Source: an uncultured Chromatiales bacterium (GTDB taxonomy: Bacteria > Bacteroidota > Ignavibacteria > SZUA-365 > CAYQST01). From it: a stretch of DNA of 64,000 nucleotides. This document shows positions 1-64,000 of the stretch, in pieces; positions within the stretch are counted from its first letter, which is position 1; every line of letters begins with the position of its first letter. The stretch spans positions 32,160 through 96,159 of the forward strand of contig CAYUYM010000001.1 of the NCBI GenBank assembly GCA_964449305.1. The letters are read 5' to 3'. A program made the position numbers and the translations under genes. The notes beneath the pieces are model-generated. The model had not been told where the DNA came from, ran no database searches, and saw only the letters and a list, made by a program, of their open reading frames with translations.

Positions 1-1266
1 CTGCTTGCTTGCATCGGTGATGGTGAACCAGACCACGCTGTCCTTGTCCATCACGGGGGCATGCCCCTTGATGATCATGAGCGTGCGCGATCCCGTCAGA
101 ACCTGGTCGCCGTCCATCTGGACGGTCAGCACATTGCCGTTGGGGGCGATGTTCGTCGCAAAGAGCTCGCTGTACAGACCCGTGGTCGAGGTGCTGTCGT
201 AGTAGAGCGGTGTCGGCACGGTGATGGTGAAGCGGAGCTGCTTGATCGGTGCCGGCTTCGAACGTGCGGAGATCTTCACGGGCACCTCGAAGGCGCCGCC
301 GGAGTAGACCGACACGCTGTCCATGGTGATGTCGAGCGTCGAGAGGTTGGGATCCACCGGCATGGTGTACTTCCCGGTTGCGGACAGTCCGCCGCAGGCA
401 TCCGTGGTGATCGTCACCGTCCGCTCAGATCCATCTGGGCATTCCGTGAGGTATTCGATCACGCATTCGTTCTTGCCCTCCGTGAAGATGGAGGCCATTG
501 CATTGAAGATGTCGACGATCTGCTCGGGGGAGGTGATCTCGAAGTACTGCCCGCCCGTCTGTGCCGCCAGCATCTGAAGTTGGTACAAATATCGTCGGTC
601 ACCATATCCGATGCCGATGCAGAACACCGGGATGCCCTCCTTCTTGGCGTAGGCGATGACGTCGGCCAGATCGTAGTTGCGGCTGGAGTTGTCGCCGCCG
701 TCGCTCAGGACCAGGACGAACTTCTTGGCATTCCGCCCCCTGCCCACCACCTGGTCGATCGCCAGCGCGACGGCATCCCACAGGGCGGTGTTGTCCCGCG
801 CCATGAGGGAGTTGATGGCACTGTGCAGCAGCGGCTTGGACGTCGTCATCGACTGGTCGAGCGAGGGCGTGCGATTGAAGGACACGATCGCCGCCTCATC
901 CTCGCCGTTGGAATAGGACTGAAGGAGATCCACGAAGTCATTTGCCCCCTCACGCACCTTCACAATGCTTGTGCCCGCCATGCTTCCCGAGGCATCGAGG
1001 CACAGGGCCACGGAGAACGGAAGCATCTCCGTTGGGCAGCTGATGGTGAAATTCCGGTTGATCTCCCCGTCACGGACGTTCACCACGAAGTTCTGGAGGT
1101 TGCCCTGGGATACACCATTGCAATACAGCCGTACATAGACCCGGACCTTGGGATAGTTCGATGCATCGATGCGCAGGATGCGGAGCTCGTTGCCGATCTG
1201 CGCCATGGCCTGGAAGCCGAGCACGAGAAACAGAATCGGGAGGAGAAGACGTATGCGGGCGTTCAT
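1..1266 (-). CDS. Secreted von Willebrand factor type A (VWA) domain protein, partial. It starts at 1266 and runs off the window start.
   Basis: The reverse-strand translation begins MNARIRLLLPILFLVLGFQAMAQ, a signal peptide. It contains the VWA MIDAS-like segment LCLDASGSMAG, followed by ...KKFVLVLSDGGDNSS. GC3 is high. The gene is not in the ORF track because there is no stop codon inside the window. Confidence 0.55.
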   Translation of the reverse strand, partial: MNARIRLLLPILFLVLGFQAMAQIGNELRILRIDASNYPKVRVYVRLYCNGVSQGNLQNFVVNVRDGEINRNFTISCPTEMLPFSVALCLDASGSMAGTSIVKVREGANDFVDLLQSYSNGEDEAAIVSFNRTPSLDQSMTTSKPLLHSAINSLMARDNTALWDAVALAIDQVVGRGRNAKKFVLVLSDGGDNSSRNYDLADVIAYAKKEGIPVFCIGIGYGDRRYLYQLQMLAAQTGGQYFEITSPEQIVDIFNAMASIFTEGKNECVIEYLTECPDGSERTVTITTDACGGLSATGKYTMPVDPNLSTLDITMDSVSVYSGGAFEVPVKISARSKPAPIKQLRFTITVPTPLYYDSTSTTGLYSELFATNIAPNGNVLTVQMDGDQVLTGSRTLMIIKGHAPVMDKDSVVWFTITDASKQ

Positions 1267-1280
1267 GGCAGCTCTCCGGG

Positions 1281-2609
1281 TTATCTCCAGGGCGTGAAAC
1301 CGTCCCTGCCGAAATGACTGATGATGCGTGATCGCGCCGGTGGCGCGTCGTCGGCGATGGTGTATGCCCGCCGTGCCCACGCGGCGAGGTCGTTGAGGGG
1401 TTTGCCGGCGGCTGCATGCAGCTCACAGAGGGCGTCACCCTCCTCCACCGCGTCGCCGACCTTCTTCCGAAGCAGGATGCCCGCCGAGGGCTCGATGACA
1501 TCCGTGATGGCCTTCCGTCCTCCTCCCAGCTCGATCGCCAGCACCCCCATCGCGTGCGCATCGATCGCTTCCACAATCCCGCTCCGTGGCGCGCCGACAT
1601 CGCGGATGTGGTCGGCAATGCCATGCCGCATCGTCTCCTCGATGTACGCCGTGTCGCCATGCTGCGCGGCGACAAGTTGCACGAATTTCTCATACGCCCG
1701 CCCGCTGGCCACGGCCTCGTGCGACATCGCGATGCCTTCGTCCAACGTCGCCGCGGCCCCTCCCTGCACCAGCATCTCCCCGGCCAGCACATGCGTCACC
1801 TCCATGAGGTCCGGCGTCGGGCGGCCCTGCAGGCAGTCCACCACCTCCACCACCTCCAGCCAGTTGCCCACCGCCACGCCCAACGGTTCGTTCATGTCGG
1901 TGATGAACCCGGTGGTCGGCAGGCCGAATGTGGTGCCGATCTGCACGAGCAATTGTGCCAGGGCTCGCGCCTCGGTCTCCGTCTCCATGAACGCCCCCCG
2001 GCCGCATTTCACGTCCAGCACCAGGGCGTCGGCCCCACCGGCGATCTTCTTGCTCATGATCGAGGCACCGATCATCGGCAGGATGGGGACGGTCGCCGTC
2101 ACATCGCGCAGCGCGTAGATGCGCTTGTCCAGAGGGACGATGTCGTTGGTCTGGCCGATGAGCGTCGTCCCGACAGCGGCGAGCTGCCCGCGAAAGGATG
2201 CCTCGTCCGGTGTTGCCACAAACCCGGGGATCGATTCCAGCTTGTCAAGCGTGCCCCCGGTGTGCCCCAGGCTGCGGCCGGTGATCATCGGAACGGCGAT
2301 GCCGCACGATGCGACGATCGGCCCGAGCATCAGGGATGTCTTGTCGCCCACGCCGCCCGTGGAGTGTTTGTCCACCTTCCGTGCGGTGATCGATGAGAGG
2401 TCGATGCGCGCCCCGCTGTTCAGGTAGAGATCCGTCAGTGCAATGATCTCCTCGAAGGTCATGCCGCGGAAGAACACGGCCATCAGCAGTGCCGACATCT
2501 GATACTCGTGCACCGTCCCGTCGAGATAGGCGTGGAAGAACTCACGGAGCTCATCGCTCGTCAGCTCGTGACCGTCACGCTTCTTCCGGATGATCTCCTG
2601 GGGAATCAT
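1281..2609 (-). CDS. deoA: Thymidine / pyrimidine-nucleoside phosphorylase
   Basis: The 442-aa ORF contains the KHSTGGVGDK phosphate-binding motif and the TGRSLGHTGGTLDKLESIPG segment, both typical of the thymidine phosphorylase family. Confidence 0.85.
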   Translation of the reverse strand: MIPQEIIRKKRDGHELTSDELREFFHAYLDGTVHEYQMSALLMAVFFRGMTFEEIIALTDLYLNSGARIDLSSITARKVDKHSTGGVGDKTSLMLGPIVASCGIAVPMITGRSLGHTGGTLDKLESIPGFVATPDEASFRGQLAAVGTTLIGQTNDIVPLDKRIYALRDVTATVPILPMIGASIMSKKIAGGADALVLDVKCGRGAFMETETEARALAQLLVQIGTTFGLPTTGFITDMNEPLGVAVGNWLEVVEVVDCLQGRPTPDLMEVTHVLAGEMLVQGGAAATLDEGIAMSHEAVASGRAYEKFVQLVAAQHGDTAYIEETMRHGIADHIRDVGAPRSGIVEAIDAHAMGVLAIELGGGRKAITDVIEPSAGILLRKKVGDAVEEGDALCELHAAAGKPLNDLAAWARRAYTIADDAPPARSRIISHFGRDGFTPWR

Positions 2610-3539
2610 CTACTCCTCGTCATGCCGCTGTCGGAAATAGTCCATCGTCTCACGAAGCCCGTCCTCGATCCGGACTTCGGGAGCCCAGCCCAGGATGCGG
2701 GTGATCTTCTCGTGTGTGCAGACACTGCGCATCTGCTCGCCCGGCTTGGCCGGCCCGTGCCGCTCATCCTGCGGCGAACCGGCGGCAGTATTGAGATGCT
2801 GGAAGATGTCGTTGACGGTCGTCTCCACATTCGTGCACACGTTGAAGGTGTCCGTGCCGGTCATGCCCAGGGCGAGCACGTTGGCCCGCACCACGTCGCG
2901 GACGTTCACATAGTCCCGCGTCTGCAGTCCATCCCCGTTGATGACGCATGGATCGCCGTCGAGCAACCGCTTGCAGAAGATCGCCACCACACCGGCCTCA
3001 CCGTGCGGATTCTGCCGCGGTCCGTACACGTTCGTGTAACGCAGCACCGTGTACGTGAGCTTCTTCTCGATGTGGAAGTAGTTGAGGTATTTCTCCACGG
3101 TCAGCTTCGTGATGCCGTAGGGGGAACAGGGGGAGGTGGGATGAAACTCGTCGGCGGGGAAATATTCCTGCTCTCCGTAGATCGCTCCACCGGTGGAGGC
3201 GAAGATCATGCGGGAGACGCCATGCCGGATGCCGGCCTCGATCACGTTGATCGAACCAAGCACGTTGACCATGAGGTCGTAGCGGGGATCCTCCACCGAC
3301 CGCCGCACATCGATCTGCGCGGCGTGATGATTGATGACATCGATGTGATGCGTTCGGAGGATGTCGGCAAGGCCGTCGTCGCGGATGTCCATCTGGTAGA
3401 ACGGCACGCCGCGGGGCACATTCTCCAGGGCCCCCGTCGAGAGATTGTCGACAATGACCACCTCGTGCCCGAGTTCCAGATACGCGTCGGCGATGTTCGA
3501 GCCGATGAATCCTGCGCCGCCGGTGATGAGAATATTCAT
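2610..3539 (-). CDS. NAD-dependent epimerase/dehydratase (UDP-glucose 4-epimerase-like)
   Basis: The protein starts MNILITGGAGFIGSN, a Rossmann GxxGxxG motif. It carries the YGITK catalytic YxxxK motif and the SDR-extended-family segment NVYGPRQ. I moved the start to the internal Met at 3539, because the N-terminal extension in the track has no homology. Confidence 0.8.
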   Translation of the reverse strand: MNILITGGAGFIGSNIADAYLELGHEVVIVDNLSTGALENVPRGVPFYQMDIRDDGLADILRTHHIDVINHHAAQIDVRRSVEDPRYDLMVNVLGSINVIEAGIRHGVSRMIFASTGGAIYGEQEYFPADEFHPTSPCSPYGITKLTVEKYLNYFHIEKKLTYTVLRYTNVYGPRQNPHGEAGVVAIFCKRLLDGDPCVINGDGLQTRDYVNVRDVVRANVLALGMTGTDTFNVCTNVETTVNDIFQHLNTAAGSPQDERHGPAKPGEQMRSVCTHEKITRILGWAPEVRIEDGLRETMDYFRQRHDEE

Positions 3540-3595
3540 GGATTCTGCTTCGTTTTGGTACAACACTGGAAAAATGAATCTACGAAACTCTCCGC

Positions 3596-4261
3596 TCAAT
3601 GTGAAGGCGGTGCGGCCAGTTCCGCTGCCGCCCGGGCGAACACCGCATCAAGCATCCCCTCGGTCAGGCGTCCGGTGAAGGTGTTCTGCTGGCTGGGATG
3701 ATACGACCCGAGGATCAGGATGCCACTCGATGTCCGGCATTCCACACCATGCCCGAAGGCCGGCGGGCGGCCGATGGCCTCCCGCACCTGCCGGCAGACC
3801 TGGGTGTGGGCGATTCCGCCGAGGGCCACAACCACACGCAGCCGACGCATCATCGTGAGCTCCTCCCGGAGAAAGGGCACGCAATTGGCGATCTCCGCCG
3901 CCGTGAGGGTGTTGCCCGGCGGAGCGCAATGCGCCACAGCCGTGATGCGGCAGTCCTTGAGCTCCATGCCATCGGTGCGTGCCGTCGACACCGGTGAGCT
4001 GCTGAACCCCGCGCGATGCAGCGCCCGGAAGAGCCAGTCGCCCGAGGCGTCCCCTGTGAAAAGCCTCCCGGTCCTGTTGGCCCCGTGTGCCCCGGGTGCC
4101 AACCCCACCACCAGGAGCCGCGCGTCGAGGGGGCCGAAGGAGGGCACCGGGCGCCCCCAGTACTCCTCATGAGCATGCCGCCGCACCCTGGTGCGCGCCA
4201 CCTCGGCGCACCACCCAATGAGTCGGTCGCATTTCGTGCAGGTGATGATCGCTGTATCCAT
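3596..4261 (-). CDS. Uracil-DNA glycosylase, family 4/5 (UdgB-like, 4Fe-4S type)
   Basis: The N-terminus CTKCDRL...C carries the Fe-S cysteines. The segment VVGLAPGAHGANRTGRLFTGDASG matches motif A of thermostable UDG families 4/5. I chose the internal Met at 4261, because the upstream extension is R/G/W-rich and looks non-coding. Confidence 0.65.
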   Translation of the reverse strand: MDTAIITCTKCDRLIGWCAEVARTRVRRHAHEEYWGRPVPSFGPLDARLLVVGLAPGAHGANRTGRLFTGDASGDWLFRALHRAGFSSSPVSTARTDGMELKDCRITAVAHCAPPGNTLTAAEIANCVPFLREELTMMRRLRVVVALGGIAHTQVCRQVREAIGRPPAFGHGVECRTSSGILILGSYHPSQQNTFTGRLTEGMLDAVFARAAAELAAPPSH

Positions 4262-4443
4262 GCCGCCTCCATTCCGTCCAGACAGTGGGGCTCGATTCCG
4301 GGTTACCTGGTCGCCCCCGGCTGGGTGTAAAATATTGCGCCGCAGCGAATGTCCATATTTTGGTATTTTCGAAACGATGTGCCGGTGTCGCATCGGCAGT
4401 GCGCCGATGCCGCCCTCGCCGGCCGTGCAAAGAGCGCGATTCC

Positions 4444-4908
4444 ATGACCGTTCCCACCACACCACGCCATTCCCCCACCATCCCCGGGGCCCCCAGCCTC
4501 GCCGTCCGTCTGTGCACACTCTGCGTGCTCCTGCTGGCGGCCTGCGCCGATCCTCCCGGACCACAGTCCCGCCTGCGCTTCTGCGAGGACTTCAACGACA
4601 GGATGCAGGCGGTGGGTGAGGACACCGTGTTCTCCACCGGCTTCCTGTCCCTCGTTGTCGAGGCGGACCGACCCCTTGATGCCGACCAGTTCGCCATCCG
4701 CATCTTCCGTGTCACCGACCATGGGAACGATCCCTACGGCGATGAGGCGCATGTGGCCATCACCCGCTTCGAATCCGTCTTCCGTCTGCAGGGCATCCTG
4801 TCCTTCGCCGACACGGGCTGCTACGATGTGCGCGTCGCCACGCCCGACAGCAGGTTCATCACCCACGGCCGACTCCGCATCGTGCCGGGCCGCGGCGGCA
4901 CTCCATGA
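4444..4908 (+). CDS. Hypothetical lipoprotein
   Basis: GC3 is high. The protein has a hydrophobic segment ending LLLAAC, a lipobox-like cysteine. No homolog was recognised. The stop overlaps the start of the downstream flippase gene. Confidence 0.35.
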   Translation: MTVPTTPRHSPTIPGAPSLAVRLCTLCVLLLAACADPPGPQSRLRFCEDFNDRMQAVGEDTVFSTGFLSLVVEADRPLDADQFAIRIFRVTDHGNDPYGDEAHVAITRFESVFRLQGILSFADTGCYDVRVATPDSRFITHGRLRIVPGRGGTP

Positions 4909-6371
4909 AGGCACAGCTCAAGCGCCTCGGGTCCGACAGCGCCGTCTATGGGATCAGCACCATCCTCGGGCGCTTCCTGAATTTCATCCTTGTCCCGTTC
5001 TACACGAACTTCCTGCCTGCATCGGATTACGGCGTCGTGGCTGCGGTGTATTCCTACATCGCCTTCATGAACATCGTGTTCACCTTCGGTCTGGAACCCG
5101 CCTTCATGCGCTTCCATGCCGACACCCCGCCCGAACGCAGGCGGATCCTGTTCAGCACACCGTTCTGGTCCATCACCATCATCGCCGTCGCCTCGGCCGC
5201 CCTGCTGTCCGCCTTCCCCACAGCCCTGTCGTCCGCCCTTCTCATTCCGCTCCAGTGGAGCGTCATCATCCCCATGGCCGCGGCCACCATCGCAATCGAT
5301 GCCATCAACGTCATCCCCTTCGCGCTTCTCCGCATGGACCGTCGAGCGAAGTACTTCGCCTCGGTGCGCTCCGTCTCCATCGTCATCAATGTCACTCTCA
5401 ACGTGCTGTTCGTGGCCGTGCTGCGCATGTCCATTGAGGCCATCTTCCTCGCGGGCCTCATCTCATCGCTCGCCTCCACGCTGCTGCTCGTCCCGGTCAT
5501 CCTCCGCCAGATCCGCCCCGCCATCGAGCGATCTCTCCTCCGCGCACTTCTCGCCTACGGCCTCCCCACCGTGCCCTCGGGCCTCGCCGCAATGGCCGTG
5601 CAGGTGGTCGACCGTCCCCTCATGCAGATGCTCTCCGACAACGCCACCGCGGGCATCTACCAAGCCAACTACAAGCTTGGCATCTTCATGATGCTCATCG
5701 TGTCCATGTTCCAGTATGCCTGGCAGCCCTTCTACCTCGGGATCGCGTCGGAGGAGAACGCCCCGCGGATCTTCTCCCGCGTGCTCACGTATTTCGCCCT
5801 CGTCGGCGTCACCGTCACGCTCATCGTGTCCTTTTTCATCGACGACCTCATCCGCGTCGAGCTTTTCCACCATCGGACCCTCATCGGCCGGGAGTACTGG
5901 TCCGGCGTGGGCATCGTCCCGATTGTGCTGCTGGCCTATCTCTGGCTGGGGATGAGCATGATCATCGAGGCGGGGCTGCTGATCCGGAAGAAGACCGGGC
6001 GGCTTCCTCTTGTCACGGGCCTGGCAGCCGTGGTGAACATCGCGGTCAACATCATCTTCATCCCGCGCCACGGCATCTACGGTGGCGCCTTCGCCACCCT
6101 CGCCGCCTACGTGGTGATGGCCGTGATGTATTACATCTTCACGCAACGCGTCTACCCGGTCCGGTATGAATTCGGCCGCCTCGCACGCCTCTTTGGCGCG
6201 GCCATCGTCGTCGTTGTGCTCTGGTACACCATCCCCACCCCCGGCATCGGAGCAATGCTGTGGAAGTGCCTTCTGCTTGTCGGCTATGCCGTCCTTCTGG
6301 TGATGTTTCGTTTCTTCGAGCCGCGGGAAATGCAGGAAATCCGCGCGCTGCTCAGCCGCTTCCGCCGCTGA
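4905..6371 (+). CDS. MOP-superfamily polysaccharide biosynthesis protein (Wzx-like oligosaccharide flippase)
   Basis: The 488-aa protein is polytopic, with about 12-14 TM segments. It has the Wzx/MurJ-like N-terminus GSDSAVYGISTILGRFLNFILVPFYTNFL. Confidence 0.7.
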   Translation: MKAQLKRLGSDSAVYGISTILGRFLNFILVPFYTNFLPASDYGVVAAVYSYIAFMNIVFTFGLEPAFMRFHADTPPERRRILFSTPFWSITIIAVASAALLSAFPTALSSALLIPLQWSVIIPMAAATIAIDAINVIPFALLRMDRRAKYFASVRSVSIVINVTLNVLFVAVLRMSIEAIFLAGLISSLASTLLLVPVILRQIRPAIERSLLRALLAYGLPTVPSGLAAMAVQVVDRPLMQMLSDNATAGIYQANYKLGIFMMLIVSMFQYAWQPFYLGIASEENAPRIFSRVLTYFALVGVTVTLIVSFFIDDLIRVELFHHRTLIGREYWSGVGIVPIVLLAYLWLGMSMIIEAGLLIRKKTGRLPLVTGLAAVVNIAVNIIFIPRHGIYGGAFATLAAYVVMAVMYYIFTQRVYPVRYEFGRLARLFGAAIVVVVLWYTIPTPGIGAMLWKCLLLVGYAVLLVMFRFFEPREMQEIRALLSRFRR

Positions 6372-6392
6372 CATCCACGGGCGGTACGCGGA

Positions 6393-7157
6393 TCAGGACG
6401 CGGATCCGCCTGTCGCAGCACGCTCCGCTGCGCGGCGTCGAGCCATGTCCGGAAGCCGCCACCAGGGGACGCGCGGCGCCTCGTGATGCTCCAGGTGATA
6501 CCCGAAGTGGTAGCATGTCACAAAGGACAGCCAGGGCCGGAACCCGCTGGTCGTGCTCCGGTGGATGGAATCGTACCCTGCTGCCGGTTCGCGGTGGGGG
6601 AGAAAGGTGCCGAAGAGGAACAACTGGATGGTGCTCACCAGTGCCGGGGCGACCCAGAACACCAGCAGTGTCGCATCCGGAATGCCGGCGACGTGTCTCA
6701 GGAGGTTGTACAGGAGCGCCATGGCCACGATCTGCCTCCACGTGATGTAGTGCCGGAGGAAGCGCAGGTACCATCGCCAGAATCCCGCGTGCACGCCGTC
6801 ATGGTAGTCCGGATCCTGTGCTGATGCCGGAAAACGGTGGTGATCACGGTGGGCCGCTGCCAGCGGCGCGAAGGGAAACATGGCGTAGAGCCGGGTACAC
6901 AGCCACCCGATGGTCGTGTTGACCAGCCTGCTCTGTGGAGCGATGCCTCCATGCATGGCATCATGCGCGGTGATGAAGAGTCCCGTGTGGAGAAAGGTGA
7001 TGATGAAAGGCAGGAACATTGCTTCCACGCGCCATGGGTCAGGAAGAAGAAACCCGGTGAGCACGGCGGCAACCCAGAGCACGATGATCACACACGCCCG
7101 GATCACACCTCCAATCCGGTAGGGGGTATGATGGAAATCCTGGATGTCGGGACTCAT
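6393..7157 (-). CDS. crtW: Beta-carotene 4-ketolase (CrtW-type membrane di-iron carotenoid oxygenase)
   Basis: All three histidine boxes are present: FITAHDAMHG, HRDHH and HLEHH. The segments FGTFLPHR and VPWWRLP match CrtW of Paracoccus/Brevundimonas. Confidence 0.8.
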   Translation of the reverse strand: MSPDIQDFHHTPYRIGGVIRACVIIVLWVAAVLTGFLLPDPWRVEAMFLPFIITFLHTGLFITAHDAMHGGIAPQSRLVNTTIGWLCTRLYAMFPFAPLAAAHRDHHRFPASAQDPDYHDGVHAGFWRWYLRFLRHYITWRQIVAMALLYNLLRHVAGIPDATLLVFWVAPALVSTIQLFLFGTFLPHREPAAGYDSIHRSTTSGFRPWLSFVTCYHFGYHLEHHEAPRVPWWRLPDMARRRAAERAATGGSAS

Positions 7158-7175
7158 GCGCTCCGCTGCACGTCG

Positions 7176-7871
7176 TCAGAATGCTGAACCGAAGGAGAGC
7201 GCCACATAGAAGCCGTTGGCATTGGACATTGTACCCTGCTCCACACTCTGGATGCCCGATGGCAGGGGGATGATGTAGTACCGCACGTTCAGGCCCAGGA
7301 CCGCCGAGCGATCGAAACCAAAATTCGCGCCCGCACCGAGAAAGCCTCCGTACGTGAACTCGAAATGCCCCTTGCCGAAATCGCTGAAGAAGTCTGTGCT
7401 GTAGGGGGTGATGAAGAGAGCCACCGGTCCGCCACCGATGTTGACGAAGGGTCGGAAGTTGTCGGCGATCTCGTCTTGGAACAGCCGGTATTCCACGCTG
7501 ACAAAAAGCGGCAGGCGATGCACGCGGTTGATCTTGCCGTGGGCGTACTGCTCGCCCCAGTAGGTGTAGAAGTCCTTCTGCCGCGGGTCCTTCGCTTCGG
7601 AGAAGGAGAGGGAGGCGGTGAGGTTGACGCCCTCAGACAGCGAGCGGCGGTAGAAGACTCCGAGGCCGAAGCCGTCTGTGCCGATCATCGCATCCACGCC
7701 CCACGCATGGACGCGGGGTCGGAGGCTTTCCTCGCTCACGGGTGCGTCCTTCGAGCTTTTGGGGTCGGTGAAGATGATCCTCCCTCCGTCGTCCTGTGCG
7801 GCAAGCGGGGCGGCGGGTCCGGCAAGGAGGATGAGGGTGAGGCAGAGGGACGTGAGGATTCGTGCTGTCAT
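7176..7871 (-). CDS. Putative outer-membrane beta-barrel protein
   Basis: The protein has a signal peptide, MTARILTSLCLTLILLAGPAAPLAAQ. It shows alternating amphipathic strands and ends ...ALSFGSAF, the C-terminal Phe that is the OMP signature. The track ORF 7176..8666 is an N-terminal over-extension that runs through the oppositely framed esterase gene. Confidence 0.5.
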   Translation of the reverse strand: MTARILTSLCLTLILLAGPAAPLAAQDDGGRIIFTDPKSSKDAPVSEESLRPRVHAWGVDAMIGTDGFGLGVFYRRSLSEGVNLTASLSFSEAKDPRQKDFYTYWGEQYAHGKINRVHRLPLFVSVEYRLFQDEIADNFRPFVNIGGGPVALFITPYSTDFFSDFGKGHFEFTYGGFLGAGANFGFDRSAVLGLNVRYYIIPLPSGIQSVEQGTMSNANGFYVALSFGSAF

Positions 7872-7948
7872 GATGTCACTGTGGTTTTTTGCGGAATCTA
7901 TCCACGGCCGAAGGCAATCGCAAGGAAAAACGCCGACACCATGCGGAG

Positions 7949-8629
7949 TCAGAACGGGGAGAGGCCATCGTCGCGTGAGCGTGGATCGTCGGGAAGGATC
8001 CCGTACATGTGTCGGTGGAGAAAGGCGCGAATGTCCCGCACCTCGGCCGAGGGGATGCGGTGAGCGGTGTCGTACTCGTGATAGTCGAGGTTGACGTCCA
8101 TTTCGAGGAGCCGTGCGGCATCGGTGCGGGCAGTGTCGATGGGGATGACGTCGTCCCGCAGGCCATGGCCGATGAACACCGGCACGGTGCGGTTGGCGGC
8201 ATTGCGTTCCGCTTCGAGCGTATCCGGATCGATCACGTAGCCCGAGAGTGCCACCACTCCTCCCAGGCGTCGTGGGTGGCGGAGGGCGACATGGAGGCTC
8301 ATCGCCGCACCCTGGGAGAAGCCGACAAGGAAGATGTTCTCCGGCAGGACACCGTCCCGGATCTGTCCGTCGATCAGTGCCGTGATTTCCGCGTGGGCGG
8401 AAGCGATTTCCCGCGCGGGATCGCCGCCCTTCGTGAACCACGCGAACGCTCCGTGCAGCCGCTCGTCCTCGAACGGCGCAGAGGGGAGGATCCAGCGCGT
8501 GTGGAGGAACCCCATCTGGCGGACGAAGGGGAAGAAGGCATGCTTGTTCGCATTGCGGCCGTGCAGGCCGATCATCGCGAAGTCGACGCGCATCGCAGGA
8601 TCGTCGGGATGGATGAGAACATCGAGCAT
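7949..8629 (-). CDS. Phospholipase/carboxylesterase family alpha/beta hydrolase
   Basis: It carries GFSQGAAM, a GxSxG nucleophile elbow, and HG-type oxyanion residues. The family resemblance is to esterase / lysophospholipase. Confidence 0.7.
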   Translation of the reverse strand: MLDVLIHPDDPAMRVDFAMIGLHGRNANKHAFFPFVRQMGFLHTRWILPSAPFEDERLHGAFAWFTKGGDPAREIASAHAEITALIDGQIRDGVLPENIFLVGFSQGAAMSLHVALRHPRRLGGVVALSGYVIDPDTLEAERNAANRTVPVFIGHGLRDDVIPIDTARTDAARLLEMDVNLDYHEYDTAHRIPSAEVRDIRAFLHRHMYGILPDDPRSRDDGLSPF

Positions 8630-8721
8630 GGTGGACGTGGCACCTCCAATGGTCGGACAAGGACACCCCACGAAGTTACGCAATCCCCGCCGGTCTCCAA
8701 GGGGGCTGCAGGATCCTGTCA

Positions 8722-8765
8722 GGACCTATAGGTCTTCTTAGACTTCTTAGAAGACCTATAGGTCC
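8722..8765. repeat. AT-rich composite palindrome in the divergent esterase/lpdA promoter region
   Basis: The sequence is GGACCTATAGGTC-TTCTTAGA-C-TTCTTAGA-AGACCTATAGGTCC. Perfect 17-bp inverted arms surround a 10-nt core that is a direct 8-mer repeat. Each arm contains the self-palindrome CCTATAGG. The element is about 40% GC in a roughly 67% GC genome. It is flanked by G5 and C7 runs, with CTGCAGGATCC immediately upstream. Confidence 0.6.
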
Positions 8766-8902
8766 CCCCCTCCTGTTGCCGCTTGCCGTTCTTTGCTATT
8801 TTGCGGCTTCCCATCACGCCGCCTCCGCCCCGCGTTGGGAACCCACAGCGTCATTTCGTGCAGAAACAATACCACCGATCACAGAAGGAGTCCACCATCA
8901 CC

Positions 8903-10300
8903 ATGGCACAATCATTCGATGTCGTCGTCGTCGGAGCCGGCCCGGGAGGGTACGTCGCCGCCATTCGCGCCGCCCAGCTCGGCTTGAAAACCGCCTGCGT
9001 CGAGGCGAAACACCTCGGAGGCATCTGCCTCAACTGGGGCTGCATCCCCACAAAATCCCTCCTGAAAAATGCCGAGGCATGGGATACCGTCATGCACGCC
9101 CAGGACTATGGCATCTCCGTGGAGAACCCGACCTTCGATTTCTCCAAAGTGATCCAGCGCAGCCGCGGCATCGCCGATCGTATGTCCAAGGGTGTCGCCT
9201 TCCTCTTCAAAAAATACGGCGTCACCCACATCCAGGGCCATGGCCGCCTCCTCGACCAGGGGCGCCTCGGGGTGTTCGACAGGGAGGGGACGCAGCTCGA
9301 TGAGATCTCCGCACCCCACATCATCCTCGCCACCGGCGCCCGCCCCCGCGCCATCCCCGGCACGCAGTTCGATGGGAAACGCGTCATCTCTTACTTCGAG
9401 GCCATGACTCTCGATCACGTCCCACAATCGCTCATCGTCCTCGGCGCAGGCGCCATCGGTGTCGAGTTCGCCTGGTTCTACAGCGTGTTCGGCGCCAAGG
9501 TCACCATCGTCGAGATGATGCCCAACCTCCTCCCGATCGAGGATGAGGAGGTCTCCAAGGAACTCGAACGCAGCTATCGCAAACGGAAGATCGCGGCGAA
9601 AACCTCCTCCAAGGTCGAATCCATCGAGGTGCTCGACGAGGGCGTCCGTGTCACGGTGTCCAACGACAAGGGCACGGAGGTGCTCGAGGCGGAACTGGCG
9701 CTCATGTCCGTGGGCATCCAGGGCAACGTCGAACACCTCGGGCTCGAAACGCTCGGCATCACCCTTGAGCGTGGCTATGTGAAGGTCGACGAGTTCTATC
9801 GCACCAATGTCCCGGGCGTCTACGCCATCGGCGATCTGGTCGGCCCTCCCTGGCTCGCCCACGTGGCATCGGCCGAGGGCATCACCTGTGTCGAGGCCCT
9901 TGCCGGGAAGACGGTGTCCCCCATCGATTATGGCAACATCCCCGGCTGCACCTACTGCCAGCCGCAGGTCGCAAGCGTCGGCCTCACTGAGCGCAAGGCG
10001 CGTGAGGCGGGCTACGAGGTCAGGGTCGGGAAGTTCCCGTTCACGGCGTCGGGCAAGGCCGTGGCCATCGGCCATACCGACGGCTTCGTCAAGATGGTCT
10101 TCGATGCACAGTACGGACAGCTTCTCGGCGTCCACATCATCGGCCCCGAAGCCACCGAGCTCATCGCCGAGGCGGCCCTCGCCCGCACCTTCGAATCCAC
10201 CGAACACGAGCTCATCAAGACCATCCACGCCCATCCGACCCTTTCGGAGGCGATGATGGAGGCCGCTGCAGTGGCCTTTGGTGAGTCGGTGAACTTCTGA
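8903..10300 (+). CDS. lpdA: Dihydrolipoyl dehydrogenase (E3)
   Basis: The protein starts MAQSFDVVVVGAGPGGY, the FAD-binding motif. It has the redox-active disulfide GGICLNWGCIPTK and a C-terminal HAHPTLSE interface motif. An aggag RBS lies 12 nt upstream. Confidence 0.9.
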   Translation: MAQSFDVVVVGAGPGGYVAAIRAAQLGLKTACVEAKHLGGICLNWGCIPTKSLLKNAEAWDTVMHAQDYGISVENPTFDFSKVIQRSRGIADRMSKGVAFLFKKYGVTHIQGHGRLLDQGRLGVFDREGTQLDEISAPHIILATGARPRAIPGTQFDGKRVISYFEAMTLDHVPQSLIVLGAGAIGVEFAWFYSVFGAKVTIVEMMPNLLPIEDEEVSKELERSYRKRKIAAKTSSKVESIEVLDEGVRVTVSNDKGTEVLEAELALMSVGIQGNVEHLGLETLGITLERGYVKVDEFYRTNVPGVYAIGDLVGPPWLAHVASAEGITCVEALAGKTVSPIDYGNIPGCTYCQPQVASVGLTERKAREAGYEVRVGKFPFTASGKAVAIGHTDGFVKMVFDAQYGQLLGVHIIGPEATELIAEAALARTFESTEHELIKTIHAHPTLSEAMMEAAAVAFGESVNF

Positions 10301-11079
10301 TGCCCGTTACGCCTCCCCGCATCACCGGCATGATCCACCTCCTGCCCCTGCCCGGCGCCCCCGGGTTCGCCGGCAGCGTGGACGCCGTCCGCGAGCGCGC
10401 CCTCGCCGATGCCGCCGCGCTCGCGGAGGCCGGTGTCGACGCCCTCATGGTGGAAAACTATGGCGATGTGCCGTTTCACCGCGAGGCTCGCGATCCCGTC
10501 ACCGTCGCGGTCATGACGCACCTCGTGGCGGAGCTCCGCCGCGAGGTGCCCCTGCCGCTCGGCGTCCAAGTCCTGCGCAATGATGCCATCGCGGCCCTCG
10601 CCATCGCCGCGGCCACCGGGGCGGCATTCATCCGCGTCAACGTGCTGTCCGGTGTCATGGTCTCCGATCAGGGGATCATCGAGGGCTGTGCCGCGGAACT
10701 CATGCGCCTCCGCGCCCGCATCGCGCCTGATATCGCCGTGTGGGCCGACGTCTTCGTCAAACATGCAACACCCCTAGGCTCCGTGTCACTCGCCGATGCC
10801 GTCCGCGACACCGTGGAACGTGGCTGCGCTGATGCCGTCATCGTGTCCGGCACGGCCACGGGCAGTCCGGCGGATCCGGACGACATCCGCACGGTGCGTT
10901 CCGCCTCCACGCGCCCTGTCATCATCGGCAGCGGAGTCACGGAGGATTCTGTCGCCGACCTCCTCGCCATGGCCGATGCCGTCATCGTCGGAACCGCAGT
11001 GAAACGCGATGGCATCACCACCAATCCTGTCGATCCTGTCCGTGCACGCGCCGTCGTCGCACGTGCGTCCACTCGCTGA
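10300..11079 (+). CDS. BtpA/SgcQ family protein (TIM-barrel, PF03437-like)
   Basis: The N-terminus ITGMIHLLPLPGAPGF... matches the BtpA family. Its start codon overlaps the lpdA stop (atga). Confidence 0.65.
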   Translation: MPVTPPRITGMIHLLPLPGAPGFAGSVDAVRERALADAAALAEAGVDALMVENYGDVPFHREARDPVTVAVMTHLVAELRREVPLPLGVQVLRNDAIAALAIAAATGAAFIRVNVLSGVMVSDQGIIEGCAAELMRLRARIAPDIAVWADVFVKHATPLGSVSLADAVRDTVERGCADAVIVSGTATGSPADPDDIRTVRSASTRPVIIGSGVTEDSVADLLAMADAVIVGTAVKRDGITTNPVDPVRARAVVARASTR

Positions 11080-11093
11080 TCTCCTTCAATCCG

Positions 11094-12935
11094 TCATCGT
11101 TCGTCCGTGCCCTCCTTCACACCGGTGAGGACGATCTCCACACGCCTGTTGTATTGCTGCATGCGATCGGGGCGCGCGTTGGAGTTGTCGATCTTCCCGA
11201 GCGGCAGCGTCGAGAGGCGGTAGGGCGAGACGCGGTTGCGTGTGAGATGCTCCGCCGCCTTCTCCGCCCGTTGGCGCGACAGGGCCAGATTGAAGGTTTC
11301 ATCGCCCACCTCGTCGGCATAGCCGCGGATGTCGGCCACAAAGTTGGGATGCTGCAGAAGATGCTGCGCCACCGCCTCGAGCGTGGTGCGCGCCTCCTCC
11401 GACAACGTCGTCTGTCCGTATTCAAAGAAGATCATCGTCACAACCACATCCGGAATGCGCCGGCTGTTTCCGGCCTCCCTCGCCATGTTCAGAAGCTGCT
11501 GTGCCCGCTTGAATGCGGCATCCACCTTCCCCGCAATGTACTCGGCACGCTCCTCCTCCGGGATCTCCGGTGGCGCGGCCGACATGGCGCCACGGACAAT
11601 GGCGTAATCCGGCGTCGGGTGACGCTCCGACGCTGCCTCAGCGCGCCCGCCACCTCCAGCCGGTGTGCGAGGCGGTTGACTCGGTGTCATCGCCCCCGGG
11701 ACGGCGTACGTCCCAAGTGTCACCGACCCGGTCGTGTCAGTGGAGGAGATGTGCGCCTCGCCGCGGTCGATCATCTCCCGCACTCCCTCGGATTTGTCTC
11801 CGAACATGGGGGCGACATCGGCCAGATGGAACTCCGCACTCGTGGTCGAGGCATCCAGCGTCTCCTGCCTCACCACCGACACGGTCACCGTGTAATGCCC
11901 GTTGGGAAGCCCTCCGGCAAATTCCGGGGCCAATCCCAGTTCATCGAAATCCACGATCCCGCCGGCGTCGAGTTCCTCGTCCATCGCGCGGAGAGTGTGG
12001 TCCCGCATCGATTGGGCCACGACGGCGTTGTCCTTCATCAGGAGGAATCGCACCTGTGTTTCCATGTCGCCGTCACCGGTCTTCTGGATGCGGAGACGCA
12101 GCTTCTCTGGTGAGGATCGCAACTGACTGAACGAGTGGAACGGGCTGATCACCATCGAGGATTGAAGGCGCTGCTCCACCTGCCCGGGTGCGTCTGCCAC
12201 GCTCCCATCCCTGTCAGCGGCCTCCTCGTGTTCCCTGTCCCTGTCTCGTTCACCTGGACCTGTCGGGGCATCATGGGAGCCGGCCGAACCCAGGCGCCAG
12301 CTGATGCCGAAGGACATCGATGAATATCCATCATGATCGCTGCCGGAGACCAGGCCATCCAATCCGTCTGTGTCCGTGAACTGGGAGGCGAAGACGATGC
12401 GCATGTCAAGTGCCGACGTGAGCGGACGCAGCACACCGAGCGAAAACCCCACCGTCGGAATGATCTGTGCATCATCACGCACGGCTGCCACGCCAAGGTG
12501 CTTCACCGTCTTCTTGATGAAGAGGCCGGTGTTGAGCTGCACGAATGGGGCGAGATCCCACAGCCCCAGACCTGCAAGGCGCCACTGCGGAGAGGCCATC
12601 ACACCCCCGAACATGGCCTGGTAGACAAAGTAGTTGCCGGTCAGATCCACGCTGCGTGTGCTGAACAGCCCGCCATGCACCATGCCGTTCAGGGCGAATC
12701 CTGATCCCAGGGGATACTCGACAAACGCCGCCAGGATCGGCTGCATGCGGTAGTTGCTGAATGCCCTCGTGAAGTCGTTCCCGGCCACGTTGGCGCCGGC
12801 CATCACCCCGATCGTCAGGGGTTCCTCTGCGGTGGCGTTCAATGCCCCCTGCGCATGGACGGGCATGGCTGCCCCGAGAACGAGCAGGAGCACGATGGCG
12901 AGTCGGGGTGGCATGGAGCGTGCGTGTCTGGTCAT
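11094..12935 (-). CDS. OmpA-family outer membrane protein (beta-barrel N-domain + C-terminal OmpA peptidoglycan-binding domain)
   Basis: It has a signal peptide, MTRHARSMPPRLAIVLLLVLGAAMPVHAQ. The C-terminus FNLALSRQRAEKAAEHL...NRRVEIVL is the OmpA_C motif. An acidic linker, GPGERDRDREHEE, precedes it. Confidence 0.75.
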   Translation of the reverse strand: MTRHARSMPPRLAIVLLLVLGAAMPVHAQGALNATAEEPLTIGVMAGANVAGNDFTRAFSNYRMQPILAAFVEYPLGSGFALNGMVHGGLFSTRSVDLTGNYFVYQAMFGGVMASPQWRLAGLGLWDLAPFVQLNTGLFIKKTVKHLGVAAVRDDAQIIPTVGFSLGVLRPLTSALDMRIVFASQFTDTDGLDGLVSGSDHDGYSSMSFGISWRLGSAGSHDAPTGPGERDRDREHEEAADRDGSVADAPGQVEQRLQSSMVISPFHSFSQLRSSPEKLRLRIQKTGDGDMETQVRFLLMKDNAVVAQSMRDHTLRAMDEELDAGGIVDFDELGLAPEFAGGLPNGHYTVTVSVVRQETLDASTTSAEFHLADVAPMFGDKSEGVREMIDRGEAHISSTDTTGSVTLGTYAVPGAMTPSQPPRTPAGGGGRAEAASERHPTPDYAIVRGAMSAAPPEIPEEERAEYIAGKVDAAFKRAQQLLNMAREAGNSRRIPDVVVTMIFFEYGQTTLSEEARTTLEAVAQHLLQHPNFVADIRGYADEVGDETFNLALSRQRAEKAAEHLTRNRVSPYRLSTLPLGKIDNSNARPDRMQQYNRRVEIVLTGVKEGTDER

Positions 12936-13013
12936 GTATTGTCGTCTTTCATAAAAAACGCGGGGGCCGGTGACGACCCCCGCAGCATTCAATCACCTCG
13001 AGGTGTCAGTTGA

Positions 13014-15429
13014 TCACTTCAACACGATCAGTCGTTTCGACAGCACAACACCGTTCGTCGTCAACACGTACTGATACGTGCCGGCGGGAACCGAGCGCCC
13101 ACGGGCGTCGAGCCCATCCCACTGGATGAAGTGCATGCCCGCACCCTGGCTCTGGTTGATGAGTGTGCGGACCAGTGCGCCCTTGAGATCAAACACATCG
13201 AGCTTCACCACGGCGCTGGCCGGAAGGTTGTAACCGATGTTTGTCATCGCATTGCGCGAGCGGGAGAACGGGTTCGGGAAGTTTTGCTGCAGGTCCACGC
13301 TCGTCGGCTGGGCGGGAGTCTCCGCCGCGGTCGGGTCGTAGACGTACTCGACGATGGTCTTGCCAGCGTTGATGGGCACGTCCTTCACGGTCTCCATGTT
13401 GCCGAGCGGCCAGCGGATTGTCACGGAGTCGATCTTCGCCGCAGTGCCGATGCCGATGTGCTGCGCATAGGGTTCCTGCACACCCGCGCCCTTGCCGGCC
13501 ACGATCTGCCGTGTGTAGATGGTGGAACCGACATGCACCTTCAACTGTGCGCCAAGGGCGAAAACGTTCGCCGTTTTCGAGGTCAGCGTCAGTGTGGTGG
13601 AATTGCCGATACCGGTCAGCTGGTTCTTGAAGAGCTTCAGTCCATCGGGCATCACAACACACAGATCAAGCTTGCCGTCGTTGTCGAAATCCACCCATGC
13701 CACGCTGCGCGCGTTCTCAAGGCCGACGCCCGCCGCATATGTCACATCGACAAACGTGTTGTCGGGATTCTGCATGTAGAGCTGGGAGGCGTAGCATTTC
13801 TCATTCGTGGTGATGTAGAAATCCAGCAACCCGTCGTTGTTGAAATCACCCCAGGCCACGTCGCCGTTCATCGCACGATACCCAGGACCGCCGTTGATGA
13901 CGCTCGCAAAGGTGTAGTCCGGCGATCCGATGTTGCGGAACAGGGTCGTCATATCGCTGTATGGTGTGCGATACGGATACGCCACAGACGACTTGAGAAT
14001 GTCCATCATCCCGTCGTTGTCGTAGTCGCCGAAATCACAGCCCATGGTGTTGCCATAGTACCCGGGATAGCTGGATTTGCGCTCGCCCTCAAGGCCGACC
14101 ACACGCGCCACATTGGCAAGATCACCAGTGCCCTGGTTCTGGAACACGAGGTCCGGCTGCAGACGGTCGTTGCCCATGAACAGGTCCATGTCGCCATCAT
14201 CGTCGAAATCAACCCACTGGACGCAGCGCGCCGGACGCCAACCTTCGATCTGCTGCGACTGGTTGTACGGATTCCTGCCCCACGGACCGCGCAGATACCC
14301 GCCGAGGTAGGCCTTCTTCTGATCGGAGAAATGCCCGTCCTGTGTGTTCACGTACAGATAGGCCTCCCATGCGGCACCCGGAATGAGGGCGGAATCCGAG
14401 GGGTTGGCCGGGTTCTTCATGTACATGTATTCGCCGTTTGCCAGCACGAAATCGGGATACTTGTCGCTGTCGTAATCGGCAAACGACATGGCCGTGGAGT
14501 TGACTGCCGGCATGAACCCGGGATTCTGATCCAGCGTGAAATTGCCCTTGTCGTTGAGGTAGAGCAGATTCGCCGGCATGCAGACGATGTCCAGATCGCC
14601 ATCGTTGTCCACATCGACAAACATCTCCATGTCCGATCCCTTGGTGAAGCCCACCGTTGTTGCCACATCGGTGAACGTGCCATTGCCGTTGTTTCTGTAG
14701 AGGTGATCGCCCCACAGGCAGTCCTGGAGCCCGTCGGCGTCGTAATCCGCCCACGACACCTTGGCCCCCCCCGACCTTGGAGGTGAGCCCTGCGGTCTTG
14801 GCCACATCCTTGAACGACTTGGCCGTGCTCTCGTTGTAGTATTCTGCGGCGACGCCCATGTACCAATTGTTGATCGCCATGCCGGTGGCGAAATGCGAAC
14901 CGAAGCCATAGGCCTGTGCCTGGGGATCATACTGGGCGAACATCGACGTGTACATGGTGTCCCCGTCGGATGTGGCGCCGGTCGGGGTCTGCGTAACGCG
15001 GTCCATCCGCAGCTTCACATTTGATCCGCGCGGCATCACGCCCACGAAGAACGGTGTCGGGTTCGGAAAGTCCAGCGGTGTCGTGAACGTGATCTTCATC
15101 AGCTTGTCCGTCGCCTTCGGCACGAACATCCGGATGGGTGTGATGATGGGCATCAGAAAATACGGATAGGGTGCGCCGCCTTCCTCACCGAAGAGGATGA
15201 CGTCGACCGAGTCGCCATTGTTCTGATCGGTGACGAACCAAAACGAAAGCTCCGTGATTTTTGCTGGTGCCGTGGTCTGGTAGCGGGAGATGCAGATGGC
15301 ATTGGCAGGCTGGTTGAGTATCACATAATCCGCCTCCGCCTGATAATGCTCCAGGTTGACCTTGCGCTGCGCGTCAGCGGACACGGTCAGAAGAGCCATC
15401 AATACAAACACGGGAATCAATTTCTTCAT
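13014..15429 (-). pseudogene. CRTAC1/ASPIC-UnbV-like FG-GAP repeat protein with T9SS C-terminal domain, frameshifted by a 16-nt insertion (G8 run) near 14767-14774
   Basis: Two track ORFs, 14209..15429 and 13014..14930, are consecutive parts of one protein. The upstream part begins with the signal peptide MKKLIPVFVLMALLTVSADA. The downstream part contains FG-GAP/VCBS repeats such as DFDDDGDMDLF and DFNNDGLLDF, and the CTD NFPNPFSRS...VLSKRLIVLK. Removing ttggccccccccgacc restores a continuous reading ...GLTSKVSWADYDADG... Confidence 0.6.
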
Positions 15430-15485
15430 GGGTACCTCTGGTGTATGTCTGAAACCATCACATTCATTCGGTTGTCAGGAATGCT

Positions 15486-16520
15486 TCAAAAAGCCAAATG
15501 TAGCATTTTCGAGTCAAAAGGCAACGTCATCTGTTCAAGCAGTGTTTCCATGTTCGCCCCCTCCGGCCGGCTCAGTTCCAGCATGCGTTCGATGGGGAGC
15601 AGCGCCCGCTGCCGGACCGCCTCGTCGAGTTCGATGCGGGGCTCTCCCCGTTCCATGCATCGAACCAGCTTCTCCAGCGTGTTGAGACGCATGTACGGGC
15701 ATTCGCTGCACGAGCAGGATCCCTCCGGGGGGGCGGGAATGAGCACTGCGTCGGGGCAGGCCTGGCGCATTTGATGGAGGATGCCCGCTTCCGTTGCAAC
15801 AATGAAGGTCCCCCGCCCGAGCTCCCGGACACGCCCCAGGAGTGCCGACGTGGAACCGATGAAATCCGCGTGGTCGAGCACCGCCTCCTCGCACTCGGGA
15901 TGGGCCAGCACCATCGCATCAGGATGCTCGAACATCAGGGAGATGATGCGTGACGCACTGAACTGTTCATGGACGATGCAGGCGCCCTGCCATAGCAGCA
16001 TGTCGCGGCCGGTGGTGCGCATGAGGTACCGCCCAAGGTTTTTATCCGGTGCGAAGAGGATGGGGACGTGTGCCGGGATCGCACGAATGATGCGCTCGGC
16101 GCTGCTTGATGTGCAGATGATGTCGCTCAGAGCCTTCACCTCGGCCGTGCAATTGATGTAGGTCACGGCAAGGTGGTCCGGGTGCAGCTCGCGAAAACGT
16201 CGGAACGCATGGGTCGGTGCCGCATCAGCGAGGGAGCAGCCCGCCTCAATGTCGGGCAGGAGCACCACCTTCCCGGGGTTCAGAATCTTTGCGGTCTCCG
16301 CCATGAAATGAACACCACAGAACACGATCACATCGGCGGAGGTCTCCGCCGCCCGCCGCGCCAGCTCGAGGCTGTCCCCCACAAAGTCGGCGAGATCCTG
16401 GATCTCCGCCTCCTGGTAGTAGTGTGCCAGTATCACGGCATTGAGCTGCTCCTTCAACGCGAGGATGCGCGTGCGACGAGCCGCAGGGCTGGAGGCGTCG
16501 GTGGTGGGGGAGAGGAGCAT
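15486..16520 (-). CDS. nadA: Quinolinate synthase A
   Basis: The protein carries [21 protein letters not shown] and three conserved Cys ([21 protein letters not shown]). I moved the start to the internal Met. Confidence 0.85.
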
Positions 16521-16543
16521 GGGCGTTCCTGACGATGGTGGGA

Positions 16544-18379
16544 CTATTCGACGGTGACGCTCTTCGCGAGGTTCCGCGGCTGATCCACATTGCATCCGCG
16601 CCGGACGGCGATGTGGTAGGCAAGCAGCTGCAACGGGATCGATGCGAGCATGGGGGTGAGAAAATCCACCGTGCGCGGGATGCGGATCACGTGCTGCACC
16701 AGGGGCTCGATCTCCGTGTCCTCGGTGTTGATGATGGCGATCACGGTGCCCTTGCGCGCCCGTACCTCCATGATGTTGCTGATCACCTTTTCGTAGATCG
16801 CGTCCTGTGGGGCGATGACCACCACGGGCATGTTCTCATCGATGAGGGCGATCGGTCCGTGCTTCATCTCGGCGGCGGGGTAGCCCTCGGCATGGATGTA
16901 GGAGATCTCCTTGAGCTTCAGCGCGCCTTCCAGCGCGGTCGGAAAGTTGTATCCGCGCCCTAGGTAGAGGGCGTTGGATGTCGCGAAGTACTGGTCGGCC
17001 AGGTCACGGATCGCATCGGAGTGTTCGAGGATCTCACGCACCTTGTCCGGAATGGCGAGAAGCTCCCCAGCAAACTCCCTGCCCTTCTCGAGGGAGATGA
17101 ATCCGCGGTTGCGGCCGAGCATGAGTGTCAGCAGTGCCAGCGCCGTGAGCTGTGACGTGAAGGCCTTGGTCGATGCCACGCCAATCTCGGGGCCCGCGTG
17201 GATGAACACGCCGGCATCCGTCTCCCGTGCGATGGTGGACCCGACGACGTTGCAGATGCCGACCACGGTGGCGCCGCGTGCCTTGGCCTCCCGGAGCGCC
17301 GCCAGGGTGTCCGCCGTCTCGCCACTCTGGCTGATGGCGATCACCACATCATCCTCCGAGATGATCGGATTGCGGTAGCGGAACTCCGAGGCATACTCCA
17401 CCTCGACAGGGATGTGCGCGTATTCCTCGAGCATGTACTCACCGACGAGGGCGGCATGCCACGATGTGCCGCAGGCGGTGATGATGATGCGACGTGCAGA
17501 AGTGAGCGCGTTCTGGACGTCGCGGAGCCCGCCGAGCTTGGCCGTGCCCTTGTCGCGCAGGATGCGCCCCCGCAGCGAATCCATGATGGTCTGCGGCTGT
17601 TCGTGGATCTCCTTCAGCATGAAGTGGGGGAACCCGCCCTTCTCGATCTGCTCGATGTCGTAGGTGATCTCCACGATCTCCTTCTGCACCAGATCATCGC
17701 CGATGGTCTTGATCTCGTAGCCCTCACGCGTCATGGTGGCAATGTTTCCATCATCGAGGAACACCACCTGGCGGGTGTGTTCAATGATGGCGGAGGGATC
17801 CGAGGCCACGAAATATTCGTCGTCGTTGATGCCCAGCACCAGCGGGGATCCGCGCCGTGCGGCGATGAGGGTGTCGGGCTCGTGCTTCGACATGACCAGA
17901 AGGCCATAAGTGCCGTCCACCTCCTTCAGCGCGAGTCGGACGGCCTGCTCAAGGTTGTGGGTGATGTCGTAGAACTTGGAGATGAACTGCACGAGGGATT
18001 CCGTGTCGGTGTCGGTGATGAAACGGATGCCATCCTGCTCGAGGCGCTTGCGGATCGCGCCATAGTTCTCGATGATGCCGTTGTGCGCGATCACGATCGA
18101 TTCCGTGTGGTCCAGATGCGGATGGGCGTTGATGTCCGTCGGCTCGCCGTGCGTGGCCCAGCGGGTGTGGCCGATGCCGATCGTGCTCGTGACATCGTTG
18201 AGGCCCAGAAGCGTGTCGAGATCGGCCACCTTGCCGGCTTTCTTGACCACCGTGATCTCGCCCTCATGCAGCACCGCCACCCCGGCGGAATCATATCCAC
18301 GGTACTCGAGCCGCTTGAGGCCGTTCACCAATATGGGTGTGGCATTCTTCCACCCGATGTATCCAACCAAACCGCACAT
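16544..18379 (-). CDS. glmS: Glutamine--fructose-6-phosphate aminotransferase (isomerising)
   Basis: The protein starts MCGLVGYIG, which contains the N-terminal nucleophile Cys. Two SIS domains are present. The C-terminus is ...AKSVTVE. Length is 611 aa. Confidence 0.95.
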
Positions 18380-18598
18380 GTGTCACCTGCCTTCTGCGTT
18401 GAATCAAGGGAATCGTTCAATCATTCATCAAGGTAAGAAATGTCAGGTGTTGGAAAAAGGGGGTTTTTCATCCTCTGCATGCCGGATGCCCGGTCCCGGG
18501 TTGTGGAATTGGGATGGCATAAGACAATCCGGAAATTATTAGGTTACACCGCGCCAAGCGTTATACTTTTCCCTGGGAGTTGTGCTATCTTCATTTCG

Positions 18599-18648
18599 GA
18601 AAACGTGATCGTGATCGAAAGAAAACGTGATCGTGATCGTGACGATCC
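18599..18648. repeat. Tandem direct repeat (GAAAACGTGATCGTGATCG x2, containing GATCAC/GATCGT hexamer iterations) in the glmS upstream leader
   Basis: A perfect 19-nt unit is duplicated with a 3-nt spacer, and a partial third copy, TGACGATCC, follows. It lies in a 400-bp AT-rich non-coding island. Small ORFs there have no GC3 bias. Confidence 0.7.
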
Positions 18649-18674
18649 AACCCCGTCGTCATGATCCACCACCC

Positions 18675-18716
18675 CTGCCCATCGACGCAACTCCCGGTGG
18701 GCAGGGCTTTTTTTTG
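18675..18716 (+). terminator. Hairpin CTGCCCA...TGGGCAG followed by T8 (plus-strand intrinsic terminator-like)
   Basis: The sequence is seen directly. The stem has a 16-nt loop, so this terminator is weak. The T8 tract is shared with the minus-strand terminator. Confidence 0.35.
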
Positions 18717-18749
18717 GTAAAAAGAAGCCCGCCGATGTCGGCGGGCTTC
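18708..18749 (-). terminator. Rho-independent terminator of T9SS paralog A
   Basis: On the minus strand the sequence reads GCCCGCCGACATCGGCGGGC followed by TTCTTTTTACCAAAAAAAA. It lies 38 nt downstream of the stop at 18787. Confidence 0.75.
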
Positions 18750-18786
18750 AGCCATCGCGTCGGGCTTCAGGCCGAAACGATGAAGA

Positions 18787-20235
18787 CTATTTCACCATCG
18801 AGATCTTGATGTTCTTGCTGAACACCATGCCGGATTCCTGGCCTGCTGCGGTGAGCGTCACCATGTACGTGCCGGTCGGGAGTTCCGAGGCGTCGAACGT
18901 GATGCGGTGATCACCGGCATTGCGGACTTCGCGGCAGAGCACCGCCACCACCTTGCCGCTCATGTTCATCACCTCGAGCGTCACGTCGGACTTCTCGGAG
19001 ATGGCGAAGCGGATGGTGGTCGACGGGTTGAAGGGATTCGGATAGGCCTGGAGCAGATCGAAGTCCTCGACCGGGGCAGCCTTCGGCGTGCCATGCGAGC
19101 GGATCCAGTTCAGCTTGATGCCCACATAGTCGAAGTTGTTGATGAAGCCGTTGCCGTCGGCATCCATGTAGCAACCATCCGGCGTGTTCCACGGAATGCC
19201 CGCCTGTGCCTCCCAGATGAGGTAGGTCAGCGGGTTCGTCGATGCGTTCGCGTTGTAGCGCGCTGGGCCCACCAGCCAGTCCTGGCGGAGGTTGGCATCG
19301 AAGATGTACTTGTTGAGGGACTTCCTGTCGCCGTAGTTCACCACGCCGTCATTGTTCACGTCACCCGGCCACACGACGCAGGGCACCGTGTTCGGATTGA
19401 CCACCATCGTCTGCTGGTTCACCTTCACGTCCACCATGGCATTGCAGATGTCCATCACATTGAAGGTCACTTCCACCCGGTAGTAGCCCACCGGAAGGGA
19501 GGCGGTCGACACTTGGTATGTGCCCGTCACCGTTCCGCCGTTGAAGGCGACGTTGGTGTTCTCGGTCTTCACGAGTGTTCCGGTCGGTGTGAAGAGCTTG
19601 ATGGTCATGGCAACGTTGAATGTGCCATAGGGGCGGCTGATGGTGTAGTTGATGTTGAGGGGATTCGGCTTCTCGGCAAAGGCATCCGTGGTGAAGCTCA
19701 CCTGCGTCGCCGGGTCGGTGCAGATGTTGCGGATCTCGATTTCGCGGAAGTTCGGGTTGGACGTCTGCCCCACCGGCGCCATCACCCAGTTGGTGATGCG
19801 CATCTTTGTCGTGGTCTGCGGAGCGAACTGCAACACGCGGAGATAATCGGTGTACACAGTGGTGCTCCACGTGTAAACGGTGACCCATGCCGAACCGGTC
19901 CAGATCTGGATGTCGGAGCCGGCAAGATAGCGGTTGCTGATGCCACCGTAGTACAACGTGATCTCACCGAAGGTCACGGGAGCAGCCCATTCAAACATGA
20001 TCCAGTACGTGCCACCCGTGTGTGTGCCACCGGAAGTCCAGCCCCAGGGAGTGGAGCCGGCCGCAGCGATGACGCCGTCATTGTAGTTCGTGGGTGCGTA
20101 GGTTGTGGTGCCGCCACCGCTGTGCGTGCAGGTGGCACTCAGGGCGATGTTGGGCGTGGGGGATTGTGCCTGGGCAGACAGCGAGACGAATGCCAGCAGG
20201 AACACAGACAGAAGCAGAGTCGCGATTTTGGTCAT
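18787..20235 (-). CDS. T9SS-secreted protein, paralog A: discoidin (F5/8 type C)-like N-domain + double dockerin-like Ca-binding module + Por_Secre_tail CTD
   Basis: It has a signal peptide, MTKIATLLLSVFLLAFVSLSAQA. The segment NIALSATCTHSGG...YWIMFEWAAPVTFGEITLYY...IQIWTGSAWVTV is discoidin-like. The dockerin-like motifs are PGDVNNDGVVNYGDR and DADGNGFINNFD. The CTD is AYPNPFNPSTTIRF...KISMVK. Confidence 0.75.
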   Translation of the reverse strand: MTKIATLLLSVFLLAFVSLSAQAQSPTPNIALSATCTHSGGGTTTYAPTNYNDGVIAAAGSTPWGWTSGGTHTGGTYWIMFEWAAPVTFGEITLYYGGISNRYLAGSDIQIWTGSAWVTVYTWSTTVYTDYLRVLQFAPQTTTKMRITNWVMAPVGQTSNPNFREIEIRNICTDPATQVSFTTDAFAEKPNPLNINYTISRPYGTFNVAMTIKLFTPTGTLVKTENTNVAFNGGTVTGTYQVSTASLPVGYYRVEVTFNVMDICNAMVDVKVNQQTMVVNPNTVPCVVWPGDVNNDGVVNYGDRKSLNKYIFDANLRQDWLVGPARYNANASTNPLTYLIWEAQAGIPWNTPDGCYMDADGNGFINNFDYVGIKLNWIRSHGTPKAAPVEDFDLLQAYPNPFNPSTTIRFAISEKSDVTLEVMNMSGKVVAVLCREVRNAGDHRITFDASELPTGTYMVTLTAAGQESGMVFSKNIKISMVK

Positions 20236-20565
20236 ACTGTCCTCGATGCGTATGTGATTGGGAGAAAGATGTGACGTGCAGAGGATCTCTTTTACCACCA
20301 TGCTCCAAACATATCGACGATTTTTTTTTGTGGCAAGTGATTTCGCCCAATTCTCCAAGAAATGAGCAAAAAATCCGTCGTGTTTTTTCACGTCGCTGAT
20401 AGCGAACTTGCGTGTGTGAAGATTTTTCACTATGATCACCACGACACGTGCCAAGCGGTTCGCGCAAATCTCATGATTTACACGCGGATCCCAAAGCTTG
20501 GAGCATCACATACGGCATCGCGATCAAGTAATCCATCAACTGATACACCAATGCACGGAGTAGTC

Positions 20566-22131
20566 ATGACAAGTGCCACCAGGGGAAGGAGCATCGCCCT
20601 TCTCGCTCTGTCTCTCGTTCTTCTCGTCCTCTTGTTCCCAGCCGGAAACACATTCGCCCAGGCCGGCTGCCCGCTGACGCTGAATGTCCCCATGCAGTCC
20701 TCCAACGGCCAGTCGGGTGTGACGCTCGACATCACGGCGATCAAGTCCACCTCCATCTGCCGTTTCTGGATCCAGCCCTCCACCACAGGGTCGCATACTG
20801 TCCAGATCTGGAAGCACCCGAATGGCGTGGTCAACGCCAATGACGGCCTCTGGCAGTACATCGGCACCGCCACCTTCAACATGCCCACCACGGGCATCAA
20901 CTATGAGATCCCGGTGGACGTGAACGTCCTCCTTGATCCCGGGCAGAAGATGGGCTTTGCGATCTTCTCAAGCTCCACCATCCGCTATTCGACAGTATCC
21001 GCACCGCTCTTCTATGCCGACAGCTACATCAACGTGAACGTGAACCAGTATGGCATCACGGGTTCCACCACACCACCCAGCACCACGGCATGGAGCTTCG
21101 GTTTCTTCCCGCGCGGCCTTGTGGGACAGGTGCAATACAAGGAAGGCTGCTTCTTCCCGCCGGGCATCGCCTCCAGCTCGCTTGCCGACGCTGCGGGCAA
21201 CCCCATCGCCTACGCCGAGATTCCCAGCAATGTGTTCATCAAATACGGCCTCGACTACCCCGCTGGTGCATCCAATTTCACGCTCACGGTGACCTTCAAG
21301 AAGGTGGGTGTCGCCAGCCCAGCACCGCCGAGCACGATGTTCACCACCACCATCAACGTCATCAAGCAGGCTGGTCAGACGTTGAGCGGGCTCGCCCAGG
21401 TCAGCCTCCCGGCGACCCTGCAGCCGGGCTTCTATACCATCGAGTATACAGGCAACTCACAGAACTCCTGCGGCAACTACCAGGATTACACGCTCCCGAG
21501 CCAGGGTCTCATGCTCGTCAACCCGGGAACTGCACCCTGCGTCGTGTGGCCGGGTGATGCGGACAACGACACCCGCGTCACGTATGCCGATCGCGCCTAC
21601 ATCAACAGCTACATCTTCAACGCCGGCCAGCGCACAACCTGGCTCCAGGGTCCGGCTCGCTATATGGCCAACGCCTCCCCGATGGCCTATCTCAATTGGA
21701 CACCGCAGGCCTCCGTGCCCTGGCAGACCCCTGATGGTTGCTATGTGGACTGCGATGGCAATGGCGTCATCAACAACTTCGACCTCATCGCTGTCAAGCT
21801 CAACTGGATGAAGAACCATCCCCCGAAGGCGGGTGCCAACATCGCCGTCATGACCTTCGACATGACGCAGAACTATCCGAATCCCTTCAATCCCAGCACA
21901 CGGATCAGCTGCAGCGTTCCCGAACCCAGCATCGTGAAGCTCGTGGTCACCGACATGCTCGGCCGCACGGTGGCCACCCTTGTGGATGGACGTGTGGAGG
22001 CGGGGACATTTGAATCGCAGTTCGATGCCTCGTCGCTCAACAGCGGCAACTACATCGCCACCGTGGTGATGCAGGGCATCGAGTCCGGGCTCTCGTTCAG
22101 CAAGACCATCAAGATGACCCTGATGAAGTGA
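20566..22131 (+). CDS. T9SS-secreted protein, paralog B: unknown N-domain + same dockerin-like module + CTD
   Basis: It has a signal peptide, MTSATRGRSIALLALSLVLLVLLFPAGNTFAQA. The C-terminal 200 aa align with paralogs A and C: PCVVWPGDADNDTRVTYADR, WLQGPARY, DGCYVDCDGNGVINNFD and NYPNPFNPSTRIS...KMTLMK. Confidence 0.75.
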   Translation: MTSATRGRSIALLALSLVLLVLLFPAGNTFAQAGCPLTLNVPMQSSNGQSGVTLDITAIKSTSICRFWIQPSTTGSHTVQIWKHPNGVVNANDGLWQYIGTATFNMPTTGINYEIPVDVNVLLDPGQKMGFAIFSSSTIRYSTVSAPLFYADSYINVNVNQYGITGSTTPPSTTAWSFGFFPRGLVGQVQYKEGCFFPPGIASSSLADAAGNPIAYAEIPSNVFIKYGLDYPAGASNFTLTVTFKKVGVASPAPPSTMFTTTINVIKQAGQTLSGLAQVSLPATLQPGFYTIEYTGNSQNSCGNYQDYTLPSQGLMLVNPGTAPCVVWPGDADNDTRVTYADRAYINSYIFNAGQRTTWLQGPARYMANASPMAYLNWTPQASVPWQTPDGCYVDCDGNGVINNFDLIAVKLNWMKNHPPKAGANIAVMTFDMTQNYPNPFNPSTRISCSVPEPSIVKLVVTDMLGRTVATLVDGRVEAGTFESQFDASSLNSGNYIATVVMQGIESGLSFSKTIKMTLMK

Positions 22132-22171
22132 TCGACTGCTGTCCCGCTCCGCGGGGCAGCCCACAATTGGT

Positions 22172-22209
22172 GGGGCATGGTGGAAACGCCATGCCCCATT
22201 GCTTTCTCC
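22172..22209 (+). terminator. Rho-independent terminator after paralog B
   Basis: The hairpin is GGGGCATGG-tggaaacg-CCATGCCCC, a 9-bp perfect stem, followed by ATTGCTTTCTCC. Confidence 0.65.
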
Positions 22210-22335
22210 CGGCCGTCTCCCCCCCCGCGATAAAAAGGCGCATTGGCCACCTTGCATATCCGTAATCGACACGCTATCTTTCCGACGTCATCTTTACGCA
22301 GCAAAAAACCATTCACCATAAGGAAAGGAGATTCC

Positions 22336-24060
22336 ATGAATTTGCGTACATCATCCAGAGTGCTGCTTGCAGCCTTGGTGCTGATGTTCGTTGCATCGAA
22401 CACCAGCTCTGCACAGGTGTCGCTGATGGCGTTCTCATCCACGCAGGGCACGTGGGTCCCCATCACAGCCGGCACACAGATCAATCCGGGATATGTGGAT
22501 GACAACTCGTTCCTCATCCCCATCGGTTTCACCTTCAACTTCGGTGGCAACAGCTACACCGATGTGTGGGTCAACTCAAACGGCGGTCTGTCCTTCGGTG
22601 CGTCCCAGACCTACGACTACCTTCCACTGGCCTACCCGTCTGCGGGCGTCACCGGCTCCATCGTGGCCATCGGTGGCGATCTTCTTGCGAACAATGCCGG
22701 GGACCTCATGTATGAACTCACGGGCCCGGCGGGCAACCGTGTGCTCACCGTGCAGTACACGGCGTTCGACTGGTACTCCTCACAGTTCTACGGCATGACC
22801 AACCAGTGGACCTGGCAGTTCAAACTCTACGAAAAGGGCGCCGTCGAAATCGTCTGGGGACCGTTCGTTCAGAGCCCTGTCTACACCATCTATGGTTGGG
22901 AGACCGGCATCCGTGGCGCCTCCTCCACCGACTTCCACCGCCGCGTGGTCGACTATGCCGTTGTCGGCAGCACCTGGGCGAATTCCACCCAGGCCCCGAC
23001 CAACGATCCGTACACGTACTACACATCCATCGGTCCGAACCTCATCCCTGCAGCAGGTCTCACCTATCGCTGGGCCTGCAACATCCCCGACAATGCGGTG
23101 CAGCTCGAGGTCCTCAACATGAACGACCAGCCGGCGACGGCCGTGGAGCTCCCGGGCAGCGTCAAGGTTGCCTACAACATCACCTACCCCGATCTCGGTG
23201 GCCCGATCGACCTCACTGTGAAGTTCTATCGCGTCGGGCAGGCGGTGCCGGAATACGTGTATGGCCCGGTCAGTCTCGTCAAGGCGCCGCTCACACCGCT
23301 TGTGGGCACGCTCGTCATCGCTCTTCCGACCTCCCTGCCCATGAGCTGGTATCGTGTGGATGTGGTGGTCAGCATGGCCAACCAATGCAACATCATCAGC
23401 GACAATCTCTTCACTCCCGGTGCCCTCCTCATCTACCCACAGGGGACGCCTGTGTGCAAGGTCTGGCCGGGCGACGTCAACAACGACGGCCTCGTGAACT
23501 ACGGTGACCGCAAGTCACTCAACAGCTACATCTACGACGCGAACATGCGCACCTCGTGGTTGAATGGCTACGCCAGGTACCGCATCAGCGCAAATCCGCT
23601 CTCCTACACCGAGTGGATCGAACAGGCAGGCCTCCCGTGGGGCAATGTCTGGAACGGCATCAATGCCTGCTACGTCGATGCCGATGGCAACGGGTACATC
23701 AACAACTTCGACTATGTCGCCATCAAGCTGAACTGGATGCGCTCCCATAGCGTGCCGAAACAGGGCGACCAGTCGCTGCTGTCCTTCGACATGGTTCAGA
23801 ACTACCCGAATCCGTTCAACCCGACCACCCGCATCCAGTACTCCACGCCGGAGAAGAGCCAGGTCAGCCTGGTGGTGACCGACATGATCGGCCGCACGAT
23901 TGCCACGCTGGTGAACGGAAACGTCACCGCCGGCGTGCATGACGTGTCCTTCGATGCCTCCAGCCTCACCAGTGGCACCTACATCGCCACGGTGAACATG
24001 ATCGGACTGGAATCGGGGCTCACCTTCTCACGAACCATGAAGATGCAGTTCGTGAAGTGA
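22336..24060 (+). CDS. T9SS-secreted protein, paralog C: unknown N-domain + dockerin-like module + CTD
   Basis: An aggaaaggag sequence lies upstream. The signal peptide is MNLRTSSRVLLAALVLMFVASNTSSAQ. The shared module includes PVCKVWPGDVNNDGLVNYGDRKSLNSYIYDAN, DGNGYINNFD and the CTD NYPNPFNPTTRIQYS...KMQFVK. Confidence 0.75.
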   Translation: MNLRTSSRVLLAALVLMFVASNTSSAQVSLMAFSSTQGTWVPITAGTQINPGYVDDNSFLIPIGFTFNFGGNSYTDVWVNSNGGLSFGASQTYDYLPLAYPSAGVTGSIVAIGGDLLANNAGDLMYELTGPAGNRVLTVQYTAFDWYSSQFYGMTNQWTWQFKLYEKGAVEIVWGPFVQSPVYTIYGWETGIRGASSTDFHRRVVDYAVVGSTWANSTQAPTNDPYTYYTSIGPNLIPAAGLTYRWACNIPDNAVQLEVLNMNDQPATAVELPGSVKVAYNITYPDLGGPIDLTVKFYRVGQAVPEYVYGPVSLVKAPLTPLVGTLVIALPTSLPMSWYRVDVVVSMANQCNIISDNLFTPGALLIYPQGTPVCKVWPGDVNNDGLVNYGDRKSLNSYIYDANMRTSWLNGYARYRISANPLSYTEWIEQAGLPWGNVWNGINACYVDADGNGYINNFDYVAIKLNWMRSHSVPKQGDQSLLSFDMVQNYPNPFNPTTRIQYSTPEKSQVSLVVTDMIGRTIATLVNGNVTAGVHDVSFDASSLTSGTYIATVNMIGLESGLTFSRTMKMQFVK

Positions 24061-24085
24061 TCCTCCCCCCGCGTGTGTGATATGC

Positions 24086-24120
24086 ATCGGCGCTCCCCAT
24101 GGAGCGCCGATTGCGTTTCC
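24086..24120 (+). terminator. Rho-independent terminator after paralog C
   Basis: The hairpin is ATCGGCGCTCC-ccat-GGAGCGCCGAT, an 11-bp perfect stem, followed by TGCGTTTCC. Confidence 0.6.
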
Positions 24121-24246
24121 GGGGGGCTGGCCACGGAATCCGGATGTTATCTGTATGAAAAGTCGCCTTCCCATGCCTCCGTTCTTTCGATTGAACAAAT
24201 TGGGTGGTATTTTCTCGTCTCCATTGCAATGAATCTCAGGTGACCC

Positions 24247-24552
24247 ATGCGTTTGTCGGAACAGGAAATCATGGAGCAGATGCAGGAGATGCCGGAGTGG
24301 CATCGGGCTGGAGCCGCACTGCGGCGCTCGTACACCACAGTCCATTTCCGCTCCGCCGTCTCCCTCGTGGTCGAGATCGCCATGCTCGCCGAAACCGCCG
24401 ATCATCATCCCGATCTGACCATTTCCTACAACCGTGTCGACGTCACCCTCACCACGCACAGCGCCGGAGGCGTGACGCAGAAGGATTTCGATCTGGCCAA
24501 TGCCATCGAATCCATCGCGGCGAAGCACACCGACGACGGCGCCGGAGCGTGA
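24247..24552 (+). CDS. phhB: Pterin-4a-carbinolamine dehydratase (PCD/DCoH)
   Basis: The 101-aa protein contains E..HHPD...Y..V.V.L.TH...G.T..D..LA, the PCD signature, as in AETADHHPDLTISYNRVDVTLTTHSAGGVTQKDFDLA. Confidence 0.8.
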   Translation: MRLSEQEIMEQMQEMPEWHRAGAALRRSYTTVHFRSAVSLVVEIAMLAETADHHPDLTISYNRVDVTLTTHSAGGVTQKDFDLANAIESIAAKHTDDGAGA

Positions 24553-24580
24553 CATCCGATCACTCATCACGGACGAATGC

Positions 24581-25162
24581 ATGCGCTACACCCAGGACCA
24601 GGTCCTCGAGATGTTCAAGAGCGCCGGGGCCTTTCTCGAGGGCCATTTCGTGCTCACATCCGGGCTGCACAGCCCCCACTACATTGAGAAATTCCGCGTT
24701 CTCGAACGCCCCGAACTGACGGCGGATCTCTGCACCGCCTTCGCGGATCATTACCGCCCCCAGGGGGTCACCGTCGTCGTCGGGCCAGTCACCGGAGGGG
24801 TGATCCTCGCCCACGAAACGGCGAAGCAGCTCGGCGCCCGCGCCATGTTCACCGAACGCGTCGACGGCACCATGACGCTCCGCCGGGGCTTCCACCTGAC
24901 CCCCGACGACCGCGTCCTTGTGGTGGAGGACATCGTCACCACGGGGGGCAGCGTCTTCGAGGTGCTCGACGTCGTCCGTGCCACTGGTGCGACCATCGTT
25001 GGCGTCGGCCTCCTGGCGGATCGCAGCGGTGGCAGGGTCGTCTTCACCGAACCCGTCCTCGCTCTGATGACGCTCGACGTCGTCACCCATCAGCCCGACA
25101 CCTGCCCGCTCTGCCGCGACGGTGTCGCGATCACGAAGCCGGGCCGCACAGGAAAAGCCTGA
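24581..25162 (+). CDS. pyrE: Orotate phosphoribosyltransferase
   Basis: The PRPP-binding motif LVVEDIVTTGGS is present, and the N-terminus FLEGHFVLTSGLHSPHYIEKF is OPRTase-like. Confidence 0.8.
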   Translation: MRYTQDQVLEMFKSAGAFLEGHFVLTSGLHSPHYIEKFRVLERPELTADLCTAFADHYRPQGVTVVVGPVTGGVILAHETAKQLGARAMFTERVDGTMTLRRGFHLTPDDRVLVVEDIVTTGGSVFEVLDVVRATGATIVGVGLLADRSGGRVVFTEPVLALMTLDVVTHQPDTCPLCRDGVAITKPGRTGKA

Positions 25163-25271
25163 TCGTCATCCCGGATTCCCATCCATTTTCTCCTCTGCCA
25201 CGCACCCCGGAATCCTCCCCGTCCCGACGGCCACGGACATTCACTGAACAGCCATCAACCGAGGAGTCACC

Positions 25272-27089
<1,818 letters not shown>

Positions 27090-27120
27090 TTGTCCGAATC
27101 AGGGAATTTCCCTACCTTTG
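27090..27120 (+). promoter_or_regulatory. Bacteroidetes-type sigma-A promoter candidate (-33 TTG, 20-nt spacer, -7 TACCTTTG) for the nuo operon
   Basis: TTG is at 27090-27092. TACCTTTG at 27113-27120 matches TAnnTTTG exactly. The nuoA ATG lies 24 nt downstream. The known Bacteroidetes promoter consensus is applied here by inference. Confidence 0.45.
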
Positions 27121-27143
27121 CAGTTCCATGAAGGAAGAACTCC

Positions 27144-27500
27144 ATGCTTGAAACCTACATCCCCATTTTTGTCCTTCTCGGCGTCGCCGTCATTTTCGGC
27201 ATCGTCTCGGTGAACATCTCCTGGCTTCTCGGCCCCCAGCGACCATATCGGGAGAAGATGACAACCTACGAAAGCGGCATGCAGCCTATCCGCTCCGCGC
27301 ATGAACGCTTCTCGGTGAAGTACTATCTCGTGGCCATGCTCTTCATCTTGTTCGACATCGAAATCGTGTTCATGTATCCCTGGGCGGTGCAGTACCGCAA
27401 CCTTGGGATGATCGGCTTCGTGGAGATGGTGGCGTTCCTGGGGATTCTCTTTGTCGGGTATCTCCACGTTCTTGGAAAGGGGGCATTGAAATGGGACTAG
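27144..27500 (+). CDS. nuoA: NADH-quinone oxidoreductase subunit A
   Basis: The 118-aa protein has 3 TM segments and the NuoA-typical motif [23 protein letters not shown]. Confidence 0.9.
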
Positions 27501-27997
27501 AAAGCACGCTCGGTGACGGCTTCTTCACGACCTCGATCGACGCGTTGGTGGCGTGGGCCCGCAAGAGTTCACTGTGGCCCATGCCGATGGGCATCTCCTG
27601 CTGCGCCATCGAGCTGATGTCGTCCGGTGATCCCCGGCACGACATCGCCCGCTTCGGCATGGAGGTGATGCGCTTCTCCCCGCGACAGTCCGACGTGCTC
27701 GTCGTTGCCGGCACGGTGACCTACAAGATGGCGAAGGTGGTGCGGAAGATCTACGACCAGATGGCCGAGCCCCGCTGGGTGGTGGCCATGGGCGCATGCT
27801 CCTCCTCCGGAGGCATGTTCCGCAGCTATTCCGTGGTGCAGGGCATCGACCAGTTCCTGCCTGTGGATGTGTTCGTCTCCGGCTGCCCCCCCCGCCCCGA
27901 CAACCTTCTCCATGCCATGATGGAGCTGCAGAAGAAGGTCGGAAGGTCGAGCGTTCTCGAGTATCAAAACAGTCCGATGGACGCTGCCGACCGCTAG
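27491..27997 (+). CDS. nuoB: NADH-quinone oxidoreductase subunit B
   Basis: It carries the N2 cluster ligands: [13 protein letters not shown] and GCPPRP. Confidence 0.9.
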
Positions 27998-28052
27998 GCG
28001 GCTGCGCCATCCCCCGGGTTCCCCCGGCCCATTCAGGAGAGTGATGTGACCC

Positions 28053-28544
28053 ATGAAACCCATCCTTGACCACGTGATCGACCAGATGCGGACCGAATTC
28101 GGCCCCGCCGTCATTGATGTCACCGAATTCCGTGACGATGTGATGGTGACCGTGGAGCGCGACCGCATCGTGGACATCGTCCGCTTCCTGCGCGACAATC
28201 CCCTCTGCCCGTTTCCCCTGTGCGAGGATGTGTTCGGCATCGATCAGGACCGCCAGCCCGCGCGGTTCGAGGTGAACTACCATTTCTTTTCCATCGAGCA
28301 CAAGGTGCGCATCCACCTCAAGATCCGTGTCGAGGAAAAACCCTGTGAGGCACCCTCCATCACGGGTCTCTTCCCCGGCGCCGACTGGTACGAGCGCGAG
28401 ACCTGGGACATGTACGGCATCACCTTCATCGGGCATCCCGATCTGCGACGCGCCTACATGCCCGAGGAATACGTGCATCATCCGCTGCGAAAGGATTTCC
28501 CCATGATGGGGATCCCCGGATCCATCCCGCTTCCCAAACGATAG
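28053..28544 (+). CDS. nuoC: NADH-quinone oxidoreductase subunit C
   Basis: The 163-aa protein contains the NuoC 30-kDa-family motif ERETWDMYGITFIGHPDLRR. Confidence 0.85.
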   Translation: MKPILDHVIDQMRTEFGPAVIDVTEFRDDVMVTVERDRIVDIVRFLRDNPLCPFPLCEDVFGIDQDRQPARFEVNYHFFSIEHKVRIHLKIRVEEKPCEAPSITGLFPGADWYERETWDMYGITFIGHPDLRRAYMPEEYVHHPLRKDFPMMGIPGSIPLPKR

Positions 28545-28553
28545 GCTGTCCGC

Positions 28554-29852
28554 ATGAACACCACCGATCCCATGGATGTCTTTGACAGACCCGTTTCCAT
28601 CACCAGCCTGACGAGCGAGGAGAAGCAGTCGGCGATTCTCAAATCCCTGCTGTCCCAGCATTCCGACGTGTCCCGTGAGGATCCGTTGGAGAATGAGATG
28701 ATCCTCAACATGGGGCCGTCCCACCCGGCCACCCATGGCGTGCTCCGCCTGCTGCTGCGCATCGACGGCGAGACGGTGACCGGCTGCGTGCCCGAGCTGG
28801 GCTATCTCCACCGCGGCTATGAGAAGATGGCGGAGAACGAGACCTATCACGAGTTCCTGCCACACACCGACCGCCTCGACTATCTGCAGCCGATGCACAA
28901 CAACGTCGCCTACATGCTCGCCGTCGAGAAGCTCTGCGGCATCGAGGCGCCTCCCCGCGCACAGTTCATCCGCACCATCGTCAGCGAGCTCGCACGCATC
29001 TCCTCGCACTTCGTCGCCTTCGGCACCATGACCATGGATGTGGGCGCGATGACACTCCTGCTGTGGGCCTTCCGCGAACGCGAGAAGATCCACGACATCT
29101 TTGATCTCATCTGTGGCGCACGCTTCACGACCAGCTACACCCGCATCGGCGGTGTGGCGCAGGACATCAGCCAGGAGTCCATCGATGCGATCCGCGCCTT
29201 TCTCGTGCAGCTTCCGGAGAAGATCGACGAATGCGAACGCCTCATCAACCGGAACCGCATCTTCTTCGATCGCTGCCGCAACATCGGTGTGATCAGCGCG
29301 GAGGAGGCCCTGGCGATCGGCTTCACCGGACCCAACCTCCGCGGCAGCGGTGTGGCCATGGATCTGCGCCGCGACACCCCCTACCTTGTCTACGATCAGC
29401 TCGACTTCGATGTGATCACCGAGAAGGAGGGGGATTCCCTCGCGCGGTACTACGTCCGCCTCCGCGAGATGCGCGAGAGCATGAAGATCCTCCACCAGTG
29501 CCTCGACATGCTGCCGGCCGGGCCCGTCCACGCACGTGAACCGAAGAAGGTGCTGCCGCGCAAGGAGCGCATCTACACGCGCATGGAGGAGCTGATCCAC
29601 GACTTCATGATCATCAACTTCGGCGTCGAGCCCCCGGCGGGCGAGGTATACCATGCGGTGGAATCGTCCAAGGGCCAGCTCGGTTTCCACATCGTGAGCC
29701 GCGGCGAGGGGCACCCCTGGCGCATGAAGATCCGCTCCCCGTCATACTGCAACATTCAGGCCCTGCCGCAGCTCATCAAGGGCCATCTCATCTCGGATGT
29801 GGTCGCCATCATCGGCAGCATCGACCCGGTCATGGGCGAAGCCGACAAATAA
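28554..29852 (+). CDS. nuoD: NADH-quinone oxidoreductase subunit D
   Basis: The 49-kDa-family motifs are present: NMGPSHPATHGVLRL, RIGGV and the C-terminus IDPVMGEADK. Confidence 0.9.
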   Translation: MNTTDPMDVFDRPVSITSLTSEEKQSAILKSLLSQHSDVSREDPLENEMILNMGPSHPATHGVLRLLLRIDGETVTGCVPELGYLHRGYEKMAENETYHEFLPHTDRLDYLQPMHNNVAYMLAVEKLCGIEAPPRAQFIRTIVSELARISSHFVAFGTMTMDVGAMTLLLWAFREREKIHDIFDLICGARFTTSYTRIGGVAQDISQESIDAIRAFLVQLPEKIDECERLINRNRIFFDRCRNIGVISAEEALAIGFTGPNLRGSGVAMDLRRDTPYLVYDQLDFDVITEKEGDSLARYYVRLREMRESMKILHQCLDMLPAGPVHAREPKKVLPRKERIYTRMEELIHDFMIINFGVEPPAGEVYHAVESSKGQLGFHIVSRGEGHPWRMKIRSPSYCNIQALPQLIKGHLISDVVAIIGSIDPVMGEADK

Positions 29853-29867
29853 CGGACAGAGAATCCC

Positions 29868-30356
29868 ATGTTCAACGAAGAAGAACTCACGAAGGTCGCG
29901 GAAATCCGCTCGCATTATCCCACGAATCATGGCGCCGTCATGGGCGTGCTTCACCTGGTGCAGGACAAGTTCGGCTTCATCTCGGGAGAGGCCATCGAGC
30001 AGGTGGCGGCGCTCCTCGACATCCCACCGGAGCATGTCTACGGCGTTGTCACGTTCTATGAGATGTACCACGAACACCCGATGGGGCGGTACAACCTCCA
30101 GGTCTGCACGAACGTTTCCTGCATGCTTCGCGGCTCCGATGCCATCGTGGAGACGGTGCGCCACCGCCTGGGCATCGGCTTCGGTGAGACAACACCCGAC
30201 GGCCTCTTCACGCTGCACGAGGTGGAATGCCTCGGTGCCTGCGGCGGTGCTCCGGCCATCTCCGTCTGGAAAACCTATCACGAGAACATGACGCCCGAGA
30301 AGATGAACGCCATCATCGACGAGCTTCTTGCCAGCCACCAACCCCGCACGCCATGA
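29868..30356 (+). CDS. nuoE: NADH-quinone oxidoreductase subunit E
   Basis: The 2Fe-2S ligand Cys pattern is present: C..C in VCTNVSCMLRG and CLGACGGAP. Confidence 0.85.
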   Translation: MFNEEELTKVAEIRSHYPTNHGAVMGVLHLVQDKFGFISGEAIEQVAALLDIPPEHVYGVVTFYEMYHEHPMGRYNLQVCTNVSCMLRGSDAIVETVRHRLGIGFGETTPDGLFTLHEVECLGACGGAPAISVWKTYHENMTPEKMNAIIDELLASHQPRTP

Positions 30357-31624
30357 TCGACTACCAACCCCTCATCCTCCGGAACATCCCCGATCTGCAC
30401 ACCCTCGACGTGTACGAGGCGAACGGCGGCTATGGCGCCCTTCGCAAGGCGCTGGGCATGACGCGGGACGCGATCATCGCCGAGATCAAGACGTCGGGCC
30501 TCCGCGGTCGCGGCGGCGCCGCCGTCCCCACCGGCCTCAAGTGGACCTTCATGCCGAAGGAGGGGGACAAGCCCCGCTACCTTTGTGTGAACGGTGACGA
30601 GAGCGAGCCCGGCTCATTCAAGGACCGGCAGATCTTCGAGTTCAATCCGCATCTCATGATCGAGGGCATCCTCATCGCGGGCTGGACGCTCGGCCTGAAG
30701 GCGGCCTACATCTACATCCGCGGCGAGTACGAACAGTTCGTGCGCATGGTGGAGAAGGCCATCGCCGATGCATATGCCCGCGGGTACATCGGTCCCCGCA
30801 TGCGCGAAACGCTCGGCTGCGATTTCTCGATGGATATCCATGTCCACCGGGGTGCCGGGGCCTACATCTGCGGTGAGGAATCGTCGCTCATGAATTCCAT
30901 CGAGGGGCGGCGACCGTATCCCCGCGTCAAGCCGCCCTTCCCAGCGCAGTACGGCCTCTGGGGTTGCCCCACCACCATCAACAACGTCGAGACCATGGCG
31001 AACATCCCGCTCATCATCGGGCGGGGCGGTGAATGGTACTCGAAGATCGGCGCGGAGAAGCATCCCGGCCCCATTCTCTACGGCATCTCGGGCCATGTGA
31101 ACAAGCCCGGCGTGTATGAACTGCCCACGGGCATGCTTCTCACCGAGCTCATCCACGACGTGGCCGGCGGTGTGCCAGGCAACAAGCGGATCAAGATGGT
31201 CATCCCCGGTGGAAGTTCCATGCCTCCGCTCCGCGGCGATCAGCTCGAAGGGGTGCGCATGGACGCTGAATCCCTCAAGGCCGTCGGGTCCGCCATCGGC
31301 ACCGCGGGCATCATGGTGATGGACGAGGACACGGATCTGGTGCGTGTGCTCGCGCGCATCACCCACTTCTACTGGATCGAATCCTGCGGGCAGTGCACGC
31401 CCTGCCGCGAGGGCACGGGGTGGATGCTGAAGATTCTCAAGCGCCTCAGCCGTGGCGAGGGACGCATCGAGGATCTCGATCTGCTCGTGAGCATCGCCAA
31501 CAACATCGAGGGCAACACCGTCTGCGCGCTCGGCGACGCCGCGGCCTGGCCGGTGAAGTTCACCATCCAGCGGCTTCGCGAGGAGTTTGAGGCACACATC
31601 CGCAGCGGTGCGGCGGCCGGGTGA
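30353..31624 (+). CDS. nuoF: NADH-quinone oxidoreductase subunit F
   Basis: It has the FMN/NADH-binding site GAGAYICGEES. The N3 4Fe-4S motif is ESCGQCTPCREG. The start codon overlaps the nuoE stop (atga). Confidence 0.9.
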   Translation: MIDYQPLILRNIPDLHTLDVYEANGGYGALRKALGMTRDAIIAEIKTSGLRGRGGAAVPTGLKWTFMPKEGDKPRYLCVNGDESEPGSFKDRQIFEFNPHLMIEGILIAGWTLGLKAAYIYIRGEYEQFVRMVEKAIADAYARGYIGPRMRETLGCDFSMDIHVHRGAGAYICGEESSLMNSIEGRRPYPRVKPPFPAQYGLWGCPTTINNVETMANIPLIIGRGGEWYSKIGAEKHPGPILYGISGHVNKPGVYELPTGMLLTELIHDVAGGVPGNKRIKMVIPGGSSMPPLRGDQLEGVRMDAESLKAVGSAIGTAGIMVMDEDTDLVRVLARITHFYWIESCGQCTPCREGTGWMLKILKRLSRGEGRIEDLDLLVSIANNIEGNTVCALGDAAAWPVKFTIQRLREEFEAHIRSGAAAG

Positions 31625-32256
31625 TGGCCGGAAAGCTCTGCCCCAAGATCATCTTCGAAGGCACACGCCTGACGCACAAGACCGACCTCGCCTTCGCCTG
31701 CAACGAGCATCCGCGCATCGTGGGCCCGCGGCGCTATCGCTACCATTCACCGCTCATCTCGGGCGAGTGGTGCGCCTTCACCAACGTGCCATGGGGCCGG
31801 GGGCTCATCAACTTCCGGAGGGAGGAGGAGGCCCGTGCGATGGAGACCTACGACACCTGGTGCCGCCTCTTCGAGCTCCAGCGCTACTATTCGTGGATCA
31901 TCGACCGCTTCCACATCTCCACCATGATGCACCAGCAGCTCCATGAGGGACGGACCTACGACTTCACCCACGTCGAGGAGCGCCTTGCCTCCCTGGGATT
32001 CCGCATCGTCTTCTGCCGGCGTGATCCCGGCACCTTTGCCGCCGCCCGGACGGAGCGCCTGCGCGTGTCAGGCAGACCGTCACAATATGACGATCTCGAT
32101 GTGTTCCTTCGTGAACAGGAACTCTTCCAGACGCTGCTCGGGCGGTCACGCCTTCCCGTGCTCACCCTCGATGTGAGCAATGGCGACATCCCCCGCCTGG
32201 CCGATGCCGTGGCCGACTGGATGGAGGCGACGGGCGGCCTGATCATGCCCGACTGA
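31621..32256 (+). CDS. Hypothetical protein co-transcribed with nuoA-F (no recognised domain)
   Basis: GC3 is very high, so the ORF is real. The start codon overlaps the nuoF stop. No nuoG follows it. No sequence signature was recognised. Confidence 0.5.
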   Translation: MMAGKLCPKIIFEGTRLTHKTDLAFACNEHPRIVGPRRYRYHSPLISGEWCAFTNVPWGRGLINFRREEEARAMETYDTWCRLFELQRYYSWIIDRFHISTMMHQQLHEGRTYDFTHVEERLASLGFRIVFCRRDPGTFAAARTERLRVSGRPSQYDDLDVFLREQELFQTLLGRSRLPVLTLDVSNGDIPRLADAVADWMEATGGLIMPD

Positions 32257-32258
32257 GG

Positions 32259-32828
32259 TCACAGGATCTGGAGATGCTCCAGCACGATGCGGATGCCGAT
32301 GATGATGAGCACCGCACCGCCGATGCGTTCCATGCCCGCCCCCAGTGCGTGCGAGAACCGCTCACCGAGCCGCACACCCAGCACCGTCATCCCCGCCGCG
32401 ACAACGCCGATCACGATGCTCGGCAGCACAATGCCGGAGTTCATCACCGCGATGCTGAACCCCACGGCAAGGGCGTCGATGGATGTGGCGATCGACAGGC
32501 TCACGAGGGACCAGCCGCGCGTCATGTCACTCCGGAACTCCCGATGCTTGTCAAAGCTCTCGTGGATCATCTTCACGCCGATCGCAAGGAGCAGCCCCAG
32601 CGCGATCCAGTGATCGAAGGCGCTCACCACCGACTCGATCTGCACGCCCGCCACCCAGCCGATGATGGGCATGAGGAACTGGAAGAGGCCGAAGTGGAAG
32701 GAGAGGCGGAACACCTGCCGCCGGTCCGCCCGCACCAGCGTGGCCCCCGCGGTCAATGCCACAGCGAACGCATCGAGGGCGAGAGCCAGGGCGACGAGGA
32801 TGATGGTGAGGAAATCCATGCGTGCCAA
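32259..32828 (-). CDS. mntP: Manganese efflux pump MntP
   Basis: The 189-aa protein has 6 TM segments and the DUF204/MntP architecture. The N-terminus is FLTIILVALALALDAFAV and the internal repeat is SIATSIDALAVGFSI. Confidence 0.75.
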   Translation of the reverse strand: MARMDFLTIILVALALALDAFAVALTAGATLVRADRRQVFRLSFHFGLFQFLMPIIGWVAGVQIESVVSAFDHWIALGLLLAIGVKMIHESFDKHREFRSDMTRGWSLVSLSIATSIDALAVGFSIAVMNSGIVLPSIVIGVVAAGMTVLGVRLGERFSHALGAGMERIGGAVLIIIGIRIVLEHLQIL

Positions 32829-32944
32829 GATACGGGCCCAACGCGTGAGATTCCAGCCGGGAGCGCTGCGACCAGGGACGGTGTTTGAAGTGATCCGTCG
32901 GATGCGGAGATTGTCGGTCCAATGTCACGAACACAGGAACGCCC

Positions 32945-33298
32945 ATGTCCAAACCCACACGCCAGTGGATCGAAGAATTTCCCGCAGCCATCACCGTCTG
33001 TGACGCCGATGGCACCATCATCGAGATGAACCACGCATCCATCCGGACCTTCGCAGCGGATGGCGGGGAGGAGCTCATCGGAAGAAACGTTCTCGACTGC
33101 CACCCCGAACCCTCGCGCTCCACGCTCGAGGGGCTCATGCAGTCGCACGAGGTCAATGCCTACACCATCGAGAAGGGCGGAAGAAGGAAGCTCATCTATC
33201 AGGCGCCATGGTATCGCGATGGTGAATATGCCGGCCTCGTCGAACTGTCCCTCGTGATCCCGTCCGACATGCCGCATTTCGTGCGAAGCGACACGTGA
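32945..33298 (+). CDS. PAS domain protein (stand-alone sensor)
   Basis: The 117-aa protein begins FPAAITVCDADGTIIEMNHASIRTF...GRNVLDCHPE, which is PAS-fold-like. Confidence 0.55.
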   Translation: MSKPTRQWIEEFPAAITVCDADGTIIEMNHASIRTFAADGGEELIGRNVLDCHPEPSRSTLEGLMQSHEVNAYTIEKGGRRKLIYQAPWYRDGEYAGLVELSLVIPSDMPHFVRSDT

Positions 33299-33318
33299 CC
33301 CGTCCGGCCTGAAACGAC

Positions 33319-33353
33319 GCGGGGGCGACACTGTGTCGCCCCCGCTGTTGTCC
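33319..33353. terminator. Bidirectional intrinsic terminator between the convergent PAS gene and LTD-PLD gene
   Basis: The hairpin is GCGGGGGCGACA-ctg-TGTCGCCCCCGC, a 12-bp perfect stem, with TGTTGTCC on the 3' side. Confidence 0.6.
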
Positions 33354-33384
33354 TGCCGCATGCTGTGATGGTGATCAGCGTCGG

Positions 33385-36300
33385 TCAGCGTGCCACCACG
33401 AGGAAGCGTGTCGTGCTCCGGCCGTCGGCATCAAGGCGGTACATGTAGCTTCCGCTTCCCAGACGTGAGGCATCGAAGGTCGCTGTCCACGCCCCTGCCG
33501 GCATGATGCCGGAGACGGGCACGGCCACCTCGCGACCAAGCATGTCGAACACCGTGAGGCGCACGGCGCCGTGGGATGTGGTGCTGAAGCCGATGGTTGC
33601 GGTCGATGACGATGCGGTGAGCGGATTGGGCCAGCTCTGCGAAAGCGCGGGAGTGGCAACCGCGGGCGCGTCCCCGGCGTGCAGGACGATGGATCCCTTG
33701 CCGCCAGCGTCCTTGTACCGCTGATACCATTCCGCGAGATACTGCAGGGCCACGGTGCGCGTATGGATGCCGATGGTGTTCTCGTTGTTCGAGGACTCCG
33801 CGGCATTGCTCCAGTTGTGCGAGCCGGTGATGACCATCGGGTCGCTTCCCGGGTTGGTGTTCTCGGCGTCGATGATGAGGTACTTGTGATGAAGGATGCC
33901 GGAGAGGTTGCCCTTCAGAAGCACATCAATGCCGTTTGTCTTGAGGTAGTTGAACTCCGACCCCTGGTCGCTCGAGTTGTCCATGACGAGGCGCACGATG
34001 ACGCCGGCCTTGGCCTTGTTCACCATGGCCGTGGCCAGGTCGTCACGCGTGAAGGTCATGATGCCGCTGTAGAGCGAGGTGGTCGCAGCGTTCGCCGACC
34101 GGACGAGGTAGTTCGTCGTCTGATCGCTCGGGCTGAAGAAGGACTCGAAGCGCGTGCCGGTGATCATCACCTGGTGCGGGGTGTTGTTCATCTTGCGTGC
34201 GCCAAAGCGTGAGCTGGTGCTGTTGGGTGTGTCGGTGCTGCTTCCCCACATCTCCTCGAACTCGCGCTGGTAGACCGTGGTGATCGCCTGATCCTGGATG
34301 AAGACCGCGTTCTGTGCATCGGAGTTCGTCCCCTCGTCCGTTGTGTTCCAGGATCCGGTGATGAGGAAATCGTCGAGATCGGAGCTGCGGTCCCGGGCAT
34401 CAATGATGAAGAACTTGTTGTGCATGAGACCCGCGCCGGCGTTGATCGGATCGAAGGTGTCGAGGATGACGGGGACGGCCGTACGCAGCGTGCGGATCGG
34501 CGCCGTGTTCGCATTGTCGGCCTCCACGATGGCGCGCACCTTCACACCGCGGTTCGCCGCGGAGATGAGCGAGGCCACCACCTCCTCACCCACGTTGCCG
34601 GAGAGGCTGTAGAGGCAGACGTCGATGCTGAAGTGCGCCGCGTCGATGCGGTCGAGCAGCTTCAGCTTCAGGTTCACGTTCCCCTCGGCGGGCACGGGAA
34701 TCGGCAGAGTGTTGTCAACGCTCTTGTTGAAGTACACCTTCGTGTCACCGGTGGAAGTGGCCGATGCGGTGACGAAGTACATCCGCTGCGACCACGAGGT
34801 GTCGCCATTGGCGACGCTGAACGCGATGGCCTGGTGGATCGTCCCGGGCTGCAGGCCCGTGATGGTCACGCTCTGCTGCGTGCCCGAGGTGGTCCCGGAC
34901 GCCACACCCAGCTCGAATGCGGAGGTGAGACCGTACCTCACATGGGATTCAGCGCTGGCGCCGGTCTGCCACGTGTAGGTGACCTCCGTGGGCTGGATGT
35001 CGGATTCGTAGGGGAGCGTGATGATGCGCGGCCCCTTCGAGGAGATGTCGCTGCCCATGCGCGGCATGAGCTGGTATCCGCCGACGAAGGGCGAGGTGCG
35101 CTGGTACTGGCTCACGATGCCGACCACGTCGAAGCTCCCGCCCGGTGCGGCCTGGCCGACGAAATCCACACTCTTGCTGATGCGGATGTCCATCTCCCTG
35201 CTGCCGTCGCTGATCTTGTAGTTCGTGCCGGACCCGGTCACCGCCCAGGTGGTGGTGTTCACCGTCACGTTCCGCAGGAGGATGAGGCTCGATTCCCACT
35301 TCTCCATGCCGTTGACACCGTCGGTGAGCAGGTCGTTGATGGTGACCTCGATCGGCGTCACCTGGTTGCCGGTGCTGACGCGCTTGTCGATCGTCACCTC
35401 GGTCAGCTCGGTGAGGCCGTTGAACTGCGTCACCTTGCCCGTGAGAGTCACCTCGTCGCCGATGGCCACACCGTCGGAGAAGGTGAAGTCATAGACCGCG
35501 ACGCCGGCGGTCGCATCCTGGATGTAGGCGGGCGAGCCGAACTGGTTGGATGCGGTGACGATGCCGTTGATGGTGACGAACTGATTGAGGCGGACGGGTA
35601 CACCACTTGCATCGTTCATGCGCGCATCGGCGATGGCCATCGGGCCACCCTGGACCACGAGCACGGGGCTGAGCTGGATCGGACGCAGGGTGCCGCCTCC
35701 TGAGGTGGAGACCAGGAAGGTGAAGGACGCGGTCTGGAACGGGGCCGTCACAGTGCGAAGCGTGATGAGGCCGGAGTCTGCGGAAAAGGTGGGAGCATCG
35801 ATGAACACCGAATCGTCCACCACGCGTGTTGTGGCGGTGAGGGTCGGGCCGAGAACCACATCGGCCGCCGTGCGGGACCAGGTGAACTCACCTGGCACGA
35901 CGATCCGGATCGTGGTGAGGGGCATGCCCGGAGTGGGCGTGAAGACGACGGGGATGTCGCCGGCCTCGCCACCCTTCATGCGGGCGAGGGGGATGATGGC
36001 GGTCCCGGATCCCTCAGCAGTCTTGGGCTCGGGCGGGCTGGTGGAGTTCTGGGGATTGCGGCCGTTGGTCTGGACGATGAAATCCGAACCATTGTTGTCG
36101 GAGTTGTAGGGGTTCCCGGCGAACTCCTCCGCACCGCCGACCCAGAGCGAGGCGGCGGTGGAGGTGGCACTGGCCCTGCGTTCCACGCAGTTGTCGTTTG
36201 CGGTGTCACCATGGTTCGGAGCGTTGGATCCTTTGGGATCGTTGCCGGTGCCGAAGCCGACCCGGTCGATCTCCACGTCGGAGGCGGTGGTCAGCCGGAT

Positions 36301-36675
36301 GGTGCCATTGTCGGCCATCCCGGTTGTCGCCCATTTGACATCGGGCGTGACAACGCCGTTCCATGTGGTCCCCGCCAGAAGGTAGTAGGAATGCGACGGC
36401 AGGACGGTGCCCGACGGGATGGTGGCCATGACGCTGTAGGTGCTGCCACTTGCCGAGCGGTACCAGAGTTTCCATTCCGAGATGCTGACGTCGGCGTTTG
36501 TGGGATTGTACAGTTCCACGTATTCGCCGCTGGCGTTGCCGGCCAGGCCACGCGTTGCAAACTCGCTGATCAGCACGGAGCCGGATTGTGCGCGGGCCAC
36601 ACCGAGCGTCAGAACGGCGAGAACGACGGGGGCGAGCATCCTGCCGGACAGTGGAAATGAAGCGAAGGTGAACAT
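33385..36675 (-). CDS. T9SS-secreted PLD-family (double HKD) nuclease/phosphodiesterase with N-terminal lamin-tail domain (LTD)
   Basis: It has a signal peptide. The N-terminus SVLISEFATRG...GEYVELYNPTNADVSISEWKL is LTD-like. The two HKD motifs are LMHNKFFIIDARDRSSDLDDFLITGSWNTTDEG and ILHHKYLIIDAEN...VITGSHNWSNAAE. The C-terminus ...RLTVFDMLGREVA...RFLVVAR is a T9SS CTD. Confidence 0.7.
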   Translation of the reverse strand: MFTFASFPLSGRMLAPVVLAVLTLGVARAQSGSVLISEFATRGLAGNASGEYVELYNPTNADVSISEWKLWYRSASGSTYSVMATIPSGTVLPSHSYYLLAGTTWNGVVTPDVKWATTGMADNGTIRLTTASDVEIDRVGFGTGNDPKGSNAPNHGDTANDNCVERRASATSTAASLWVGGAEEFAGNPYNSDNNGSDFIVQTNGRNPQNSTSPPEPKTAEGSGTAIIPLARMKGGEAGDIPVVFTPTPGMPLTTIRIVVPGEFTWSRTAADVVLGPTLTATTRVVDDSVFIDAPTFSADSGLITLRTVTAPFQTASFTFLVSTSGGGTLRPIQLSPVLVVQGGPMAIADARMNDASGVPVRLNQFVTINGIVTASNQFGSPAYIQDATAGVAVYDFTFSDGVAIGDEVTLTGKVTQFNGLTELTEVTIDKRVSTGNQVTPIEVTINDLLTDGVNGMEKWESSLILLRNVTVNTTTWAVTGSGTNYKISDGSREMDIRISKSVDFVGQAAPGGSFDVVGIVSQYQRTSPFVGGYQLMPRMGSDISSKGPRIITLPYESDIQPTEVTYTWQTGASAESHVRYGLTSAFELGVASGTTSGTQQSVTITGLQPGTIHQAIAFSVANGDTSWSQRMYFVTASATSTGDTKVYFNKSVDNTLPIPVPAEGNVNLKLKLLDRIDAAHFSIDVCLYSLSGNVGEEVVASLISAANRGVKVRAIVEADNANTAPIRTLRTAVPVILDTFDPINAGAGLMHNKFFIIDARDRSSDLDDFLITGSWNTTDEGTNSDAQNAVFIQDQAITTVYQREFEEMWGSSTDTPNSTSSRFGARKMNNTPHQVMITGTRFESFFSPSDQTTNYLVRSANAATTSLYSGIMTFTRDDLATAMVNKAKAGVIVRLVMDNSSDQGSEFNYLKTNGIDVLLKGNLSGILHHKYLIIDAENTNPGSDPMVITGSHNWSNAAESSNNENTIGIHTRTVALQYLAEWYQRYKDAGGKGSIVLHAGDAPAVATPALSQSWPNPLTASSSTATIGFSTTSHGAVRLTVFDMLGREVAVPVSGIMPAGAWTATFDASRLGSGSYMYRLDADGRSTTRFLVVAR

Positions 36676-36890
36676 AGGGATCCTGATGGTGAAGATGAAA
36701 CCACAGATGCAATCTGAAAAAATAGCTCACTGCAACGTGAAATCATACCATGGAAACAACGTGTCGGAGCGCGGTTGCCGGCCACTGTCAACTGTCCGAC
36801 ACATCCCGTATATTTTCCCGTCACTGCTCCGACGTGGCACGGTATTCGTCGGGCTGCCATGCACCCTTTCACTCCCTCGGACTCGCCGCC

Positions 36891-39542
36891 ATGCTTCGCG
36901 TCTCGCCTGCGTTTCTCCTGGACCGATACGTGCAGTCATCCATCCAGGATCTGGTCCGGCGCATCCGCTCCGGTGAGCGGCGCATCACGCTGCCCGTCCC
37001 CCCGGGAGGCGTGCGCGTCCGCATCGTTGCCGGGGTGGTGGGGGAGCTGCACAGTCGCACGATCGTCCTCTCGGGCAACCTTGCACGGCAGGCCGTCTGG
37101 CAGGATCGCTGCGATGATGGACCGCACGTCTTTGCCCATGCGATGGCGATGCAGTGGCCCGGTGGCTCCATCCCCGTCATCAGCACCCTGCCCTGGTCAT
37201 GCTCACCGGTGCTGGTGCTTCACGCCGACAAGCACCTGGCGCCGATCTGCGGCGGCGAAGGCATGGCGCACGGCCGCGAACGTTTCGTCCGTCATATGCT
37301 CAAGCATCATTACCGACTCGTCATCGTCGACACGGGCGAGCCGCTGCCGTCGGCGTGGGACGAGGTGATCACCGATGTGCAGCGCGAGGCGGACATCACC
37401 GTTGTCGAATGCCAGGTCACGAGCCATGCGGTGATGGCGCCCGTGTTCGCGGTGAAGGAGCGTGGCGGGCATGCAACGCTGCCCGTGCTGCCGCTTGTCA
37501 TCAGGGCCGGGGAATATCTCCCCACGCGTCACCTTGTGCAGATCGTCCGCATGAGCGATGCCGATGAGGCGGCTCTCACGACGCTCCACCATGAGATCGA
37601 ATCGCTGCTCCACATCCTCGACACGCCGGCGTCGGGACTGCGATCCCTTTCCGACTGGGCTGCGGCGCAACCGGACAGCGTGCCGGCCCGCCGCGTGTCA
37701 CTCCACCAGGCCGTCCCCTCCGGGCGGTCGCCGCTGACACGATGGTCTGACATCTACACCCTCATTGAGACCGTGCAGCGCTACCGCGACACGTATCTCG
37801 CCCGGCTCGACGGCGGCGCGGGTGCGGAGATGGTGGAGCCCATCGACCAGCTCTTCAGCCATCTTCATGGTGGGAGCGTGGCCCGGGCCAGCCTGCTGCC
37901 GCAGTTCGGTCCGTCGCTGCTCAAACTGCAGCGTGTTCTCGCCATTCTCGACGCCGAGGCGGCGACGATGCGTGATGATCTCCGGACCTTGGTGTTGCTG
38001 GCAGAACAGGTGGATGACGGGCATCTCCATCAGCCACACGCCGAGCACATGCAGGGGATCCATCTGCTGGAGCTGTTGATGTCGATGAAGGCACCCGTGG
38101 CCATCAATCCCGCGGTTCTGACCGGATGGTCCTGGCTTGCCCCGCCGACGCTTGCCTCTCACATCATGGCGGAAGCGGTGTCCCATGTGGAACGACGCGG
38201 CTGGGAGATCCACTTCGTCCAGATCAGGCACGCCTCCTACCACGAAATCGAGGGACGTGGGCGGGACTGGAATTCGCGCACGTATGTGCTTCTCACCCAG
38301 ACGTTGATGTCGCTGGCGGTGATCCGCTGCGCCATCGGCGATCCGGATCTCCTTGCCGCCGGATGGGATGATCTGCCGGTCAACACCGTGATCGATCTCC
38401 AGGTGCGCGACGACGTGCTTCTCTTCAGCCGGACACCCTCCGCCGTGCATACGGGGATGGACCTTCCGTGGAAGGTGGTGCAGTATTGGAACGTCATCGC
38501 CTTCTCCCGCTGCCCTGTGATCGGTGCCTGTGAATACCAGGCACTCCTGCGGATGCGCTCCCATGCATACAGCCCCGACGACGATGGGATGCTGTGTTCG
38601 GGCACCCCCCGCATGCAGCGGTGGTTTGCCGGGGCCCACATCGCGATGGACGACGCCGCCATCGACGGGCTGAACGCGGAGATGCTGCAATCGGCCGCCC
38701 GGCGCGAAAGCGCGCTCAAGGCCTGGAAGGTGGGGGAGGAGGGAAGCGGGGCGCGGTATCCGAGCCTCGAACTGATTCCCGCCAGGAACGCGCCGACGGA
38801 ACTCCCCATCCCCGGCATCCAGGAAAGGATGCTGGCGGAAGCCTGCGAATCCTGGGAGCAGCAGTCCCAGACGAACCGTGTGGTGACCTCCTTTCTCGCC
38901 ATCATGGCGATTGCCCTGATCATCGCCGCGGCATTGCTTCTGCCGACAGAGGCGGGATTCATCGCATCCGGGGGGATTGCCGCACTGGCGCTGGGGGTGG
39001 CCCTGGTCCGCCACATCCGGCTGCGACTCGCACGCCCCGAGCTTGCGCCCTCGCCCGTGGGGGAATTCATCCACCGTGCGGTGTCCGCCGTTGCCGAGGC
39101 CATCGATCAACCGGATCCTGACGGGGGGAGGAGTCCGGTGCGGCACACCCGGATGCCCGACGGTGGGTATCGCGTGTATCTCGAGACAGAGAATGAAGAC
39201 CGGGCCCGCGAGTTTGTCGAGACTGTTGCGGAGTTGTTTCACCCCCCCTCACAGGTCAGACGGCAGCTCCATGTCCACTCCCTCACCACGGGGAGGAAGC
39301 GCCTGAAGGAGCTTGTACGAAGCCGTGCCGGGGGGCGGACGATGGTGGAAACGCTGGTGCTGGCCTACCCGACACACATCGCGCAATCGCAGGAGCGCGA
39401 GCGACGTTTCCTGCAGGCGTGGCAGCAGCACATCGGTCATGGTGTTGTCCGCGATACCACCCCGGATTCCGCATCCAGCGGTGGAGTGATCGCCGGCAGT
39501 TCCATCATCGGGCACTGCAGTGTCATCGACGTCCTGGATTGA
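36891..39542 (+). CDS. Large hypothetical protein (about 883 aa) with C-terminal TM hairpin; function unknown
   Basis: GC3 is high, about 80% or more from 36891 onward. The 47-codon extension back to 36750 has much lower GC3. The hydrophobic hairpin is VVTSFLAIMAIALIIAAALLLP...IASGGIAALALGVALV. No signal peptide and no known motif were recognised. The antisense ORF 37698..39242 is R/G-rich shadow. Confidence 0.55.
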   Translation: MLRVSPAFLLDRYVQSSIQDLVRRIRSGERRITLPVPPGGVRVRIVAGVVGELHSRTIVLSGNLARQAVWQDRCDDGPHVFAHAMAMQWPGGSIPVISTLPWSCSPVLVLHADKHLAPICGGEGMAHGRERFVRHMLKHHYRLVIVDTGEPLPSAWDEVITDVQREADITVVECQVTSHAVMAPVFAVKERGGHATLPVLPLVIRAGEYLPTRHLVQIVRMSDADEAALTTLHHEIESLLHILDTPASGLRSLSDWAAAQPDSVPARRVSLHQAVPSGRSPLTRWSDIYTLIETVQRYRDTYLARLDGGAGAEMVEPIDQLFSHLHGGSVARASLLPQFGPSLLKLQRVLAILDAEAATMRDDLRTLVLLAEQVDDGHLHQPHAEHMQGIHLLELLMSMKAPVAINPAVLTGWSWLAPPTLASHIMAEAVSHVERRGWEIHFVQIRHASYHEIEGRGRDWNSRTYVLLTQTLMSLAVIRCAIGDPDLLAAGWDDLPVNTVIDLQVRDDVLLFSRTPSAVHTGMDLPWKVVQYWNVIAFSRCPVIGACEYQALLRMRSHAYSPDDDGMLCSGTPRMQRWFAGAHIAMDDAAIDGLNAEMLQSAARRESALKAWKVGEEGSGARYPSLELIPARNAPTELPIPGIQERMLAEACESWEQQSQTNRVVTSFLAIMAIALIIAAALLLPTEAGFIASGGIAALALGVALVRHIRLRLARPELAPSPVGEFIHRAVSAVAEAIDQPDPDGGRSPVRHTRMPDGGYRVYLETENEDRAREFVETVAELFHPPSQVRRQLHVHSLTTGRKRLKELVRSRAGGRTMVETLVLAYPTHIAQSQERERRFLQAWQQHIGHGVVRDTTPDSASSGGVIAGSSIIGHCSVIDVLD

Positions 39543-39612
39543 TGATCGGGCGTGAGGGGAGATTTCCGATCTGGCGATTGACAAATATTTCACGTACATT
39601 TTGTTCTGACGC

Positions 39613-39637
39613 GGGCTGTTGATGTGATCAACAGCCC
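39613..39637 (+). other. Perfect 11-bp stem hairpin (GGGCTGTTGAT-gtg-ATCAACAGCCC) in the intergenic leader of the BNR-repeat gene
   Basis: The sequence is seen directly. It is preceded by TTGACA...TACATTTTG, a possible -33/-7 element. It could be a terminator for the upstream gene, or a 5' UTR structure. Confidence 0.4.
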
Positions 39638-39666
39638 GGCATATTCCACAATTTTCAAGGATTGTT

Positions 39667-42300
39667 ATGAACGGTTTCATGGACAAACGCCTGGGATTGA
39701 TCATCGCGCTCGCTGTCAGCTCGGCCCTGGCATTTGTGGTGCTTCCCACCATCCTGCCCTCCCCGGAAACGTATCTGAACGATCTGTCGGCGAGGTACAA
39801 ACTCGTCCTCGGATCCGCGAAGGGTGCGCGGAAGCATGCTCCCGGTCTGGAGTACTTCTACCGGACGCGTCTGTATGGCAATCCGGGAGTCAATGTGGAC
39901 CGGTTGCGGATGGATGCATCGGAAGCCATGGTGCGGCGCGAATCACAGGCGCTCAACAAGTCGGTGTTCACCAATGCGTGGACATCCATCGGCCCGCGAA
40001 ACCTGGCCGGTCGCATGAAGGCGATCGCATTCCACCCGGTCAATCATCAGATCGTCTATGCCGGAGCAGCCTCGGGTGGTGTCTTCAGGTCCACTGATGG
40101 TGGAGCCAACTGGCAGGCGGTCATGGACAATGCCCCCTCCATCCCTGTCGGGGCGATTGCCATCGACAAGAACAATCCCGATGTCGTGTTCGCAGGCACC
40201 GGCGAGCCGGTCATGGACATCTCCCGCGTGCGTTCGGCCCCCTCGTACTACGGCGTGGGTGTGATGAAATCCACTGACGCGGGTTCGACATGGGAGGCTC
40301 TGCCGTGGCCCACAAAATCCTCCGCGATCTTCCGCATCGTGCTGCATCCCACGTCGTCGGACACCATGCTGGTGGCGACACGATCCAACCTCATGAAATC
40401 CACCACGGGGGGAAAGACGTGGATCTCCTCCGCCCTTGCCGGCGTCTGCACGGATGTGCGGTACAAGATCGGCAATCCCTCCATCGTGTTCGCGGCGATC
40501 GGCAACGATGACGGCGGCATGAACAACGGCATCTGGCGTTCCGGTGCCGGCGGCGACCGTTACACCTGGGTGAAGTGTGCCACGAACTTCCCGTCCTCCG
40601 ATTCCACCGGCCGCATCATCCTTGCCCAGACGCCTGCCGATCCCAATCTCCTCATGGCCTTCGTCTCACTCAAGTACAGCCTTGTCGGCTCCTCCGGCAA
40701 CGATTTTCTGGCCCTGATGAAATCCACCGACGACGGTGCCACTTGGGAACGCGTCAAGACCAACCTGAAAAGCAACTACACCAACGGCCAGGCCTTCTAC
40801 GATTTCTGTGCCAACATATCGCCGCTCGACAAGAACGTCATCTTTACCGGTGGTCTCGAAGTGTACCGGTCCACGAACGGCGGTGTGAGTTTCTCGCAGG
40901 TCACCTCCGGCAACGAACCCGTGCATGTGGATCAGCACGTGATCGAGTTCCAGCCTGTCACAAACCACGTCTACATCGGAAACGACGGTGGCATCTACAA
41001 GAGCGTCACCAACGGGGCATCCTGGGACAACCTCGGTTACACGCTGCAGACCATCCAGTTCTACACCGTGCACGTGGATCCGAACGAGCCCCTGCGCATC
41101 CTCGGTGGCACGCAGGACAACGGAACACAGCGCCTCGCGCGCACAACGGACTGGAGCTGGGCCATCATCAACGGCGGCGATGGCGGCTATTGCGCCTTCG
41201 ACCCGAAGAACTCCAACACCATCTTCAGTCGCATCACCGTCTACAACTATCCGTTCCGCTCCACGAACGGTGGCAGCAGTTGGACCCCGTTGAACCGTGG
41301 TTTCCAGACAGACCTCGACCGCTCCAACTGGATCCCGCCGACCATCCTGGTGGGCACCACAAATCCCAAGCTGTACACGGCGACCCAGTTCGTCTATGTC
41401 GCCACCAACGTGACCAGCCCCATGTCCACCCCCACATGGAACGCGATCAGCACGGACCTGACGAAGCGCAATTCCTACGAGTCGGTGATCGCCACGATGA
41501 CTGTCGCCCCCAGCAACAGCAACGTGATGTACGTCGGCACCGGTGACGGCAAGGTGCAGAAGACGACCAATCTCAACGACGTCGAGGTGCAGTGGGAGGA
41601 TCTGACGCGCACGAACCTGCCGAACCGCTGGATCACCCGGGTGATCACCGATCCGAACAACGAGAACATCTGCTACGTCGGCTACTCGGGCACGGGCACG
41701 GGCCATGTGTTCAAGACGGTGGATGGCGGTGCGACATGGACCGACATCTCACTCAAGGCAGGCGGCTTTCCCGATGTCCCGGTGAACTCGATCGCCATCC
41801 CGAAGAACATGCCCAACGTGCTCTTTGTGGCGACGGACCTCGGCGTGCTTGTCACGACAGACGGCGGCACCTCCTGGGCGCGCTTCGGGACAGGGCTGCC
41901 GAACGTGGTGGTCTACGATCTCGCCATCAACTCGGCGAACCAGCTCATCGCCGCAACGCACGGTCGCGGGATGTGGATCACCGACGCCGTGGTGGGTGTG
42001 AACTCCACCGAGGTGGCCATCGACGGCGACTTCGTGCTGGAGCAGAACTACCCAAACCCCGTCATCATGTCCACACATTCCAGCACTGCGGTGAACTACG
42101 CCGTGAGCAGGCCGATGCATGTGACACTGTCTGTGTTCGACATGAACGGCCGCATGGTGCAGACCATCGACCGTGACCACAGCCAGCCGGGGCGCTACAG
42201 CGCCGTCATCTCGCCCGCGGATCTTCCGGCGGGTGTGTACTTCTACTCGATGACAAACGGAACGACGACACAGACGAGGAAGTTCGCCATCGTCCGCTGA
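39667..42300 (+). CDS. T9SS-secreted BNR/Asp-box repeat protein (sortilin/Ycf48-like beta-propeller)
   Basis: At least nine S-x-D-x-G-x-T-W Asp-box repeats are present, including STDGGANW, STDAGSTW, STTGGKTW, STDDGATW, STNGGVSF, STNGGSSW, TVDGGATW and TTDGGTSW. The CTD is NYPNPVIMS...RKFAIVR. The N-terminus is a signal anchor. Confidence 0.75.
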   Translation: MNGFMDKRLGLIIALAVSSALAFVVLPTILPSPETYLNDLSARYKLVLGSAKGARKHAPGLEYFYRTRLYGNPGVNVDRLRMDASEAMVRRESQALNKSVFTNAWTSIGPRNLAGRMKAIAFHPVNHQIVYAGAASGGVFRSTDGGANWQAVMDNAPSIPVGAIAIDKNNPDVVFAGTGEPVMDISRVRSAPSYYGVGVMKSTDAGSTWEALPWPTKSSAIFRIVLHPTSSDTMLVATRSNLMKSTTGGKTWISSALAGVCTDVRYKIGNPSIVFAAIGNDDGGMNNGIWRSGAGGDRYTWVKCATNFPSSDSTGRIILAQTPADPNLLMAFVSLKYSLVGSSGNDFLALMKSTDDGATWERVKTNLKSNYTNGQAFYDFCANISPLDKNVIFTGGLEVYRSTNGGVSFSQVTSGNEPVHVDQHVIEFQPVTNHVYIGNDGGIYKSVTNGASWDNLGYTLQTIQFYTVHVDPNEPLRILGGTQDNGTQRLARTTDWSWAIINGGDGGYCAFDPKNSNTIFSRITVYNYPFRSTNGGSSWTPLNRGFQTDLDRSNWIPPTILVGTTNPKLYTATQFVYVATNVTSPMSTPTWNAISTDLTKRNSYESVIATMTVAPSNSNVMYVGTGDGKVQKTTNLNDVEVQWEDLTRTNLPNRWITRVITDPNNENICYVGYSGTGTGHVFKTVDGGATWTDISLKAGGFPDVPVNSIAIPKNMPNVLFVATDLGVLVTTDGGTSWARFGTGLPNVVVYDLAINSANQLIAATHGRGMWITDAVVGVNSTEVAIDGDFVLEQNYPNPVIMSTHSSTAVNYAVSRPMHVTLSVFDMNGRMVQTIDRDHSQPGRYSAVISPADLPAGVYFYSMTNGTTTQTRKFAIVR

Positions 42301-42324
42301 CCCCGTCGTCTCACGTCTCTCCAT

Positions 42325-42360
42325 GAAGCCCCGTTCCAGCGAACGGGGCTTCGTCGTTCA
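42325..42360 (+). terminator. Rho-independent terminator after BNR-repeat gene
   Basis: The hairpin is GAAGCCCCGTTC-cagc-GAACGGGGCTTC, a 12-bp perfect stem, followed by GTCGTTCAC. Confidence 0.6.
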
Positions 42361-42542
42361 CAGCGCCCCGCAGGATGCGAAACGGATTCTGCGCCAGCCC
42401 GGATTGCGATGTAACCATCTCACACATCCGATGTCTATATTTCGTGTTGACGCACAATGACAACACACATGATTCACGTCTCCCTTCGCTCATGTCCGTG
42501 GCAACAAGCATCCATCATATTCATCCACCCCAGGAGAACCCC

Positions 42543-43421
42543 ATGAAAAACCTCATCCTTCCGGTTGTGCTCGTCCTGGCACTTGCGCTCAGTGCATGCG
42601 ACAAGTCCTCTGTGGCACCCACCGGACCGACGAACAACAGCGTTGCAGCAGTGCAACTGCTTGGAAGCCTCGATCTGACAACGGATCAGGAGTTGCAGCT
42701 TGACCAGGCCTTCTACCTTGGTGAGGATCTCGAGAACACCCTCACACCTCGCCAGACCAAGGCGATCAATGATCTCGTCATCATGTTCACCCCGCCCGAC
42801 AGCATGGGTGGCCGCATCCGCCAGGCCGTCATGGACATGGACGCCATGATGTACTTCCGCCTGATCCTCAAAGCGAATCCGGACATGTCCGACGAGATGA
42901 AGAAGGCGATCTACGATCTCATCGTCGCCTCGGCGAAGAACCGCCTCGCCATCATCCTCGAGAACAAGGAAAACCCGGACGTCATCCGTGATCTGTTGAA
43001 GACGGAGCATGAGGCCCTCATCGCCGCCATCAACGAGCTCATCGGACCGGAAGCCGTGAAGAACGCCGAGGATCTCAAGGCGAAGATCGAGCAGGAACGC
43101 AAGGACCGCATGGAGAAGCTGCTTGAGCAGCGCATCCAGCGCCAGGTGGATCAGCTCACAAAGTTCCTCGGTCTCGATGAGGAGCAGGCAGCCGCCATCA
43201 AGGCCATCCTCATCGCCCAGGAGAAGCAGATCCAGGCGCTGCGTGAGCAGTACAAGGGCGATCCCGAAGGCTTCCGCGCCGCGTTGAAGGAACTCCAGGC
43301 GGCAACGGACAAGGCCATCTCCAACCTCCTCACCGACGAGCAGTTGAAAAAGTGGGAGGCTCTGAAGAACCGGCGTCATGGCGGTGGTGGTGGTCCCATC
43401 ATCATCGGGCCCCGTGGCTGA
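42543..43421 (+). CDS. Periplasmic LTXXQ-motif (Spy/CpxP/ZraP-like) lipoprotein
   Basis: The protein begins MKNLILPVVLVLALALSAC, a lipobox. The repeated LTPRQ / LDEEQ / LTDEQ motifs are typical of the CpxP/Spy family. The body is coiled-coil-rich, and a G5 tail is present. Confidence 0.55.
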   Translation: MKNLILPVVLVLALALSACDKSSVAPTGPTNNSVAAVQLLGSLDLTTDQELQLDQAFYLGEDLENTLTPRQTKAINDLVIMFTPPDSMGGRIRQAVMDMDAMMYFRLILKANPDMSDEMKKAIYDLIVASAKNRLAIILENKENPDVIRDLLKTEHEALIAAINELIGPEAVKNAEDLKAKIEQERKDRMEKLLEQRIQRQVDQLTKFLGLDEEQAAAIKAILIAQEKQIQALREQYKGDPEGFRAALKELQAATDKAISNLLTDEQLKKWEALKNRRHGGGGGPIIIGPRG

Positions 43422-43432
43422 CGCTCTGATCG

Positions 43433-43468
43433 AAAAAAACCCCGTTGCTTCAACGGGGTTTTTTTTCG
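43433..43468 (+). terminator. Strong rho-independent (bidirectional-type) terminator
   Basis: The sequence is AAAAAAA-CCCCGTTG-cttc-AACGGGG-TTTTTTTTT, 12 nt after the stop. Confidence 0.85.
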
Positions 43469-43583
43469 TCGTGCCATTGCTTTGTGATCGCCCGCACATT
43501 TCGTACCTTGACACGTCACAATGTGGCTTCCGTTCTCGCCAACAGTTTGCGTGTCCACCACACCCATCAACAGCATCGCACCC

Positions 43584-44978
43584 ATGGAAAAGTTCGATCT
43601 TTTTCAGCACCCGATTTTCATCGTCGATGATGAGCGGCAGAATCTCGCCCTGCTTCGCATGTGGATCGAGAAGATCTGGCGGTTCCCGGTCAGGGAGTTC
43701 ATCTCCCCGGGCGAGTGCATCAAGAACCTGCCCACCGAACCGAGCCTTGTCATCCTCGACATCATGATGCCGGAGATGGATGGCATCACCCTGCTCAAGC
43801 TCATCAAGAGCGACTATCCGCACATCCCCGTGGTGCTGCTGTCCGCACAGGGGAACGTGCAGATGGCGGTCGATTCCATCCACATGGGTGCCTTCGACTA
43901 CCTCACCAAACCGGTGGACAGGGACAGGCTCGAGGTCGTGCTCCGCAACGCGATCAAGGAGTTCCAGCTCGCCTGTGAGCTGCGGGACATGAAGAAGCGT
44001 CTGGCACAGAACACGGCCTTCACCCAGATCATCTCCATCGATGCCAGGATGAAGAAGGTGTTCGACCTCATCAAGAAATCGGCCAATTCCATGATCTCGG
44101 TTCTGATCCAGGGGGAGAGTGGCACGGGGAAGGAGCTTGTGGCGCAGGCGCTGCATTCCATGAGCATCCGTGCATCGAAACCCATGATCGTGGTCAACTG
44201 CGCCGCCATCCCATCGGAGCTTCTGGAGTCGGAACTGTTCGGCCATGAAAAGGGATCCTTCACCGGGGCCGACAGCATGAAGGTCGGCAAGTTCGAGGCG
44301 GCCAGTGGCGGGACGCTCTTCCTCGACGAGATCGGTGAGATGGAGTTCCAGTTGCAGGCGAAGCTTCTGCGGGCCATCCAGCAGAAGGAGATCACCCGCG
44401 TCGGCAGCGTGCATCCCATCCAGGTGGACGTGCGGATCATCTCCGCCACCAACAGGGATCTCATGCAGCTTGTCCGGGAGGGGCGCTTCCGCGAGGATCT
44501 GTATTACCGCCTCGCCACGTTTCCGATTCTGATCCCGCCTCTGCGCGAGCGTCCGGATGACATTGTTCTCCTGGCCGAGCATTTCCTGGAGCGCTCCATC
44601 GACCGGCAGCAGAAGGATGTCCGGGGTCTGTCCAAGGAGGCCATGATAGCCCTGTCACGGTATCAGTGGCCGGGCAATGTGCGTGAACTCCAGAGCGTCA
44701 TCGAGCGCGCCATCATCCTGGCCGACGAGCCCGTGATCACGCTGGAGCAACTGCCCCTGGAAATCGCTGAAACAGATTCCTCCTCGGGTGAGCAATATTC
44801 GGCCGGCGTCTTCAACATCCTTTCCCCCAACGATCTCGTGCCCTTCGAATCGTTCAAGAAGAGCATCATCAAGAAGGCCTACCAGGTGTGCGAGGGCAAC
44901 ATCAGCGAGGTGGCGCAGCGCCTGAACATCAGCCGGACCACGGTCTATCGCATGCTTGAGGGCGACACCAACCTCTGA
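43584..44978 (+). CDS. Sigma-54-dependent response regulator (NtrC family: receiver + AAA+ + Fis-type HTH)
   Basis: The receiver is IFIVDDE...ILDIMMPEMDG...K. The AAA+ domain carries Walker A GESGTGKE, the GAFTGA-like loop GHEKGSFTGA and ESELFGHE. The C-terminal HTH is ISEVAQRLNISRTTVYR. Confidence 0.85.
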   Translation: MEKFDLFQHPIFIVDDERQNLALLRMWIEKIWRFPVREFISPGECIKNLPTEPSLVILDIMMPEMDGITLLKLIKSDYPHIPVVLLSAQGNVQMAVDSIHMGAFDYLTKPVDRDRLEVVLRNAIKEFQLACELRDMKKRLAQNTAFTQIISIDARMKKVFDLIKKSANSMISVLIQGESGTGKELVAQALHSMSIRASKPMIVVNCAAIPSELLESELFGHEKGSFTGADSMKVGKFEAASGGTLFLDEIGEMEFQLQAKLLRAIQQKEITRVGSVHPIQVDVRIISATNRDLMQLVREGRFREDLYYRLATFPILIPPLRERPDDIVLLAEHFLERSIDRQQKDVRGLSKEAMIALSRYQWPGNVRELQSVIERAIILADEPVITLEQLPLEIAETDSSSGEQYSAGVFNILSPNDLVPFESFKKSIIKKAYQVCEGNISEVAQRLNISRTTVYRMLEGDTNL

Positions 44979-44985
44979 TCCCCCC

Positions 44986-45024
44986 ATAAAAAAGGACCAC
45001 CGCAAGGGGGGTTACTTGCGGTGG
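44986..45024 (-). terminator. Intrinsic terminator-like hairpin (minus orientation), 270 nt downstream of dapD
   Basis: On the minus strand the sequence is CCACCGCAAG-taaccccc-CTTGCGGTGG followed by TCCTTTTTTATG. The stem is a perfect 10 bp. Confidence 0.5.
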
Positions 45025-45293
45025 CGTGAGGTTGATCCTCGGTATGGTGTGTGTTTTTGGTATAACTGTGTCGCTGGGGAAGCGTCACAGAATGGGTTCG
45101 CGAGGAGATTACCCGGAGGAACCGGGCTTGCGATTTTGACAGAGACCCCCTGTGTCAACGCAGGTAGGGTATTGTGTTGGGAGAGCTTTCTTCTGGGTGA
45201 TATGTCTGTTATTCAACAGGTTCATGGCGTACAAGATAGTGCATCGGGGAGGGAAAATCAACTGGATTTTTCCACGCCTTGCACCCTTTGGCG

Positions 45294-46133
45294 TCAGGCG
45301 TAATCGCGCAGGGAACCTTCCAGCGCAGACTTCGCACTGGTTTGTGCATCGCGGTACTTGACGATGACCGGAGTGTAGATCGCGATGTCGTGCTGCTTCG
45401 CGAAGGCGCCCCGTGCCGGTCGGCTTCCCTGCACCACCACCGCACCTGCAGGGATGACGAGCGGCTCCTCCTCGGTGGCCGTGTGCACCGTGGCCTTCAC
45501 CAGATCATACACGGGAGTGGACCGTGTGAGCACCACACCGGTGCCGATCACAGCGCCCTCTGAAACCCGCGTACCCTCGTAGATTCCACAATTGCCTCCG
45601 ACCAGCACATCATCCTCGATGATCACCGGCAGCGCCCCCACCGGCTCCAGCACACCGCCGATCTGCACCCCGGCACTCAGATGGACATTGCGGCCGATCT
45701 GTGCGCAGGAACCCACAAGGGCATGGCTGTCGACAAGCGATCCGGAACCCACCCAGGCGCCGATGTTGACATAGGACGGTGGCATCACGATCACGCCAGG
45801 AGCCAGGTGGGCGCCATCGCGGACCGTGGTGCCACCCGGAACGATCCGGCATCCGGAATCCAGGTCGAAACGCTGCACTGGCAACGTGTCGCGGTCCGTG
45901 AAGCTGAACGTGTCGCCGGCGGGGAGGGAGGCCAGCACACCGATGCGGAATGCCCAGAGGATGATCTCCTTCACCCGGTGGTTGACCACCCATGTACCGG
46001 ATTCCCTGGATGCGGCACGCAGTGTTCCGTCACGGAGCCGCTCCCAGATGGTGGCAAGCATCGCGCGGTGCTCGTCGGTCACCGCGCCGGGCGGGACGGA
46101 GAGGAGGTGGTCGATGATGGTTTCGGGGGTCAT
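45294..46133 (-). CDS. dapD: 2,3,4,5-tetrahydropyridine-2,6-dicarboxylate N-succinyltransferase
   Basis: Left-handed beta-helix hexapeptide repeats are present, for example GAWVGSGSLVDSHALVGSCAQIG and NVHLSAGVQIGGVLEP. The DapD-like N-domain is RVKEIILWAFR. I moved the start to the internal Met at 46133. Confidence 0.8.
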   Translation of the reverse strand: MTPETIIDHLLSVPPGAVTDEHRAMLATIWERLRDGTLRAASRESGTWVVNHRVKEIILWAFRIGVLASLPAGDTFSFTDRDTLPVQRFDLDSGCRIVPGGTTVRDGAHLAPGVIVMPPSYVNIGAWVGSGSLVDSHALVGSCAQIGRNVHLSAGVQIGGVLEPVGALPVIIEDDVLVGGNCGIYEGTRVSEGAVIGTGVVLTRSTPVYDLVKATVHTATEEEPLVIPAGAVVVQGSRPARGAFAKQHDIAIYTPVIVKYRDAQTSAKSALEGSLRDYA

Positions 46134-46244
46134 GGGGTGCTCCTTTCTGCTCTTTCGAGGGGCCCATCCGGGCTTTTTCTTGCTGATGTGATTTTGTAAC
46201 TTGACTCGCTTGAAACAGGCACTGGCCATTCGCAGGATAAAAGT

Positions 46245-47021
46245 ATGAAATTCCCGATTTTCTTCCTTCTTGCCCTCCTTGCCCTCCCTCTCACCGCCCA
46301 GGAATCCGTGACCTGGGACGAGGCTCCCCAGTTCTCCGTCGATCTCGACAACAGACCGGACCCGGGAATCCGCCTCTTCCAGCCGTCGAACCACAAGCCG
46401 TTTCTGCTTCTCACCTCAAGCGCCTTCAAGGCCGTCCTGGTGATCGATCTCCAATCCCGCGTTGTGCATGAGATCGCCGTGAAGGAGGTGAAGGCTGATG
46501 GCGAGTACGCGGTTGCCACGAAAGGGATTCCGCAGGGGCGCATGGTGGCGAAATACGGAGTGGATGGGGCGCGTGCCTCGTTTGGGTACCTGGGGAAGGT
46601 GTATGTGGTGAAGGCGAAGGAGCCGATCGTCGGTGAAGCGACGGAGGCGATGATCTATCAGCACAGTCCACTGTACGCCATCCTGCGCGACAAATACAAG
46701 CCGAAGAAGGCGGCGGTGGATTTCATGAAATCCTACGGAACGAAGACGGAGGTGGTGGTGATCTTTGCCACCTGGTGTCCGACGTGCAAGCGTCTCCTGC
46801 CGCATTTTCTCCGCCTCATGAAGGACGCGAACAATCCCGTCTTTTCCATGAAGTTCTTCGGTCTTGCCATGGGCGGCGCAGAACCGAAGTGGATCGTGGA
46901 CACCTACGGGCATGATTACCCCGCGTTCATCTTCTACCAGAACGGGAAGGAGAAGGCCCGGATCTTTGGCGATCCACCGGGCCTCATCGAGCAGACCGTC
47001 GTCAACCTCCTGAAGCGGTGA
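46245..47021 (+). CDS. Secreted thioredoxin-fold protein (CxxC: WCPTC)
   Basis: It has a signal peptide, MKFPIFFLLALLALPLTAQ. The C-terminal domain carries VVVIFATWCPTCKRLLP. Confidence 0.6.
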   Translation: MKFPIFFLLALLALPLTAQESVTWDEAPQFSVDLDNRPDPGIRLFQPSNHKPFLLLTSSAFKAVLVIDLQSRVVHEIAVKEVKADGEYAVATKGIPQGRMVAKYGVDGARASFGYLGKVYVVKAKEPIVGEATEAMIYQHSPLYAILRDKYKPKKAAVDFMKSYGTKTEVVVIFATWCPTCKRLLPHFLRLMKDANNPVFSMKFFGLAMGGAEPKWIVDTYGHDYPAFIFYQNGKEKARIFGDPPGLIEQTVVNLLKR

Positions 47022-47025
47022 TGCG

Positions 47026-47949
47026 ATGACCTCCGGGCTCAAGGCGCCGTATGTGCTGGCGCGCATCTTTCAGATCGCCGTGGCGCTGATCCTGATCTTC
47101 GCCGCTGTTCTCAAGGCTTTCGACCCTGAGGCCTTCGCCCTGCAGATCGCCGAGTATGGCATCTTTCCGGACCTGGCAGGCATCGGGGCGTGGGGATTCC
47201 TCCTTGCCGAGTTCACCCTCGGAGCGTTTCTCATTCTGAACCTGTACTCCCGCCTCACCAACCTCGCCACCATCGCCCTGCTTGCCCTGTTCATCGGGGT
47301 CACGTTCTATGCGATGCAAAACGGTGTCATGGAAAACTGCGGATGCTTCGGCAACCTCGTCCACAGGCCGCCCACCCAGGTGATGCTCGAGGATGCGGTG
47401 ATGTTGCTTGCTGTGTCGTATTCCACCTTTGTCCTGTGGAACAGCGATCCGATCGCCATCAAGCCGCGGGTGATCATTGCGAGCATCTTCGTGGTGCTTG
47501 CCATGGCGACGGCCGTCTTCAGTCGTCATCTGCCGGTTGACAACTATGTCACCGAGCTTCGCCCCGGGGTCAGGCCCCAGCCATGGTTGTCGCAGAACCT
47601 CCGTGTGGATCTGGCCGAGGGGAACTTCATGGTGTTTCTTGTGTCGATGCTGGCCGACAATTTTCCCGATCAGGCGCGGCGGATCTCTCTCATCAGCCAG
47701 AACCTGCCCGACCAGGTGCTTCCCGTGGTTCTGATCGTGGATCCGGCGGACGAGCTTGTCAAGCTCACGTTCCAGTACGGCATCGCCTGCCCGGCCGGCT
47801 GGGTCGACAGCAAGGCGGCGCGGCGGCTCTATCGGACGCTGCCTCGAAGCTTCCTGATCCGTGACGGGCGCATCACCCGCGTGTGGAACGGCATCGCCGC
47901 CATGTCCGACATCACCCCCATGCTTGCCGCGCCAGCCACAGACCAGTGA
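47026..47949 (+). CDS. MauE/DoxX-family membrane protein with C-terminal redoxin-like domain
   Basis: The N-terminus has 4-5 TM helices and a CGCFGN motif. The C-terminal roughly 120 aa have a TlpA/redoxin-like fold but no CxxC. It is probably cotranscribed with the upstream thioredoxin-like gene. Confidence 0.5.
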   Translation: MTSGLKAPYVLARIFQIAVALILIFAAVLKAFDPEAFALQIAEYGIFPDLAGIGAWGFLLAEFTLGAFLILNLYSRLTNLATIALLALFIGVTFYAMQNGVMENCGCFGNLVHRPPTQVMLEDAVMLLAVSYSTFVLWNSDPIAIKPRVIIASIFVVLAMATAVFSRHLPVDNYVTELRPGVRPQPWLSQNLRVDLAEGNFMVFLVSMLADNFPDQARRISLISQNLPDQVLPVVLIVDPADELVKLTFQYGIACPAGWVDSKAARRLYRTLPRSFLIRDGRITRVWNGIAAMSDITPMLAAPATDQ

Positions 47950-47960
47950 GGAGACCCCAG

Positions 47961-48512
47961 ATGCGACGAATCCGGATCTACACACGCAAGGGTGACACGG
48001 GTGGCACCGTTCTGATGGGGGGAAGAAAGGTGGGGAAGGACAGCCTCCGCGTGGAGGGGTATGGGACGGTTGACGAGCTGAACTCGTTTGTCGGTCTCGC
48101 CCAGGCAGCAGTCAGCAATGAAACGCTGATGGAGGTGCTCACCCACACACAGAACGAGCTCTTTGTGCTGGGAGCCGATCTTGCGACGCCGATGGACGTG
48201 ACATCAGATTCCGTCATCCGCATCACCGACCAGGCCATCGAGCGCATGGAGAAGGTCATCGACCTTCTCGAGGATGAGCTGCCGCCCATCCGGTTCTTCA
48301 TCCTTCCCGGAGGTGAAGAAGGCGCGGCCCGCCTGCACGTCTGCCGTTCCATCTGCCGCAGGGCCGAACGGCTTGTCGTCCGCCTTGCGGCCATGGAGGA
48401 GATCAACCCGGTCGCCATCGCCTATCTGAACCGCCTGTCGGATCTCCTCTTTGTGATGGCGCGGTACGCCAATCACGTCACCGGCACCCCCGAAACCCGC
48501 TGGACACCGTAA
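47961..48512 (+). CDS. ATP:cob(I)alamin adenosyltransferase, PduO/MMAB type
   Basis: The N-terminus is RIYTRKGDTGGT. The segments GTVDELNSFVG and RRAERR-like (CRRAERL) form the PduO signature. A gaggag RBS is present. Confidence 0.8.
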   Translation: MRRIRIYTRKGDTGGTVLMGGRKVGKDSLRVEGYGTVDELNSFVGLAQAAVSNETLMEVLTHTQNELFVLGADLATPMDVTSDSVIRITDQAIERMEKVIDLLEDELPPIRFFILPGGEEGAARLHVCRSICRRAERLVVRLAAMEEINPVAIAYLNRLSDLLFVMARYANHVTGTPETRWTP

Positions 48513-48520
48513 ACCAACCA

Positions 48521-49144
48521 ATGCCGCCCATGTTCATTGCCATCGCCGGAAACATCGGATCTGGAAAGTCATCCCTCACGCGCCTGTTGGAGCACCGCTT
48601 CGGCTGGAAGCCGTACTATGAATCTGTCGACAACAATCCCTACCTGCCGGATTTCTATGCCGACATGAAGCGCTGGTCCTTCCACCTTCAGGTGTATTTC
48701 CTCTCACAACGGTTCATCGTCCATCGACATCTGATCGAGGAGCCGGGCACGGTGGTGCAGGACCGCTCCATCTACGAGGATGCGGAGATCTTTGCCGCCA
48801 ACCTCCACGCCATCGGGCGGATGGACGACCGTGATTACGAGAACTACCTCGCCCTCTACGGTGCCATGACCTCGTATCTCCACCCCCCGCATCTGTTGAT
48901 CTACCTCCGGGCGGATGTCGACACGCTTCTCAAACAGATCAGGCTGCGAGGAAGGGATTTCGAGCAGAGCATCGAACGCAGCTATCTCGACCAGCTCAAC
49001 ACGCTGTACGATGGATGGATCGCGAAATACCGGCTCGGTCCCCTGCTCGTCGTGGACACCAATGAAATGGACTTTGTCCACGATGTGGGGGCACAGGATG
49101 AGTTGATCGCGCGGATCCACGACAGGCTCATTGCCATTGGCTGA
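48521..49144 (+). CDS. Deoxynucleoside kinase
   Basis: The P-loop is IAIAGNIGSGKSS. An ERS-like segment (QDRSIYED) and the dNK-family arginine-rich lid RLRGRDFEQ are present. Confidence 0.8.
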   Translation: MPPMFIAIAGNIGSGKSSLTRLLEHRFGWKPYYESVDNNPYLPDFYADMKRWSFHLQVYFLSQRFIVHRHLIEEPGTVVQDRSIYEDAEIFAANLHAIGRMDDRDYENYLALYGAMTSYLHPPHLLIYLRADVDTLLKQIRLRGRDFEQSIERSYLDQLNTLYDGWIAKYRLGPLLVVDTNEMDFVHDVGAQDELIARIHDRLIAIG

Positions 49145-49196
49145 CATGCGACCGGTCCAGGGTTGTCGGCGCCGCACCGCCGGGCACCATCACTCC

Positions 49197-51389
49197 ATGT
49201 GGTGGGTGCTGCTGTGCGCGCTGCTGGCTGTCGGTCTCACCCCGGTGCAGGCACAGACCGGCACGGTGACGGGCACGGTCCGCGACCCACAGGGGACAGC
49301 GCTGGCCGGTGCCAGCATCGTGGTGAAGGGCACGGTGCTCGGAGCAGCGACATCTCCTGATGGTGGATTCCAGGTGCGGAACATCCCTGTTGGAACGCGG
49401 GAGCTTGTCGTGAGCATGGTGGGGTATCGGCGCATGATCGCCCCGGTGGAGATTGTCGCCGGGACGGTGGCACGCGTGGACATCGTCCTTGTGGAGGCGG
49501 CGATCCAGTCAGGTGAGGTTGTGATCACGGCCGGGCGCCGGCCGCAGAGCCTGGAGGAGGTGCCGGTGAGCATGGCGATCGTCGACGGCCGCGACATCGA
49601 GCGGCGCAACCAGGTGAGTCTCGACGATGCGCTTCGGTACATACCCGGTGTGAACATGACGGAATCACAGGTCAACATCCGCGGGTCCAGCGGGTACAGC
49701 CGGGCGTTCGGGACGCGTGTGCTGATCCTGGTGGACGGCATTCCCCAGTTGTCGGGGGATGCGGGAGAGATCAAGTACGACGCGATACCGATGTTCACGA
49801 TCGACCGCATCGAGGTGGTGAAAGGCGCTGGCTCGGCGCTGTACGGATCGAGCGCGCTGGGTGGGGTGATCAATGTGATCACACGGGAACCGGAGCGGAG
49901 GATGACGCGGGCACGTGTGTCCGCAGGGTTCTACGAGCAACCCTGGTACCCGGAGTGGCGCTGGTGGGGGAGCGGGGTGCAGGCCTTTGGAGGCGTGGAT
50001 GTGCAGCACGCCGATCGTCTCGGGGCGTTCTCCTACATGCTCACGGGCGGCTTCCATCGCAACGCCGGGTACCGGCAGAACGATGATTACACGCGGTGGA
50101 ACCTCAATGGCAAGGCACGCCACCGCATTGACGGGCAATCCGATCTCGGTGTGTTCGCCACGTATGCCTCGGACAACCGCGGCAACTGGATCTACTGGCG
50201 CGGTCTCGATTCCGCACTCATCCCGCCGTCCTCAGCCGACCTCACCGAGCACATCGTCTCCACGAAATTCCAGACAGGAGCGCATTACCGCAGGACGGTC
50301 AGTCCATCATTCTCCTGGTCGGCACGGGGGCATCTCTACAGGACGGCCTACGACACACACAGCGACAGTTCCACCTACGAGTTCCGTCCGAATGACAGGA
50401 CGCAGTCCTCGGCAAATGCCTGGGGGTTGGAGGTGCAGGGATCATGGGCGCCGCATGCCACCGACATGCTCGTTTTTGGTGTCGATGGGACATACAGCAC
50501 GGTGGACGCCAGGACGTACGGACGGAAAGCAGGGTATTCCGGGGCAGTCTATGTGCAGAACGAATGGACGGTGCAGCCGGGGCTGACGCTGTCCACCGGA
50601 GCGCGCTTTGATCTGACACGGGTTGATTCCCTGGAATCAGCCAGCCAGTTCAACCCACGCGCCGGTATCGCCTGGTCGATGTTCGAGGGCACGACGCTGC
50701 GGGCCTCGGTGGGCAGGGGTTTCCGGTCGCCATCCATCGCCGAACGTTTCGTGCAGGCATCGGGTGGCACGATCCGCACCAAGCCCAACCCGGCACTGCG
50801 ATCTGAGAGCAGTGTGTCCTACGAGGCAGGTGTGAAGCAGATGCTGCCGTTCGGGACGATGCTTGATGTGGCGGGGTTCTGGAGCGACTACGAGAACCTT
50901 GTGGAGCCGACCATCGATCCTGCAGACGGGATGGTGCGTTTCGAGAACATCACGCGTGCCCGCATCCGTGGTGTGGAGATCGGCGTGATGGGGTCGCTGT
51001 TCCATGGGCTGTTCGAATACTCGGCCGGGTACACCTGGATGGAGCCGAAGGATCCACGGACCGATTCGACGCTCAAGTACCGTCCCCGACATCTGCTGTT
51101 CGCCACCGCCGGGGTGCAGCACGCCGGTGTGTCGTTGACAGCGGATTACCGGTACGTCAGCCGCATCGACGCCATTGACGATGCCGCCGGGCTGCTGATC
51201 CGCAACGCCGACATCCGTGTTGCCACGCAGGTGGTGGACCTGCGGCTTTCCTGGGATCTGGCATCCATCGCCATCCCGCTTGTGGCAACGTTTTCGGTCG
51301 ACAACCTGCTCCAATACCATTATTCCGAAATCATCGGCAACATCGCCCCGATCCGCCATTACACGCTGACCCTGCAGTGGCAGAACTGA
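49197..51389 (+). CDS. TonB-dependent receptor with N-terminal carboxypeptidase-regulatory-like (CarbopepD_reg) domain
   Basis: It has a signal peptide. The N-domain begins GTVTGTVRD...GASIVVKGT. The plug domain carries [29 protein letters not shown]. The 22-strand barrel ends ...LTLQWQN. A TonB box-like region is present. Confidence 0.85.
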   Translation: [730 protein letters not shown]

Positions 51390-51441
51390 CTTGGAAGGCT
51401 GAATGCAGAAAAGGCCCCGTCTCTGACGAAGCCTTTTCTTT

Positions 51442-51528
51442 TGGTGCGGAAGGCGGGACTTGAACCCGCATGCCCTTGCGAGCGCCACCCCCTCAAGATG
51501 GTGTGTCTGCCAATTTCACCACTTCCGC
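51442..51528 (-). tRNA. tRNA-Leu (anticodon GAG), type II with long variable arm, CCA encoded
   Basis: The reverse complement is GCGGAAGTGGTGAAATTGGCAGACACACCATCTTGAGGGGGTGGCGCTCGCAAGGGCATGCGGGTTCAAGTCCCGCCTTCCGCACCA. The acceptor stem and the T-arm GCGGG-TTCAAGT-CCCGC fold. The anticodon stem is CCATC/GGTGG, the loop is TTGAGGG, and the variable arm is 15 nt. Confidence 0.9.
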
Positions 51529-51537
51529 ATTTTCCTG

Positions 51538-51609
51538 TGAGGCTGGATGGGCTTGAACCATCGACCCTCTGCTTAAAAGGCAGATGCTCTACCACTGAGC
51601 TACAGCCCC
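51538..51609 (-). tRNA. tRNA-Lys (anticodon UUU)
   Basis: The reverse complement is GGGGCTGTAGCTCAGTGGTAGAGCATCTGCCTTTTAAGCAGAGGGTCGATGGTTCAAGCCCATCCAGCCTCA. The anticodon stem is TCTGC/GCAGA and the loop is CTTTTAA. The T-arm is GATGG-TTCAAGC-CCATC. CCA is not encoded. Confidence 0.9.
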
Positions 51610-51780
51610 TCATCTGCCGTGGTCAACAAATGTACAAAAGCGATGCGGCCTGCGCAAGCATCGCGTGCATTTTTTTCGCGACGCGTGAACGATGATGCCG
51701 ACTGGAGCGGCCGTGGATTGTCCGGGAGCGTCGCTTCCCCCATATTTGCGGGTGCACCACTGGAGGATGCCTCCCCGACC

Positions 51781-52452
51781 ATGAACCACGCACCCTGTGA
51801 TCTGATTGTCTTCGACCTCGACGGAACGCTCATCGACACCCGTCGAGACATCATCGATTCCGTGAACCGTCTGCTGGTGGCGCGGGGCCACGCCACGCTC
51901 CCGGACGACCGCATCATGCCGATGATCGGCCTCGGCATGCGGCACCTGGTGCGGGAGGCCCTGCTGGCTGCCACGGGATCGGATGCCGGGCTGGACCACG
52001 CCCTGCACGAGTATGCGTCTATCTACGAGGCCCACATGTTCGATGCGGCGGCACCGTATCCCGGGGTGCGGGAGGCGCTTCCTTCGCTCGAACCCGTTCT
52101 TGCCGTGCTGACAAACAAGGGAACCGCCTTCGCTGTACGTATGCTGGACGTCTTCGGAATGCGCGCGTGGTTTCGTCACATCGTGGGCGGAGACACTCCT
52201 CACGGTCTGAAACCGGATCCCACGGGGCTGCGGGCGATCATCGCCGCCTGCGGCACCAGCCCGGAACGCACACTGATGGTGGGGGATTCGGTGCACGACA
52301 TTGAGGCGGGGCGGGCGGCGGGAGCACGCACCTGTGCGGTGACCCACGGTTTTCAGCCGGAGGAGGCGCTTCGGATCTCGAGCCCGGACTTCCTTCTCCA
52401 CCATTTTGGTGACCTCATGGGAATTGCCGCCGGTCGTTGCTTTCATCCTTGA
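51781..52452 (+). CDS. HAD-superfamily hydrolase (phosphoglycolate phosphatase-like)
   Basis: HAD motif I is LIVFDLDGTLIDT. Motif II is VLTNK. Motif III/IV is MVGDSVHDIEAGRAAG. Confidence 0.7.
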   Translation: MNHAPCDLIVFDLDGTLIDTRRDIIDSVNRLLVARGHATLPDDRIMPMIGLGMRHLVREALLAATGSDAGLDHALHEYASIYEAHMFDAAAPYPGVREALPSLEPVLAVLTNKGTAFAVRMLDVFGMRAWFRHIVGGDTPHGLKPDPTGLRAIIAACGTSPERTLMVGDSVHDIEAGRAAGARTCAVTHGFQPEEALRISSPDFLLHHFGDLMGIAAGRCFHP

Positions 52453-52528
52453 TTCTCCTTACTTTCTTGTAAGGAAACTGTCGGGTTGATTCCTTACTCT
52501 GCATCCTACTCACAGCCACCCCGCCCGA

Positions 52529-53020
52529 ATGGAAGAGAATTATTTCGACACCGAACTGACACATGCCACGATCCTGTCACGGGTAAACACTCTCTACCAG
52601 ATTTCGAACGATTTGATCAGCAACATGGCCAATGTGGCCTCTCTGTTGTATTGGAGCATGGACGGCATCAACTGGGTCGGATTCTACATTCGCAAGGGGG
52701 ACACGCTTGTCCTCGGGCCCTTCCATGGCAAGCATGCCTGCGCATCGATCGCCATGGGGAAGGGCGTGTGCGGGCTTGCCGCACAATCGAAGAAATCCAT
52801 CATTGTTCCCGATGTCCACAAATTCAATGGCCACATTGTGTGCGATTCGGCCACCCTGTCGGAAATCGTGGTGCCGCTGATCTACAAGGGGCGCGCGATC
52901 GGCGTGCTGGATGTGGACAGCCCGATGCTTGACCGGTTCAAGCAGCAGGATCAGCACTTTTTCGAGGACGTGGCGCAGCAGTTGATGATCTCAGTCGGTG
53001 ACAACATCCCCAAGTGGTAG
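52529..53020 (+). CDS. GAF-domain free methionine-(R)-sulfoxide reductase (fRMsr/MsrC-like)
   Basis: The 163-aa protein carries WVGFY, the conserved Cys triad region HGKHACASIAMGKGVCG, and EIVVPLIYKGRAIGVLDVDSP. Confidence 0.7.
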   Translation: MEENYFDTELTHATILSRVNTLYQISNDLISNMANVASLLYWSMDGINWVGFYIRKGDTLVLGPFHGKHACASIAMGKGVCGLAAQSKKSIIVPDVHKFNGHIVCDSATLSEIVVPLIYKGRAIGVLDVDSPMLDRFKQQDQHFFEDVAQQLMISVGDNIPKW

Positions 53021-53209
53021 CGCCCAGCACCATTTCCCATACCGAAATTTCGCATCCCCGAAGGCTCGTATGCACAGGGCGGGTTGCGTATTTTTGGATC
53101 TGTCATCGGCGGTGCGCACAGTGCGCTCTCGCCGCGTTTTGCCTCCATTCCCCACATCGTGGAACCACCCGCTGACGCCACCCCTTTCCTGAGCAGACCC
53201 GCCGCCGGC

Positions 53210-54466
53210 ATGACACGTCTACGGCATCAGACCCTGTGGCACTTCAGTTCGCAGGCGGTGAACGCCGCGCTCGGCTTCGCCTCCACCGTGCTGCTGACCC
53301 GGACGCTGTCTGTGGAGGACTTCGGCCTGACGTCCTTCGTGCTTGCGCTCGTGCAACTCGTCTCCGTCTTCTTCGATTTCGGCGTCTCGTCCGCGACGAT
53401 GCGCCTTGCGGCGGTGACGCAGGACGCCGGAGAGGCCCGCGTGCTCCACGCCGCGTCGCTGCAGCGTGCCGCCCGCAACGGCGGGCTGTTTGCCCTCGCC
53501 ATTGTGCCGGTCGCATCGCTTTTCGCCCTGGTGGCGGAGCATGGTCTTCACACGCCCGTCCCGGACGGCACCACGCTGATGCTGGTCGGGGTCGTCCCCA
53601 TCCTCTGGAGCTATCTGCTGCTGGAGCCGGCCATCGCGGCCCTGCAGGGGAGGAACGCGATCGGCACACTCGCCCTCCTCCTTCCTGTCGCCAAGCTTCT
53701 CCATCTGGCGCTGTACCTTGCCTGTCTGGCCGGCGGCCTCGTCTCCGCACGCGTTGCGGTGCTCACCACCATCCTGGGGGTTGGCGGAGCAGCCACACTG
53801 ATGTGGACCCGGCTGCGGCCCGATGCGCGAGGAGTGGATCGGGGGCGCGAGCTTCTGCGTCAGGAGATCCGGCACTTCGGCCGTGAGGTGTACCTGGGCA
53901 GGATCGTGGACGGTGTCACGAACGGTCTGGACAAGGTGGTGATCACCCTCGTCTCTGGTGTGGCGGCTGGTGGCGTCTACGCCGTGGCCTTCATCATGAC
54001 CATGCCGCTTGGCATGTTGAGCAGCGCCCTCTCGGCCAGCGCCTACAGGCGTTTCGCCACCATGTCCCGCATCCCGCGGCAGGTGCTGTGGACGAATGCG
54101 ACCTGGTGCCTCGGGGGGGGTGTGCTGCTCGTCGCCGGTTGCGAGCTCATCATCCCGTGGATCTTTCCGGCGAAGTACGGCGACGCGCTTCGCGTGCTCC
54201 CCCTCCTGGCCGGTGGTGCTGCGCTTGCCGGGCTCAATCAGCCCTTCCACGCCTTCCTTTCGGCCCACCGCCAGGGGCGGGCGATCAAGGTCATGTCCAT
54301 CACCACCTCCAGTCTCAACATCGCTGCCAACCTCACACTCATTCCGTTTCTCGGCATGCATGGCGCGGGAATTGCCCTTGTATTGAGTTATGGTTTGAAT
54401 ATCTTGATGAACCTCCACTACTACCATGACTGGCGTACCAGTGCATCGAACGACCGTGAACATTAG
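53210..54466 (+). CDS. MOP-superfamily polysaccharide/oligosaccharide flippase (Wzx-like), immediately upstream of porU
   Basis: The 418-aa polytopic membrane protein has a Wzx-like N-terminus, QAVNAALGFASTVLLTRTL. A TGGCAC-like sequence lies inside the gene, but I do not treat it as a promoter. Confidence 0.6.
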   Translation: MTRLRHQTLWHFSSQAVNAALGFASTVLLTRTLSVEDFGLTSFVLALVQLVSVFFDFGVSSATMRLAAVTQDAGEARVLHAASLQRAARNGGLFALAIVPVASLFALVAEHGLHTPVPDGTTLMLVGVVPILWSYLLLEPAIAALQGRNAIGTLALLLPVAKLLHLALYLACLAGGLVSARVAVLTTILGVGGAATLMWTRLRPDARGVDRGRELLRQEIRHFGREVYLGRIVDGVTNGLDKVVITLVSGVAAGGVYAVAFIMTMPLGMLSSALSASAYRRFATMSRIPRQVLWTNATWCLGGGVLLVAGCELIIPWIFPAKYGDALRVLPLLAGGAALAGLNQPFHAFLSAHRQGRAIKVMSITTSSLNIAANLTLIPFLGMHGAGIALVLSYGLNILMNLHYYHDWRTSASNDREH

Positions 54467-54533
54467 ACGATTCCCTTCCATGCCAACAACAGCCGGCCCT
54501 GAGTTCCATCGCCGCGGAACACCGCCGCACAGA

Positions 54534-57500
54534 ATGGCCCGGGTTCTCCTGCTCGCCGCTGCGGGGGCATGCCTGCTTGCCACCTCCCCGGCTCGTGCAC
54601 AGCTCACGGGTCGCATCACCATTCTTGCATCGGATGCCCGGGGGATCACCATCGAATACCGTCCCGCCCTGACGAGGCGCACCATCGGCGGCGGTGCTGC
54701 GGCCATGACCGCCTATGTGCTCGACGGGGGAATCCGACCGGGATCGATGCAGGCGGGCGAGCCCGATCTGCCCTTGTACTCGCATCCGCTGGTGGTGCGC
54801 GGCCTGGCAGGCAACAGCGTCATGGTGCTCGAGGACGACTACCACACCGACCGGGACGTGGTGGTGCCGCCTGTGCCCTCGGTCAGGATTGATGGCGGAG
54901 TGGCAGAGGAGCGACTCGTCACGGGGCCGGCGTATTCGTCCGCCGGATTCCAGCCGGCGTCGATTGCCCGGCTTCGTGAGCCCGGGATCGCCCGCGACCA
55001 GATGCTTGCATCGCTCGAGGTGCACGTGGTGCAGTACGATCCCGTTCTGCGGGTCGCGCGCGTCCATGACCGCATCGTGGTGCGCGTGACCTACGGCCCG
55101 CCCCATCCGGCGCTGACCTCGGCTGCCGGGGATGCGGCGTTCCAGGTGGATGCGATCAATGCGGACCAGGCGGGTCGCTGGAGGCTTCGTCAACCCGCGG
55201 CACGCAAGGCCGCGATCTCGCAGCTTGCCACCGGTTCCTGGTACCGGATCGAGACGACGGAGGAGGGCATGTACCGCCTGCCGCTGTCGTGGTTCAGCGC
55301 CGCCGGCATCGACATCGCCGCGGTGGATCCCAGGACCATCCGCATGTTTGGCAGCGGCGGACGTGAGCTGCCGCCGGATCCGGACGCCCTGCGCCCGGCG
55401 GATCTGCAGGAGATCGCCATCCTGGTGCATGGCGAGGCAGACGGCCGCTTCGACGAGGGGGATTACGTCGAGTTCTATGGACGGGGATTGAGCGGTTTTG
55501 TCTATGACAGCATCGCCGGGCGGTTCCGGCACTACATCCATCGTTTCGACAATGCCAACTCCTGGCTTCTGACCTTCGGTGGGGCGACAGGAAAGCGCAT
55601 GCAGGGGCAGCCATCCCTGTCGATGCCGGCGCCGATGCAGCCCGCCTTTTTCCTTGGGAAGGACTTTGTGGAGGAGGAGGTGAACAACCTGCTGCTTTCG
55701 GGCAAGCTCTGGCTTTCGAAGAAGCTCACCGCCGGCCTCGGCAGCGCCAACCAGATCATCTACTCGCGCAAGCTCACGGGGTATGTGGAGGGGCAGCCGG
55801 TGCAGTACCGTGTGCAGTTGTACTCCGCCTCCGACAGACAGACGAGCAATTCCTTCACGCTGTCGGACAACGGCACCACCATCGGCATTGTCCCGATGGG
55901 CACCGTGGATTTTGACACCGACAGGGACGACATCGCTGCGAGCTCGGGGGAACGCTTCCTCACCTCGCGCGGGGCCATCGTCGACGACAGGAGCAACCTC
56001 ACCATCGCCTACTCGTGCAGCAATCCCGACCGCAATCGTGGAGGCTATGTGGACTGGGTGGAATGGTACTACGCACGCCGCTTCGAGCCGGTGAACGATG
56101 TGCTCGCCTTCACAAGCCCGGACACCACCGCCACCGTTGAGTACGCGATCAACGGCTTCTCGATGAGCGACATCCATGTGTACGACATCACGAACCACGC
56201 CGACGTCCGCAGAATCGACGGCGCCTCCATCAGCGGTGGGACGCTGCGCTTTCAGGCGGCCGTCGTGGAGCGCTCGCCCCGGAGCTACTTCTCCTATGCC
56301 GCGACGGCGTTCAGAACGCCCGGCGCGCCTTCGAAGGTGGAGAACAGCACCCTTCTCGGCACCGACGGGGCGGAGTTCATCATCATCGCACCACGGGCGT
56401 TTCTCGCCGCGGCGGAGCGCCTCAAGGCCCACCGCGAATCCTCCACTCCCGCGATGAAGACACGCGTGGTGGTGCTGCCGGACATCTACACGGAGTTCAA
56501 TTCGGGCGTGAAGGACCCCACGGCCATCCGCAACTTTCTGGTGCATGCCCTGCGGTCCTGGACGCCCGCGCCGAAGTATGTGCTGCTTCTGGGCGACGGG
56601 CACTACGACTACAAGGGCTACACCACGCGGGAGGAGATCCAAATCCCCGTCTGGGAGTCCGAGAACTCGATCAATCTGCTCGCATGCTATGTGACCGATG
56701 ATTACTACGCCTGCGTGGCCGGTTCCGACAGGCGCGTGGATCTCGGGCTCGGCCGCCTGCCGGTGATGAGCGCCTCCGAGGCCGATGATGCAGTGAGCAA
56801 GATCATCCACTACGAGAGCGGGATGGACTTCGGTGGCTGGCGCAACCGCGTCTGCTTTGTGGCGGATGACGGCCTCACCACGCGTGGCGACGACATGAAC
56901 ACCCACACGCAGCAATCCGAGACGCTGGCAGCGGGACTGCCCCCGGACATCGAGCAGAAGAAGATCTACATCATCTCGTATCCGACGGAGAACACCGCGC
57001 AGGGGCGTCGCAAGCCCGATGCGAACCGGGCGATCATCGACCAGATCAATGAGGGCTGTGTGGTGATGAACTACACGGGCCACGGCAGTGAATCGGTGTG
57101 GGCGCATGAGCAGGTGCTGGTGTCCGACGTGTCGATCCCGCAGATGCGGAACACCGACAGACTCACCTTTGTCACGGCCGCCACCTGCACCTTCGGCCTG
57201 TACGACCATCCGAATCTCCGGAGCGGCATGGAGATGATGCTCATCAAGCCCGACGGTGGAGCGATCGGAGCACTCTGCTCGCCGCGCGTGGTGATCTCCG
57301 GCCAGAACTCCGTGTTCAACGAGTCCTTCTTCAACACCACCTTCCTCAAGGGCAGGGATGATGCCGGCCGCGTCAAACCGATCTCCACCTCGGTATGGGC
57401 CACGAAGCAGACGCTCTACGGCGATCCAGGCTACGAGAAGTTCCACCTCTTCTGCGATCCCACGGTCCGGCTCCTGTTGCCACGATTCCGTGGCTCGCTC

Positions 57501-58550
57501 GATTCCATCGTGGTGAACGGGCAGCGCGTCGCCACGGGCCGTGCGCAGCTCCGGGCGCTGTCGAAGGTCACCATGCATGCGAGCGTGCTCCAGCCGGATT
57601 CCTCCGTGTGGGCGGACTTCAACGGCACAGCCCAGGCGAGCCTCTTCGATGCGGAGCGGCACGTCCCCATACCGGAATGGAACAACTGGTCCTACGTCCA
57701 GCCCGGCGGGCTGCTTTTCAACGGGAAGGCGACCATCAGGAACGGGCAGTTTGCGGTCAGCTTCATCGTGCCGAAGGACATCTCCTACGAAAACGCCACG
57801 GGTCGCTTCGCGCTGTACTTTGATGACGCGAGGGAGGATGGTGCCGGGTATTCGATCGACCTCACCGTGGGGGGAAGTGACAGCACTGCCAGCCCCGATG
57901 GAAAGGGCCCGGACATCGATCTTTTCCTGGACAGCAGGGCCTTCCAGCCGGGCGATGTGGTGAACGAGCGCCCGCGCTTGATCGTGGATCTCTTCGATGA
58001 GCATGGCATCAACATGACGGGCCTTGGCATCGGGCACAGCATCGAGTGCCGGCTCGACAAATCCGACAGGAGCATCGTTCTGAACTCGTATTTCACGGGC
58101 GATGTGGATTCGTATCAGAAGGGATCGGTGGAATATCAGCTCGACGGACTGGCGCCCGGGATGCACACCGCCACTGTGCGGGCATGGGACATCTACAACA
58201 ATTCCACGACTGCTGAGACGATGTTCCGCGTGGTGAACAGCGCCCGGCTGGCGCTCGAGCAGGTGGTTCCATATCCCAACCCCATGACCGACGCGACCGC
58301 CTTCACCTTCCAGCACAACCAGTCGGTGGCGGTGAACGCCGATGTCCGCGTTTACACGATCGCCGGTCGGCAGATACGGAAACTCACAGCGTCCAGCGTC
58401 ACCGATCGCTTCATCCAGATCCCCTGGGATGGCCGCGATGAAGACGGCGACCGGGCGGCCAACGGAATATACTTCTACCGCGTGACCGTGGAGACGGTGG
58501 ACGGATCGCTTCATGCAGAATCCACCGGCAAGGTGGCGATCGCCCGTTGA
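54534..58550 (+). CDS. porU: PorU-like type IX secretion C-terminal signal peptidase (gingipain/C25 family) with own CTD
   Basis: It has a signal peptide, MARVLLLAAAGACLLATSPARAQ. The C25 catalytic dyad context is MNYTGHGSE (His) and FVTAATCTFGLYD (Cys), with LLGDGHYDYKG. It is about 1338 aa. The CTD is PYPNPMTD...GKVAIAR. PorV lies immediately downstream. The antisense 1419-aa ORF 54339..58598 is shadow. Confidence 0.75.
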   Translation: MARVLLLAAAGACLLATSPARAQLTGRITILASDARGITIEYRPALTRRTIGGGAAAMTAYVLDGGIRPGSMQAGEPDLPLYSHPLVVRGLAGNSVMVLEDDYHTDRDVVVPPVPSVRIDGGVAEERLVTGPAYSSAGFQPASIARLREPGIARDQMLASLEVHVVQYDPVLRVARVHDRIVVRVTYGPPHPALTSAAGDAAFQVDAINADQAGRWRLRQPAARKAAISQLATGSWYRIETTEEGMYRLPLSWFSAAGIDIAAVDPRTIRMFGSGGRELPPDPDALRPADLQEIAILVHGEADGRFDEGDYVEFYGRGLSGFVYDSIAGRFRHYIHRFDNANSWLLTFGGATGKRMQGQPSLSMPAPMQPAFFLGKDFVEEEVNNLLLSGKLWLSKKLTAGLGSANQIIYSRKLTGYVEGQPVQYRVQLYSASDRQTSNSFTLSDNGTTIGIVPMGTVDFDTDRDDIAASSGERFLTSRGAIVDDRSNLTIAYSCSNPDRNRGGYVDWVEWYYARRFEPVNDVLAFTSPDTTATVEYAINGFSMSDIHVYDITNHADVRRIDGASISGGTLRFQAAVVERSPRSYFSYAATAFRTPGAPSKVENSTLLGTDGAEFIIIAPRAFLAAAERLKAHRESSTPAMKTRVVVLPDIYTEFNSGVKDPTAIRNFLVHALRSWTPAPKYVLLLGDGHYDYKGYTTREEIQIPVWESENSINLLACYVTDDYYACVAGSDRRVDLGLGRLPVMSASEADDAVSKIIHYESGMDFGGWRNRVCFVADDGLTTRGDDMNTHTQQSETLAAGLPPDIEQKKIYIISYPTENTAQGRRKPDANRAIIDQINEGCVVMNYTGHGSESVWAHEQVLVSDVSIPQMRNTDRLTFVTAATCTFGLYDHPNLRSGMEMMLIKPDGGAIGALCSPRVVISGQNSVFNESFFNTTFLKGRDDAGRVKPISTSVWATKQTLYGDPGYEKFHLFCDPTVRLLLPRFRGSLDSIVVNGQRVATGRAQLRALSKVTMHASVLQPDSSVWADFNGTAQASLFDAERHVPIPEWNNWSYVQPGGLLFNGKATIRNGQFAVSFIVPKDISYENATGRFALYFDDAREDGAGYSIDLTVGGSDSTASPDGKGPDIDLFLDSRAFQPGDVVNERPRLIVDLFDEHGINMTGLGIGHSIECRLDKSDRSIVLNSYFTGDVDSYQKGSVEYQLDGLAPGMHTATVRAWDIYNNSTTAETMFRVVNSARLALEQVVPYPNPMTDATAFTFQHNQSVAVNADVRVYTIAGRQIRKLTASSVTDRFIQIPWDGRDEDGDRAANGIYFYRVTVETVDGSLHAESTGKVAIAR

Positions 58551-58681
58551 ATCTGCGAAATGCAGCGGTATTTGCCACTTCCACAGGAATGGAACCAAGG
58601 TACCGAATTTTTGGGTTTTGAAATTTCGGCGATTTCACAGTACTTTAATTGTTTTTCTACTGTTACGATCCGAGGATACCG

Positions 58682-59845
58682 ATGCGAAACTTTCTCTCCC
58701 ACACTCTCCCACTGACGATGCTGGCCCTGTTGACCACCCTGTGTGCGGACATCGCACGCGCCCAGGGTGCGGCCTCCACCGCAGTGCCCTTCCTGCTCAT
58801 CTCCCCCGCGGCACGCACCTCCGCGATCGGTGAGGCAGGAGTCGCGATTGCCGACGATGCGTCCGCGACGTTCTGGAACCCGGCAGGGCTCGGTTTCCAG
58901 CGGGGGCAGGAGCTTTCCCTGAGCCACTCGAACTGGCTCCCGCAGTTCCAGCAATCCGATCTCTTCTTTGAGTACGCCAACTACAAGGGCTACTTCCCGA
59001 GCATCGGTGGTACGCTGGGCGCGGCATTGACCTTCCTGAACCTCGGTGAATTCGAGCGCCGTGGTGAGGGCAACGAATACCTCGGAAAATTCAAGAGCTT
59101 TGAACTCGCCTTCTCCACCTGCTACGGCACACAGATCGACGAGGATCTCTCGCTCGGTCTCGGCCTCCGGGTGATCCACAGCAGCCTGTCGCCTGTGGGC
59201 ACGGCGCAGGAGGCTGGCACAGGCAACGCGACCACGGTTGCCGGTGACATCGGCGTCATCTACCGCCCGTCCAAGTTCATGCTTCCCTTCGCCGATGTCG
59301 ATCTCGGCAACAGCTTCTCCCTTGGCGCATCCATCACCAATGCAGGACCCTCGATCAGCTATGTGGACCGCGCCCAGGCCGATCCCCTTCCGACAGCCCT
59401 CCGCCTCGGCGTCGCGATCAACCTCGTCAACGAGGAGTACAACAAGCTGACCTGGACGGCGGATTTCGCCAAGCTCCTTGTCTCCCGCACAGGGAAGCAG
59501 GCCGATCCGTTCACGAAGGCCATCTTCAAATCCTTCGACGTCCCGAACGTGCTCACCACCTTCACCTTTGGCACGGGCTTTGAGTACTGGTACTCGCAGC
59601 AGTTCGCCCTTCGCGCCGGATTCTTCCACGAGGATCCGAACCAGGGCAACCGCCGCTTCCTCACCTTCGGCGCCGGCGTGCGCTACGACATGTACGGGTT
59701 CGACTTCAGCTACATCTCCACCGACATCTCCAACGAGCAGAGCCCGCTGTCCAACACCCTGCGTTTCACCCTCTCGGTCGACTGGGACAAGGGCGGTGCG
59801 GAGGATGACACACAGCGGACACCCCAGGACGATTCCCGCAACTGA
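58682..59845 (+). CDS. porV: PorV (LptO) T9SS outer-membrane shuttle beta-barrel
   Basis: It has a signal peptide. The PorV N-terminal signature is AVPFLLISPAARTSAIGEAGVAIADDASATFWNPAGL. The protein is about 387 aa. The C-terminal half has a FadL-like barrel composition. The gene sits adjacent to porU, as in other T9SS loci. Confidence 0.75.
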   Translation: MRNFLSHTLPLTMLALLTTLCADIARAQGAASTAVPFLLISPAARTSAIGEAGVAIADDASATFWNPAGLGFQRGQELSLSHSNWLPQFQQSDLFFEYANYKGYFPSIGGTLGAALTFLNLGEFERRGEGNEYLGKFKSFELAFSTCYGTQIDEDLSLGLGLRVIHSSLSPVGTAQEAGTGNATTVAGDIGVIYRPSKFMLPFADVDLGNSFSLGASITNAGPSISYVDRAQADPLPTALRLGVAINLVNEEYNKLTWTADFAKLLVSRTGKQADPFTKAIFKSFDVPNVLTTFTFGTGFEYWYSQQFALRAGFFHEDPNQGNRRFLTFGAGVRYDMYGFDFSYISTDISNEQSPLSNTLRFTLSVDWDKGGAEDDTQRTPQDDSRN

Positions 59846-59983
59846 TCGCCGAGGCACGCAGGCATTGCATGACGCTGCATCGCCACACGACAGTCCCACG
59901 ATTTCACGCACCCCGCCCTCACCGGCGGGGTTGCGCATAGATACGGCGGTGTTCCCGCCATTCGCGACCACTCCGGACATTTC

Positions 59984-62900
59984 ATGAAGGTCACCATGCG
60001 CGCATATTCACGGCCAACCCTCCCGCTGCTCACCCTTGTCGTCACCCTGGGCATTCTCGCCCAGCCACCGTCGGCCGTCCACGCCCAGGGCATCATCCCG
60101 AAGCTCGGGCACAGCCTGCAGGCCGGTGTGCGATCCACGCTGAGGCCGCTGCCCGACACCATCCGCGTGCTGGCAGTGCGTGTGGAATTCCAGGCCGACA
60201 ACAGCAGCACCACCTCGGGGACGGGGAAGTTCGGCACGATCTACTCCTACGACTACGGGCAGGAGGTGATCGATCCCTACCCGCACGATCGCGCCTACTT
60301 CGTCAACCACATGCGCTTTCTCGAGAACTATGTGGCCAAGGTGTCCGGCGGGCGCACAACCCTGGTGGGCACGGTGCTCGACAGCATCGTGACGGTGTCC
60401 AGGCAGATCAAGGACTACAGCCCGCGGCGCGGGGAGATCGACACCCCTGTGGCGAACCTTGCCGTGGAGGCATGGACACTGGTGGATCAGCGCTTCCCGG
60501 AGATCGACCTGCGCGCCTACGACATGTTCATCGTGTTCCACGCCGGCAAGGGGCGCGACGTGGACATGACATCAATCCAGGGCTATGATCCGACGCCGCA
60601 GGACATCCCTTCGCTCTCCTTCACGCTGGACGGCTTCCGCAAATTCTACGGCCAGGAGTATCAAGGCATTCCCGTCCGTGGCGGGTCGTTCCACCTGACG
60701 AACTGCTCGGTGATCCCGACGAACGACAGCCGTGAGATCGACCAGATCGACGGAAGCAAGACGCTGCTCGAGCTCACGATCAACGGATTATTGGCGGCGA
60801 GCTTCGGCACCTGGGCCGGCCTGCCCGACCTGTTCGACACGAAGACCGGGCGCACAGGCATCGGCCGTTTCGGGCTGATGGACGGGGAATCGATCTTCGC
60901 CTATGGCGGCATCGCCCCGCCCGCGCCATCAGCATGGGAGAAGCAGATGCTCACCTGGGCGCAGGCCAGGGACGCGGCACCCGGCCGGCAGGAGTACCTG
61001 CTCAACGCAGGGCGCACCGATCAGGCGCTCACTTCCGGCGTGTTGCGCGTGCCCATCACGGGCCGCGAATACTGGCTGGTGGAGAACCGCCACCGCGATC
61101 CCGCTGGAAACGGCCAGCGGGTGACCATGGTCTCCGGCGGTCGCGAAATCCAGATGCGTTTCCCCAAGGACACGCTCGGCTTCGAGAACAGCAGCGTCGC
61201 CGCATTGAAGGGGGTGGTGATCGATGTGGAGGATCTGGACTGGGCGCTGCCTGGCGGAACGGTGATCGGCGATGCGGGGCAGCAGATCGCCGTCAATGGC
61301 GGAGCGCTGATCTGGCATGTGGACGAGGATGTGATTGATGCCGGACTCGCCTCCAACACCGTCAATGCCAATGCCGACCGCCGCGGTGTGGATCTGGAGC
61401 AGGCCGGTGGACCGCAGGACATCGGCAAGCCCGTCACCACCGTGTTCGGCACCTCAATCGGTGCGGGATCGCCGCTCGACTTCTGGTTCAAGGGCAACAT
61501 CTCCCCTGTCTATGCCAACCGTTTCGGGGCGTATACGCAGCCCTCCACCGCCACGAATGGCGGCGCCTTCTCGCATGTGGGGATGGACAACTTCAGCAGC
61601 TCCGGCCCGATCATCTCCTTCACCGTGACATTGGGTGACCAGCAGTTCGCCCCGATGACCGGCTTTCCGGTGGACCTCCGTGAGATGATCCACAGTGAAC
61701 GAAGCCGGGGCACGGTGCAGACCATTGATGCGACGGACGACGGGCCCGCCGAGATCTTCGCCGCGGTGACGCCCTTCGGCGCCGGCCGCGTGGACAGCGG
61801 CTACGTGTTTGCCGTGAGGCAGAATGGACGTCCGCTGCAGCCGGTGACCGGAAGCGCGCTCATCGCCGCGGTGCCCGACATCGTGGAATGGCTCGCGCCG
61901 CCGATCTGCCGCGATCTGGACGGCGACGGCGTGCTGGAGCTTGCCATCACCGCCCGGCGCTCCACCGGCACGGAGCTCCTGATTTTCCGGGCCTCCAATT
62001 TCATGGACGACGGCCGCTTCGATCTGATCGCGACCATCCCTGGCGTCGTCACCATGGCTCCGCTCGCCGACGGACCTGTGCTGTGGTATGCCGTATCCGG
62101 AACGGATGGCGACATACTGATGCGCTGGGGCGGGCCGGCATCGATCCGCATACCCGGCGGTGCCACGGGGAGTGTGCGGCTGGCGCTTGCGGGCGCCGAC
62201 CGGCTCCTTGTCGCGACACCGGCATGGCAGGGGTTCTGCACCCCGTCCACCGGCGTGTTCACGCAGGCCACGTCGTGGAGCGCTCCGGTGCGGCGCATGC
62301 AGCCGGGAGGAGGCGCAGTGAACTGCGTGAGCGCGGACTTTGACGGCGATGGCACGGCCGATGGAGCGGCCCTCGAGGGAGGGCGCATCCTGCTGAGCCT
62401 CTCGTCGCAGCACGGGCTCCCCGTCGGCAGCAGCATCCCGGTGACGATTCCGCTGGCCGCATTCCGGCAGACGCTGGCCGCAGCCGATGTGGACGGGGAC
62501 GGCCGCGACGATCTCCTGATCGCCGACAGCACGACGATGCAGGTGCTGAACCTCGCGCTCGCGTCGGTGGATGCCTGGCCGCTCGGCATCGGTGCACAGT
62601 ACGCCCTGGCAGCCCGACTCGGCGGTGACCGCCATGACGCGGTGCTCGTGGTGGAGCGCGGCATCCTTCAGCAGCGCGGTGCAGGCGCCGTGTCGAAGCC
62701 CGGCTTCCCCGTGGCCCTGCCGGAGAACGCCGCGGTGGCACTCTTCGGCGCAACGGCGGGGCAGACGCATGCGGCGGCCGTGGCGGCCGTGGGCGAGGCG
62801 CGCATCTTCGCCGGCATCACGACGCACGACATGGCCCTCAGCAGCCTTCCCTGGCCATCGCTCTTCGGTGGCGACGGCAACACCAACCGTGTGACGGTGC

Positions 62901-63208
62901 CACCGGGCGGCACGACGGAGCGAAGCTTCTTTCCGCCGGAGCGCTGTTACAGCTGGCCGAATCCCGCCTACGAGGGCGTGGCGAAGATCCGCTTTCACGT
63001 GGCGGAGAACGCCGAGGTGACGGTGAAGATCTACGACATCGCCGGCGCCACGGTGGACGAGCTCCACACCCATGCCATCGGCGGAGTGGACAACGAGATC
63101 GACTGGCCGCTGGCGGCGATACAGAACGGCGTGTATCTCGCCCATGTGAAGGCCACAGCTCCCGGGGCCTCCGGGGAGAAGATCATCAAGATTGCCGTGG
63201 TGAAATGA
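59984..63208 (+). CDS. Large T9SS-secreted protein with FG-GAP/VCBS-type Ca-binding repeats; N-terminal domain of unknown function
   Basis: It has a signal peptide. The DxDxDG repeats are CRDLDGDGVLEL, DFDGDGTADG and DVDGDGRDDLL. The CTD is YSWPNPAYEGVAKIRF...KIAVVK. No HExxH motif was found in the N-domain. Confidence 0.65.
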   Translation: MKVTMRAYSRPTLPLLTLVVTLGILAQPPSAVHAQGIIPKLGHSLQAGVRSTLRPLPDTIRVLAVRVEFQADNSSTTSGTGKFGTIYSYDYGQEVIDPYPHDRAYFVNHMRFLENYVAKVSGGRTTLVGTVLDSIVTVSRQIKDYSPRRGEIDTPVANLAVEAWTLVDQRFPEIDLRAYDMFIVFHAGKGRDVDMTSIQGYDPTPQDIPSLSFTLDGFRKFYGQEYQGIPVRGGSFHLTNCSVIPTNDSREIDQIDGSKTLLELTINGLLAASFGTWAGLPDLFDTKTGRTGIGRFGLMDGESIFAYGGIAPPAPSAWEKQMLTWAQARDAAPGRQEYLLNAGRTDQALTSGVLRVPITGREYWLVENRHRDPAGNGQRVTMVSGGREIQMRFPKDTLGFENSSVAALKGVVIDVEDLDWALPGGTVIGDAGQQIAVNGGALIWHVDEDVIDAGLASNTVNANADRRGVDLEQAGGPQDIGKPVTTVFGTSIGAGSPLDFWFKGNISPVYANRFGAYTQPSTATNGGAFSHVGMDNFSSSGPIISFTVTLGDQQFAPMTGFPVDLREMIHSERSRGTVQTIDATDDGPAEIFAAVTPFGAGRVDSGYVFAVRQNGRPLQPVTGSALIAAVPDIVEWLAPPICRDLDGDGVLELAITARRSTGTELLIFRASNFMDDGRFDLIATIPGVVTMAPLADGPVLWYAVSGTDGDILMRWGGPASIRIPGGATGSVRLALAGADRLLVATPAWQGFCTPSTGVFTQATSWSAPVRRMQPGGGAVNCVSADFDGDGTADGAALEGGRILLSLSSQHGLPVGSSIPVTIPLAAFRQTLAAADVDGDGRDDLLIADSTTMQVLNLALASVDAWPLGIGAQYALAARLGGDRHDAVLVVERGILQQRGAGAVSKPGFPVALPENAAVALFGATAGQTHAAAVAAVGEARIFAGITTHDMALSSLPWPSLFGGDGNTNRVTVPPGGTTERSFFPPERCYSWPNPAYEGVAKIRFHVAENAEVTVKIYDIAGATVDELHTHAIGGVDNEIDWPLAAIQNGVYLAHVKATAPGASGEKIIKIAVVK

Positions 63209-63240
63209 TGCATCGCGCCACCTGCCATCCGCTTCATCCC

Positions 63241-64000
63241 ATGCCGCGCATCATGCGCCTCACCCTCGTCACCCTTGTCCTGCTTGCATGCACGGCGCCC
63301 GGACTGCGGGCCCAGCCGGAGAACTGGTCCGCCCCCGACCGCGCGTGGTTCACGATCGACACGAAGCATTTCCGCGTGCACTTCCACGAGGGGGCGGAGC
63401 GCACCGCCCGCGCCGCGGCAAAGATCGCCGAGGAGGTGTACGGGCCGATCACATCGCTCTACGGCCACGAGCCCGACAGCCGCGTGGATCTCATCATGAA
63501 GGATCTGTCGGACTACTCGAACGGCGCGGCGTACTTCTTCAACAACAAGATCGAGCTGTGGGCCTCGCCACTCGACTTCGAGCTCCGCGGCACGCACAAC
63601 TGGCTGCGCAACGTCATCAGCCACGAGTTCACGCACATCATCCAGATGCAGGCCTCGATGAAGTTCGGCCGGCTGTTTCCCGCGGTCACGCTGCAATGGT
63701 TCGGCTACGAACGCGAGCGCCGCAGCGACGTGCTCTTCGGCTTCCCGAACCTGCTCATCTCCTACCCGATCCCAAGCGCGGTGGTGCCCCCCTGGATGGC
63801 GGAGGGCACGGCCCAGTACATGCGCCGCGAGTTCGGCTATGAAAGCTGGGATGCGCATCGTGACATGATCCTGCGATCCTATGTGCTCGCCGACTCCATG
63901 CTCACCTGGCAGGACATGCAGGCCTTCGGCAAGACGAGCCTCGGCAACGAGAGCGTCTACAACGCCGGCTACGCCTTCGTCCGCTACATCGCCAAAACCC
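63241..64000 (+). CDS. Secreted putative zinc metalloprotease (HEFTH motif), partial. It continues beyond the window end.
   Basis: The frame begins MPRIMRLTLVTLVLLACTAPGLRAQ, a signal peptide. It contains VISHEFTHIIQ, an HExxH motif. The track ORF 63288..63842 is in a different frame and is R/G/P-rich shadow. Confidence 0.45.
   Translation, partial: MPRIMRLTLVTLVLLACTAPGLRAQPENWSAPDRAWFTIDTKHFRVHFHEGAERTARAAAKIAEEVYGPITSLYGHEPDSRVDLIMKDLSDYSNGAAYFFNNKIELWASPLDFELRGTHNWLRNVISHEFTHIIQMQASMKFGRLFPAVTLQWFGYERERRSDVLFGFPNLLISYPIPSAVVPPWMAEGTAQYMRREFGYESWDAHRDMILRSYVLADSMLTWQDMQAFGKTSLGNESVYNAGYAFVRYIAKT

Follow-up and report, generated by a model that had tools for sequence, protein, structure and literature searches.

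The window, by which we mean the whole 64-kb stretch of DNA analysed here, carries type IX secretion markers alongside ordinary housekeeping genes, and the proteins closest to its dihydrolipoyl dehydrogenase (LpdA) and to the esterase encoded beside it come from metagenome-assembled genomes (MAGs) labelled Ignavibacteriae, Bacteroidota or Kapaibacteria. The two genes are divergently arranged, the esterase gene on the minus strand and lpdA on the plus strand, as the preliminary description of this DNA had stated, and the spacer between them holds the palindrome considered in this work. The features of the locus are the following:

7949 to 8629, minus strand: carboxylesterase gene (Abhydrolase_2), with its ATG at 8629, 92 nt from the element
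8706 to 8716, plus strand: CTGCAGGATCC, overlapping PstI and BamHI sites, native and outside the repeat
8722 to 8765, no strand: 44-bp near-perfect palindrome, 40/44 positions self-complementary
8722 to 8738, no strand: left perfect 17-nt arm, GGACCTATAGGTCTTCT
8723 to 8734, no strand: nested perfect 12-bp palindrome GACCTATAGGTC, copy 1
8734 to 8751, plus strand: perfect tandem duplication of the 9-mer CTTCTTAGA, at the centre of the element
8749 to 8765, no strand: right perfect 17-nt arm, AGAAGACCTATAGGTCC
8753 to 8764, no strand: nested perfect 12-bp palindrome GACCTATAGGTC, copy 2, 30 bp from copy 1
8766 to 8767, no strand: CC, two further bases common to the window and to the Logan contig L014, identity with which ends after 8767
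8903 to 10300, plus strand: dihydrolipoyl dehydrogenase gene (lpdA), with its ATG at 8903, 137 nt from the element

No recombinase, integrase, transposase or RAYT gene is found among the called ORFs of the 64-kb window, in agreement with the earlier remark that the window holds no recombinase gene. The element has no regulator gene within 8 kb; the one DNA-binding regulator of the window, a sigma-54 response regulator, is encoded at 43521-44975, 35 kb away. The window shows no GC-skew switch and no other dispersed non-coding repeat family, and a search of the 64 kb for further copies of the element, whole or in parts and with mismatches allowed, returned none. Around the element no sigma-70-like promoter was found, by a scan whose coverage does not extend to Bacteroidota-type promoters.

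Repeats and hairpins of other kinds do occur in the window. Three neighbouring ORFs have paralogous coding repeats in common (19025-19234, 21678-21893 and 23663-23759) at 72-86% identity, and a Pfam check of two of these ORFs showed C-terminal sorting domains of type IX secretion in both. Three GC-rich hairpins stand in contrast to the AT-rich palindrome at 8722-8765. One, at 43433-43465 (AAAAAAACCCCGTTG...CAACGGGGTTTTTTT), lies in the gap after an ORF ending at 43421, has A/T runs on both sides and looks like a bidirectional terminator; the other two are GAAGCCC...GGGCTTC stems, at 42325-42352 between an ORF ending at 42300 and an ORF starting at 42375, and at 18724-18749 just past the stop of a minus-strand ORF (18787-20442). 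For the palindrome itself, a role as an intrinsic terminator was rejected, the stem being AT-rich and a T-run being absent.

Anatomy of the palindrome

The palindrome reads GGACCTATAGGTCTTCTTAGACTTCTTAGAAGACCTATAGGTCC and is composed of GGACCTATAGGTC-TTCTTAGA-C-TTCTTAGA-AGACCTATAGGTCC at window positions 8722-8765; the element is present as it had been quoted, but its length is 44 bp and not 45 bp. It can be read in two ways, as 21-nt arms (one mismatch) around a central CT or as perfect 17-nt arms around a 10-nt spacer, and its dyad symmetry is broken at the central CT and at one other position pair alone. Several details of the preliminary description needed adjustment. Its perfect 17-bp inverted arms were found exactly as claimed (8722-8738 and 8749-8765), and the palindrome CCTATAGG that it saw in each arm is there, but with a larger full extent, the 12-bp GACCTATAGGTC. 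The direct 8-mer repeat also exists, at 8735-8742 and 8744-8751, but overlaps the 17-nt arms where it was said to be enclosed by them; and the G5 and C7 runs said to bracket the element are real but differently placed, G5 (8701-8705) being 16 nt away and C7 (8764-8770) including the last two bases of the element.

The 44-bp palindrome is genuine and goes beyond chance. Its 17-nt arms are the window's longest inverted repeat among those with loops of at most 12 nt, compared with maxima of 9-11 nt across twenty simulated windows (first-order Markov); the DNA hairpin of the element has a dG of -17.7 kcal/mol (z = -6.6 against shuffles); and CCTATAGG occurs at two sites in the 64 kb, both in the element, where 0.06 would be expected. 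The GC content of the element is 43%, against 62% for the window and 61% for the remaining intergenic spacer, values that replace the roughly 40% and 67% given previously, and the element is the sole AT-rich patch of the spacer.

When one unit of the central 9-bp tandem duplication is removed, a perfect 35-bp palindrome (17-1-17) is restored, and the 44-bp element is therefore a derived form of that palindrome, produced by the duplication. The spacing of the two GACCTATAGGTC copies was accordingly 21 bp before the duplication and is 30 bp now. The asymmetric spacer, which had been put forward as a feature of a recombinase target, is this same 9-bp tandem duplication.

No GTAG or CTAC occurs within the 44 bp, and no target-site duplication is evident at either plausible boundary, the flanks reading ...CTGTCA and CCCCCT... 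on the two sides. TCCTGT is present on both sides (8714-8719 and 8771-8776) at unequal distances from the 12-mer palindromes, 3 and 6 nt, and the flanks at 8703-8712 and 8771-8780 pair weakly (GGCTGCAGGA against TCCTGTTGCC, 8/10). Both of these flank resemblances are probably due to chance, and an extension of the element by the outer GGCTGCAGGA/TCCTGTTGCC pairing was rejected as too weak and too asymmetric.

Orthologous loci and public collections

Comparison with orthologous lpdA upstream regions had been suggested as a check, and at three related loci (L009, L011 and L012, whose LpdA proteins are 82%, 79% and 78% identical) the element is absent, the gene upstream of lpdA also being different from the window's. 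It is likewise absent upstream of the esterase gene in L017, L021, L022 and L023 (80%, 60% and 57% identity), where the upstream gene is co-directional. Together these eight spacers, from four lpdA and four esterase orthologous loci, contain neither the motif nor any perfect inverted repeat of at least 8 bp. An insertion footprint could not be read by aligning the spacer with those of relatives, because nucleotide homology ends at the start codons.

The outer-membrane protein gene at 7176-7928, next to the esterase gene, has as its orthologue (62% identity) the gene immediately adjoining lpdA in L009, the closest lpdA relative available; the join across the palindrome is therefore sound, and the window is not a chimera there. 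The corresponding L009 spacer, which separates the outer-membrane protein gene from lpdA, is 550 bp long and carries GTGAATRAGT-like tandem repeats together with GC-rich CCCGAGC / GGGGTCGAGGG repeats (2080-2145 and 2190-2280); the intergenic position beside lpdA seems to collect repeats in this lineage. Around the esterase, gene order is different in each relative examined: upstream of it the window has the divergent lpdA, L021 and L022 have a gene for an aromatic amino acid hydroxylase, and L023 has a CYTH gene; the adjacency of the esterase and outer-membrane protein genes is retained in L017, L021 and L022. In L009 the outer-membrane protein gene and lpdA are neighbours, with no esterase gene separating them.

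When one genome from each of 185,579 species was scanned for the two 12-mers at a distance of 10-30 nt, 8 loci were recovered, in unrelated phyla. All proved to be short arrays built from a 9-bp unit, G-W-C-Y-T-A-T-A-R, with the 12-mers 27 or 36 nt apart; none of the 8 has the architecture of the element, and the source genome seems to be absent from the collection scanned. One arm searched against JGI metagenomes gave a single one-arm match, the rate expected by chance, and neither one arm nor the inner 26-mer had a match among the IMG/VR viral contigs. BLAST against plasmids, phages and 5,426 E. coli genomes returned nothing relevant to the element, Rfam gave sub-threshold microRNA-hairpin noise alone, and a literature search for the motif string found nothing relevant.

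The GWCYTATAR arrays recovered by the genome scan are AT-rich and self-complementary, comprise 5-9 units (e.g. GACCTATAG GTCTTATAG) and sit in host genomes of 50-64% GC, most of them directly after stop codons and between convergent housekeeping genes (rplK, transketolase, succinyl-CoA ligase). They lie at L001 4661-4714 and 5517-5552, L002 5121-5165, L003 250-267 and 488-560, L004 6539-6601, L005 2296-2352, L006 6541-6588, L007 7199-7234 and L008 3049-3120, and their hosts are MAGs of Puniceicoccales (3 loci), Acidobacteria (2), Syntrophobacteraceae, Heliobacteriaceae and an unclassified bacterium. No paper containing these array strings was found, and the arrays may be an undescribed type of dispersed repeat.

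Among viral contigs, the 12-mer pair occurs inside long collagen-like Gly-Pro-Ile / Gly-Pro-Gln coding repeats (L018 7527-7936 and L019 11828-12215), where GGACCTATA-type 9-mers also arise as Gly-X-Y codon repeats. In a phage contig, L020, CCAGGACCTATAGGTC occurs twice as a direct repeat 27 nt apart (6240-6285), within a short gap between genes, next to small ORFs and putative terminase genes, and this repeat has 15 nt (CAGGACCTATAGGTC) in common with the left edge of the window element. Since the pair is found both within collagen-like coding repeats and as a phage direct repeat, it has several independent, unrelated origins.

A second sequence context

Three short Logan contigs, independent assemblies of environmental reads from the runs SRR10083293, SRR10083294 and SRR10083296, likewise encode the esterase protein. 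The run accessions turned up in no paper. Logan is built on a k=31 de Bruijn graph in which k-mers seen once are dropped and each 31-mer is held once per accession (PMC12424806). One of the three contigs, L014 (SRR10083296), is 100% identical to window positions 7667-8767, the whole element included, and then continues past 8767 for 102 nt that match nothing anywhere in the window, so that it diverges before reaching TCCTGT. This foreign flank is the 3' end of another gene, here gene X (...RAVNEGYSKDYEAMIRKYFEELQKALPGK, stop), whose stop codon lies 13 nt before the element, and its codon style as read from the sequence is GC3-rich, like that of the window genes. A second contig, L015, starts inside the element and carries the PstI/BamHI string and the esterase-proximal 31 nt of the element; the third, L016, ends short of both string and element.

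The 31-mer that holds the last foreign base of L014 reaches 28 nt into the element and across the junction of the 9-bp duplication, which means that in real reads the 44-bp derived form is attached to another flank. A single 1.2-kb contig from a k=31 assembler is what speaks for a second copy, and the L014 junction could represent either a second genomic copy threaded onto the esterase side by the k=31 graph or a true alternative arrangement. Because the same idiosyncratic 9-bp duplication is found in both contexts, their resemblance is best read as common descent by copying of DNA, and not as the outcome of selection on positions contacted by protein. Logan contig ends do cluster near the element, but this was rejected as evidence of branching: contigs of ~1 kb had been chosen for the whole esterase gene, which introduces a selection bias.

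The 29 residues of gene X gave no candidates in a padded protein search, and their exact sequence is not in the protein collection; they have no Pfam match, tblastn against all fetched loci returned noise alone, and back-translation of the peptide matched nothing among the viral contigs. The aromatic amino acid hydroxylase and CYTH genes that precede the esterase in relatives were both ruled out as gene X.

Possible nature of the element

Our best explanation, held tentatively and with somewhat less than even confidence, is that the element is a low-copy, REPIN/MITE-like extragenic palindromic repeat and not a dedicated gene switch; the label describes its probable behaviour and claims no membership. 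The element would be a short, AT-rich, hairpin-forming palindrome, a piece of copied and probably non-autonomously mobile DNA that landed in the variable esterase/lpdA spacer of an uncultivated, Bacteroidota/Ignavibacteria-like bacterium. The two contexts would then be two copies made by a process acting on the hairpin, the enzyme responsible being a transposase or recombinase whose gene lies elsewhere, in the way that RAYT serves REPINs. Any effects on lpdA or the esterase would be incidental, and might include a stable stem-loop in transcripts that cross the element or an AT-rich, cruciform-prone patch in the divergent promoter region.

This repeat reading is supported by the extragenic position of the element in both contexts (a divergent spacer in the window, 13 nt past a stop codon in L014), by the two nested 12-bp palindromes set in inverted 21-nt arms that form a stable hairpin, by the L014 junction, where the derived 44-bp form stands beside a flank of matching codon style, and by the lack of conservation at orthologous loci, where the spacer is a variable spot. 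It has to be set against the single copy in 64 kb, with no degenerate copies; the absence of a target-site duplication, of GTAG/CTAC and, in the window, of a transposase or RAYT gene; a length of 44 bp, below the usual MITE size; and the finding of no further copy in the 185,579 reference genomes, the JGI metagenomes or IMG/VR, collections from which the source genome seems to be absent. L014, too, could be a structural variant of one single-copy site.

The likeness to known extragenic repeats is partial. The GTAG/CTAC tetranucleotide is typical of the ends of RAYT-mobilised REPs, and neither form of it is found in the element. A REPIN is a pair of oppositely oriented REPs separated by a spacer (PMC3337134, PMC3116915), and the element resembles RAYT-mobilised REPs and REPINs in being a short extragenic palindrome with two-level symmetry that forms one long hairpin (PMC3116915, PMC3337134), in being found in a spacer and just past a stop codon, and apparently in being copied within a genome; it has the stem-loop, and the two-level symmetry of its arms is a structural resemblance alone. 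REPINs, however, are usually 70-110 bp long, are present in tens to hundreds of copies and have a RAYT gene and a conserved GTAG end, whereas the element is 44 bp long, occurs once per 64 kb with a second context in L014, and lacks both GTAG and, in the window, RAYT. With bacterial MITEs (Correia/NEMIS, RUP) it shares a non-coding nature, an intergenic position, patchy distribution between relatives and terminal inverted repeats (17 nt perfect, or 21 nt at 95%). It differs from them in showing no evident target-site duplication, in being shorter and in consisting entirely of inverted repeat, with no internal unique sequence.

Site-specific recombination, though unlikely, is the main alternative. 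The palindrome would be a recombination site, or the boundary of a strain-variable segment, at which a recombinase encoded elsewhere cuts the asymmetric centre, either a serine-type enzyme acting on 21-CT-21 or a tyrosine-type enzyme; the arrangements lpdA/site/esterase and gene X/site/esterase would then be the products of an inversion, or the empty and occupied attachment site of an unbinned mobile element. The identity between the window and L014 ends 2 nt past the palindrome, in line with this alternative, and the absence of gene X from a protein collection that holds the MAG's proteins fits an unbinned or strain-variable segment. A near-perfect dyad around a central dinucleotide is the layout of serine-recombinase sites, and the element has it, with 21-nt arms, one arm mismatch and a centre of CT. 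Its ~40-bp imperfect dyad with a non-palindromic central dinucleotide, and an alternative flank that starts at the site edge, recall hix/gix sites, res subsites and the att sites of large serine integrases; yet serine invertase half-sites are 12 bp, the attB and attP of large serine integrases are not identical and have few bases in common, not at least 44, and the element has no recombinase gene nearby or anywhere in the 64-kb window.

Tyrosine-recombinase core sites (loxP, FRT, dif) likewise have inverted arms around an asymmetric spacer, but their arms are 11-13 bp and their spacers 6-8 bp, lengths that neither 17-10-17 nor 21-2-21 reproduces. A dif site in particular was rejected, the XerD-arm motif being absent and the window having no skew switch. 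Because the window lacks the X flank altogether, an inversion would need to extend over more than 55 kb rightward or more than 8.7 kb leftward, and the single alternative junction, that of L014, may be a chimeric path through two copies, since a k=31 graph can join dispersed copies without recombination. The suggestion of a recombinase target made in the preliminary description thus keeps the compatibility of the L014 junction and of 21-CT-21, but is left with no recombinase in the window and a non-canonical geometry. A more specific version appears less likely still: an undescribed site-specific recombination system of an uncultivated FCB-group bacterium would use the palindrome for crossover or attachment, and would thereby swap lpdA and gene X upstream of the esterase. 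Such a system could involve a trans-acting serine recombinase at the central CT, and either a large inversion or an unbinned mobile element ending in X.

That the palindrome is a transcription-factor operator is, in our judgement, about as doubtful as that specific crossover scheme. Two dimers would bind the two GACCTATAGGTC palindromes and control lpdA and/or the esterase together with other members of a regulon that have the same site; the palindrome centres are 30 bp apart and were formerly 21 bp apart, exactly two helical turns. The divergent intergenic position, 92 and 137 nt from the start codons, the two identical perfect 12-bp palindromes and the AT-richness of this one patch of the spacer all agree with an operator. 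The element also has a likeness to tandem palindromic operators such as the C-boxes (GACT-N3-AGTC) of restriction-modification controller proteins, which are paired identical GAC-...-GTC palindromes, although C-boxes are ~15 bp apart centre to centre, against 30 bp here, and neither a restriction-modification system nor a regulator is found nearby. The operator reading is weakened because the two properties that would favour it, conservation at orthologues and similarity limited to contact positions, both fail: none of the lpdA and esterase orthologues examined has the site conserved upstream, or an alternative palindrome in its place, and the second context has the whole derived form, including the non-contact centre and the duplication, 13 nt past a stop codon. 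The lack of a regulator gene within 8 kb, with the single DNA-binding regulator 35 kb off, also tells against it, as may the lack of a detected sigma-70-like promoter, in a scan not covering Bacteroidota-type ones. The repressor operator for lpdA and/or the esterase that was originally proposed has lost ground on these same points.

It is improbable that the palindrome is a functionless, single-locus product of local template switching or slippage, with the L014 flank coming from another organism or joined through a chance 30-mer. The element has no second copy in the window and no match in any of the public collections scanned, the spacer cannot be aligned between relatives and collects odd repeats, and the centre is a simple slippage-type duplication, all of which would suit such an origin; but the 30-mer in common is not a matter of chance, the duplication junction is the same in both contexts and the codon style of the flank matches.

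There is very little to recommend the element as a diverged member of the GWCYTATAR 9-bp intergenic arrays seen in MAGs of several phyla. The two have the 12-mer GACCTATAGGTC in common, the inner units GTCTTCTTA and GACTTCTTA fit the degenerate unit at 7/9 positions, and both are AT-rich in GC-rich genomes and lie beside stop codons. The common 12-mer, however, was imposed by the search pattern and its pair also turns up in collagen-like coding repeats and a phage direct repeat, and the spacing in the element, 30 nt and originally 21 nt, does not divide by 9, unlike the 27 or 36 nt of the arrays, so that the 9-nt register is not kept.

An artefact, whether a cloning-vector or Golden-Gate scar or an assembly foldback, was suspected from CTGCAGGATCC, which does stand at 8706-8716, 5 nt upstream, and could also be suspected from outward-facing BbsI sites (GTCTTC...GAAGAC) within the arms, but it is effectively refuted, given that the source is an environmental MAG, that the string was assembled independently from two further read sets (L014 and L015), that the flanks are not inverted copies of each other, that synteny across the element agrees with a relative and that plasmids, phages and 5,426 E. 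coli genomes hold no match; the string and the two BbsI sites are therefore coincidences in native DNA.

The palindrome is real and well defined, new in sequence and of a known general kind. Nothing shows control of lpdA by the element, and its annotation as an operator is unwarranted. Its value would be wider only were it a true recombination site, as a compact 44-bp target for a new recombinase. If, as we tentatively favour, it is a small mobile palindrome, it would mark a spot at which short-read assemblies of the source genome can be mis-joined, and would add a REP/MITE-like element to a poorly studied, uncultivated lineage.

Follow-up and report, generated by a model that had tools for sequence, protein, structure and literature searches.

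What is a dockerin-like module doing on the secretion tails of three adjacent T9SS cargo genes whose N-terminal parts have nothing in common? The dockerins of Gram-positive cellulosomes are well understood and, to our knowledge, thousands of "non-cellulosomal" ones still lack an assigned role. Here, we followed up an original prediction for genes A, B, and C (table 1), which lie in a 64,000-nucleotide stretch of DNA (the window, meaning the whole stretch that was analyzed); these genes were proposed to be tandem paralogs with a "double dockerin," two Ca loops, and two invariant Cys directly ahead of a T9SS CTD. All three open reading frames were found, A and B forming the divergent pair that had been described. 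The protein encoded by B is identical to database protein P0004, and the stop codon of A is followed, after a gap of 38 nt, by a terminator-like hairpin that was recognized by consensus scan only.

Table 1. Coordinates of genes A, B, and C, their domains, and other features of the window
Feature	Position	Strand	Description	Basis
Terminator-like hairpin	18724..18749	(-)	11-bp stem, 9 G-C pairs, T tail	Consensus scan only
Gene A	18787..20235	(-)	482 aa: signal peptide, weak DUF7402-like head, cassette	ORF, Pfam, NCBIfam
A linker (~12 aa) and type A T9SS CTD	18790..19080	(-)	Pfam match at residues 398-467	PF18962 54.7 bits, TIGR04183 47.3 bits
A dockerin-type module	19081..19389	(-)	Residues 283-385	Dockerin_1 18.8 bits
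A Ig-like β-sandwich	19390..19731	(-)	Residues 169-282, conserved Cys172 and Cys264
Gene B	20566..22131	(+)	521 aa: signal peptide, head, cassette	ORF, Pfam
B Ig-like domain	21139..21528	(+)	Residues 192-321	Alignments
B dockerin-type module	21529..21831	(+)	Residues 322-422	Dockerin_1 19.4 bits
B linker and T9SS CTD	21832..22131	(+)		PF18962 28.9 bits, TIGR04183 33.5 bits
Gene C	22336..24060	(+)	574 aa: signal peptide, head, cassette	ORF, Pfam
C Ig-like domain	23068..23445	(+)	Residues 245-370	Alignment
C dockerin-type module	23446..23760	(+)	Residues 371-475, insert 4 residues longer	Dockerin_1 20.2 bits
C linker and T9SS CTD	23761..24060	(+)		PF18962 31.4 bits, TIGR04183 28.5 bits
PorU-type T9SS sortase	54426..58550	(+)	Propeptide, own CTD	Peptidase_C25 E 1.7e-88
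PorV, T9SS outer-membrane shuttle	58649..59845	(+)		PF19572 E 5.8e-31
T9SS cargo with CTD, without module	13014-14930
T9SS cargo with CTD, without module	33385-36675
T9SS cargo with CTD, without module	39667-42300
T9SS cargo with CTD, without module	59984-63208

A Constant Tail under Variable Heads

The tails of A, B, and C are co-linear as proposed, over 310-337 aa rather than the roughly 200 first suggested (tblastn; 43-45% identity, E 1e-76 to 1e-86); the similarity thus reaches well beyond the 80-aa CTD, confinement to which had been named beforehand as counting against a shared cassette. In each tail, an Ig-like β-sandwich is followed by a module of ~100 aa and then by a type A T9SS CTD. 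The sandwich, ~115-130 aa long and upstream of the module, was missing from the earlier description, while the motifs quoted there, PC(V/K)VWPGD, WLxGxARY, (G/A)CYxDxDGNGxINNFD, and KLNWxxxH, are all present. The heads are unalignable, in support of the claim of unrelated N-terminal parts above a constant C-terminal cassette. Across 16 paralogs, identity amounts to 61-69% in the module, 51-60% in the CTD, and 28-37% in the Ig-like domain, the heads again being unalignable; judged by sequence, the module is the best-conserved part of these proteins and an independent domain under strong constraint.

The heads are probably ligand-binding. That of A, originally called discoidin-like, shows just a weak DUF7402 match below threshold (E 3.9e-4; 21 bits vs a cutoff of 27) and otherwise only a chance-level match; its residues 4-215 share 43% identity with the N-terminal end of a beta-helix protein at a related locus (L082). 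Profile searches with the heads of B and C found no PDB relatives, and the C head occurs twice in a relative, P0003. The tail, for its part, has the look of a stalk or docking device shared by all three proteins.

A Divergent Dockerin with a Conserved Insert

Apart from the CTD, Dockerin_1 (PF00404) is the sole Pfam domain matched by A, B, and C alike. The expected dockerin match is borderline: it was obtained for all three proteins (E 7e-4 to 2e-3), at scores just below the Pfam gathering score of 22.9 bits (table 1), which only relatives exceed: P0003 with 23.4 and P0036 with 23.2 bits, two of the 10 scanned individually. The cassette family comprises 41 representatives at 50% identity, in all of which the module ends ~100 aa before the C-terminus; 22 of them match Dockerin_1 at E ≤ 1e-3 (best 2.1e-7). 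A larger parent family (roughly 550 or more clusters), co-occurring with Pfam Cohesin and with T9SS CTDs, scores 24.9-42 bits, and hhalign relates the module to it with 99.9% probability and an E of 2e-32, insert included. Profile searches of the PDB returned, beyond weak matches to calmodulin EF loops and one S-layer protein (E about 0.1-0.9), nothing but cellulosomal chains with dockerins (4dh2_B at the top, E 6e-4); Foldseek gave no significant match to the PDB. An exhaustive HMMER search for the module yielded 598 matches, and word-index protein searches, with two matches for the module alone and four for a 40-sequence profile, were uninformative for this family. On the basis of sequence profiles, homology via the parent family, and, more tentatively, fold evidence, the module ahead of the CTD is a divergent dockerin, much as had been proposed; no published description of it was found in the literature searched.

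Both Ca loops, DVNNDGVVNYGD and DADGNGFINNFD, keep the canonical ligand positions 1, 3, 5, 6, 9, and 12, and the two-F-hand pattern (Ca ligands at loop positions 1, 3, 5, 9, and 12, Gly at 6) is found in the module, as expected of two dockerin-like loops. Among the 40 members compared, position 1 is conserved in 39 (loop 1) or in all (loop 2), position 12 is D throughout in both loops, and position 9 is N in 37 members in each. The two Cys predicted to be invariant occur in 40 of 40 members and are joined by another two conserved Cys within the Ig-like domain, all four being present in 27 of 35 sequences. The module of A runs from Cys286 through Ca loop 1 (D292-D303), helix 1, and the conserved insert (WLxGPARY...WxxQxxxPW) to Cys355, Ca loop 2 (D358-D369), and helix 3 (KLNWxxxH).

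Canonical dockerins are compact modules of 60-70 aa with repeats ~33 residues apart. The same profile positions are separated by 32-34 residues in 1daq and 4dh2; in A, B, and C the loops lie 66, 64, and 68 residues apart, respectively, within modules of 101-105 aa, because a conserved insert of ~44 aa stands between the repeats. The supposed "double dockerin" is instead one dockerin, its two repeats held apart by this insert, which carries conserved aromatic residues (W38, Y45, W59, and W67 in module numbering) and could cover the usual cohesin-binding face. Surface-helix residues are conserved beside the core and the Ca ligands, and an alignment of A, B, and C shows almost no differences at the putative recognition positions of helices 1 and 3, as expected from a shared partner. 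A canonical EF-hand pair of the calmodulin type was also considered and rejected: loop 2 matches calmodulin loops only weakly (E 0.1-0.8), and the model shows strand or coil, with no helix, before loop 1 and a helix of just four residues (72-75) before loop 2.

The AF2 model of the two-domain Ig-dockerin dyad (pLDDT 94.4, pTM 0.84) suggests that the Ig-like domain and the module form a rigid, fixed arrangement; given the high pTM, the Ig-like domain may occupy the cohesin-binding face in cis. This domain has no detectable sequence-profile or fold similarity to cohesin (PF00963), and its sequence showed no resemblance to known X modules.

Secretion and Locus History

Sec-type signal peptides can be read from the sequences of A (MTKIATLLLSVFLLAFVSLSAQA), B (...LLVLLFPAGNTFAQA), and C (MNLRTSSRVLLAALVLMFVASNTSSAQ), and the CTD that had been assigned to all three proteins exceeds the curated cutoffs of both PF18962 (27 bits) and TIGR04183 (23 bits; table 1). 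By CTD and signal peptide, A, B, and C are classed as T9SS type A cargo. Part of the T9SS machinery, PorU-like and PorV proteins, is encoded in the same window (54426-59845) and, by analogy with the T9SS of Porphyromonas gingivalis, PorU is expected to remove their CTDs. Polysaccharide biosynthesis genes also occur in the window.

These three module copies are the only ones in the window (tblastn). The local amplification that was originally proposed is old. DNA similarity among A, B, and C is just 72-86%, in tracts of at most 132 nt, and recent gene conversion was therefore rejected as the source of the tail similarity. Module-specific concerted evolution within genomes found no support: the Ig-like domain and the CTD show an equal offset within versus between genomes, so that the within-genome similarity of the module does not exceed what recent duplication would produce. 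A further sign of the age of the amplification is an ortholog of B in a related genome (L081_663, 61% identical). Syntenic arrays beside glmS hold three genes in the window, six in L081, and three in L084, with a further array of four genes in L082; the module was absent from all 80 loci that were retrieved from genome contigs by GlmS.

Possible Function of the Tail

Our preferred reading, to which we give about an even chance, is that A, B, and C are old T9SS cargo paralogs in which varied heads stand on one Ig-dockerin tail, a docking or stalk element that binds a shared partner. They would belong to a multigene family of an uncultured, apparently Ignavibacteria-like bacterium of the FCB group; in each tail, the Ig-like β-sandwich would pack on a dockerin-fold module binding two Ca2+, with the type A CTD ~12 residues further on. 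Export by Sec, followed by CTD-dependent passage through the T9SS, would be the initial step, because of the domain membership of the proteins and the presence of PorU and PorV in the same window. PorU would then cut off the CTD, so that the mature protein would end, on its C-terminal and cell-proximal side, in the dyad, a position like that of the dockerin in cellulosomal enzymes. The dyad, made stiff by Ca2+ and, probably, two disulfides, would act as the common docking or stalk element and would bind one shared partner, which need not be a classical cohesin, keeping the varied heads at the cell surface. The heads, in turn, diversify by duplication and by the shuffling of domains in a hot spot beside glmS, as comparison with related genomes shows. 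Pfam detected no cohesin among the 33 ORFs of the window, and a cohesin-like HMM had no match in six-frame translations of the window and 85 loci (L001-L082, then L083-L085); because no cohesin was detected in the window or the related loci, docking to a partner is something that we infer. Also counting against this reading are the Dockerin_1 scores below threshold, the wide repeat spacing with an insert that could hide the cohesin-binding face, the chance that the Ig-like domain takes up this face in cis, and a module similarity within genomes that recent duplication would suffice to explain.

The dyad might instead be a passive stalk or folding aid, a Ca2+- and disulfide-stabilized spacer with no partner at all, holding the head off the surface or keeping the cargo secretion-competent, as does the gingipain IgSF domain before the CTD; retention on the cell would then be left to the usual covalent attachment once the CTD is cleaved. 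We regard this as possible, albeit with clearly less than an even chance. The module always lies ~100 aa from the C-terminus, immediately ahead of the CTD, the dyad is predicted to be rigid (pTM 0.84), the window and the 85 loci yielded no cohesin, and many non-cellulosomal dockerins are without a known partner (Peer et al. 2009, as cited in PMC8542988), all of which would suit a spacer. Yet the module is conserved above the CTD and far above the Ig-like domain, which is more than a spacer needs; this conservation extends to surface-helix residues, beyond the core and the Ca ligands, and in the parent family a true cohesin usually precedes the module by 8 aa, which links this lineage to the biology of cohesins and dockerins.

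The two conserved Ca sites and the insert aromatics, in a window that encodes polysaccharide biosynthesis, could also point to a Ca2+-dependent glycan binder, which would recognize a surface polysaccharide, LPS, or an environmental glycan and tether the cargo non-covalently to the envelope of its own cell. We consider this distinctly improbable: the module showed no similarity to carbohydrate-binding modules, its significant matches are all protein-binding dockerins, and the Ca sites of dockerins have a structural role rather than a ligand-binding one. It is highly improbable that the conserved block does no more than extend the secretion signal as part of T9SS recognition, as its fixed position beside the CTD in this narrow subfamily might suggest. 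In the parent family, the module sits mid-protein, 135-500 aa from the C-terminus and in two copies in some proteins, and the CTD motif is missing from the last 120 aa of 47 of 92 proteins (some of them fragments); moreover, the module is predicted to fold alone as a dockerin, and four other T9SS cargo proteins in the window have CTDs without it (table 1).

The docking reading can be carried further, to a rather unlikely scheme of partner-specific, non-covalent, T9SS-coupled display. Here, after PorU cleavage, one dockerin-type plug would hold a whole family of heads on the cell by binding a non-cohesin receptor, and Gram-negative Ignavibacteria would have re-invented a cellulosome-like logic. 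A new binding face would come from the insert together with the disulfide-stapled loops, and the subfamily would descend from cohesin-dockerin tandem dyads, which may themselves assemble head to tail.

What emerges is a sharply defined, strongly conserved dockerin subfamily that is wired to another system of secretion and attachment, the T9SS, and that is carried by a multigene family whose heads can be exchanged, at a genomic hot spot that grows and shrinks between relatives. Should the dyad dock to a partner, it would reveal how surface proteins are organized in T9SS bacteria outside Bacteroidia, and would offer a compact Ca-dependent, disulfide-stabilized tag for displaying proteins on the surface. 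Even as nothing more than a stalk, it provides a useful annotation for genes that are now unnamed or labelled hypothetical.

Comparison with Known Dockerin Systems

Clostridial type I dockerins (PF00404; PDB 2ccl_B, 6kg9_A, 4dh2_B) share with our module the two F-hand repeats, the Ca-ligand pattern and, once the CTD is removed, the C-terminal position on varied heads. They differ in size (60-70 aa, against ~100 aa in A, B, and C with the ~44-aa insert) and in repeat spacing (~33 vs 64-68 residues), whereas our module has an invariant Cys before each loop, asymmetric repeats, and sub-threshold Pfam scores. Moreover, the clostridial proteins are exported by Sec only, in Firmicutes, while A, B, and C use the Gram-negative T9SS and come with no cohesin that we could find.

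Further relatives are the insert-bearing dockerins of the parent family, from T9SS bacteria of the FCB group (VWPGDTNNDGxVN...GPxR...WxGQ...PW...YADANGDGxVN...NWGKTH), which are annotated only as Dockerin_1. Homology covers the whole module, with the same VWPGD start and NW..H end, and a T9SS CTD is frequent. The parent module, however, is ~85 aa long, lacks the Cys pair, and stands mid-protein, with a true cohesin within ~8 aa before it in 59 cases; the A/B/C subfamily has two extra insertions of ~8 aa, always abuts the CTD, and has an unrelated Ig-like domain where the parent has its cohesin.

An Ig-like module immediately N-terminal to a dockerin is also the layout of the XDoc dyads of types II and III (C. 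thermocellum CipA, R. flavefaciens CttA; PDB 5g5d_B, 4iu2_B). XDoc dockerins have asymmetric repeats and, in R. flavefaciens, inserts; the A/B/C dockerin also has asymmetric repeats, and the model suggests a single rigid unit for its dyad. Known XDocs, unlike our dyad, anchor Gram-positive cellulosome scaffoldins.

Within the FCB group, a further parallel is "Ca. Stygibacter" (Cloacimonadota), in which secreted dockerin proteins likewise occur together with CTD-based T9SS surface attachment (PMC8542988). In that system, itself only predicted, dockerins stand at the C-termini of the enzymes, and the CTD belongs to a separate scaffoldin that carries many cohesins (PMC8542988). No scaffoldin is known for A, B, and C, in which dockerin and CTD are instead joined in one polypeptide.

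Results

A Shared Cassette in Three Cargo Genes

Three T9SS cargo genes, A, B, and C, exist in the window as ORFs at the positions and on the strands of the original prediction, with A and B transcribed divergently as it had stated (see table); a strong terminator-like hairpin lies 3' of A. All three proteins have a typical Sec signal peptide at the N-terminus, as read from the sequence, and at the C-terminus a type A T9SS sorting domain (CTD) whose scores exceed the curated cutoffs of PF18962 and TIGR04183 alike. The start of B at 20566 is provisional, since there are earlier in-frame alternatives: its longest ORF begins at 20362, and a second ATG (MHGVVMTS...) lies 15 nt before 20566 (window 20362-20565). 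Position 20566 is one candidate, and the signal peptide begins right after it.

In a three-way alignment the N-terminal parts (heads) cannot be aligned, in keeping with the unrelated N-terminal domains proposed, and the C-terminal part is co-linear and holds every motif that had been quoted. The similarity of the tails is far above chance, the shared part spanning 310-337 aa at 43-45% identity (tblastn, E 1e-76 to 1e-86). Thus, the co-linearity was correctly recognized but its length, put at roughly 200 residues, was underestimated, and it reaches well past the 80-aa Por_Secre_tail. This tail, or cassette, consists of an Ig-like β-sandwich, a dockerin-type module of which tblastn finds three copies only in the 64-kb window, and the CTD. 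The module runs from a Cys, VWPGD, Ca loop 1 (DVNNDGVVNYGD), and helix 1, through a conserved insert (WLxGPARY...NP..Y..W..Q...PW), to a second Cys, Ca loop 2 (DADGNGFINNFD), and helix 3 (KLNW...H). Among 40 family members the dockerin/EF-type ligand positions 1, 3, 5, 6, 9, and 12 are near-invariant in both loops, with Asp at position 12 in 40/40 sequences in either loop, and the module Cys pair is invariant (40/40); both the two Ca loops and the two invariant Cys originally claimed are therefore borne out. In 27 of 35 sequences the module pair is accompanied by two conserved Cys of the Ig-like domain, giving a four-Cys pattern from which two disulfides may reasonably be inferred. In alignment A5 of family members, four sequences have their conserved Cys reduced to three; in a subgroup (P0029-P0044) the first Cys of the Ig-like domain is missing, and some members have acquired one within Ca loop 1 (DGSCNLSD), so that the disulfide pattern may be rewired there, possibly across domains.

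Features of the window and of the cassette
Feature	Position	Strand	Description
T9SS cargo gene without module	13014-14930	-	head FG-GAP/ASPIC
Gene A	18787-20235	-	482 aa ORF, signal peptide, cassette
Gene B	20566-22131	+	521 aa ORF, signal peptide, cassette
Gene C	22336-24060	+	574 aa ORF, signal peptide, cassette
nuo (NADH dehydrogenase) cluster	27144-32256	+	after AMP-binding enzyme gene
T9SS cargo gene without module	33385-36675	-	head lamin-tail + DUF5689 + PLD
ORF	36750-39542	+	930 aa, coding-like GC3
T9SS cargo gene without module	39667-42300	+	head sortilin/BNR
PorU-type sortase, then PorV directly	54426-59845	+	PorU 1374 aa (Peptidase_C25, propeptide, own CTD)
T9SS cargo gene without module	59984-63208	+	head M6-like + FG-GAP
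Ig-like β-sandwich	A residues 169-282		
Dockerin-type module	A residues 283-385		101-105 aa across A, B, C
Linker, then CTD	C-terminal to module		linker ~12 residues

Dockerin Character of the Module

Pfam Dockerin_1 matches A, B, and C, but at 18.8, 19.4, and 20.2 bits, below its gathering score of 22.9. In PDB profile searches every match under an E of about 0.1 was a dockerin-bearing cellulosomal chain (best 4dh2_B, E 6e-4), the similarity resting mainly on loop 1 and helix 1; loop 2 weakly resembles calmodulin loops. Foldseek gave no significant match to the module, the best being a dockerin. HMMER, run exhaustively against 1.84 billion representatives, retrieved 598 proteins in two tiers. 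The narrow tier, which includes A, B, and C (41 representatives at 50% identity; P0004 is identical to B), has a 100-aa module whose end is always some 100 aa from the C-terminus. Dockerin_1 is found at E <= 1e-3 in 22 of these 41 (best 2.1e-7), and P0003 and P0036, among ten relatives scanned individually, lie just above the cutoff. The broad tier, the parent family, carries a version of about 85 aa in mid-protein, 135-500 aa from the C-terminus and in two copies in some proteins; its members exceed the Dockerin_1 cutoff (24.9-42 bits) and also contain Pfam Cohesin domains and T9SS CTDs. By hhalign the tiers align with 99.9% probability (E 2e-32); the 82 aligned columns take in the GPxR, WxxQ, and PW motifs of the insert. 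The two loops are 64-68 residues apart in A, B, and C, whereas 32-34 residues separate them in the dockerins 1daq and 4dh2; given this spacing and the sub-cutoff scores, we set aside a canonical type I dockerin. In our reading, the module represents a true but divergent dockerin fold, one dockerin with a large conserved insert, so that "dockerin-like" in the original prediction holds and "double" does not.

A cohesin-like domain occurs in 67 of 92 broad-tier proteins, ending a median of 8 residues ahead of the dockerin (59 cases), at the position that the Ig-like domain occupies in the narrow tier. A reading of the Ig-like domain as a degenerate cohesin found no support (hhalign probability 0.1%, no Pfam match), and the PDB profile search returned nothing for this part. 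Cohesin and insert-bearing dockerin share one polypeptide, often as two tandem dyads with a T9SS CTD, in P0043, P0047, P0052, P0064, and about 60 others. Linkers this short suggest intermolecular, head-to-tail assembly of the parent-family proteins. Pfam finds no cohesin among 33 window ORFs, nor do six-frame scans with a cohesin-like HMM in the window or any of the 85 loci compared.

Locus and Relatives

The nearest named GlmS proteins (79-80% identical) come from Ignavibacteriae and Ignavibacteria MAGs. A related metagenomic contig (L081; GlmS 86% identical) has the gene order of the window: glmS, array, phosphoribosyltransferase, AMP-binding enzyme, and nuo genes, the shared nuo order confirming synteny. 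Its array (663-12463) counts six cassette genes against three in the window, including a B ortholog (61% identical), and an Ignavibacteria MAG (GCA_016720835.1) has three beside glmS (L084, 3950-9995); the glmS-phosphoribosyltransferase slot is a hot spot in which cassette genes vary in copy number. Two other assemblies (L083 and L085) break exactly here, their contigs ending within the first cassette gene; the repeated tail is the probable cause of the break. The unrelated locus L082 holds four cassette genes with beta-helix heads, and there the head of A is joined to a beta-helix protein; P0003 carries two copies of the head of C. Recognizable heads in the family include beta-helix/NosD, Laminin_G_3, and DUF7402, among others, and most have no recognized identity. 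Recent gene conversion among A, B, and C was rejected, since their DNA similarity is just 72-86%, over short tracts only.

Genes for secreted proteins are abundant in the window, and T9SS core genes (PorU and PorV) lie about 30 kb from the array. Two separate Pfam scans gave no match at E <= 0.01 for the ORF at 36750.

Discussion

Our findings show that A, B, and C are T9SS cargo with dockerin-type Ca loops and a modular cassette, at an array hot spot. Bacteroidota and other bacteria of the FCB group are already known to have dockerin annotations. For a Cloacimonadota lineage, a system of cohesin/dockerin plus CTD has been proposed (PMC8542988). The literature we searched held no description of the present insert-bearing, Cys-stapled dockerin subfamily, of its fixed Ig-dockerin-CTD architecture, or of the parent-family cohesin-dockerin tandem dyads.

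Across 16 paralogs from four genomes, conservation is highest in the module (61-69% identity), followed by the CTD (51-60%) and the Ig-like domain (28-37%), with heads unalignable. This strong conservation, together with near-identical helix 1 and helix 3 residues in A, B, and C, suggests that the dyad (Ig-like domain and module) docks every head to a single common partner. The main rival reading has the dyad serve, with no partner, as a stalk stabilized by Ca and disulfides; glycan binding is less likely. Less likely, too, is a reading of the module as an extended CTD: against it speak the conservation of the module, above that of the CTD, the mid-protein and double copies of the broad tier, and the other T9SS cargo genes of the window, which lack it; three of these match A, B, and C by tblastn, through the CTD only.

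In established T9SS biology PorU cleaves type A CTDs, which would leave the dyad at the C-terminus of the mature protein, likewise the place of the dockerin in cellulosomal enzymes.

Follow-up and report, generated by a model that had tools for sequence, protein, structure and literature searches.

A motif-degenerate, membrane-tethered SF2 helicase homolog encoded upstream of a conserved BNR/sortilin T9SS-cargo gene

The window, meaning the whole 64,000-nucleotide stretch of DNA that was analysed, contains a gene for an 883-aa protein flanked by two genes for T9SS proteins. The sequence-only reading had placed this gene between an LTD-PLD T9SS nuclease and a BNR T9SS gene, and both neighbours indeed carry Por_Secre_tail. 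The features of the locus are as follows.

33385-36675, minus strand: LTD-DUF5689-PLDc_2(x2)-Por_Secre_tail secreted nuclease, divergent and upstream (Pfam/NCBIfam)
36676-36890, no strand: intergenic region between the 883-aa gene and the divergent PLD nuclease gene, with a weak promoter-like match at 36785-36814
36891-39542, plus strand: gene for the membrane-tethered, motif-degenerate SF2 helicase homolog (ORF, codon-position GC, HMMER homologs, AF2)
36891-37556, plus strand: RecA1-like domain, aa 1-222; motifs I and II decayed, Ia retained, III lost
37557-37985, plus strand: helical insert between the RecA-like domains, aa 223-365 (AF2 secondary structure, alignment gap versus L003/L013)
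37986-38810, plus strand: RecA2-like domain and family-specific extension, aa 366-640 (conserved motifs); motif VI lost
38880-39014, plus strand: TM hairpin of two helices (aa 664-683, aa 688-708) joined by a very short loop (hydropathy, AF2)
39048-39539, plus strand: C-terminal alpha/beta domain, aa 720-883 (family alignment, AF2)
39612-39638, plus strand: hairpin with a perfect 12-bp stem (39612-39623 / 39627-39638) and a 3-nt loop, 70 nt past the stop codon
39667-42300, plus strand: BNR/Sortilin beta-propeller of 877 aa with a T9SS type-A C-terminal sorting domain (Pfam/NCBIfam)
42543-43421, plus strand: helical lipoprotein with lipobox LSAC and LTxxQ-like repeats, tentatively Spy/ZraP-like (longest ORF from 42375)
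43521-44978, plus strand: sigma54-dependent response regulator, with which the conserved cluster ends (co-conserved)

The locus had been described as a long, clearly coding ORF with GC3 above 80%. The coding call holds: GC3 is 0.76-0.85 across all 300-nt windows, and its value for the gene, 0.79, lies slightly below the figure first given. The ORF of the 883-aa protein spans 36891-39542 on the plus strand, with its stop codon at 39540-39542. The longest ORF call at the locus in the ORF listing is 36750-39542 (plus strand, 930 aa), and its upstream extension, 47 codons long, shows GC values of 0.57/0.62/0.64 at the three codon positions, compared with 0.70/0.47/0.79 in the gene body. Because the extension differs from the body in this way and the alignments of homologs begin at residue ~3-14 of the 883-aa form, we favoured the start at ATG 36891. 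The N-terminus of this form contains no hydrophobic stretch, in agreement with the earlier report that a signal peptide is absent. Shadow ORFs occur in the window, such as one of 514 aa at 37698-39242 on the minus strand. A 702-aa antisense ORF (42474-44582) was rejected as a shadow ORF, and repeats in the region of the 883-aa gene were rejected as short chance matches.

The hairpin behind the gene is real and perfect, its stem being 12 bp, slightly longer than the 11 bp first stated. The window holds six perfect hairpins of at least 11 bp, compared with ~0.15 expected from shuffles, so the hairpin at 39612-39638 is more than a chance occurrence. All four hairpins that were compared with gene coordinates, including those at 33319, 42325 and 43435, lie just past 3' ends. 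The hairpin is probably a transcription terminator; no T-run follows it. Terminator-like hairpins stand separately behind the 883-aa, BNR and lipoprotein genes, and since a strong one separates the first two, an operon with the BNR gene is not established. The possibility that the 3' hairpin is a conserved element was rejected, as the intergenic regions of orthologs contain unrelated hairpins or none. On the promoter side, the -7-like element TATATTTTC is present at 36808-36816 as described, but the sigma70-type match at 36785-36814 (9/12) is no better than chance (1 found, 0.6 +/- 0.7 expected).

When the 883-aa protein was searched alone, there were zero matches in Pfam, NCBIfam and PDB sequences. 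To this extent the earlier statement that it has no recognisable motifs was correct; through its homologs, however, degenerate motifs of SF2 helicases can be seen. A phmmer search against 1.84 billion representatives identified 210 homologs at E<1e-3. Among them, P0006 aligns over aa 10-850 of the 883-aa protein (E = 1.1e-49) and has Pfam DEAD and ResIII matches, and 27 of 40 aligned family members match Pfam ResIII. The profile of the TM-hairpin family matched archaeal XPB/Rad25 at 6e-21, while a profile of the close relatives described below reached XPB at E = 0.009 at best. The 883-aa protein had no NCBIfam match to the curated XPB/Rad25 models at E <= 0.01, and its relatives with intact motifs gave best E values of 1e-21 (NF045503) and 2e-11 (TIGR00603), none full-length over these ~900-aa proteins. 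By these alignments, the 883-aa protein is homologous to SF2 helicases through a transitive link that runs via its family members. AF2 modelling with a 116-sequence alignment yielded a pLDDT of 86.7 and a pTM of 0.87 (pLDDT 38 from the single sequence). The protein has the tandem RecA-like domains characteristic of the SF2 helicase superfamily (ResIII/DEAD-like), and thus the two-RecA fold is retained.

The parent family is a rare and uncharacterised set of SF2 (ResIII/XPB-like) helicase proteins of ~750-1070 aa, with a TM hairpin at ~75% of their length and, behind it, a C-terminal alpha/beta domain of ~165 aa. Every named homolog is labelled "hypothetical protein", which, together with the TM hairpin, supports the original description of the protein as uncharacterised and membrane-associated. 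A literature search on membrane-anchored, transmembrane or XPB-like bacterial helicases and on pseudohelicases returned nothing on the TM-hairpin family and no published function. A k-mer-prefiltered homolog search returned the 883-aa protein alone, also when a 40-sequence alignment was used.

We compared the helicase motifs across the family. GKT and DExH are present in 75 of the 90 members that have an N-terminus. In the 883-aa protein, motif I (aa 37-43, nt 36999-37019) reads PPGGVRV where the family has PPGxGKT, with Gly and Thr lost and Lys replaced by Arg. Motif II (aa 144-151, nt 37320-37343) reads VIVDTGEP versus xLDECHH in the family and retains a single residue, the aspartate D147. 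Motif III is lost, ECQVTSH standing in place of LTATPP, and so is motif VI (aa 503-522, nt 38397-38456), which reads LLFSRTPSAV versus VNQxRGRxxR and lacks the QxRGRxxR arginine fingers. Motif Ia is retained (LSGNLARQAVW, aa 60-70, nt 37068-37100), as are motif IV and part of motif V. Motifs I and VI are missing from the 883-aa protein and 12 close relatives, and DExH is also missing from all of these except P0016. The dead clade is monophyletic: in a neighbour-joining (NJ) tree, the 16 sequences that lack motif VI group together as a single clade. Its members so far come from metagenomes or MAGs, two of them annotated Ignavibacteriota, and a metagenome scan with five of its sequences found no further relative. 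Certain residues, for example S98, P106, R131 and H135, are invariant specifically within it. A new Cys-His-Asp catalytic site (LPYSCAPV and RHLxKH) was considered and rejected, since C104 is not conserved in P0008, P0009 and P0012.

Outside the ATPase motifs, the RecA2 region of the 883-aa protein retains LRxLVL, LTG, GxGxDWNSRxY, GW, W533, DDG and W612. The family motifs that follow RecA2 (GxGxDWNSRxY, GW, W533, DDGxxExG and W612) are invariant or nearly so, and all are present in this protein. The insert varies in length, with ~120 aa absent from clade members of 719-792 aa such as P0002. The TM hairpin, which AF2 models as helices at 641-683 and 686-712, can be detected at the corresponding position in 88 of 95 members of the family. 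It had been reported near residue 720, and aa 664-708 of the 883-aa form correspond to aa 711-755 in the 930-aa numbering, which accounts for that placement. An Arg-rich sequence follows TM2, and on this basis the N- and C-terminal parts are both predicted to be cytoplasmic. The C-terminal domain is common to family members with and without intact motifs and is marked by RxDGxxR, FxxALxEL and an invariant P827. It matches no known family; Pfam searches with 40 members gave no match in this region. The 883-aa protein has the hairpin and the ~165-aa domain with P827 that define the TM-hairpin XPB-like family.

The position of the gene upstream of a BNR/sortilin T9SS-cargo gene is conserved. Of 8 independent clade contexts, 7 have a BNR gene immediately downstream in the same orientation (the window, L003/L013/L014, L004/L015, L005, L007/L008, L011/L012 and the P0014 contig), that of L011/L012 being assigned from size and context alone; the exception is L009, a clade member without a BNR neighbour. 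The BNR orthologs next to clade genes share 43-70% identity, and genes for the lipoprotein and the sigma54 regulator follow wherever the contig reaches that far. Lipoprotein orthologs were found in L004, L005, L007 and L013, and two orthologs have sub-threshold matches to Pfam LTXXQ and Metal_resist. A histidine kinase gene precedes the sigma54 regulator in L005, L015 and the P0014 contig, and is absent from the window and L013. The LTD-PLD T9SS nuclease is divergent upstream in 4 of the 8 contexts, and the upstream neighbour varies between this nuclease, a 569-aa T9SS protein and a 170-aa hydrolase. Because the upstream neighbours differ, the pair with BNR survives rearrangement. The check for synteny with T9SS cargo that had been proposed from the sequence was thus positive. 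A metagenome scan with the BNR alignment yielded only more distant BNR homologs (30-38% identity), and a family member was near 0 of 80 such loci, at 49 of which the upstream sequence reaches 3 kb or more. Scanning genomes with the PLD neighbour identified a 54%-identical nuclease in a Chromatiales-labelled MAG with a BNR-like gene directly upstream; this locus has no homolog of the 883-aa protein, indicating that the nuclease pairing does not extend to that distance.

In our interpretation, the 883-aa protein is a "pseudohelicase", a catalytically dead homolog of SF2 helicases that its hairpin holds at the cytoplasmic face of the inner membrane, and we assign this reading a probability of roughly 0.6. 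There is good support for its being a dead helicase homolog tethered to the membrane, and from synteny, that is, from gene order in one lineage, we infer a functional tie to the BNR/envelope cluster. The protein derives from a rare family of membrane-anchored ResIII/XPB-like ATPases, in which one monophyletic clade has lost the P-loop Gly and Thr, the catalytic DExH Glu, motif III and the motif VI arginines, while motif Ia and the two-RecA fold persist, as do the hairpin and the C-terminal domain. ATP hydrolysis was probably lost, judging from these motifs. What is left may work at the membrane as a binding or scaffold module that needs no nucleotide, acting through the old substrate-binding surface and the C-terminal domain. 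The partner or pathway may be the adjacent BNR propeller, the LTxxQ-like lipoprotein and the sigma54 regulator, with the histidine kinase in some loci; adjacency to this exported BNR/lipoprotein/sigma54 cluster points to an envelope-related function. A role in secretion, which had also been suggested, is not supported, as the protein has neither a signal peptide nor a T9SS C-terminal domain and most of it is predicted to lie in the cytoplasm. Specifically, there was no Por_Secre_tail match, the N-terminus is not hydrophobic, and the protein had no NCBIfam or Pfam match to T9SS machinery (PorU/V/K/L/M/N, SprA and others). As a separate observation, it is not obvious where a cytoplasmic protein could meet one that is exported by the T9SS, and this counts against the BNR link.

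Gene order might instead be merely inherited, the protein being a dead-helicase scaffold that is unrelated to the BNR/envelope cluster and perhaps tethers nucleic acid or a cytoplasmic partner. Motif Ia, which contacts nucleic acid in SF2 proteins, is retained, the three genes have separate terminator-like hairpins, and L009 lacks the BNR gene. In addition, the active members in L006 and Chondrinema, whose full contexts were read, have no beta-propeller or BNR/T9SS cluster adjoining. We consider this explanation unlikely. BNR adjacency persists despite three different upstream genes and with BNR proteins merely 43-47% identical, and the gene of an active Myxococcota member likewise precedes two genes for exported beta-propeller (RCC1) lipoproteins of ~870-910 aa, so that one of the three active-family contexts read has an exported beta-propeller neighbour. 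The Myxococcota locus suggests a broader idea, in which the TM-hairpin SF2 family comprises unrecognised membrane-anchored motors paired with exported beta-propellers and the dead clade is a dedicated inner-membrane accessory of the BNR/sortilin cargo or of the adjacent envelope-stress-like circuit. We regard this extension as a long shot.

The 883-aa gene is the fastest-diverging in a collinear 22-kb block: the protein is 27-38% identical to its L013 ortholog (the L003 and L013 loci differ by one nucleotide), compared with 54-86% for 17 flanking orthologs. Such divergence could reflect an arms race, with the protein acting in conflict or defence, for example as a sensor or decoy that evolved from a membrane-anchored defence helicase, and with the proximity to T9SS genes incidental. 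Active relatives weakly match the PADLOC PbeA, type IV DinG and type I REase helicases, and one parent-family member carries a TIR domain. However, the 883-aa protein itself has no meaningful PADLOC or PHROGs match (the sole PADLOC match, SP_VI, covers 35 residues at E = 0.0026), and its gene is part of a stable stretch of the chromosome that also carries nuo, dapD-like and dNK genes and is neither a defence island nor a mobile element. Partner effector genes are absent from the neighbourhood and dN/dS is well under 1, and a defence role is in our view improbable.

Residual chemistry was also considered. All 13 clade members have a basic residue (K or R) at the Walker-lysine position and share the aspartate D147, so some phosphate or anion binding may persist. 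If these residues formed a non-canonical site, the protein could be an active NTPase or translocase, and it still has motifs Ia and IV and part of motif V. Yet the P-loop glycine and Ser/Thr are lost, the catalytic Glu is missing from the 883-aa protein and 7 others of the 13, and neither the TATPP coupling motif nor the motif VI arginines remain. In SF2 enzymes, any one of these losses usually abolishes hydrolysis, and we judge an active enzyme very improbable.

The gene diverges fast, yet substitution patterns indicate purifying selection. In the ortholog pair P0003/P0155, which represents another lineage than the window's own gene, dN/dS is 0.185 (100 synonymous and 68 non-synonymous differences); by region it is highest in the helical insert (0.38) and lowest in RecA2 (0.08). 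At the same loci, the BNR gene has a dN/dS of 0.218 and the regulator genes have values of 0.015-0.07. The degenerate ATPase motifs, the divergence far faster than that of neighbours, the variable insert and the long shadow ORFs would all suit a functionless, decaying helicase gene that has persisted by chance in a GC-rich genome with its many long ORFs, but these dN/dS values, the intact, full-length ORFs of every clade member retrieved, the clade-specific invariant residues, the confident AF2 fold and the GC3 of 0.79 over the whole gene largely refute that explanation, and we give it next to no weight.

With the pseudohelicase reading, an orphan hypothetical protein becomes part of a monophyletic, selectively maintained clade from a membrane-anchored SF2 family of undescribed function. 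The genes of this clade sit in a conserved cluster together with those for a T9SS cargo protein and a sigma54 response regulator. To our knowledge, bacterial pseudoenzymes with a helicase fold have rarely been documented, and we know of no cytoplasmic nucleotide-binding-fold protein linked to T9SS cargo. If the BNR link is functional, what the cytoplasmic side contributes to particular cargoes or envelope responses becomes a testable question, and if the accessory/propeller idea is true, a helicase fold has been recruited to envelope or secretion biology. If the link is not functional, the clade offers a natural experiment on the SF2 fold after loss of ATP hydrolysis.

Among known helicases, the closest are XPB/Rad25 and ResIII-type SF2 helicases and translocases (archaeal XPB, 2fwr/6p66; HsdR, 3h1t; INO80). 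Compared with these, the 883-aa protein lacks motifs I, II, III and VI, has no XPB damage-recognition domain or Bax1-type partner that we could see, and adds the TM hairpin and the unrelated ~165-aa C-terminal domain. Its parent family, annotated as "DEAD/DEAH box helicase family protein" and represented by P0006, P0015 and WP_284687844.1 of the cultured bacterium Chondrinema litorale, has the same full-length architecture; the Chondrinema protein matches the family HMM end to end (3e-148). The core, the DWNSRxY/DDGxIE region, the hairpin and the C-terminal domain are shared, and these parent-family members retain APPGSGKT, DE[CA]HH, TATPP and QxRGRxxR and are presumably active. SecA and ComFA are SF2 two-RecA motors that work at the cytoplasmic face of the membrane in polymer export or uptake, and they provide an analogy: neither has specific similarity to the 883-aa protein or was among its top structural matches, and both are active, peripheral ATPases, whereas the 883-aa protein is hairpin-anchored. 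Pseudohelicases of the type of yeast Utp25 are soluble eukaryotic RNP factors with no sequence relationship to this bacterial, membrane-tethered protein, but the principle is the same, in that the SF2 fold is kept, the catalytic motifs are degenerate and the role is one of structure or binding (PMC9539457).

The ORF under study is listed at 36750-39542 (+), 930 aa, and its public NCBI model (P0001) likewise begins at ATG 36750. The sequence-only reading had proposed a long coding ORF starting at ATG 36891 (883 aa), and this start is better supported. GC at the three codon positions is 0.70/0.47/0.79 in the body and uniform along the gene in 300-nt windows, indicating a real gene. Because the extra 47 codons lack this coding-type asymmetry (0.57/0.62/0.64) and have no counterpart in homologs, whose alignments begin at residue ~3-14 of the 883-aa form, the start of P0001 is probably wrong. 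The promoter proposed upstream was not borne out: a TATATT(TTC) match exists but is no better than chance expectation.

On its own, the protein has no match in Pfam, NCBIfam or PDB sequences, in agreement with the lack of recognisable motifs reported earlier. Matches in PADLOC and PHROGs were at noise level, and a k-mer-prefiltered homolog search returned only the protein itself. Scanning 1.84 billion cluster representatives in full with HMMER gave 210 homologs with E<1e-3 (15 with E<1e-30), mostly of 750-1070 aa. Alignments of the best 40 homologs and then of 116 gave the consensus LRxYQ...APPGxGKT...SPNxAIQAQW...LTYQ...LDECHHL...GLTATPP...LRALVL...TG...GxGxDWNSRxY...GTRxLLGEGWD...VNQxRGRxxRxDP...DDGxIExGxGHVHP. 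Judged from these alignments, the parent family carries a complete SF2 helicase motif set. This reading was confirmed by Pfam ResIII matches in 27 of the 40 aligned members, weak matches to the NCBIfam XPB model in 26 of 40, and a profile match to archaeal XPB/Rad25 structures (6e-21). Literature searches found no paper on the family, and its only database names are "DEAD/DEAH box helicase family protein" and "hypothetical protein". An AF2 model of the target, built with the 116-sequence alignment, was confident (pLDDT 86.7, pTM 0.87) and contains:

aa ~1-222, RecA1-like domain
aa ~223-365, helical insert
from the insert to aa ~640, RecA2-like domain with a family-specific extension
aa 641-683 and 686-712, two long helices holding the TM hairpin
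aa 720-883, alpha/beta domain

The paired hydrophobic helices noted previously lie at aa 664-683 and 688-708, in keeping with the earlier description of an uncharacterised membrane-associated protein. Fold and homology place the target among SF2 helicases but its catalytic motifs do not, indicating a degenerate derivative for which a helicase annotation is unwarranted.

The losses affect four motifs: the target has PPGGVRV for PPGxGKT (motif I), VDTGEP for LDECHH (II), ECQVTSH for LTATPP (III) and LLFSRTPSAV for VNQxRGRxxR (VI). The same four are lost in its nearest relatives (P0002-5, 7-12 and 14); P0016 keeps DECH, and the N-truncated fragments P0017, P0020 and P0036 likewise lack motif VI. 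GKT and DExH are retained in 75/90 family members with an N-terminus. In a neighbor-joining tree of the core, the 16 sequences without motif VI form exactly one clade, hereafter the dead clade, two members of which are annotated "hypothetical protein" in Ignavibacteriae/Ignavibacteria MAGs. The clade keeps motif Ia (LSPNLAxQAxW), LRxLVL, LTG, DWNSRxY, GW, DDG, the TM hairpin and the C-terminal domain, and has invariant residues of its own (S98, P106, R131 and H135). SF2 enzymes use motifs I, II and VI for NTP binding and hydrolysis and motifs Ia, IV and V to contact nucleic acid, with motif III linking hydrolysis to movement. With the NTP motifs lost and motif Ia kept, we infer that the target is an ATPase-dead protein that may retain substrate binding. 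Separately, the Walker-lysine position (aa 42, nt 37014-37016) is basic (K or R) and the former motif II Asp, D147 (nt 37329-37331), is invariant in 13/13 dead-clade members, while the rest of motifs I and II has decayed around them; a residual anion/phosphate site is possible.

The genes around the target are:

33385-36675 (-), LTD-DUF5689-PLDc_2(x2)-Por_Secre_tail nuclease, upstream neighbour
39612-39638, hairpin 3' of the target, 12-bp perfect stem, no T-run
39667-42300 (+), BNR/Sortilin propeller with Por_Secre_tail, downstream neighbour
42375-43421 (probable true start 42543), helical lipoprotein with an MKNLIL...LSAC lipobox and LTxxQ-like repeats
43521-44978, sigma54 response regulator

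Both T9SS-cargo neighbours are thus as first described, and the 3' hairpin is present, its stem 12 rather than 11 bp. The window contains six perfect GC-rich hairpins of at least 11 bp (18724-18749, 24086-24111, 33319-33345, 39612-39638, 42325-42352 and 43435-43463) against ~0.15 expected from shuffles. All four checked against gene coordinates sit just past gene 3' ends, with a separate one behind the target, the BNR gene and the gene after it. Given this excess and position, the six look like this genome's intrinsic terminators. A 702-aa ORF antisense to the lipoprotein and regulator genes (42474-44582, -) was rejected as a shadow ORF (GC1 0.79, GC3 0.60, no family matches). Adjacent tRNA-Leu(GAG) and tRNA-Lys(TTT) genes at 51442-51609 (-) are the window's sole Rfam/ARAGORN matches.

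Conserved synteny with T9SS cargo was borne out: the immediate 3' neighbour, on the same strand, is a ~830-880-aa BNR/sortilin (+Por_Secre_tail) gene in 7/8 independent dead-clade contexts (the window, L003/L013/L014, L004/L015, L005, L007/L008, L011/L012 and the P0014 contig), counting L011/L012, whose putative 827-843-aa BNR gene carries no domain record. In L009, purE takes its place. The upstream side varies (the PLD nuclease in four contexts, a 569-aa T9SS protein in one, a small hydrolase in two), indicating that the target-BNR adjacency survived rearrangement. Beyond BNR lies a ~270-390-aa gene, two lipoprotein orthologs giving sub-threshold Pfam LTXXQ and Metal_resist matches, followed in five contexts by the sigma54 regulator. 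A histidine kinase precedes the regulator in three of these (L005, L015 and P0014) and is absent from the window and L013; L007 has neither gene. The arrangement tentatively resembles a ZraPSR/Spy-type envelope-stress module. The evidence from gene order has limits. Each gene has a separate hairpin, and none of 80 metagenome loci with 30-38%-identical BNR homologs, 49 of them extending 3 kb or more upstream, holds a family member. A locus from a Chromatiales-labelled MAG (L001, 6219-13112) pairs a 54%-identical LTD-PLD T9SS nuclease with a BNR-like T9SS gene lying just upstream in the same orientation; no helicase-like gene separates the two and the target is absent, so the nuclease-BNR neighbourhood also occurs without it.

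Contexts of motif-intact members are mixed: L006 and a Chondrinema litorale plasmid lack a propeller neighbour. On a Myxococcota contig (L010, 10934-16269), two RCC1/WD40 beta-propeller lipoproteins of ~870-910 aa come after motif-intact P0015 on its strand, a parallel to the exported propeller beside the dead clade and a single case against two active members without. The plasmid protein (WP_284687844.1, "DEAD/DEAH box helicase family protein", 896 aa; L096 6953-9643, NZ_CP111050.1) is a full-length, motif-intact member from a cultured Bacteroidota, and would give a usable experimental entry point to the parent family.

The target's position beside an exported propeller and an envelope-type regulatory cluster is therefore conserved, and functional coupling to this cluster is a tentative proposal; a scaffold unrelated in role to its neighbours is unlikely. 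A role in secretion is unproven, and the target is excluded as T9SS cargo by the absence of a signal peptide and sorting domain.

The target diverges fast. A 309-kb JGI metagenome contig (L013) shares 22 kb of gene order with the window (nuoB-F, 210-aa gene, MntP, PAS, PLD nuclease, target, BNR, lipoprotein, sigma54 regulator, DapD-like gene, Trx, MauE, CobAT, dNK). Identity is 54-86% for the 17 flanking orthologs and 27-38% for the target, which carries a ~125-aa indel. Across more distant loci, identities are 56-59% (PLD), 43-47% (BNR), 42-46% (lipoprotein) and 69% (regulator), and for the target 22-26% over a longer segment and 29-33% over an N-terminal one. Between the orthologs P0003 and P0155 (L004 vs L015), Nei-Gojobori dN/dS was 0.185 over the whole gene, 0.08 in the RecA2 region and 0.38 in the helical insert; values for the same loci were 0.218 (BNR), 0.035 (lipoprotein), 0.069 (histidine kinase) and 0.015 (regulator). 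By these comparisons, the gene is functional and under selection rather than decaying. Single parent-family members carry extra domains, a TIR_2 in one and a double zinc ribbon (DZR/Zn_ribbon) in one each; to judge by the TIR fusion, some active members may act in conflict systems. This fusion and the fast divergence would suit a conflict- or defence-derived sensor or decoy, but the stable housekeeping context and omega <1 argue against it, and we consider it quite improbable. A cryptically active enzyme is very unlikely. A decaying relic is barely credible, being contradicted by the dN/dS values and by ORFs intact clade-wide.

The target is thus homologous to helicases and keeps their fold, has decayed NTPase motifs, carries a TM hairpin and is maintained by selection; we put its identity and dead status together at about 0.9. 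The sequence-only observation is confirmed and its interpretation partly supported, while the clear evolutionary identity is something it could not see. We propose that the target no longer turns over ATP and would serve on the cytoplasmic side of the inner membrane as a scaffold or binding module, its pathway presumably that of the adjacent gene cluster. The target matched no known T9SS component and no defence-system model. In its mode of action the target would be a pseudohelicase comparable to eukaryotic Utp25 (PMC9539457), to which it is unrelated in sequence and setting; it belongs to a dead, membrane-tethered clade within an undescribed SF2 family.

Follow-up and report, generated by a model that had tools for sequence, protein, structure and literature searches.

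Introduction

To our knowledge, Porphyromonas and Tannerella are the only genera in which the covalent attachment of T9SS cargo to a glycolipid has been worked out; in both, the glycan genes are dispersed over the genome. In cultured Bacteroidota such as F. johnsoniae and P. gingivalis (whose porU and porV we take to be PGN_0022 and PGN_0023), porU and porV form an adjacent pair, and PorU keeps its CTD alongside the His/Cys dyad of C25 peptidases. We know of no cultured model for which a flippase gene, or an extension by M6-like, HExxH and DUF5683 genes, has been described next to this pair. In P. gingivalis, PorU is the sortase and is handed A-LPS by PorZ (PMC8545088). The flippase genes wzx (PGN_1033) and porS (PGN_1235) are required both for A-LPS and for the attachment of CTD proteins (PMC3684754, PMC6590471), and mutants lose the A-LPS-modified forms of these proteins (PMC3684754, PMC6590471, PMC8545088). 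Both genes reside in sugar-biosynthesis loci (PMC3684754), porS adjoining asnB (PMC7468200), and lie far from porU and porV. Since the PGN_1033 Wzx serves O-LPS as well as A-LPS (PMC3684754), a flippase that matters to the T9SS need not be dedicated to it.

The arrangement is different in the locus described here, which lies in a 64,000-nucleotide stretch of DNA (the window): a gene for a predicted Wzx-type flippase heads the porU/porV cluster, and no sugar-biosynthesis genes come along with it.

Results

All four genes recognised in the initial annotation of this locus, those for the flippase, PorU, PorV and a presumed cargo protein, were recovered at the same positions (Table 1). They are co-directional and tightly packed, and the series continues with a gene for an HExxH/beta-propeller protein. 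The flippase gene is the first of the cluster; porU starts 67 nt past its stop, and porV, correctly described as the neighbour of porU, follows 131 nt downstream. The initial annotation had also considered that the flippase might form part of an unrelated O-antigen or EPS cluster reaching further upstream. No such cluster is present there, the upstream genes being dapD and those for Trx, MauE-like, PduO, dNK and TBDR (TonB receptor) proteins, two tRNAs, a HAD phosphatase and a GAF protein. The window contains no glycosyltransferase, WaaL, PorZ or Wbp/Vim genes, and the DegT and AsnB genes of a wbpE (porR)/asnB neighbourhood are absent near the flippase. A scan of positions 51400-64000 for sigma-70 promoters and terminators gave fewer sites than shuffled controls and none between the genes of the cluster; an Rfam scan returned two tRNAs and nothing else.

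Table 1. Positions of the cluster genes and of two other genes in the window
Feature	Position	Strand	Product size	Basis
Wzx-like flippase (MOP superfamily, PST family)	53210..54466	+	418 aa, ~12 predicted TM helices	Pfam, AF2/Foldseek
PorU, T9SS C25-family sortase with retained type-A CTD	54534..58550	+		NF033707, Peptidase_C25, TIGR04183
PorV, T9SS outer-membrane shuttle/attachment-complex beta-barrel	58682..59845	+		NF033710, PF19572
T9SS-dependent M6-like inactivated metalloprotease (M6i), type-A CTD	59984..63208	+	1074 aa	NF052323
Secreted HExxH (HEFTH) metalloprotease-like protein, 5' part	63205..64000, off window end	+		Translation
Second PST flippase	4905-6371			Polysacc_synt_3
CrtW-like protein	6393-7157	-		

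Profile matches and a structural model together identify the product of the first gene as a Wzx-type flippase of the MOP/PST family with a predicted 12 TM helices, in agreement with its earlier description as Wzx-like. In Pfam it matched Polysacc_synt (PF01943, 50.3 bits, cut-off 28.2) and Polysacc_synt_3 (PF13440, 40.1 bits, cut-off 23). It matched neither MatE nor the profiles of the 14-TM MurJ/MVF lipid II flippases (PF03023/TIGR01695), and no NCBIfam model exceeded its cut-off, the flippase equivalogs all remaining far under theirs. The AF2 model is all-helical (pLDDT 86.8, pTM 0.86). When it was compared with the PDB by Foldseek, the E. coli lipid III flippase WzxE came out on top (TM-scores 0.64-0.72; best single match 9g9n, 0.72), ahead of MATE and then MurJ structures with similar TM-scores. 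WzxE (PDB 9g95, 9g9n), which serves lipid III/ECA, resembles the window protein in length (~415 aa) and in its 12-TM MOP fold. The two proteins nevertheless share 16-18% identity, and the gene for WzxE is located in the ECA biosynthesis cluster, unlinked to a secretion system.

Distant members of the flippase HMM family reside in classic glycan clusters, one (L115) comprising GT4, AsnB, DegT, Epimerase_2 and GFO_IDH_MocA genes and another (L116) GT4 and methyltransferase genes. Glycan-assembly genes (glycosyltransferases and sugar-nucleotide enzymes) are thus present beside these distant relatives, whereas they are absent beside the window flippase and its T9SS-linked relatives. The flippase is immediately preceded by an AsnB gene in L115 and in L032, two relatives that are not T9SS-linked, much as asnB lies beside porS in P. 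gingivalis. Some other family members carry fused GT4 or SAM-methyltransferase domains. Long "flippase" proteins were at one point considered as possible flippase-PorU read-throughs; this was rejected, the added domains being GT4 or SAM-methyltransferase. A third homologue search (alignment A3) yielded almost nothing new.

PorU scored 939.8 bits against NF033707 (cut-off 420), 297.8 bits against Peptidase_C25 and 29.4 bits against TIGR04183 (cut-off 23), the last in line with the claim that it keeps its CTD. The residues of its catalytic dyad, His850 (in GHG) and Cys885 (in ATC), could be confirmed by alignment, both being invariant among 12 PorU sequences. The Met encoded at 54534 is followed by a signal peptide, and a signal peptide likewise comes next after the start of PorV. 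The latter protein matched NF033710 (256.7 bits, cut-off 250), PF19572 (108 bits) and a PorV/PorQ subfamily model (312 bits).

The gene after porV had been taken to encode a large FG-GAP cargo protein. Its location, length and CTD hold (Por_Secre_tail Pfam, 28.2 bits, cut-off 27; TIGR04183, 23.1 bits, cut-off 23), but the FG-GAP signal is weak, and the protein matches NF052323 at 714.9 bits (cut-off 600). As it comes after porV in 57 of the 57 evaluable loci, it represents a conserved member of the cluster and not an arbitrary cargo. The HExxH motif is absent from this protein and from all 66 homologues, the motif being ASFGTWAGLPDLFD; a profile search of PDB sequences returned only weak beta-propeller matches. 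The ATG of the following gene overlaps the M6i stop, and its translation reveals a signal peptide and the sequence HEFTHIIQ. Relatives of its product measure ~1030 aa, contain Tricorn_N/PD40/TolB-like beta-propellers and are followed by a DUF5683 gene; the homologous position is occupied in L001, L004, L027, L028 and L033. Compared with cultured Bacteroidota, the porU-porV pair is extended, here and in 57 of 57 related loci, by the M6-like pseudo-protease and by the HExxH/beta-propeller protein and DUF5683 that come after it; in two lineages, a flippase precedes the pair.

The initial annotation had made its proposal depend on conservation of the adjacency in relatives, which was found both near and far. 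The order flippase-porU-porV-M6i is kept in 21 of 21 related species-level genomes (MAGs) having a flippase orthologue. This says little by itself, because the entire 18-kb neighbourhood from dapD to M6i is syntenic in the window's clade, unrelated housekeeping genes included. However, physical linkage to porU (or porV) has survived deep divergence in this flippase subfamily. In other lineages, porU or porV is immediately preceded by a flippase orthologue of 28-53% identity; those of 28-33% identity, whose lineages have 27-51% GC and unrelated genes upstream, stand directly before porU and once before porV. Two of the latter, P0072 (32% identity, L031) and P0222 (28%, L034), show the order flippase-porU-porV-M6i, and a third, P0071 (33%, L033), the order flippase-porV-M6i, with porU missing from between. 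Other linked loci (L035, L038 and L044) emerged from an independent, PorU-based metagenome scan. The GC content of linked loci goes from 0.27 to 0.62, and the genes upstream of the flippase vary (GAF, HIT, response regulator, divergent glgA, PGA_cap). In L031, L033, L034, L035 and L038, the stop of the flippase gene and the start of porU or porV share a 4-bp ATGA overlap. Recurrence in diverged lineages with different flanks makes the adjacency more than a chance occurrence, and its persistence at such distances, the differing upstream genes and the stop/start overlaps support the view that the flippase and the PorU/PorV attachment module are genuinely linked in function. Literature searches for a flippase adjoining porU or porV found no report.

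The flippase-porU link is confined to two lineages, from which assemblies such as GCA_049973045.1 and the 308-kb contig Ga0439198_0000084 are available. Of the 62 metagenomic porU loci that could be evaluated in the PorU-based scan, 4 have the flippase and 58 do not. Among sister lineages, L027, L028 and a clade with Nth upstream have porU-porV-M6i with no flippase upstream, and L037 lacks the flippase despite its place inside the linked PorU clade. Loci with glgA upstream on the opposite strand occur both with the flippase (L035) and without. A NJ tree places the T9SS-linked flippases in two groups, of which G1 forms a solid clade and G2 branches within a part of the tree that lacks resolution; the PorU tree contains the same two linked groups, which points to co-inheritance of flippase and PorU.

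The window contains another PST flippase gene, different from that of the cluster (Polysacc_synt_3, 58 bits; weakly HfsF-like). It had been described as a Wzx-like gene beside crtW. The Wzx-like gene is real; the product of its neighbour is CrtW-like, scoring under the cut-off of the model (285 vs 350 bits).

Discussion

The initial annotation had suggested that a flippase next to porU is dedicated to the export of an anchor glycan. We find this plausible and better supported than expected, and would give about an even chance to the reading that the flippase supplies the anchor glycan for T9SS cargo attached by PorU/PorV. What the recurrent adjacency upholds is the functional link between flippase and PorU/PorV; the dedicated role is something we infer, in a window that holds no glycosyltransferase, WaaL, PorZ or Wbp/Vim genes. 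One could envision an undecaprenyl-pyrophosphate-linked sugar unit being carried by the flippase across the inner membrane, from its cytoplasmic to its periplasmic face, and becoming, once exported, part of a glycolipid analogous to A-LPS. The PorU sortase would then join this glycolipid to the new C-terminus of the cargo once the CTD is cleaved. Co-transcription with porU/porV, complemented in several lineages by translational coupling, might keep the supply of anchor matched to the attachment machinery. The genes for the glycosyltransferases, the ligase and the LPS transport steps would then lie in other parts of the genome. In such a scheme, the protein would correspond to PorS/Wzx in the PorU/PorV/PorZ/PorQ system of P. 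gingivalis, as a Wzx-type flippase acting upstream in the pathway of a PorU-attached glycolipid.

The same gene could, however, encode a general-purpose Wzx, whose exported O-antigen, EPS or protein O-glycosylation units serve the envelope as a whole and which has its place in the porU operon for convenient co-expression only. We regard this as possible, if doubtful. The flippase is not adjacent at most porU-porV-M6i loci, pathway-specific glycosyltransferases are absent beside it, its family relatives operate in ordinary glycan clusters, and PGN_1033 of P. gingivalis provides an example of shared use (PMC3684754). On the other hand, this flippase has been stripped of its glycan cluster and held against porU/porV across lineages of 27-62% GC, with stop/start overlaps, and is retained in L033, where porU is absent. 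A housekeeping Wzx normally stays within its glycan cluster, and the window has a second, different PST flippase. It is improbable that a chance ancestral adjacency has merely remained unbroken so far, with no functional coupling. Conservation of the whole 18-kb block in the window's clade, housekeeping genes included, would fit such an origin, as would the restriction of the arrangement to two lineages and its loss in L037. Yet the flippase-porU/porV junction stayed whole through at least five upstream turnovers, the 4-bp overlaps imply a single transcript, and the flippase of L033 remains with porV though porU has moved away; the occurrence of glgA-flanked loci with and without the flippase indicates that the junction is not simply frozen.

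Similar TM-scores for MATE and MurJ structures, together with NCBIfam flippase models all under cut-off, could be taken to mean that the MOP fold serves another role here, for instance as a lipid II flippase akin to MurJ, as an exporter of the MATE type or as a structural partner of the T9SS in the inner membrane. This we consider highly improbable: the best fold matches are to WzxE, a protein of equal length, the Pfam matches are to PST families and not to MurJ (PF03023) or MatE, and family members either carry a fused GT4 or methyltransferase domain or are embedded in sugar-nucleotide pathways.

The physical coupling of a Wzx flippase to porU/porV suggests that glycolipid anchoring is in use well beyond oral pathogens, and it puts forward one particular flippase as the candidate for the anchor. 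Flippase, sortase, shuttle and pseudo-protease make up a compact set that could be moved to a heterologous host to probe the needs of the sortase. The invariant presence of the M6-like pseudo-protease beside porV is a further lead, perhaps of wider reach, to components of the attachment complex that have so far gone unnoticed. It is tempting, though the idea is rather unlikely to be correct, to see T9SS attachment in these uncultured FCB-group lineages as a self-contained operon. This would comprise a dedicated Wzx for the export of a specialised anchor glycan, PorU/PorV for the attachment itself and the M6-like pseudo-protease, the latter being a component of the attachment complex instead of a cargo (for example, a PorZ-like presenter of the glycolipid), and perhaps the HExxH/beta-propeller and DUF5683 proteins as well.

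The locus also bears some likeness to the PEP-CTERM/exosortase system, in which a protein-sorting transpeptidase is genomically tied to polysaccharide-biosynthesis genes; an association of the PEP-CTERM/exosortase type has been discussed for relatives of vimA and asnB (PMC7468200). The likeness does not extend to the components: the EpsH exosortase is unrelated to the C25 peptidase PorU, and the two systems have unrelated sorting signals and secretion routes.

Results

The gene before porU had been annotated initially as a MOP-family, Wzx-like flippase, and its analysis bears this out. The protein exceeds the Pfam cut-offs for Polysacc_synt (50.3 bits) and Polysacc_synt_3 (40.1 bits), with no match among curated NCBIfam equivalogs. 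An AF2 model from eight homologues is all-helical and confident (pLDDT 86.8, pTM 0.86). Its top PDB fold matches are five structures of E. coli WzxE (lipid III flippase), equal in length and with TM-scores of 0.64-0.72; MATE and MurJ structures rank below. Family matches and fold together thus make the Wzx-like label correct. The gene is one of five co-directional genes occupying positions 53210-64000 (see table). The terminator scan found no terminator-like site between them, and 67 nt separate the flippase stop from the Met of the PorU signal peptide.

Features of the window
Feature	Position	Strand	Details
NAD-dependent sugar epimerase/dehydratase	2610-3599	-	near second flippase
Second PST-family flippase	4905-6371	+	488 aa, weakly HfsF-like
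CrtW-like ketolase	6393-7157	-	285 bits, under 350 cut-off
T9SS type-A CTD protein	13014-14930	-	
T9SS type-A CTD protein	18787-20454	-	
T9SS type-A CTD protein	20362-22131	+	
T9SS type-A CTD protein	22243-24060	+	
1096-aa protein	33385-36675	-	lamin-tail domain, DUF5689, purple-acid-phosphatase N-terminal domain, two PLD-like domains
T9SS type-A CTD protein	39667-42300	+	
tRNA-Leu(GAG) and tRNA-Lys(UUU)	51442-51609	-	between TonB-dependent receptor and HAD phosphatase
Wzx-like flippase	53210-54466	+	418 aa; Pfam PST-family models
PorU	54534-58550	+	PorU sortase model 939.8 bits, C25 domain, type-A CTD
PorV	58682-59845	+	above equivalog cut-off
M6i, CTD protein	59984-63208	+	1074 aa; NF052323, 714.9 bits
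HExxH metalloprotease-like gene, 5' part	63205-64000, off window end	+	signal peptide, intact HEFTH motif

PorU keeps the C-terminal sorting domain (CTD) attributed to it, and alignment shows its catalytic His850 (GHG) and Cys885 (ATC) to be invariant among PorUs down to 31% identity. The product of the gene after porV, taken initially for an FG-GAP cargo with a CTD, does have the CTD, but its FG-GAP signal is weak and it clearly belongs to NF052323, the T9SS-dependent M6-like inactivated metalloproteases (M6i). The M6 zinc motif HExxHxxGLPDLYD is replaced by ASFGTWAGLPDLFD; HExxH occurs in none of 66 M6i homologues, all of which carry (A/S)S(F/V/I)(G/A)(T/S/N)xxGLPDLFD in its place. Among compared loci (L-handles; here L035-L114), porV follows porU in 68 of the 69 evaluable, and M6i follows porV in all 57 evaluable. 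This invariance suggests that M6i serves the attachment complex in an accessory capacity and is not ordinary cargo. The porV exception is L105, where porV lies just downstream of a frameshifted porU; the latter is split into two ORFs (2849-6379), by an apparent frameshift or an assembly error of this metagenomic contig. The start of the fifth gene overlaps the M6i stop. Its relatives (~1030 aa) have Tricorn_N/PD40/TolB-like propellers and precede a DUF5683 gene, and the pair is kept 3' of porU-porV-M6i in several lineages (e.g. L028 16571-19639, L033 13554-16649).

Membership of the flippase in an O-antigen or EPS cluster extending upstream had been considered, and no glycan-biosynthesis cluster lies upstream. 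The genes there are, in order, dapD (-), thioredoxin-like, MauE/BT_3928-like, PduO adenosyltransferase, deoxynucleoside kinase, TonB-dependent receptor, the two tRNAs, HAD phosphatase and a small GAF protein. One close relative, L004, has a TPR gene in place of the tRNAs. The flippase is rare: among 5.8 billion proteins, a word-indexed search gave 8 matches (best 53% identity), and scanning one genome per species gave orthologues (37-41% identity) in 21 MAG species labelled Bacteroidota, Ignavibacteria or Chlorobiota bacterium. Wherever the contig reaches far enough, these keep the adjacency to porU, in the order flippase-porU-porV-M6i. The 18-kb block 45294-63208 (dapD, Trx, MauE-like, PduO, dNK, TBDR, HAD, GAF, flippase, porU, porV, M6i) is collinear in ~20 species-level MAGs (L004-L022) at protein identities of just 40-70%, with the GAF gene always immediately 5' of the flippase. 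Because almost the whole dapD-to-M6i block is conserved there, adjacency in close relatives by itself shows only lineage synteny.

More telling contexts came from a profile search against 1.84 billion representative proteins. The family it recovered is graded (318 matches below 1e-30, mostly ~410-430 aa), and contexts were examined for members (P-handles) outside the syntenic clade. Flippase-porU-porV-M6i recurs with P0072 (32% identity to the window protein; L031), downstream of ackA, POR, TBDR and HIT, and with P0222 (28%; L034), downstream of PPK, CapK-like and PGA_cap genes. P0071 (33%; L033), preceded by a response regulator, heads flippase-porV-M6i-HExxH/propeller-DUF5683 without porU. 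Here (8001-13445) the flippase overlaps the porV start by 4 bp, so it stays with porV-M6i where porU is encoded elsewhere. Of 80 loci recovered in an independent scan that started from a PorU alignment, four have an upstream flippase (L035, L038, L041, L044). Stop and start codons overlap (ATGA) between the flippase and the gene after it in L031, L033, L034, L035 and L038, with the signal peptide of the downstream product immediately after that ATG; L044 instead has a gap of 2 nt. The upstream side of linked loci has changed at least five times and their GC spans 0.27-0.62. Given this diversity and the overlaps, the flippase-porU/porV junction has survived deep divergence. In L035 (2463-5911) the flippase sits between a divergent glgA (GT5, glycogen-synthase-like) and porU; this glgA is directly 5' of porU without a flippase in 11 other scan loci (L045, L047, L049, L050, L052, L057, L058, L073, L075, L087, L105) and in L027. 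The glgA-porU junction is thus a clean presence/absence polymorphism, with the flippase present solely in L035.

The association has limits. Of the 62 porU loci for which 1.5 kb or more of upstream sequence was available, only 4 carry the flippase; 32 have an Nth-like gene there and 11 have glgA (-). No flippase accompanies porU-porV-M6i-propeller-DUF5683 in L027 and L028, whose PorUs share 36-38% identity with that of the window; in L029 and L030, more distant still, porU stands by itself. More distant flippase family members reside in ordinary glycan clusters: P0085 (25%; L115) neighbours AsnB, GT4, a heparinase II/III-like gene, Epimerase_2, DegT and GFO_IDH_MocA, and P0110 (28%; L116) GT4 and methyltransferases. 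One subgroup is from Streptomyces. Seven members carry a fused SAM-methyltransferase (P0077, P0078, P0138) or GT4 domain (P0081, P0083, P0139, P0170), and fusions of a flippase with an enzyme are unusual.

In an NJ tree of flippases, clade G1 (24 tips) unites the window clade with P0069, P0071, P0072, L035 and L038, and the 15 members whose context is known are, without exception, T9SS-linked. The other linked group, G2 (L044, P0222/P0075), lies in a poorly resolved part of the tree. The PorU tree has two groups matching these; L037, inside group A, has no flippase. This pattern is compatible with a single ancient recruitment and later losses, or with recruitment on two occasions; under either history the flippase has been co-inherited with the attachment genes. 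In the low-GC G2 loci L034 (2771-7996) and L044 (90-4692), a polyphosphate kinase, a 441-442-aa protein and a PGA_cap (CapA-like) gene precede the flippase; they may be glycan- or capsule-modifying partners. The CapK_C match precomputed for the L034 441-442-aa protein was not reproduced in our Pfam scan.

Discussion

In Porphyromonas gingivalis, PorU cleaves CTD cargo and joins it to A-LPS, which PorZ presents, PorV and PorQ completing the attachment complex (PMC8545088, PMC5562754). A-LPS synthesis requires wzx (PGN_1033), and porS (PGN_1235) has Wzx activity (PMC3684754, PMC6590471). By analogy, for a flippase whose fold, family and conserved linkage are established here, the most likely role would be to flip the Und-PP-linked unit of a cargo-anchoring glycolipid. 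Membership of the operon would then keep anchor supply matched to sortase level. We infer both the substrate and the dedication to the T9SS; the conserved linkage across lineages makes the initial proposal of dedicated anchor-glycan export plausible.

The main alternative is a general-purpose Wzx co-expressed with envelope genes. The many porU loci without a flippase and the dual role of PGN_1033 speak for it; the linkage across lineages favors anchor export. That the linkage is neutral synteny, as close relatives alone would allow, is unlikely since the flanks have turned over, codons overlap and the flippase is retained with porV alone. A non-glycan MOP function is likewise improbable for a protein of WzxE-like fold in a family with glycosyltransferase and methyltransferase fusions.

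In P. gingivalis, porS adjoins the linking-sugar pathway genes porR/wbpE and asnB (PMC7468200). AsnB (asparagine-synthase-type amidotransferase) is directly upstream of the flippase in L032 (2-3067) and L115 (6155-9251), neither T9SS-linked, and L115 also has WbpB-, WbpE- and WbpI-like enzymes. This echoes the porR-porS-asnB gene set, a resemblance only suggestive because genes of the AsnB type occur commonly in such clusters of glycan genes.

Full-text literature searches turned up no description of a flippase gene beside porU/porV. Each gene belongs to a known family, and that T9SS attachment depends on a Wzx was known already. New here are the conserved physical link, in uncultured lineages, between a stripped-down Wzx and the attachment genes and, alongside it, the invariant M6-like pseudo-protease after porV. 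The initial observation is confirmed and its interpretation partly supported.

The window is rich in T9SS cargo. Among the five further CTD proteins (see table), one is FG-GAP/ASPIC and one Sortilin/BNR; the two genes within 20362-24060 adjoin and are of similar size. The second Wzx-like gene placed next to crtW is indeed a PST-family flippase, but its neighbor is CrtW-like only below the cut-off; a UDG-family gene flanks its other side, and there is no glycan cluster there either. The 1096-aa protein may be a secreted nuclease or phosphodiesterase.
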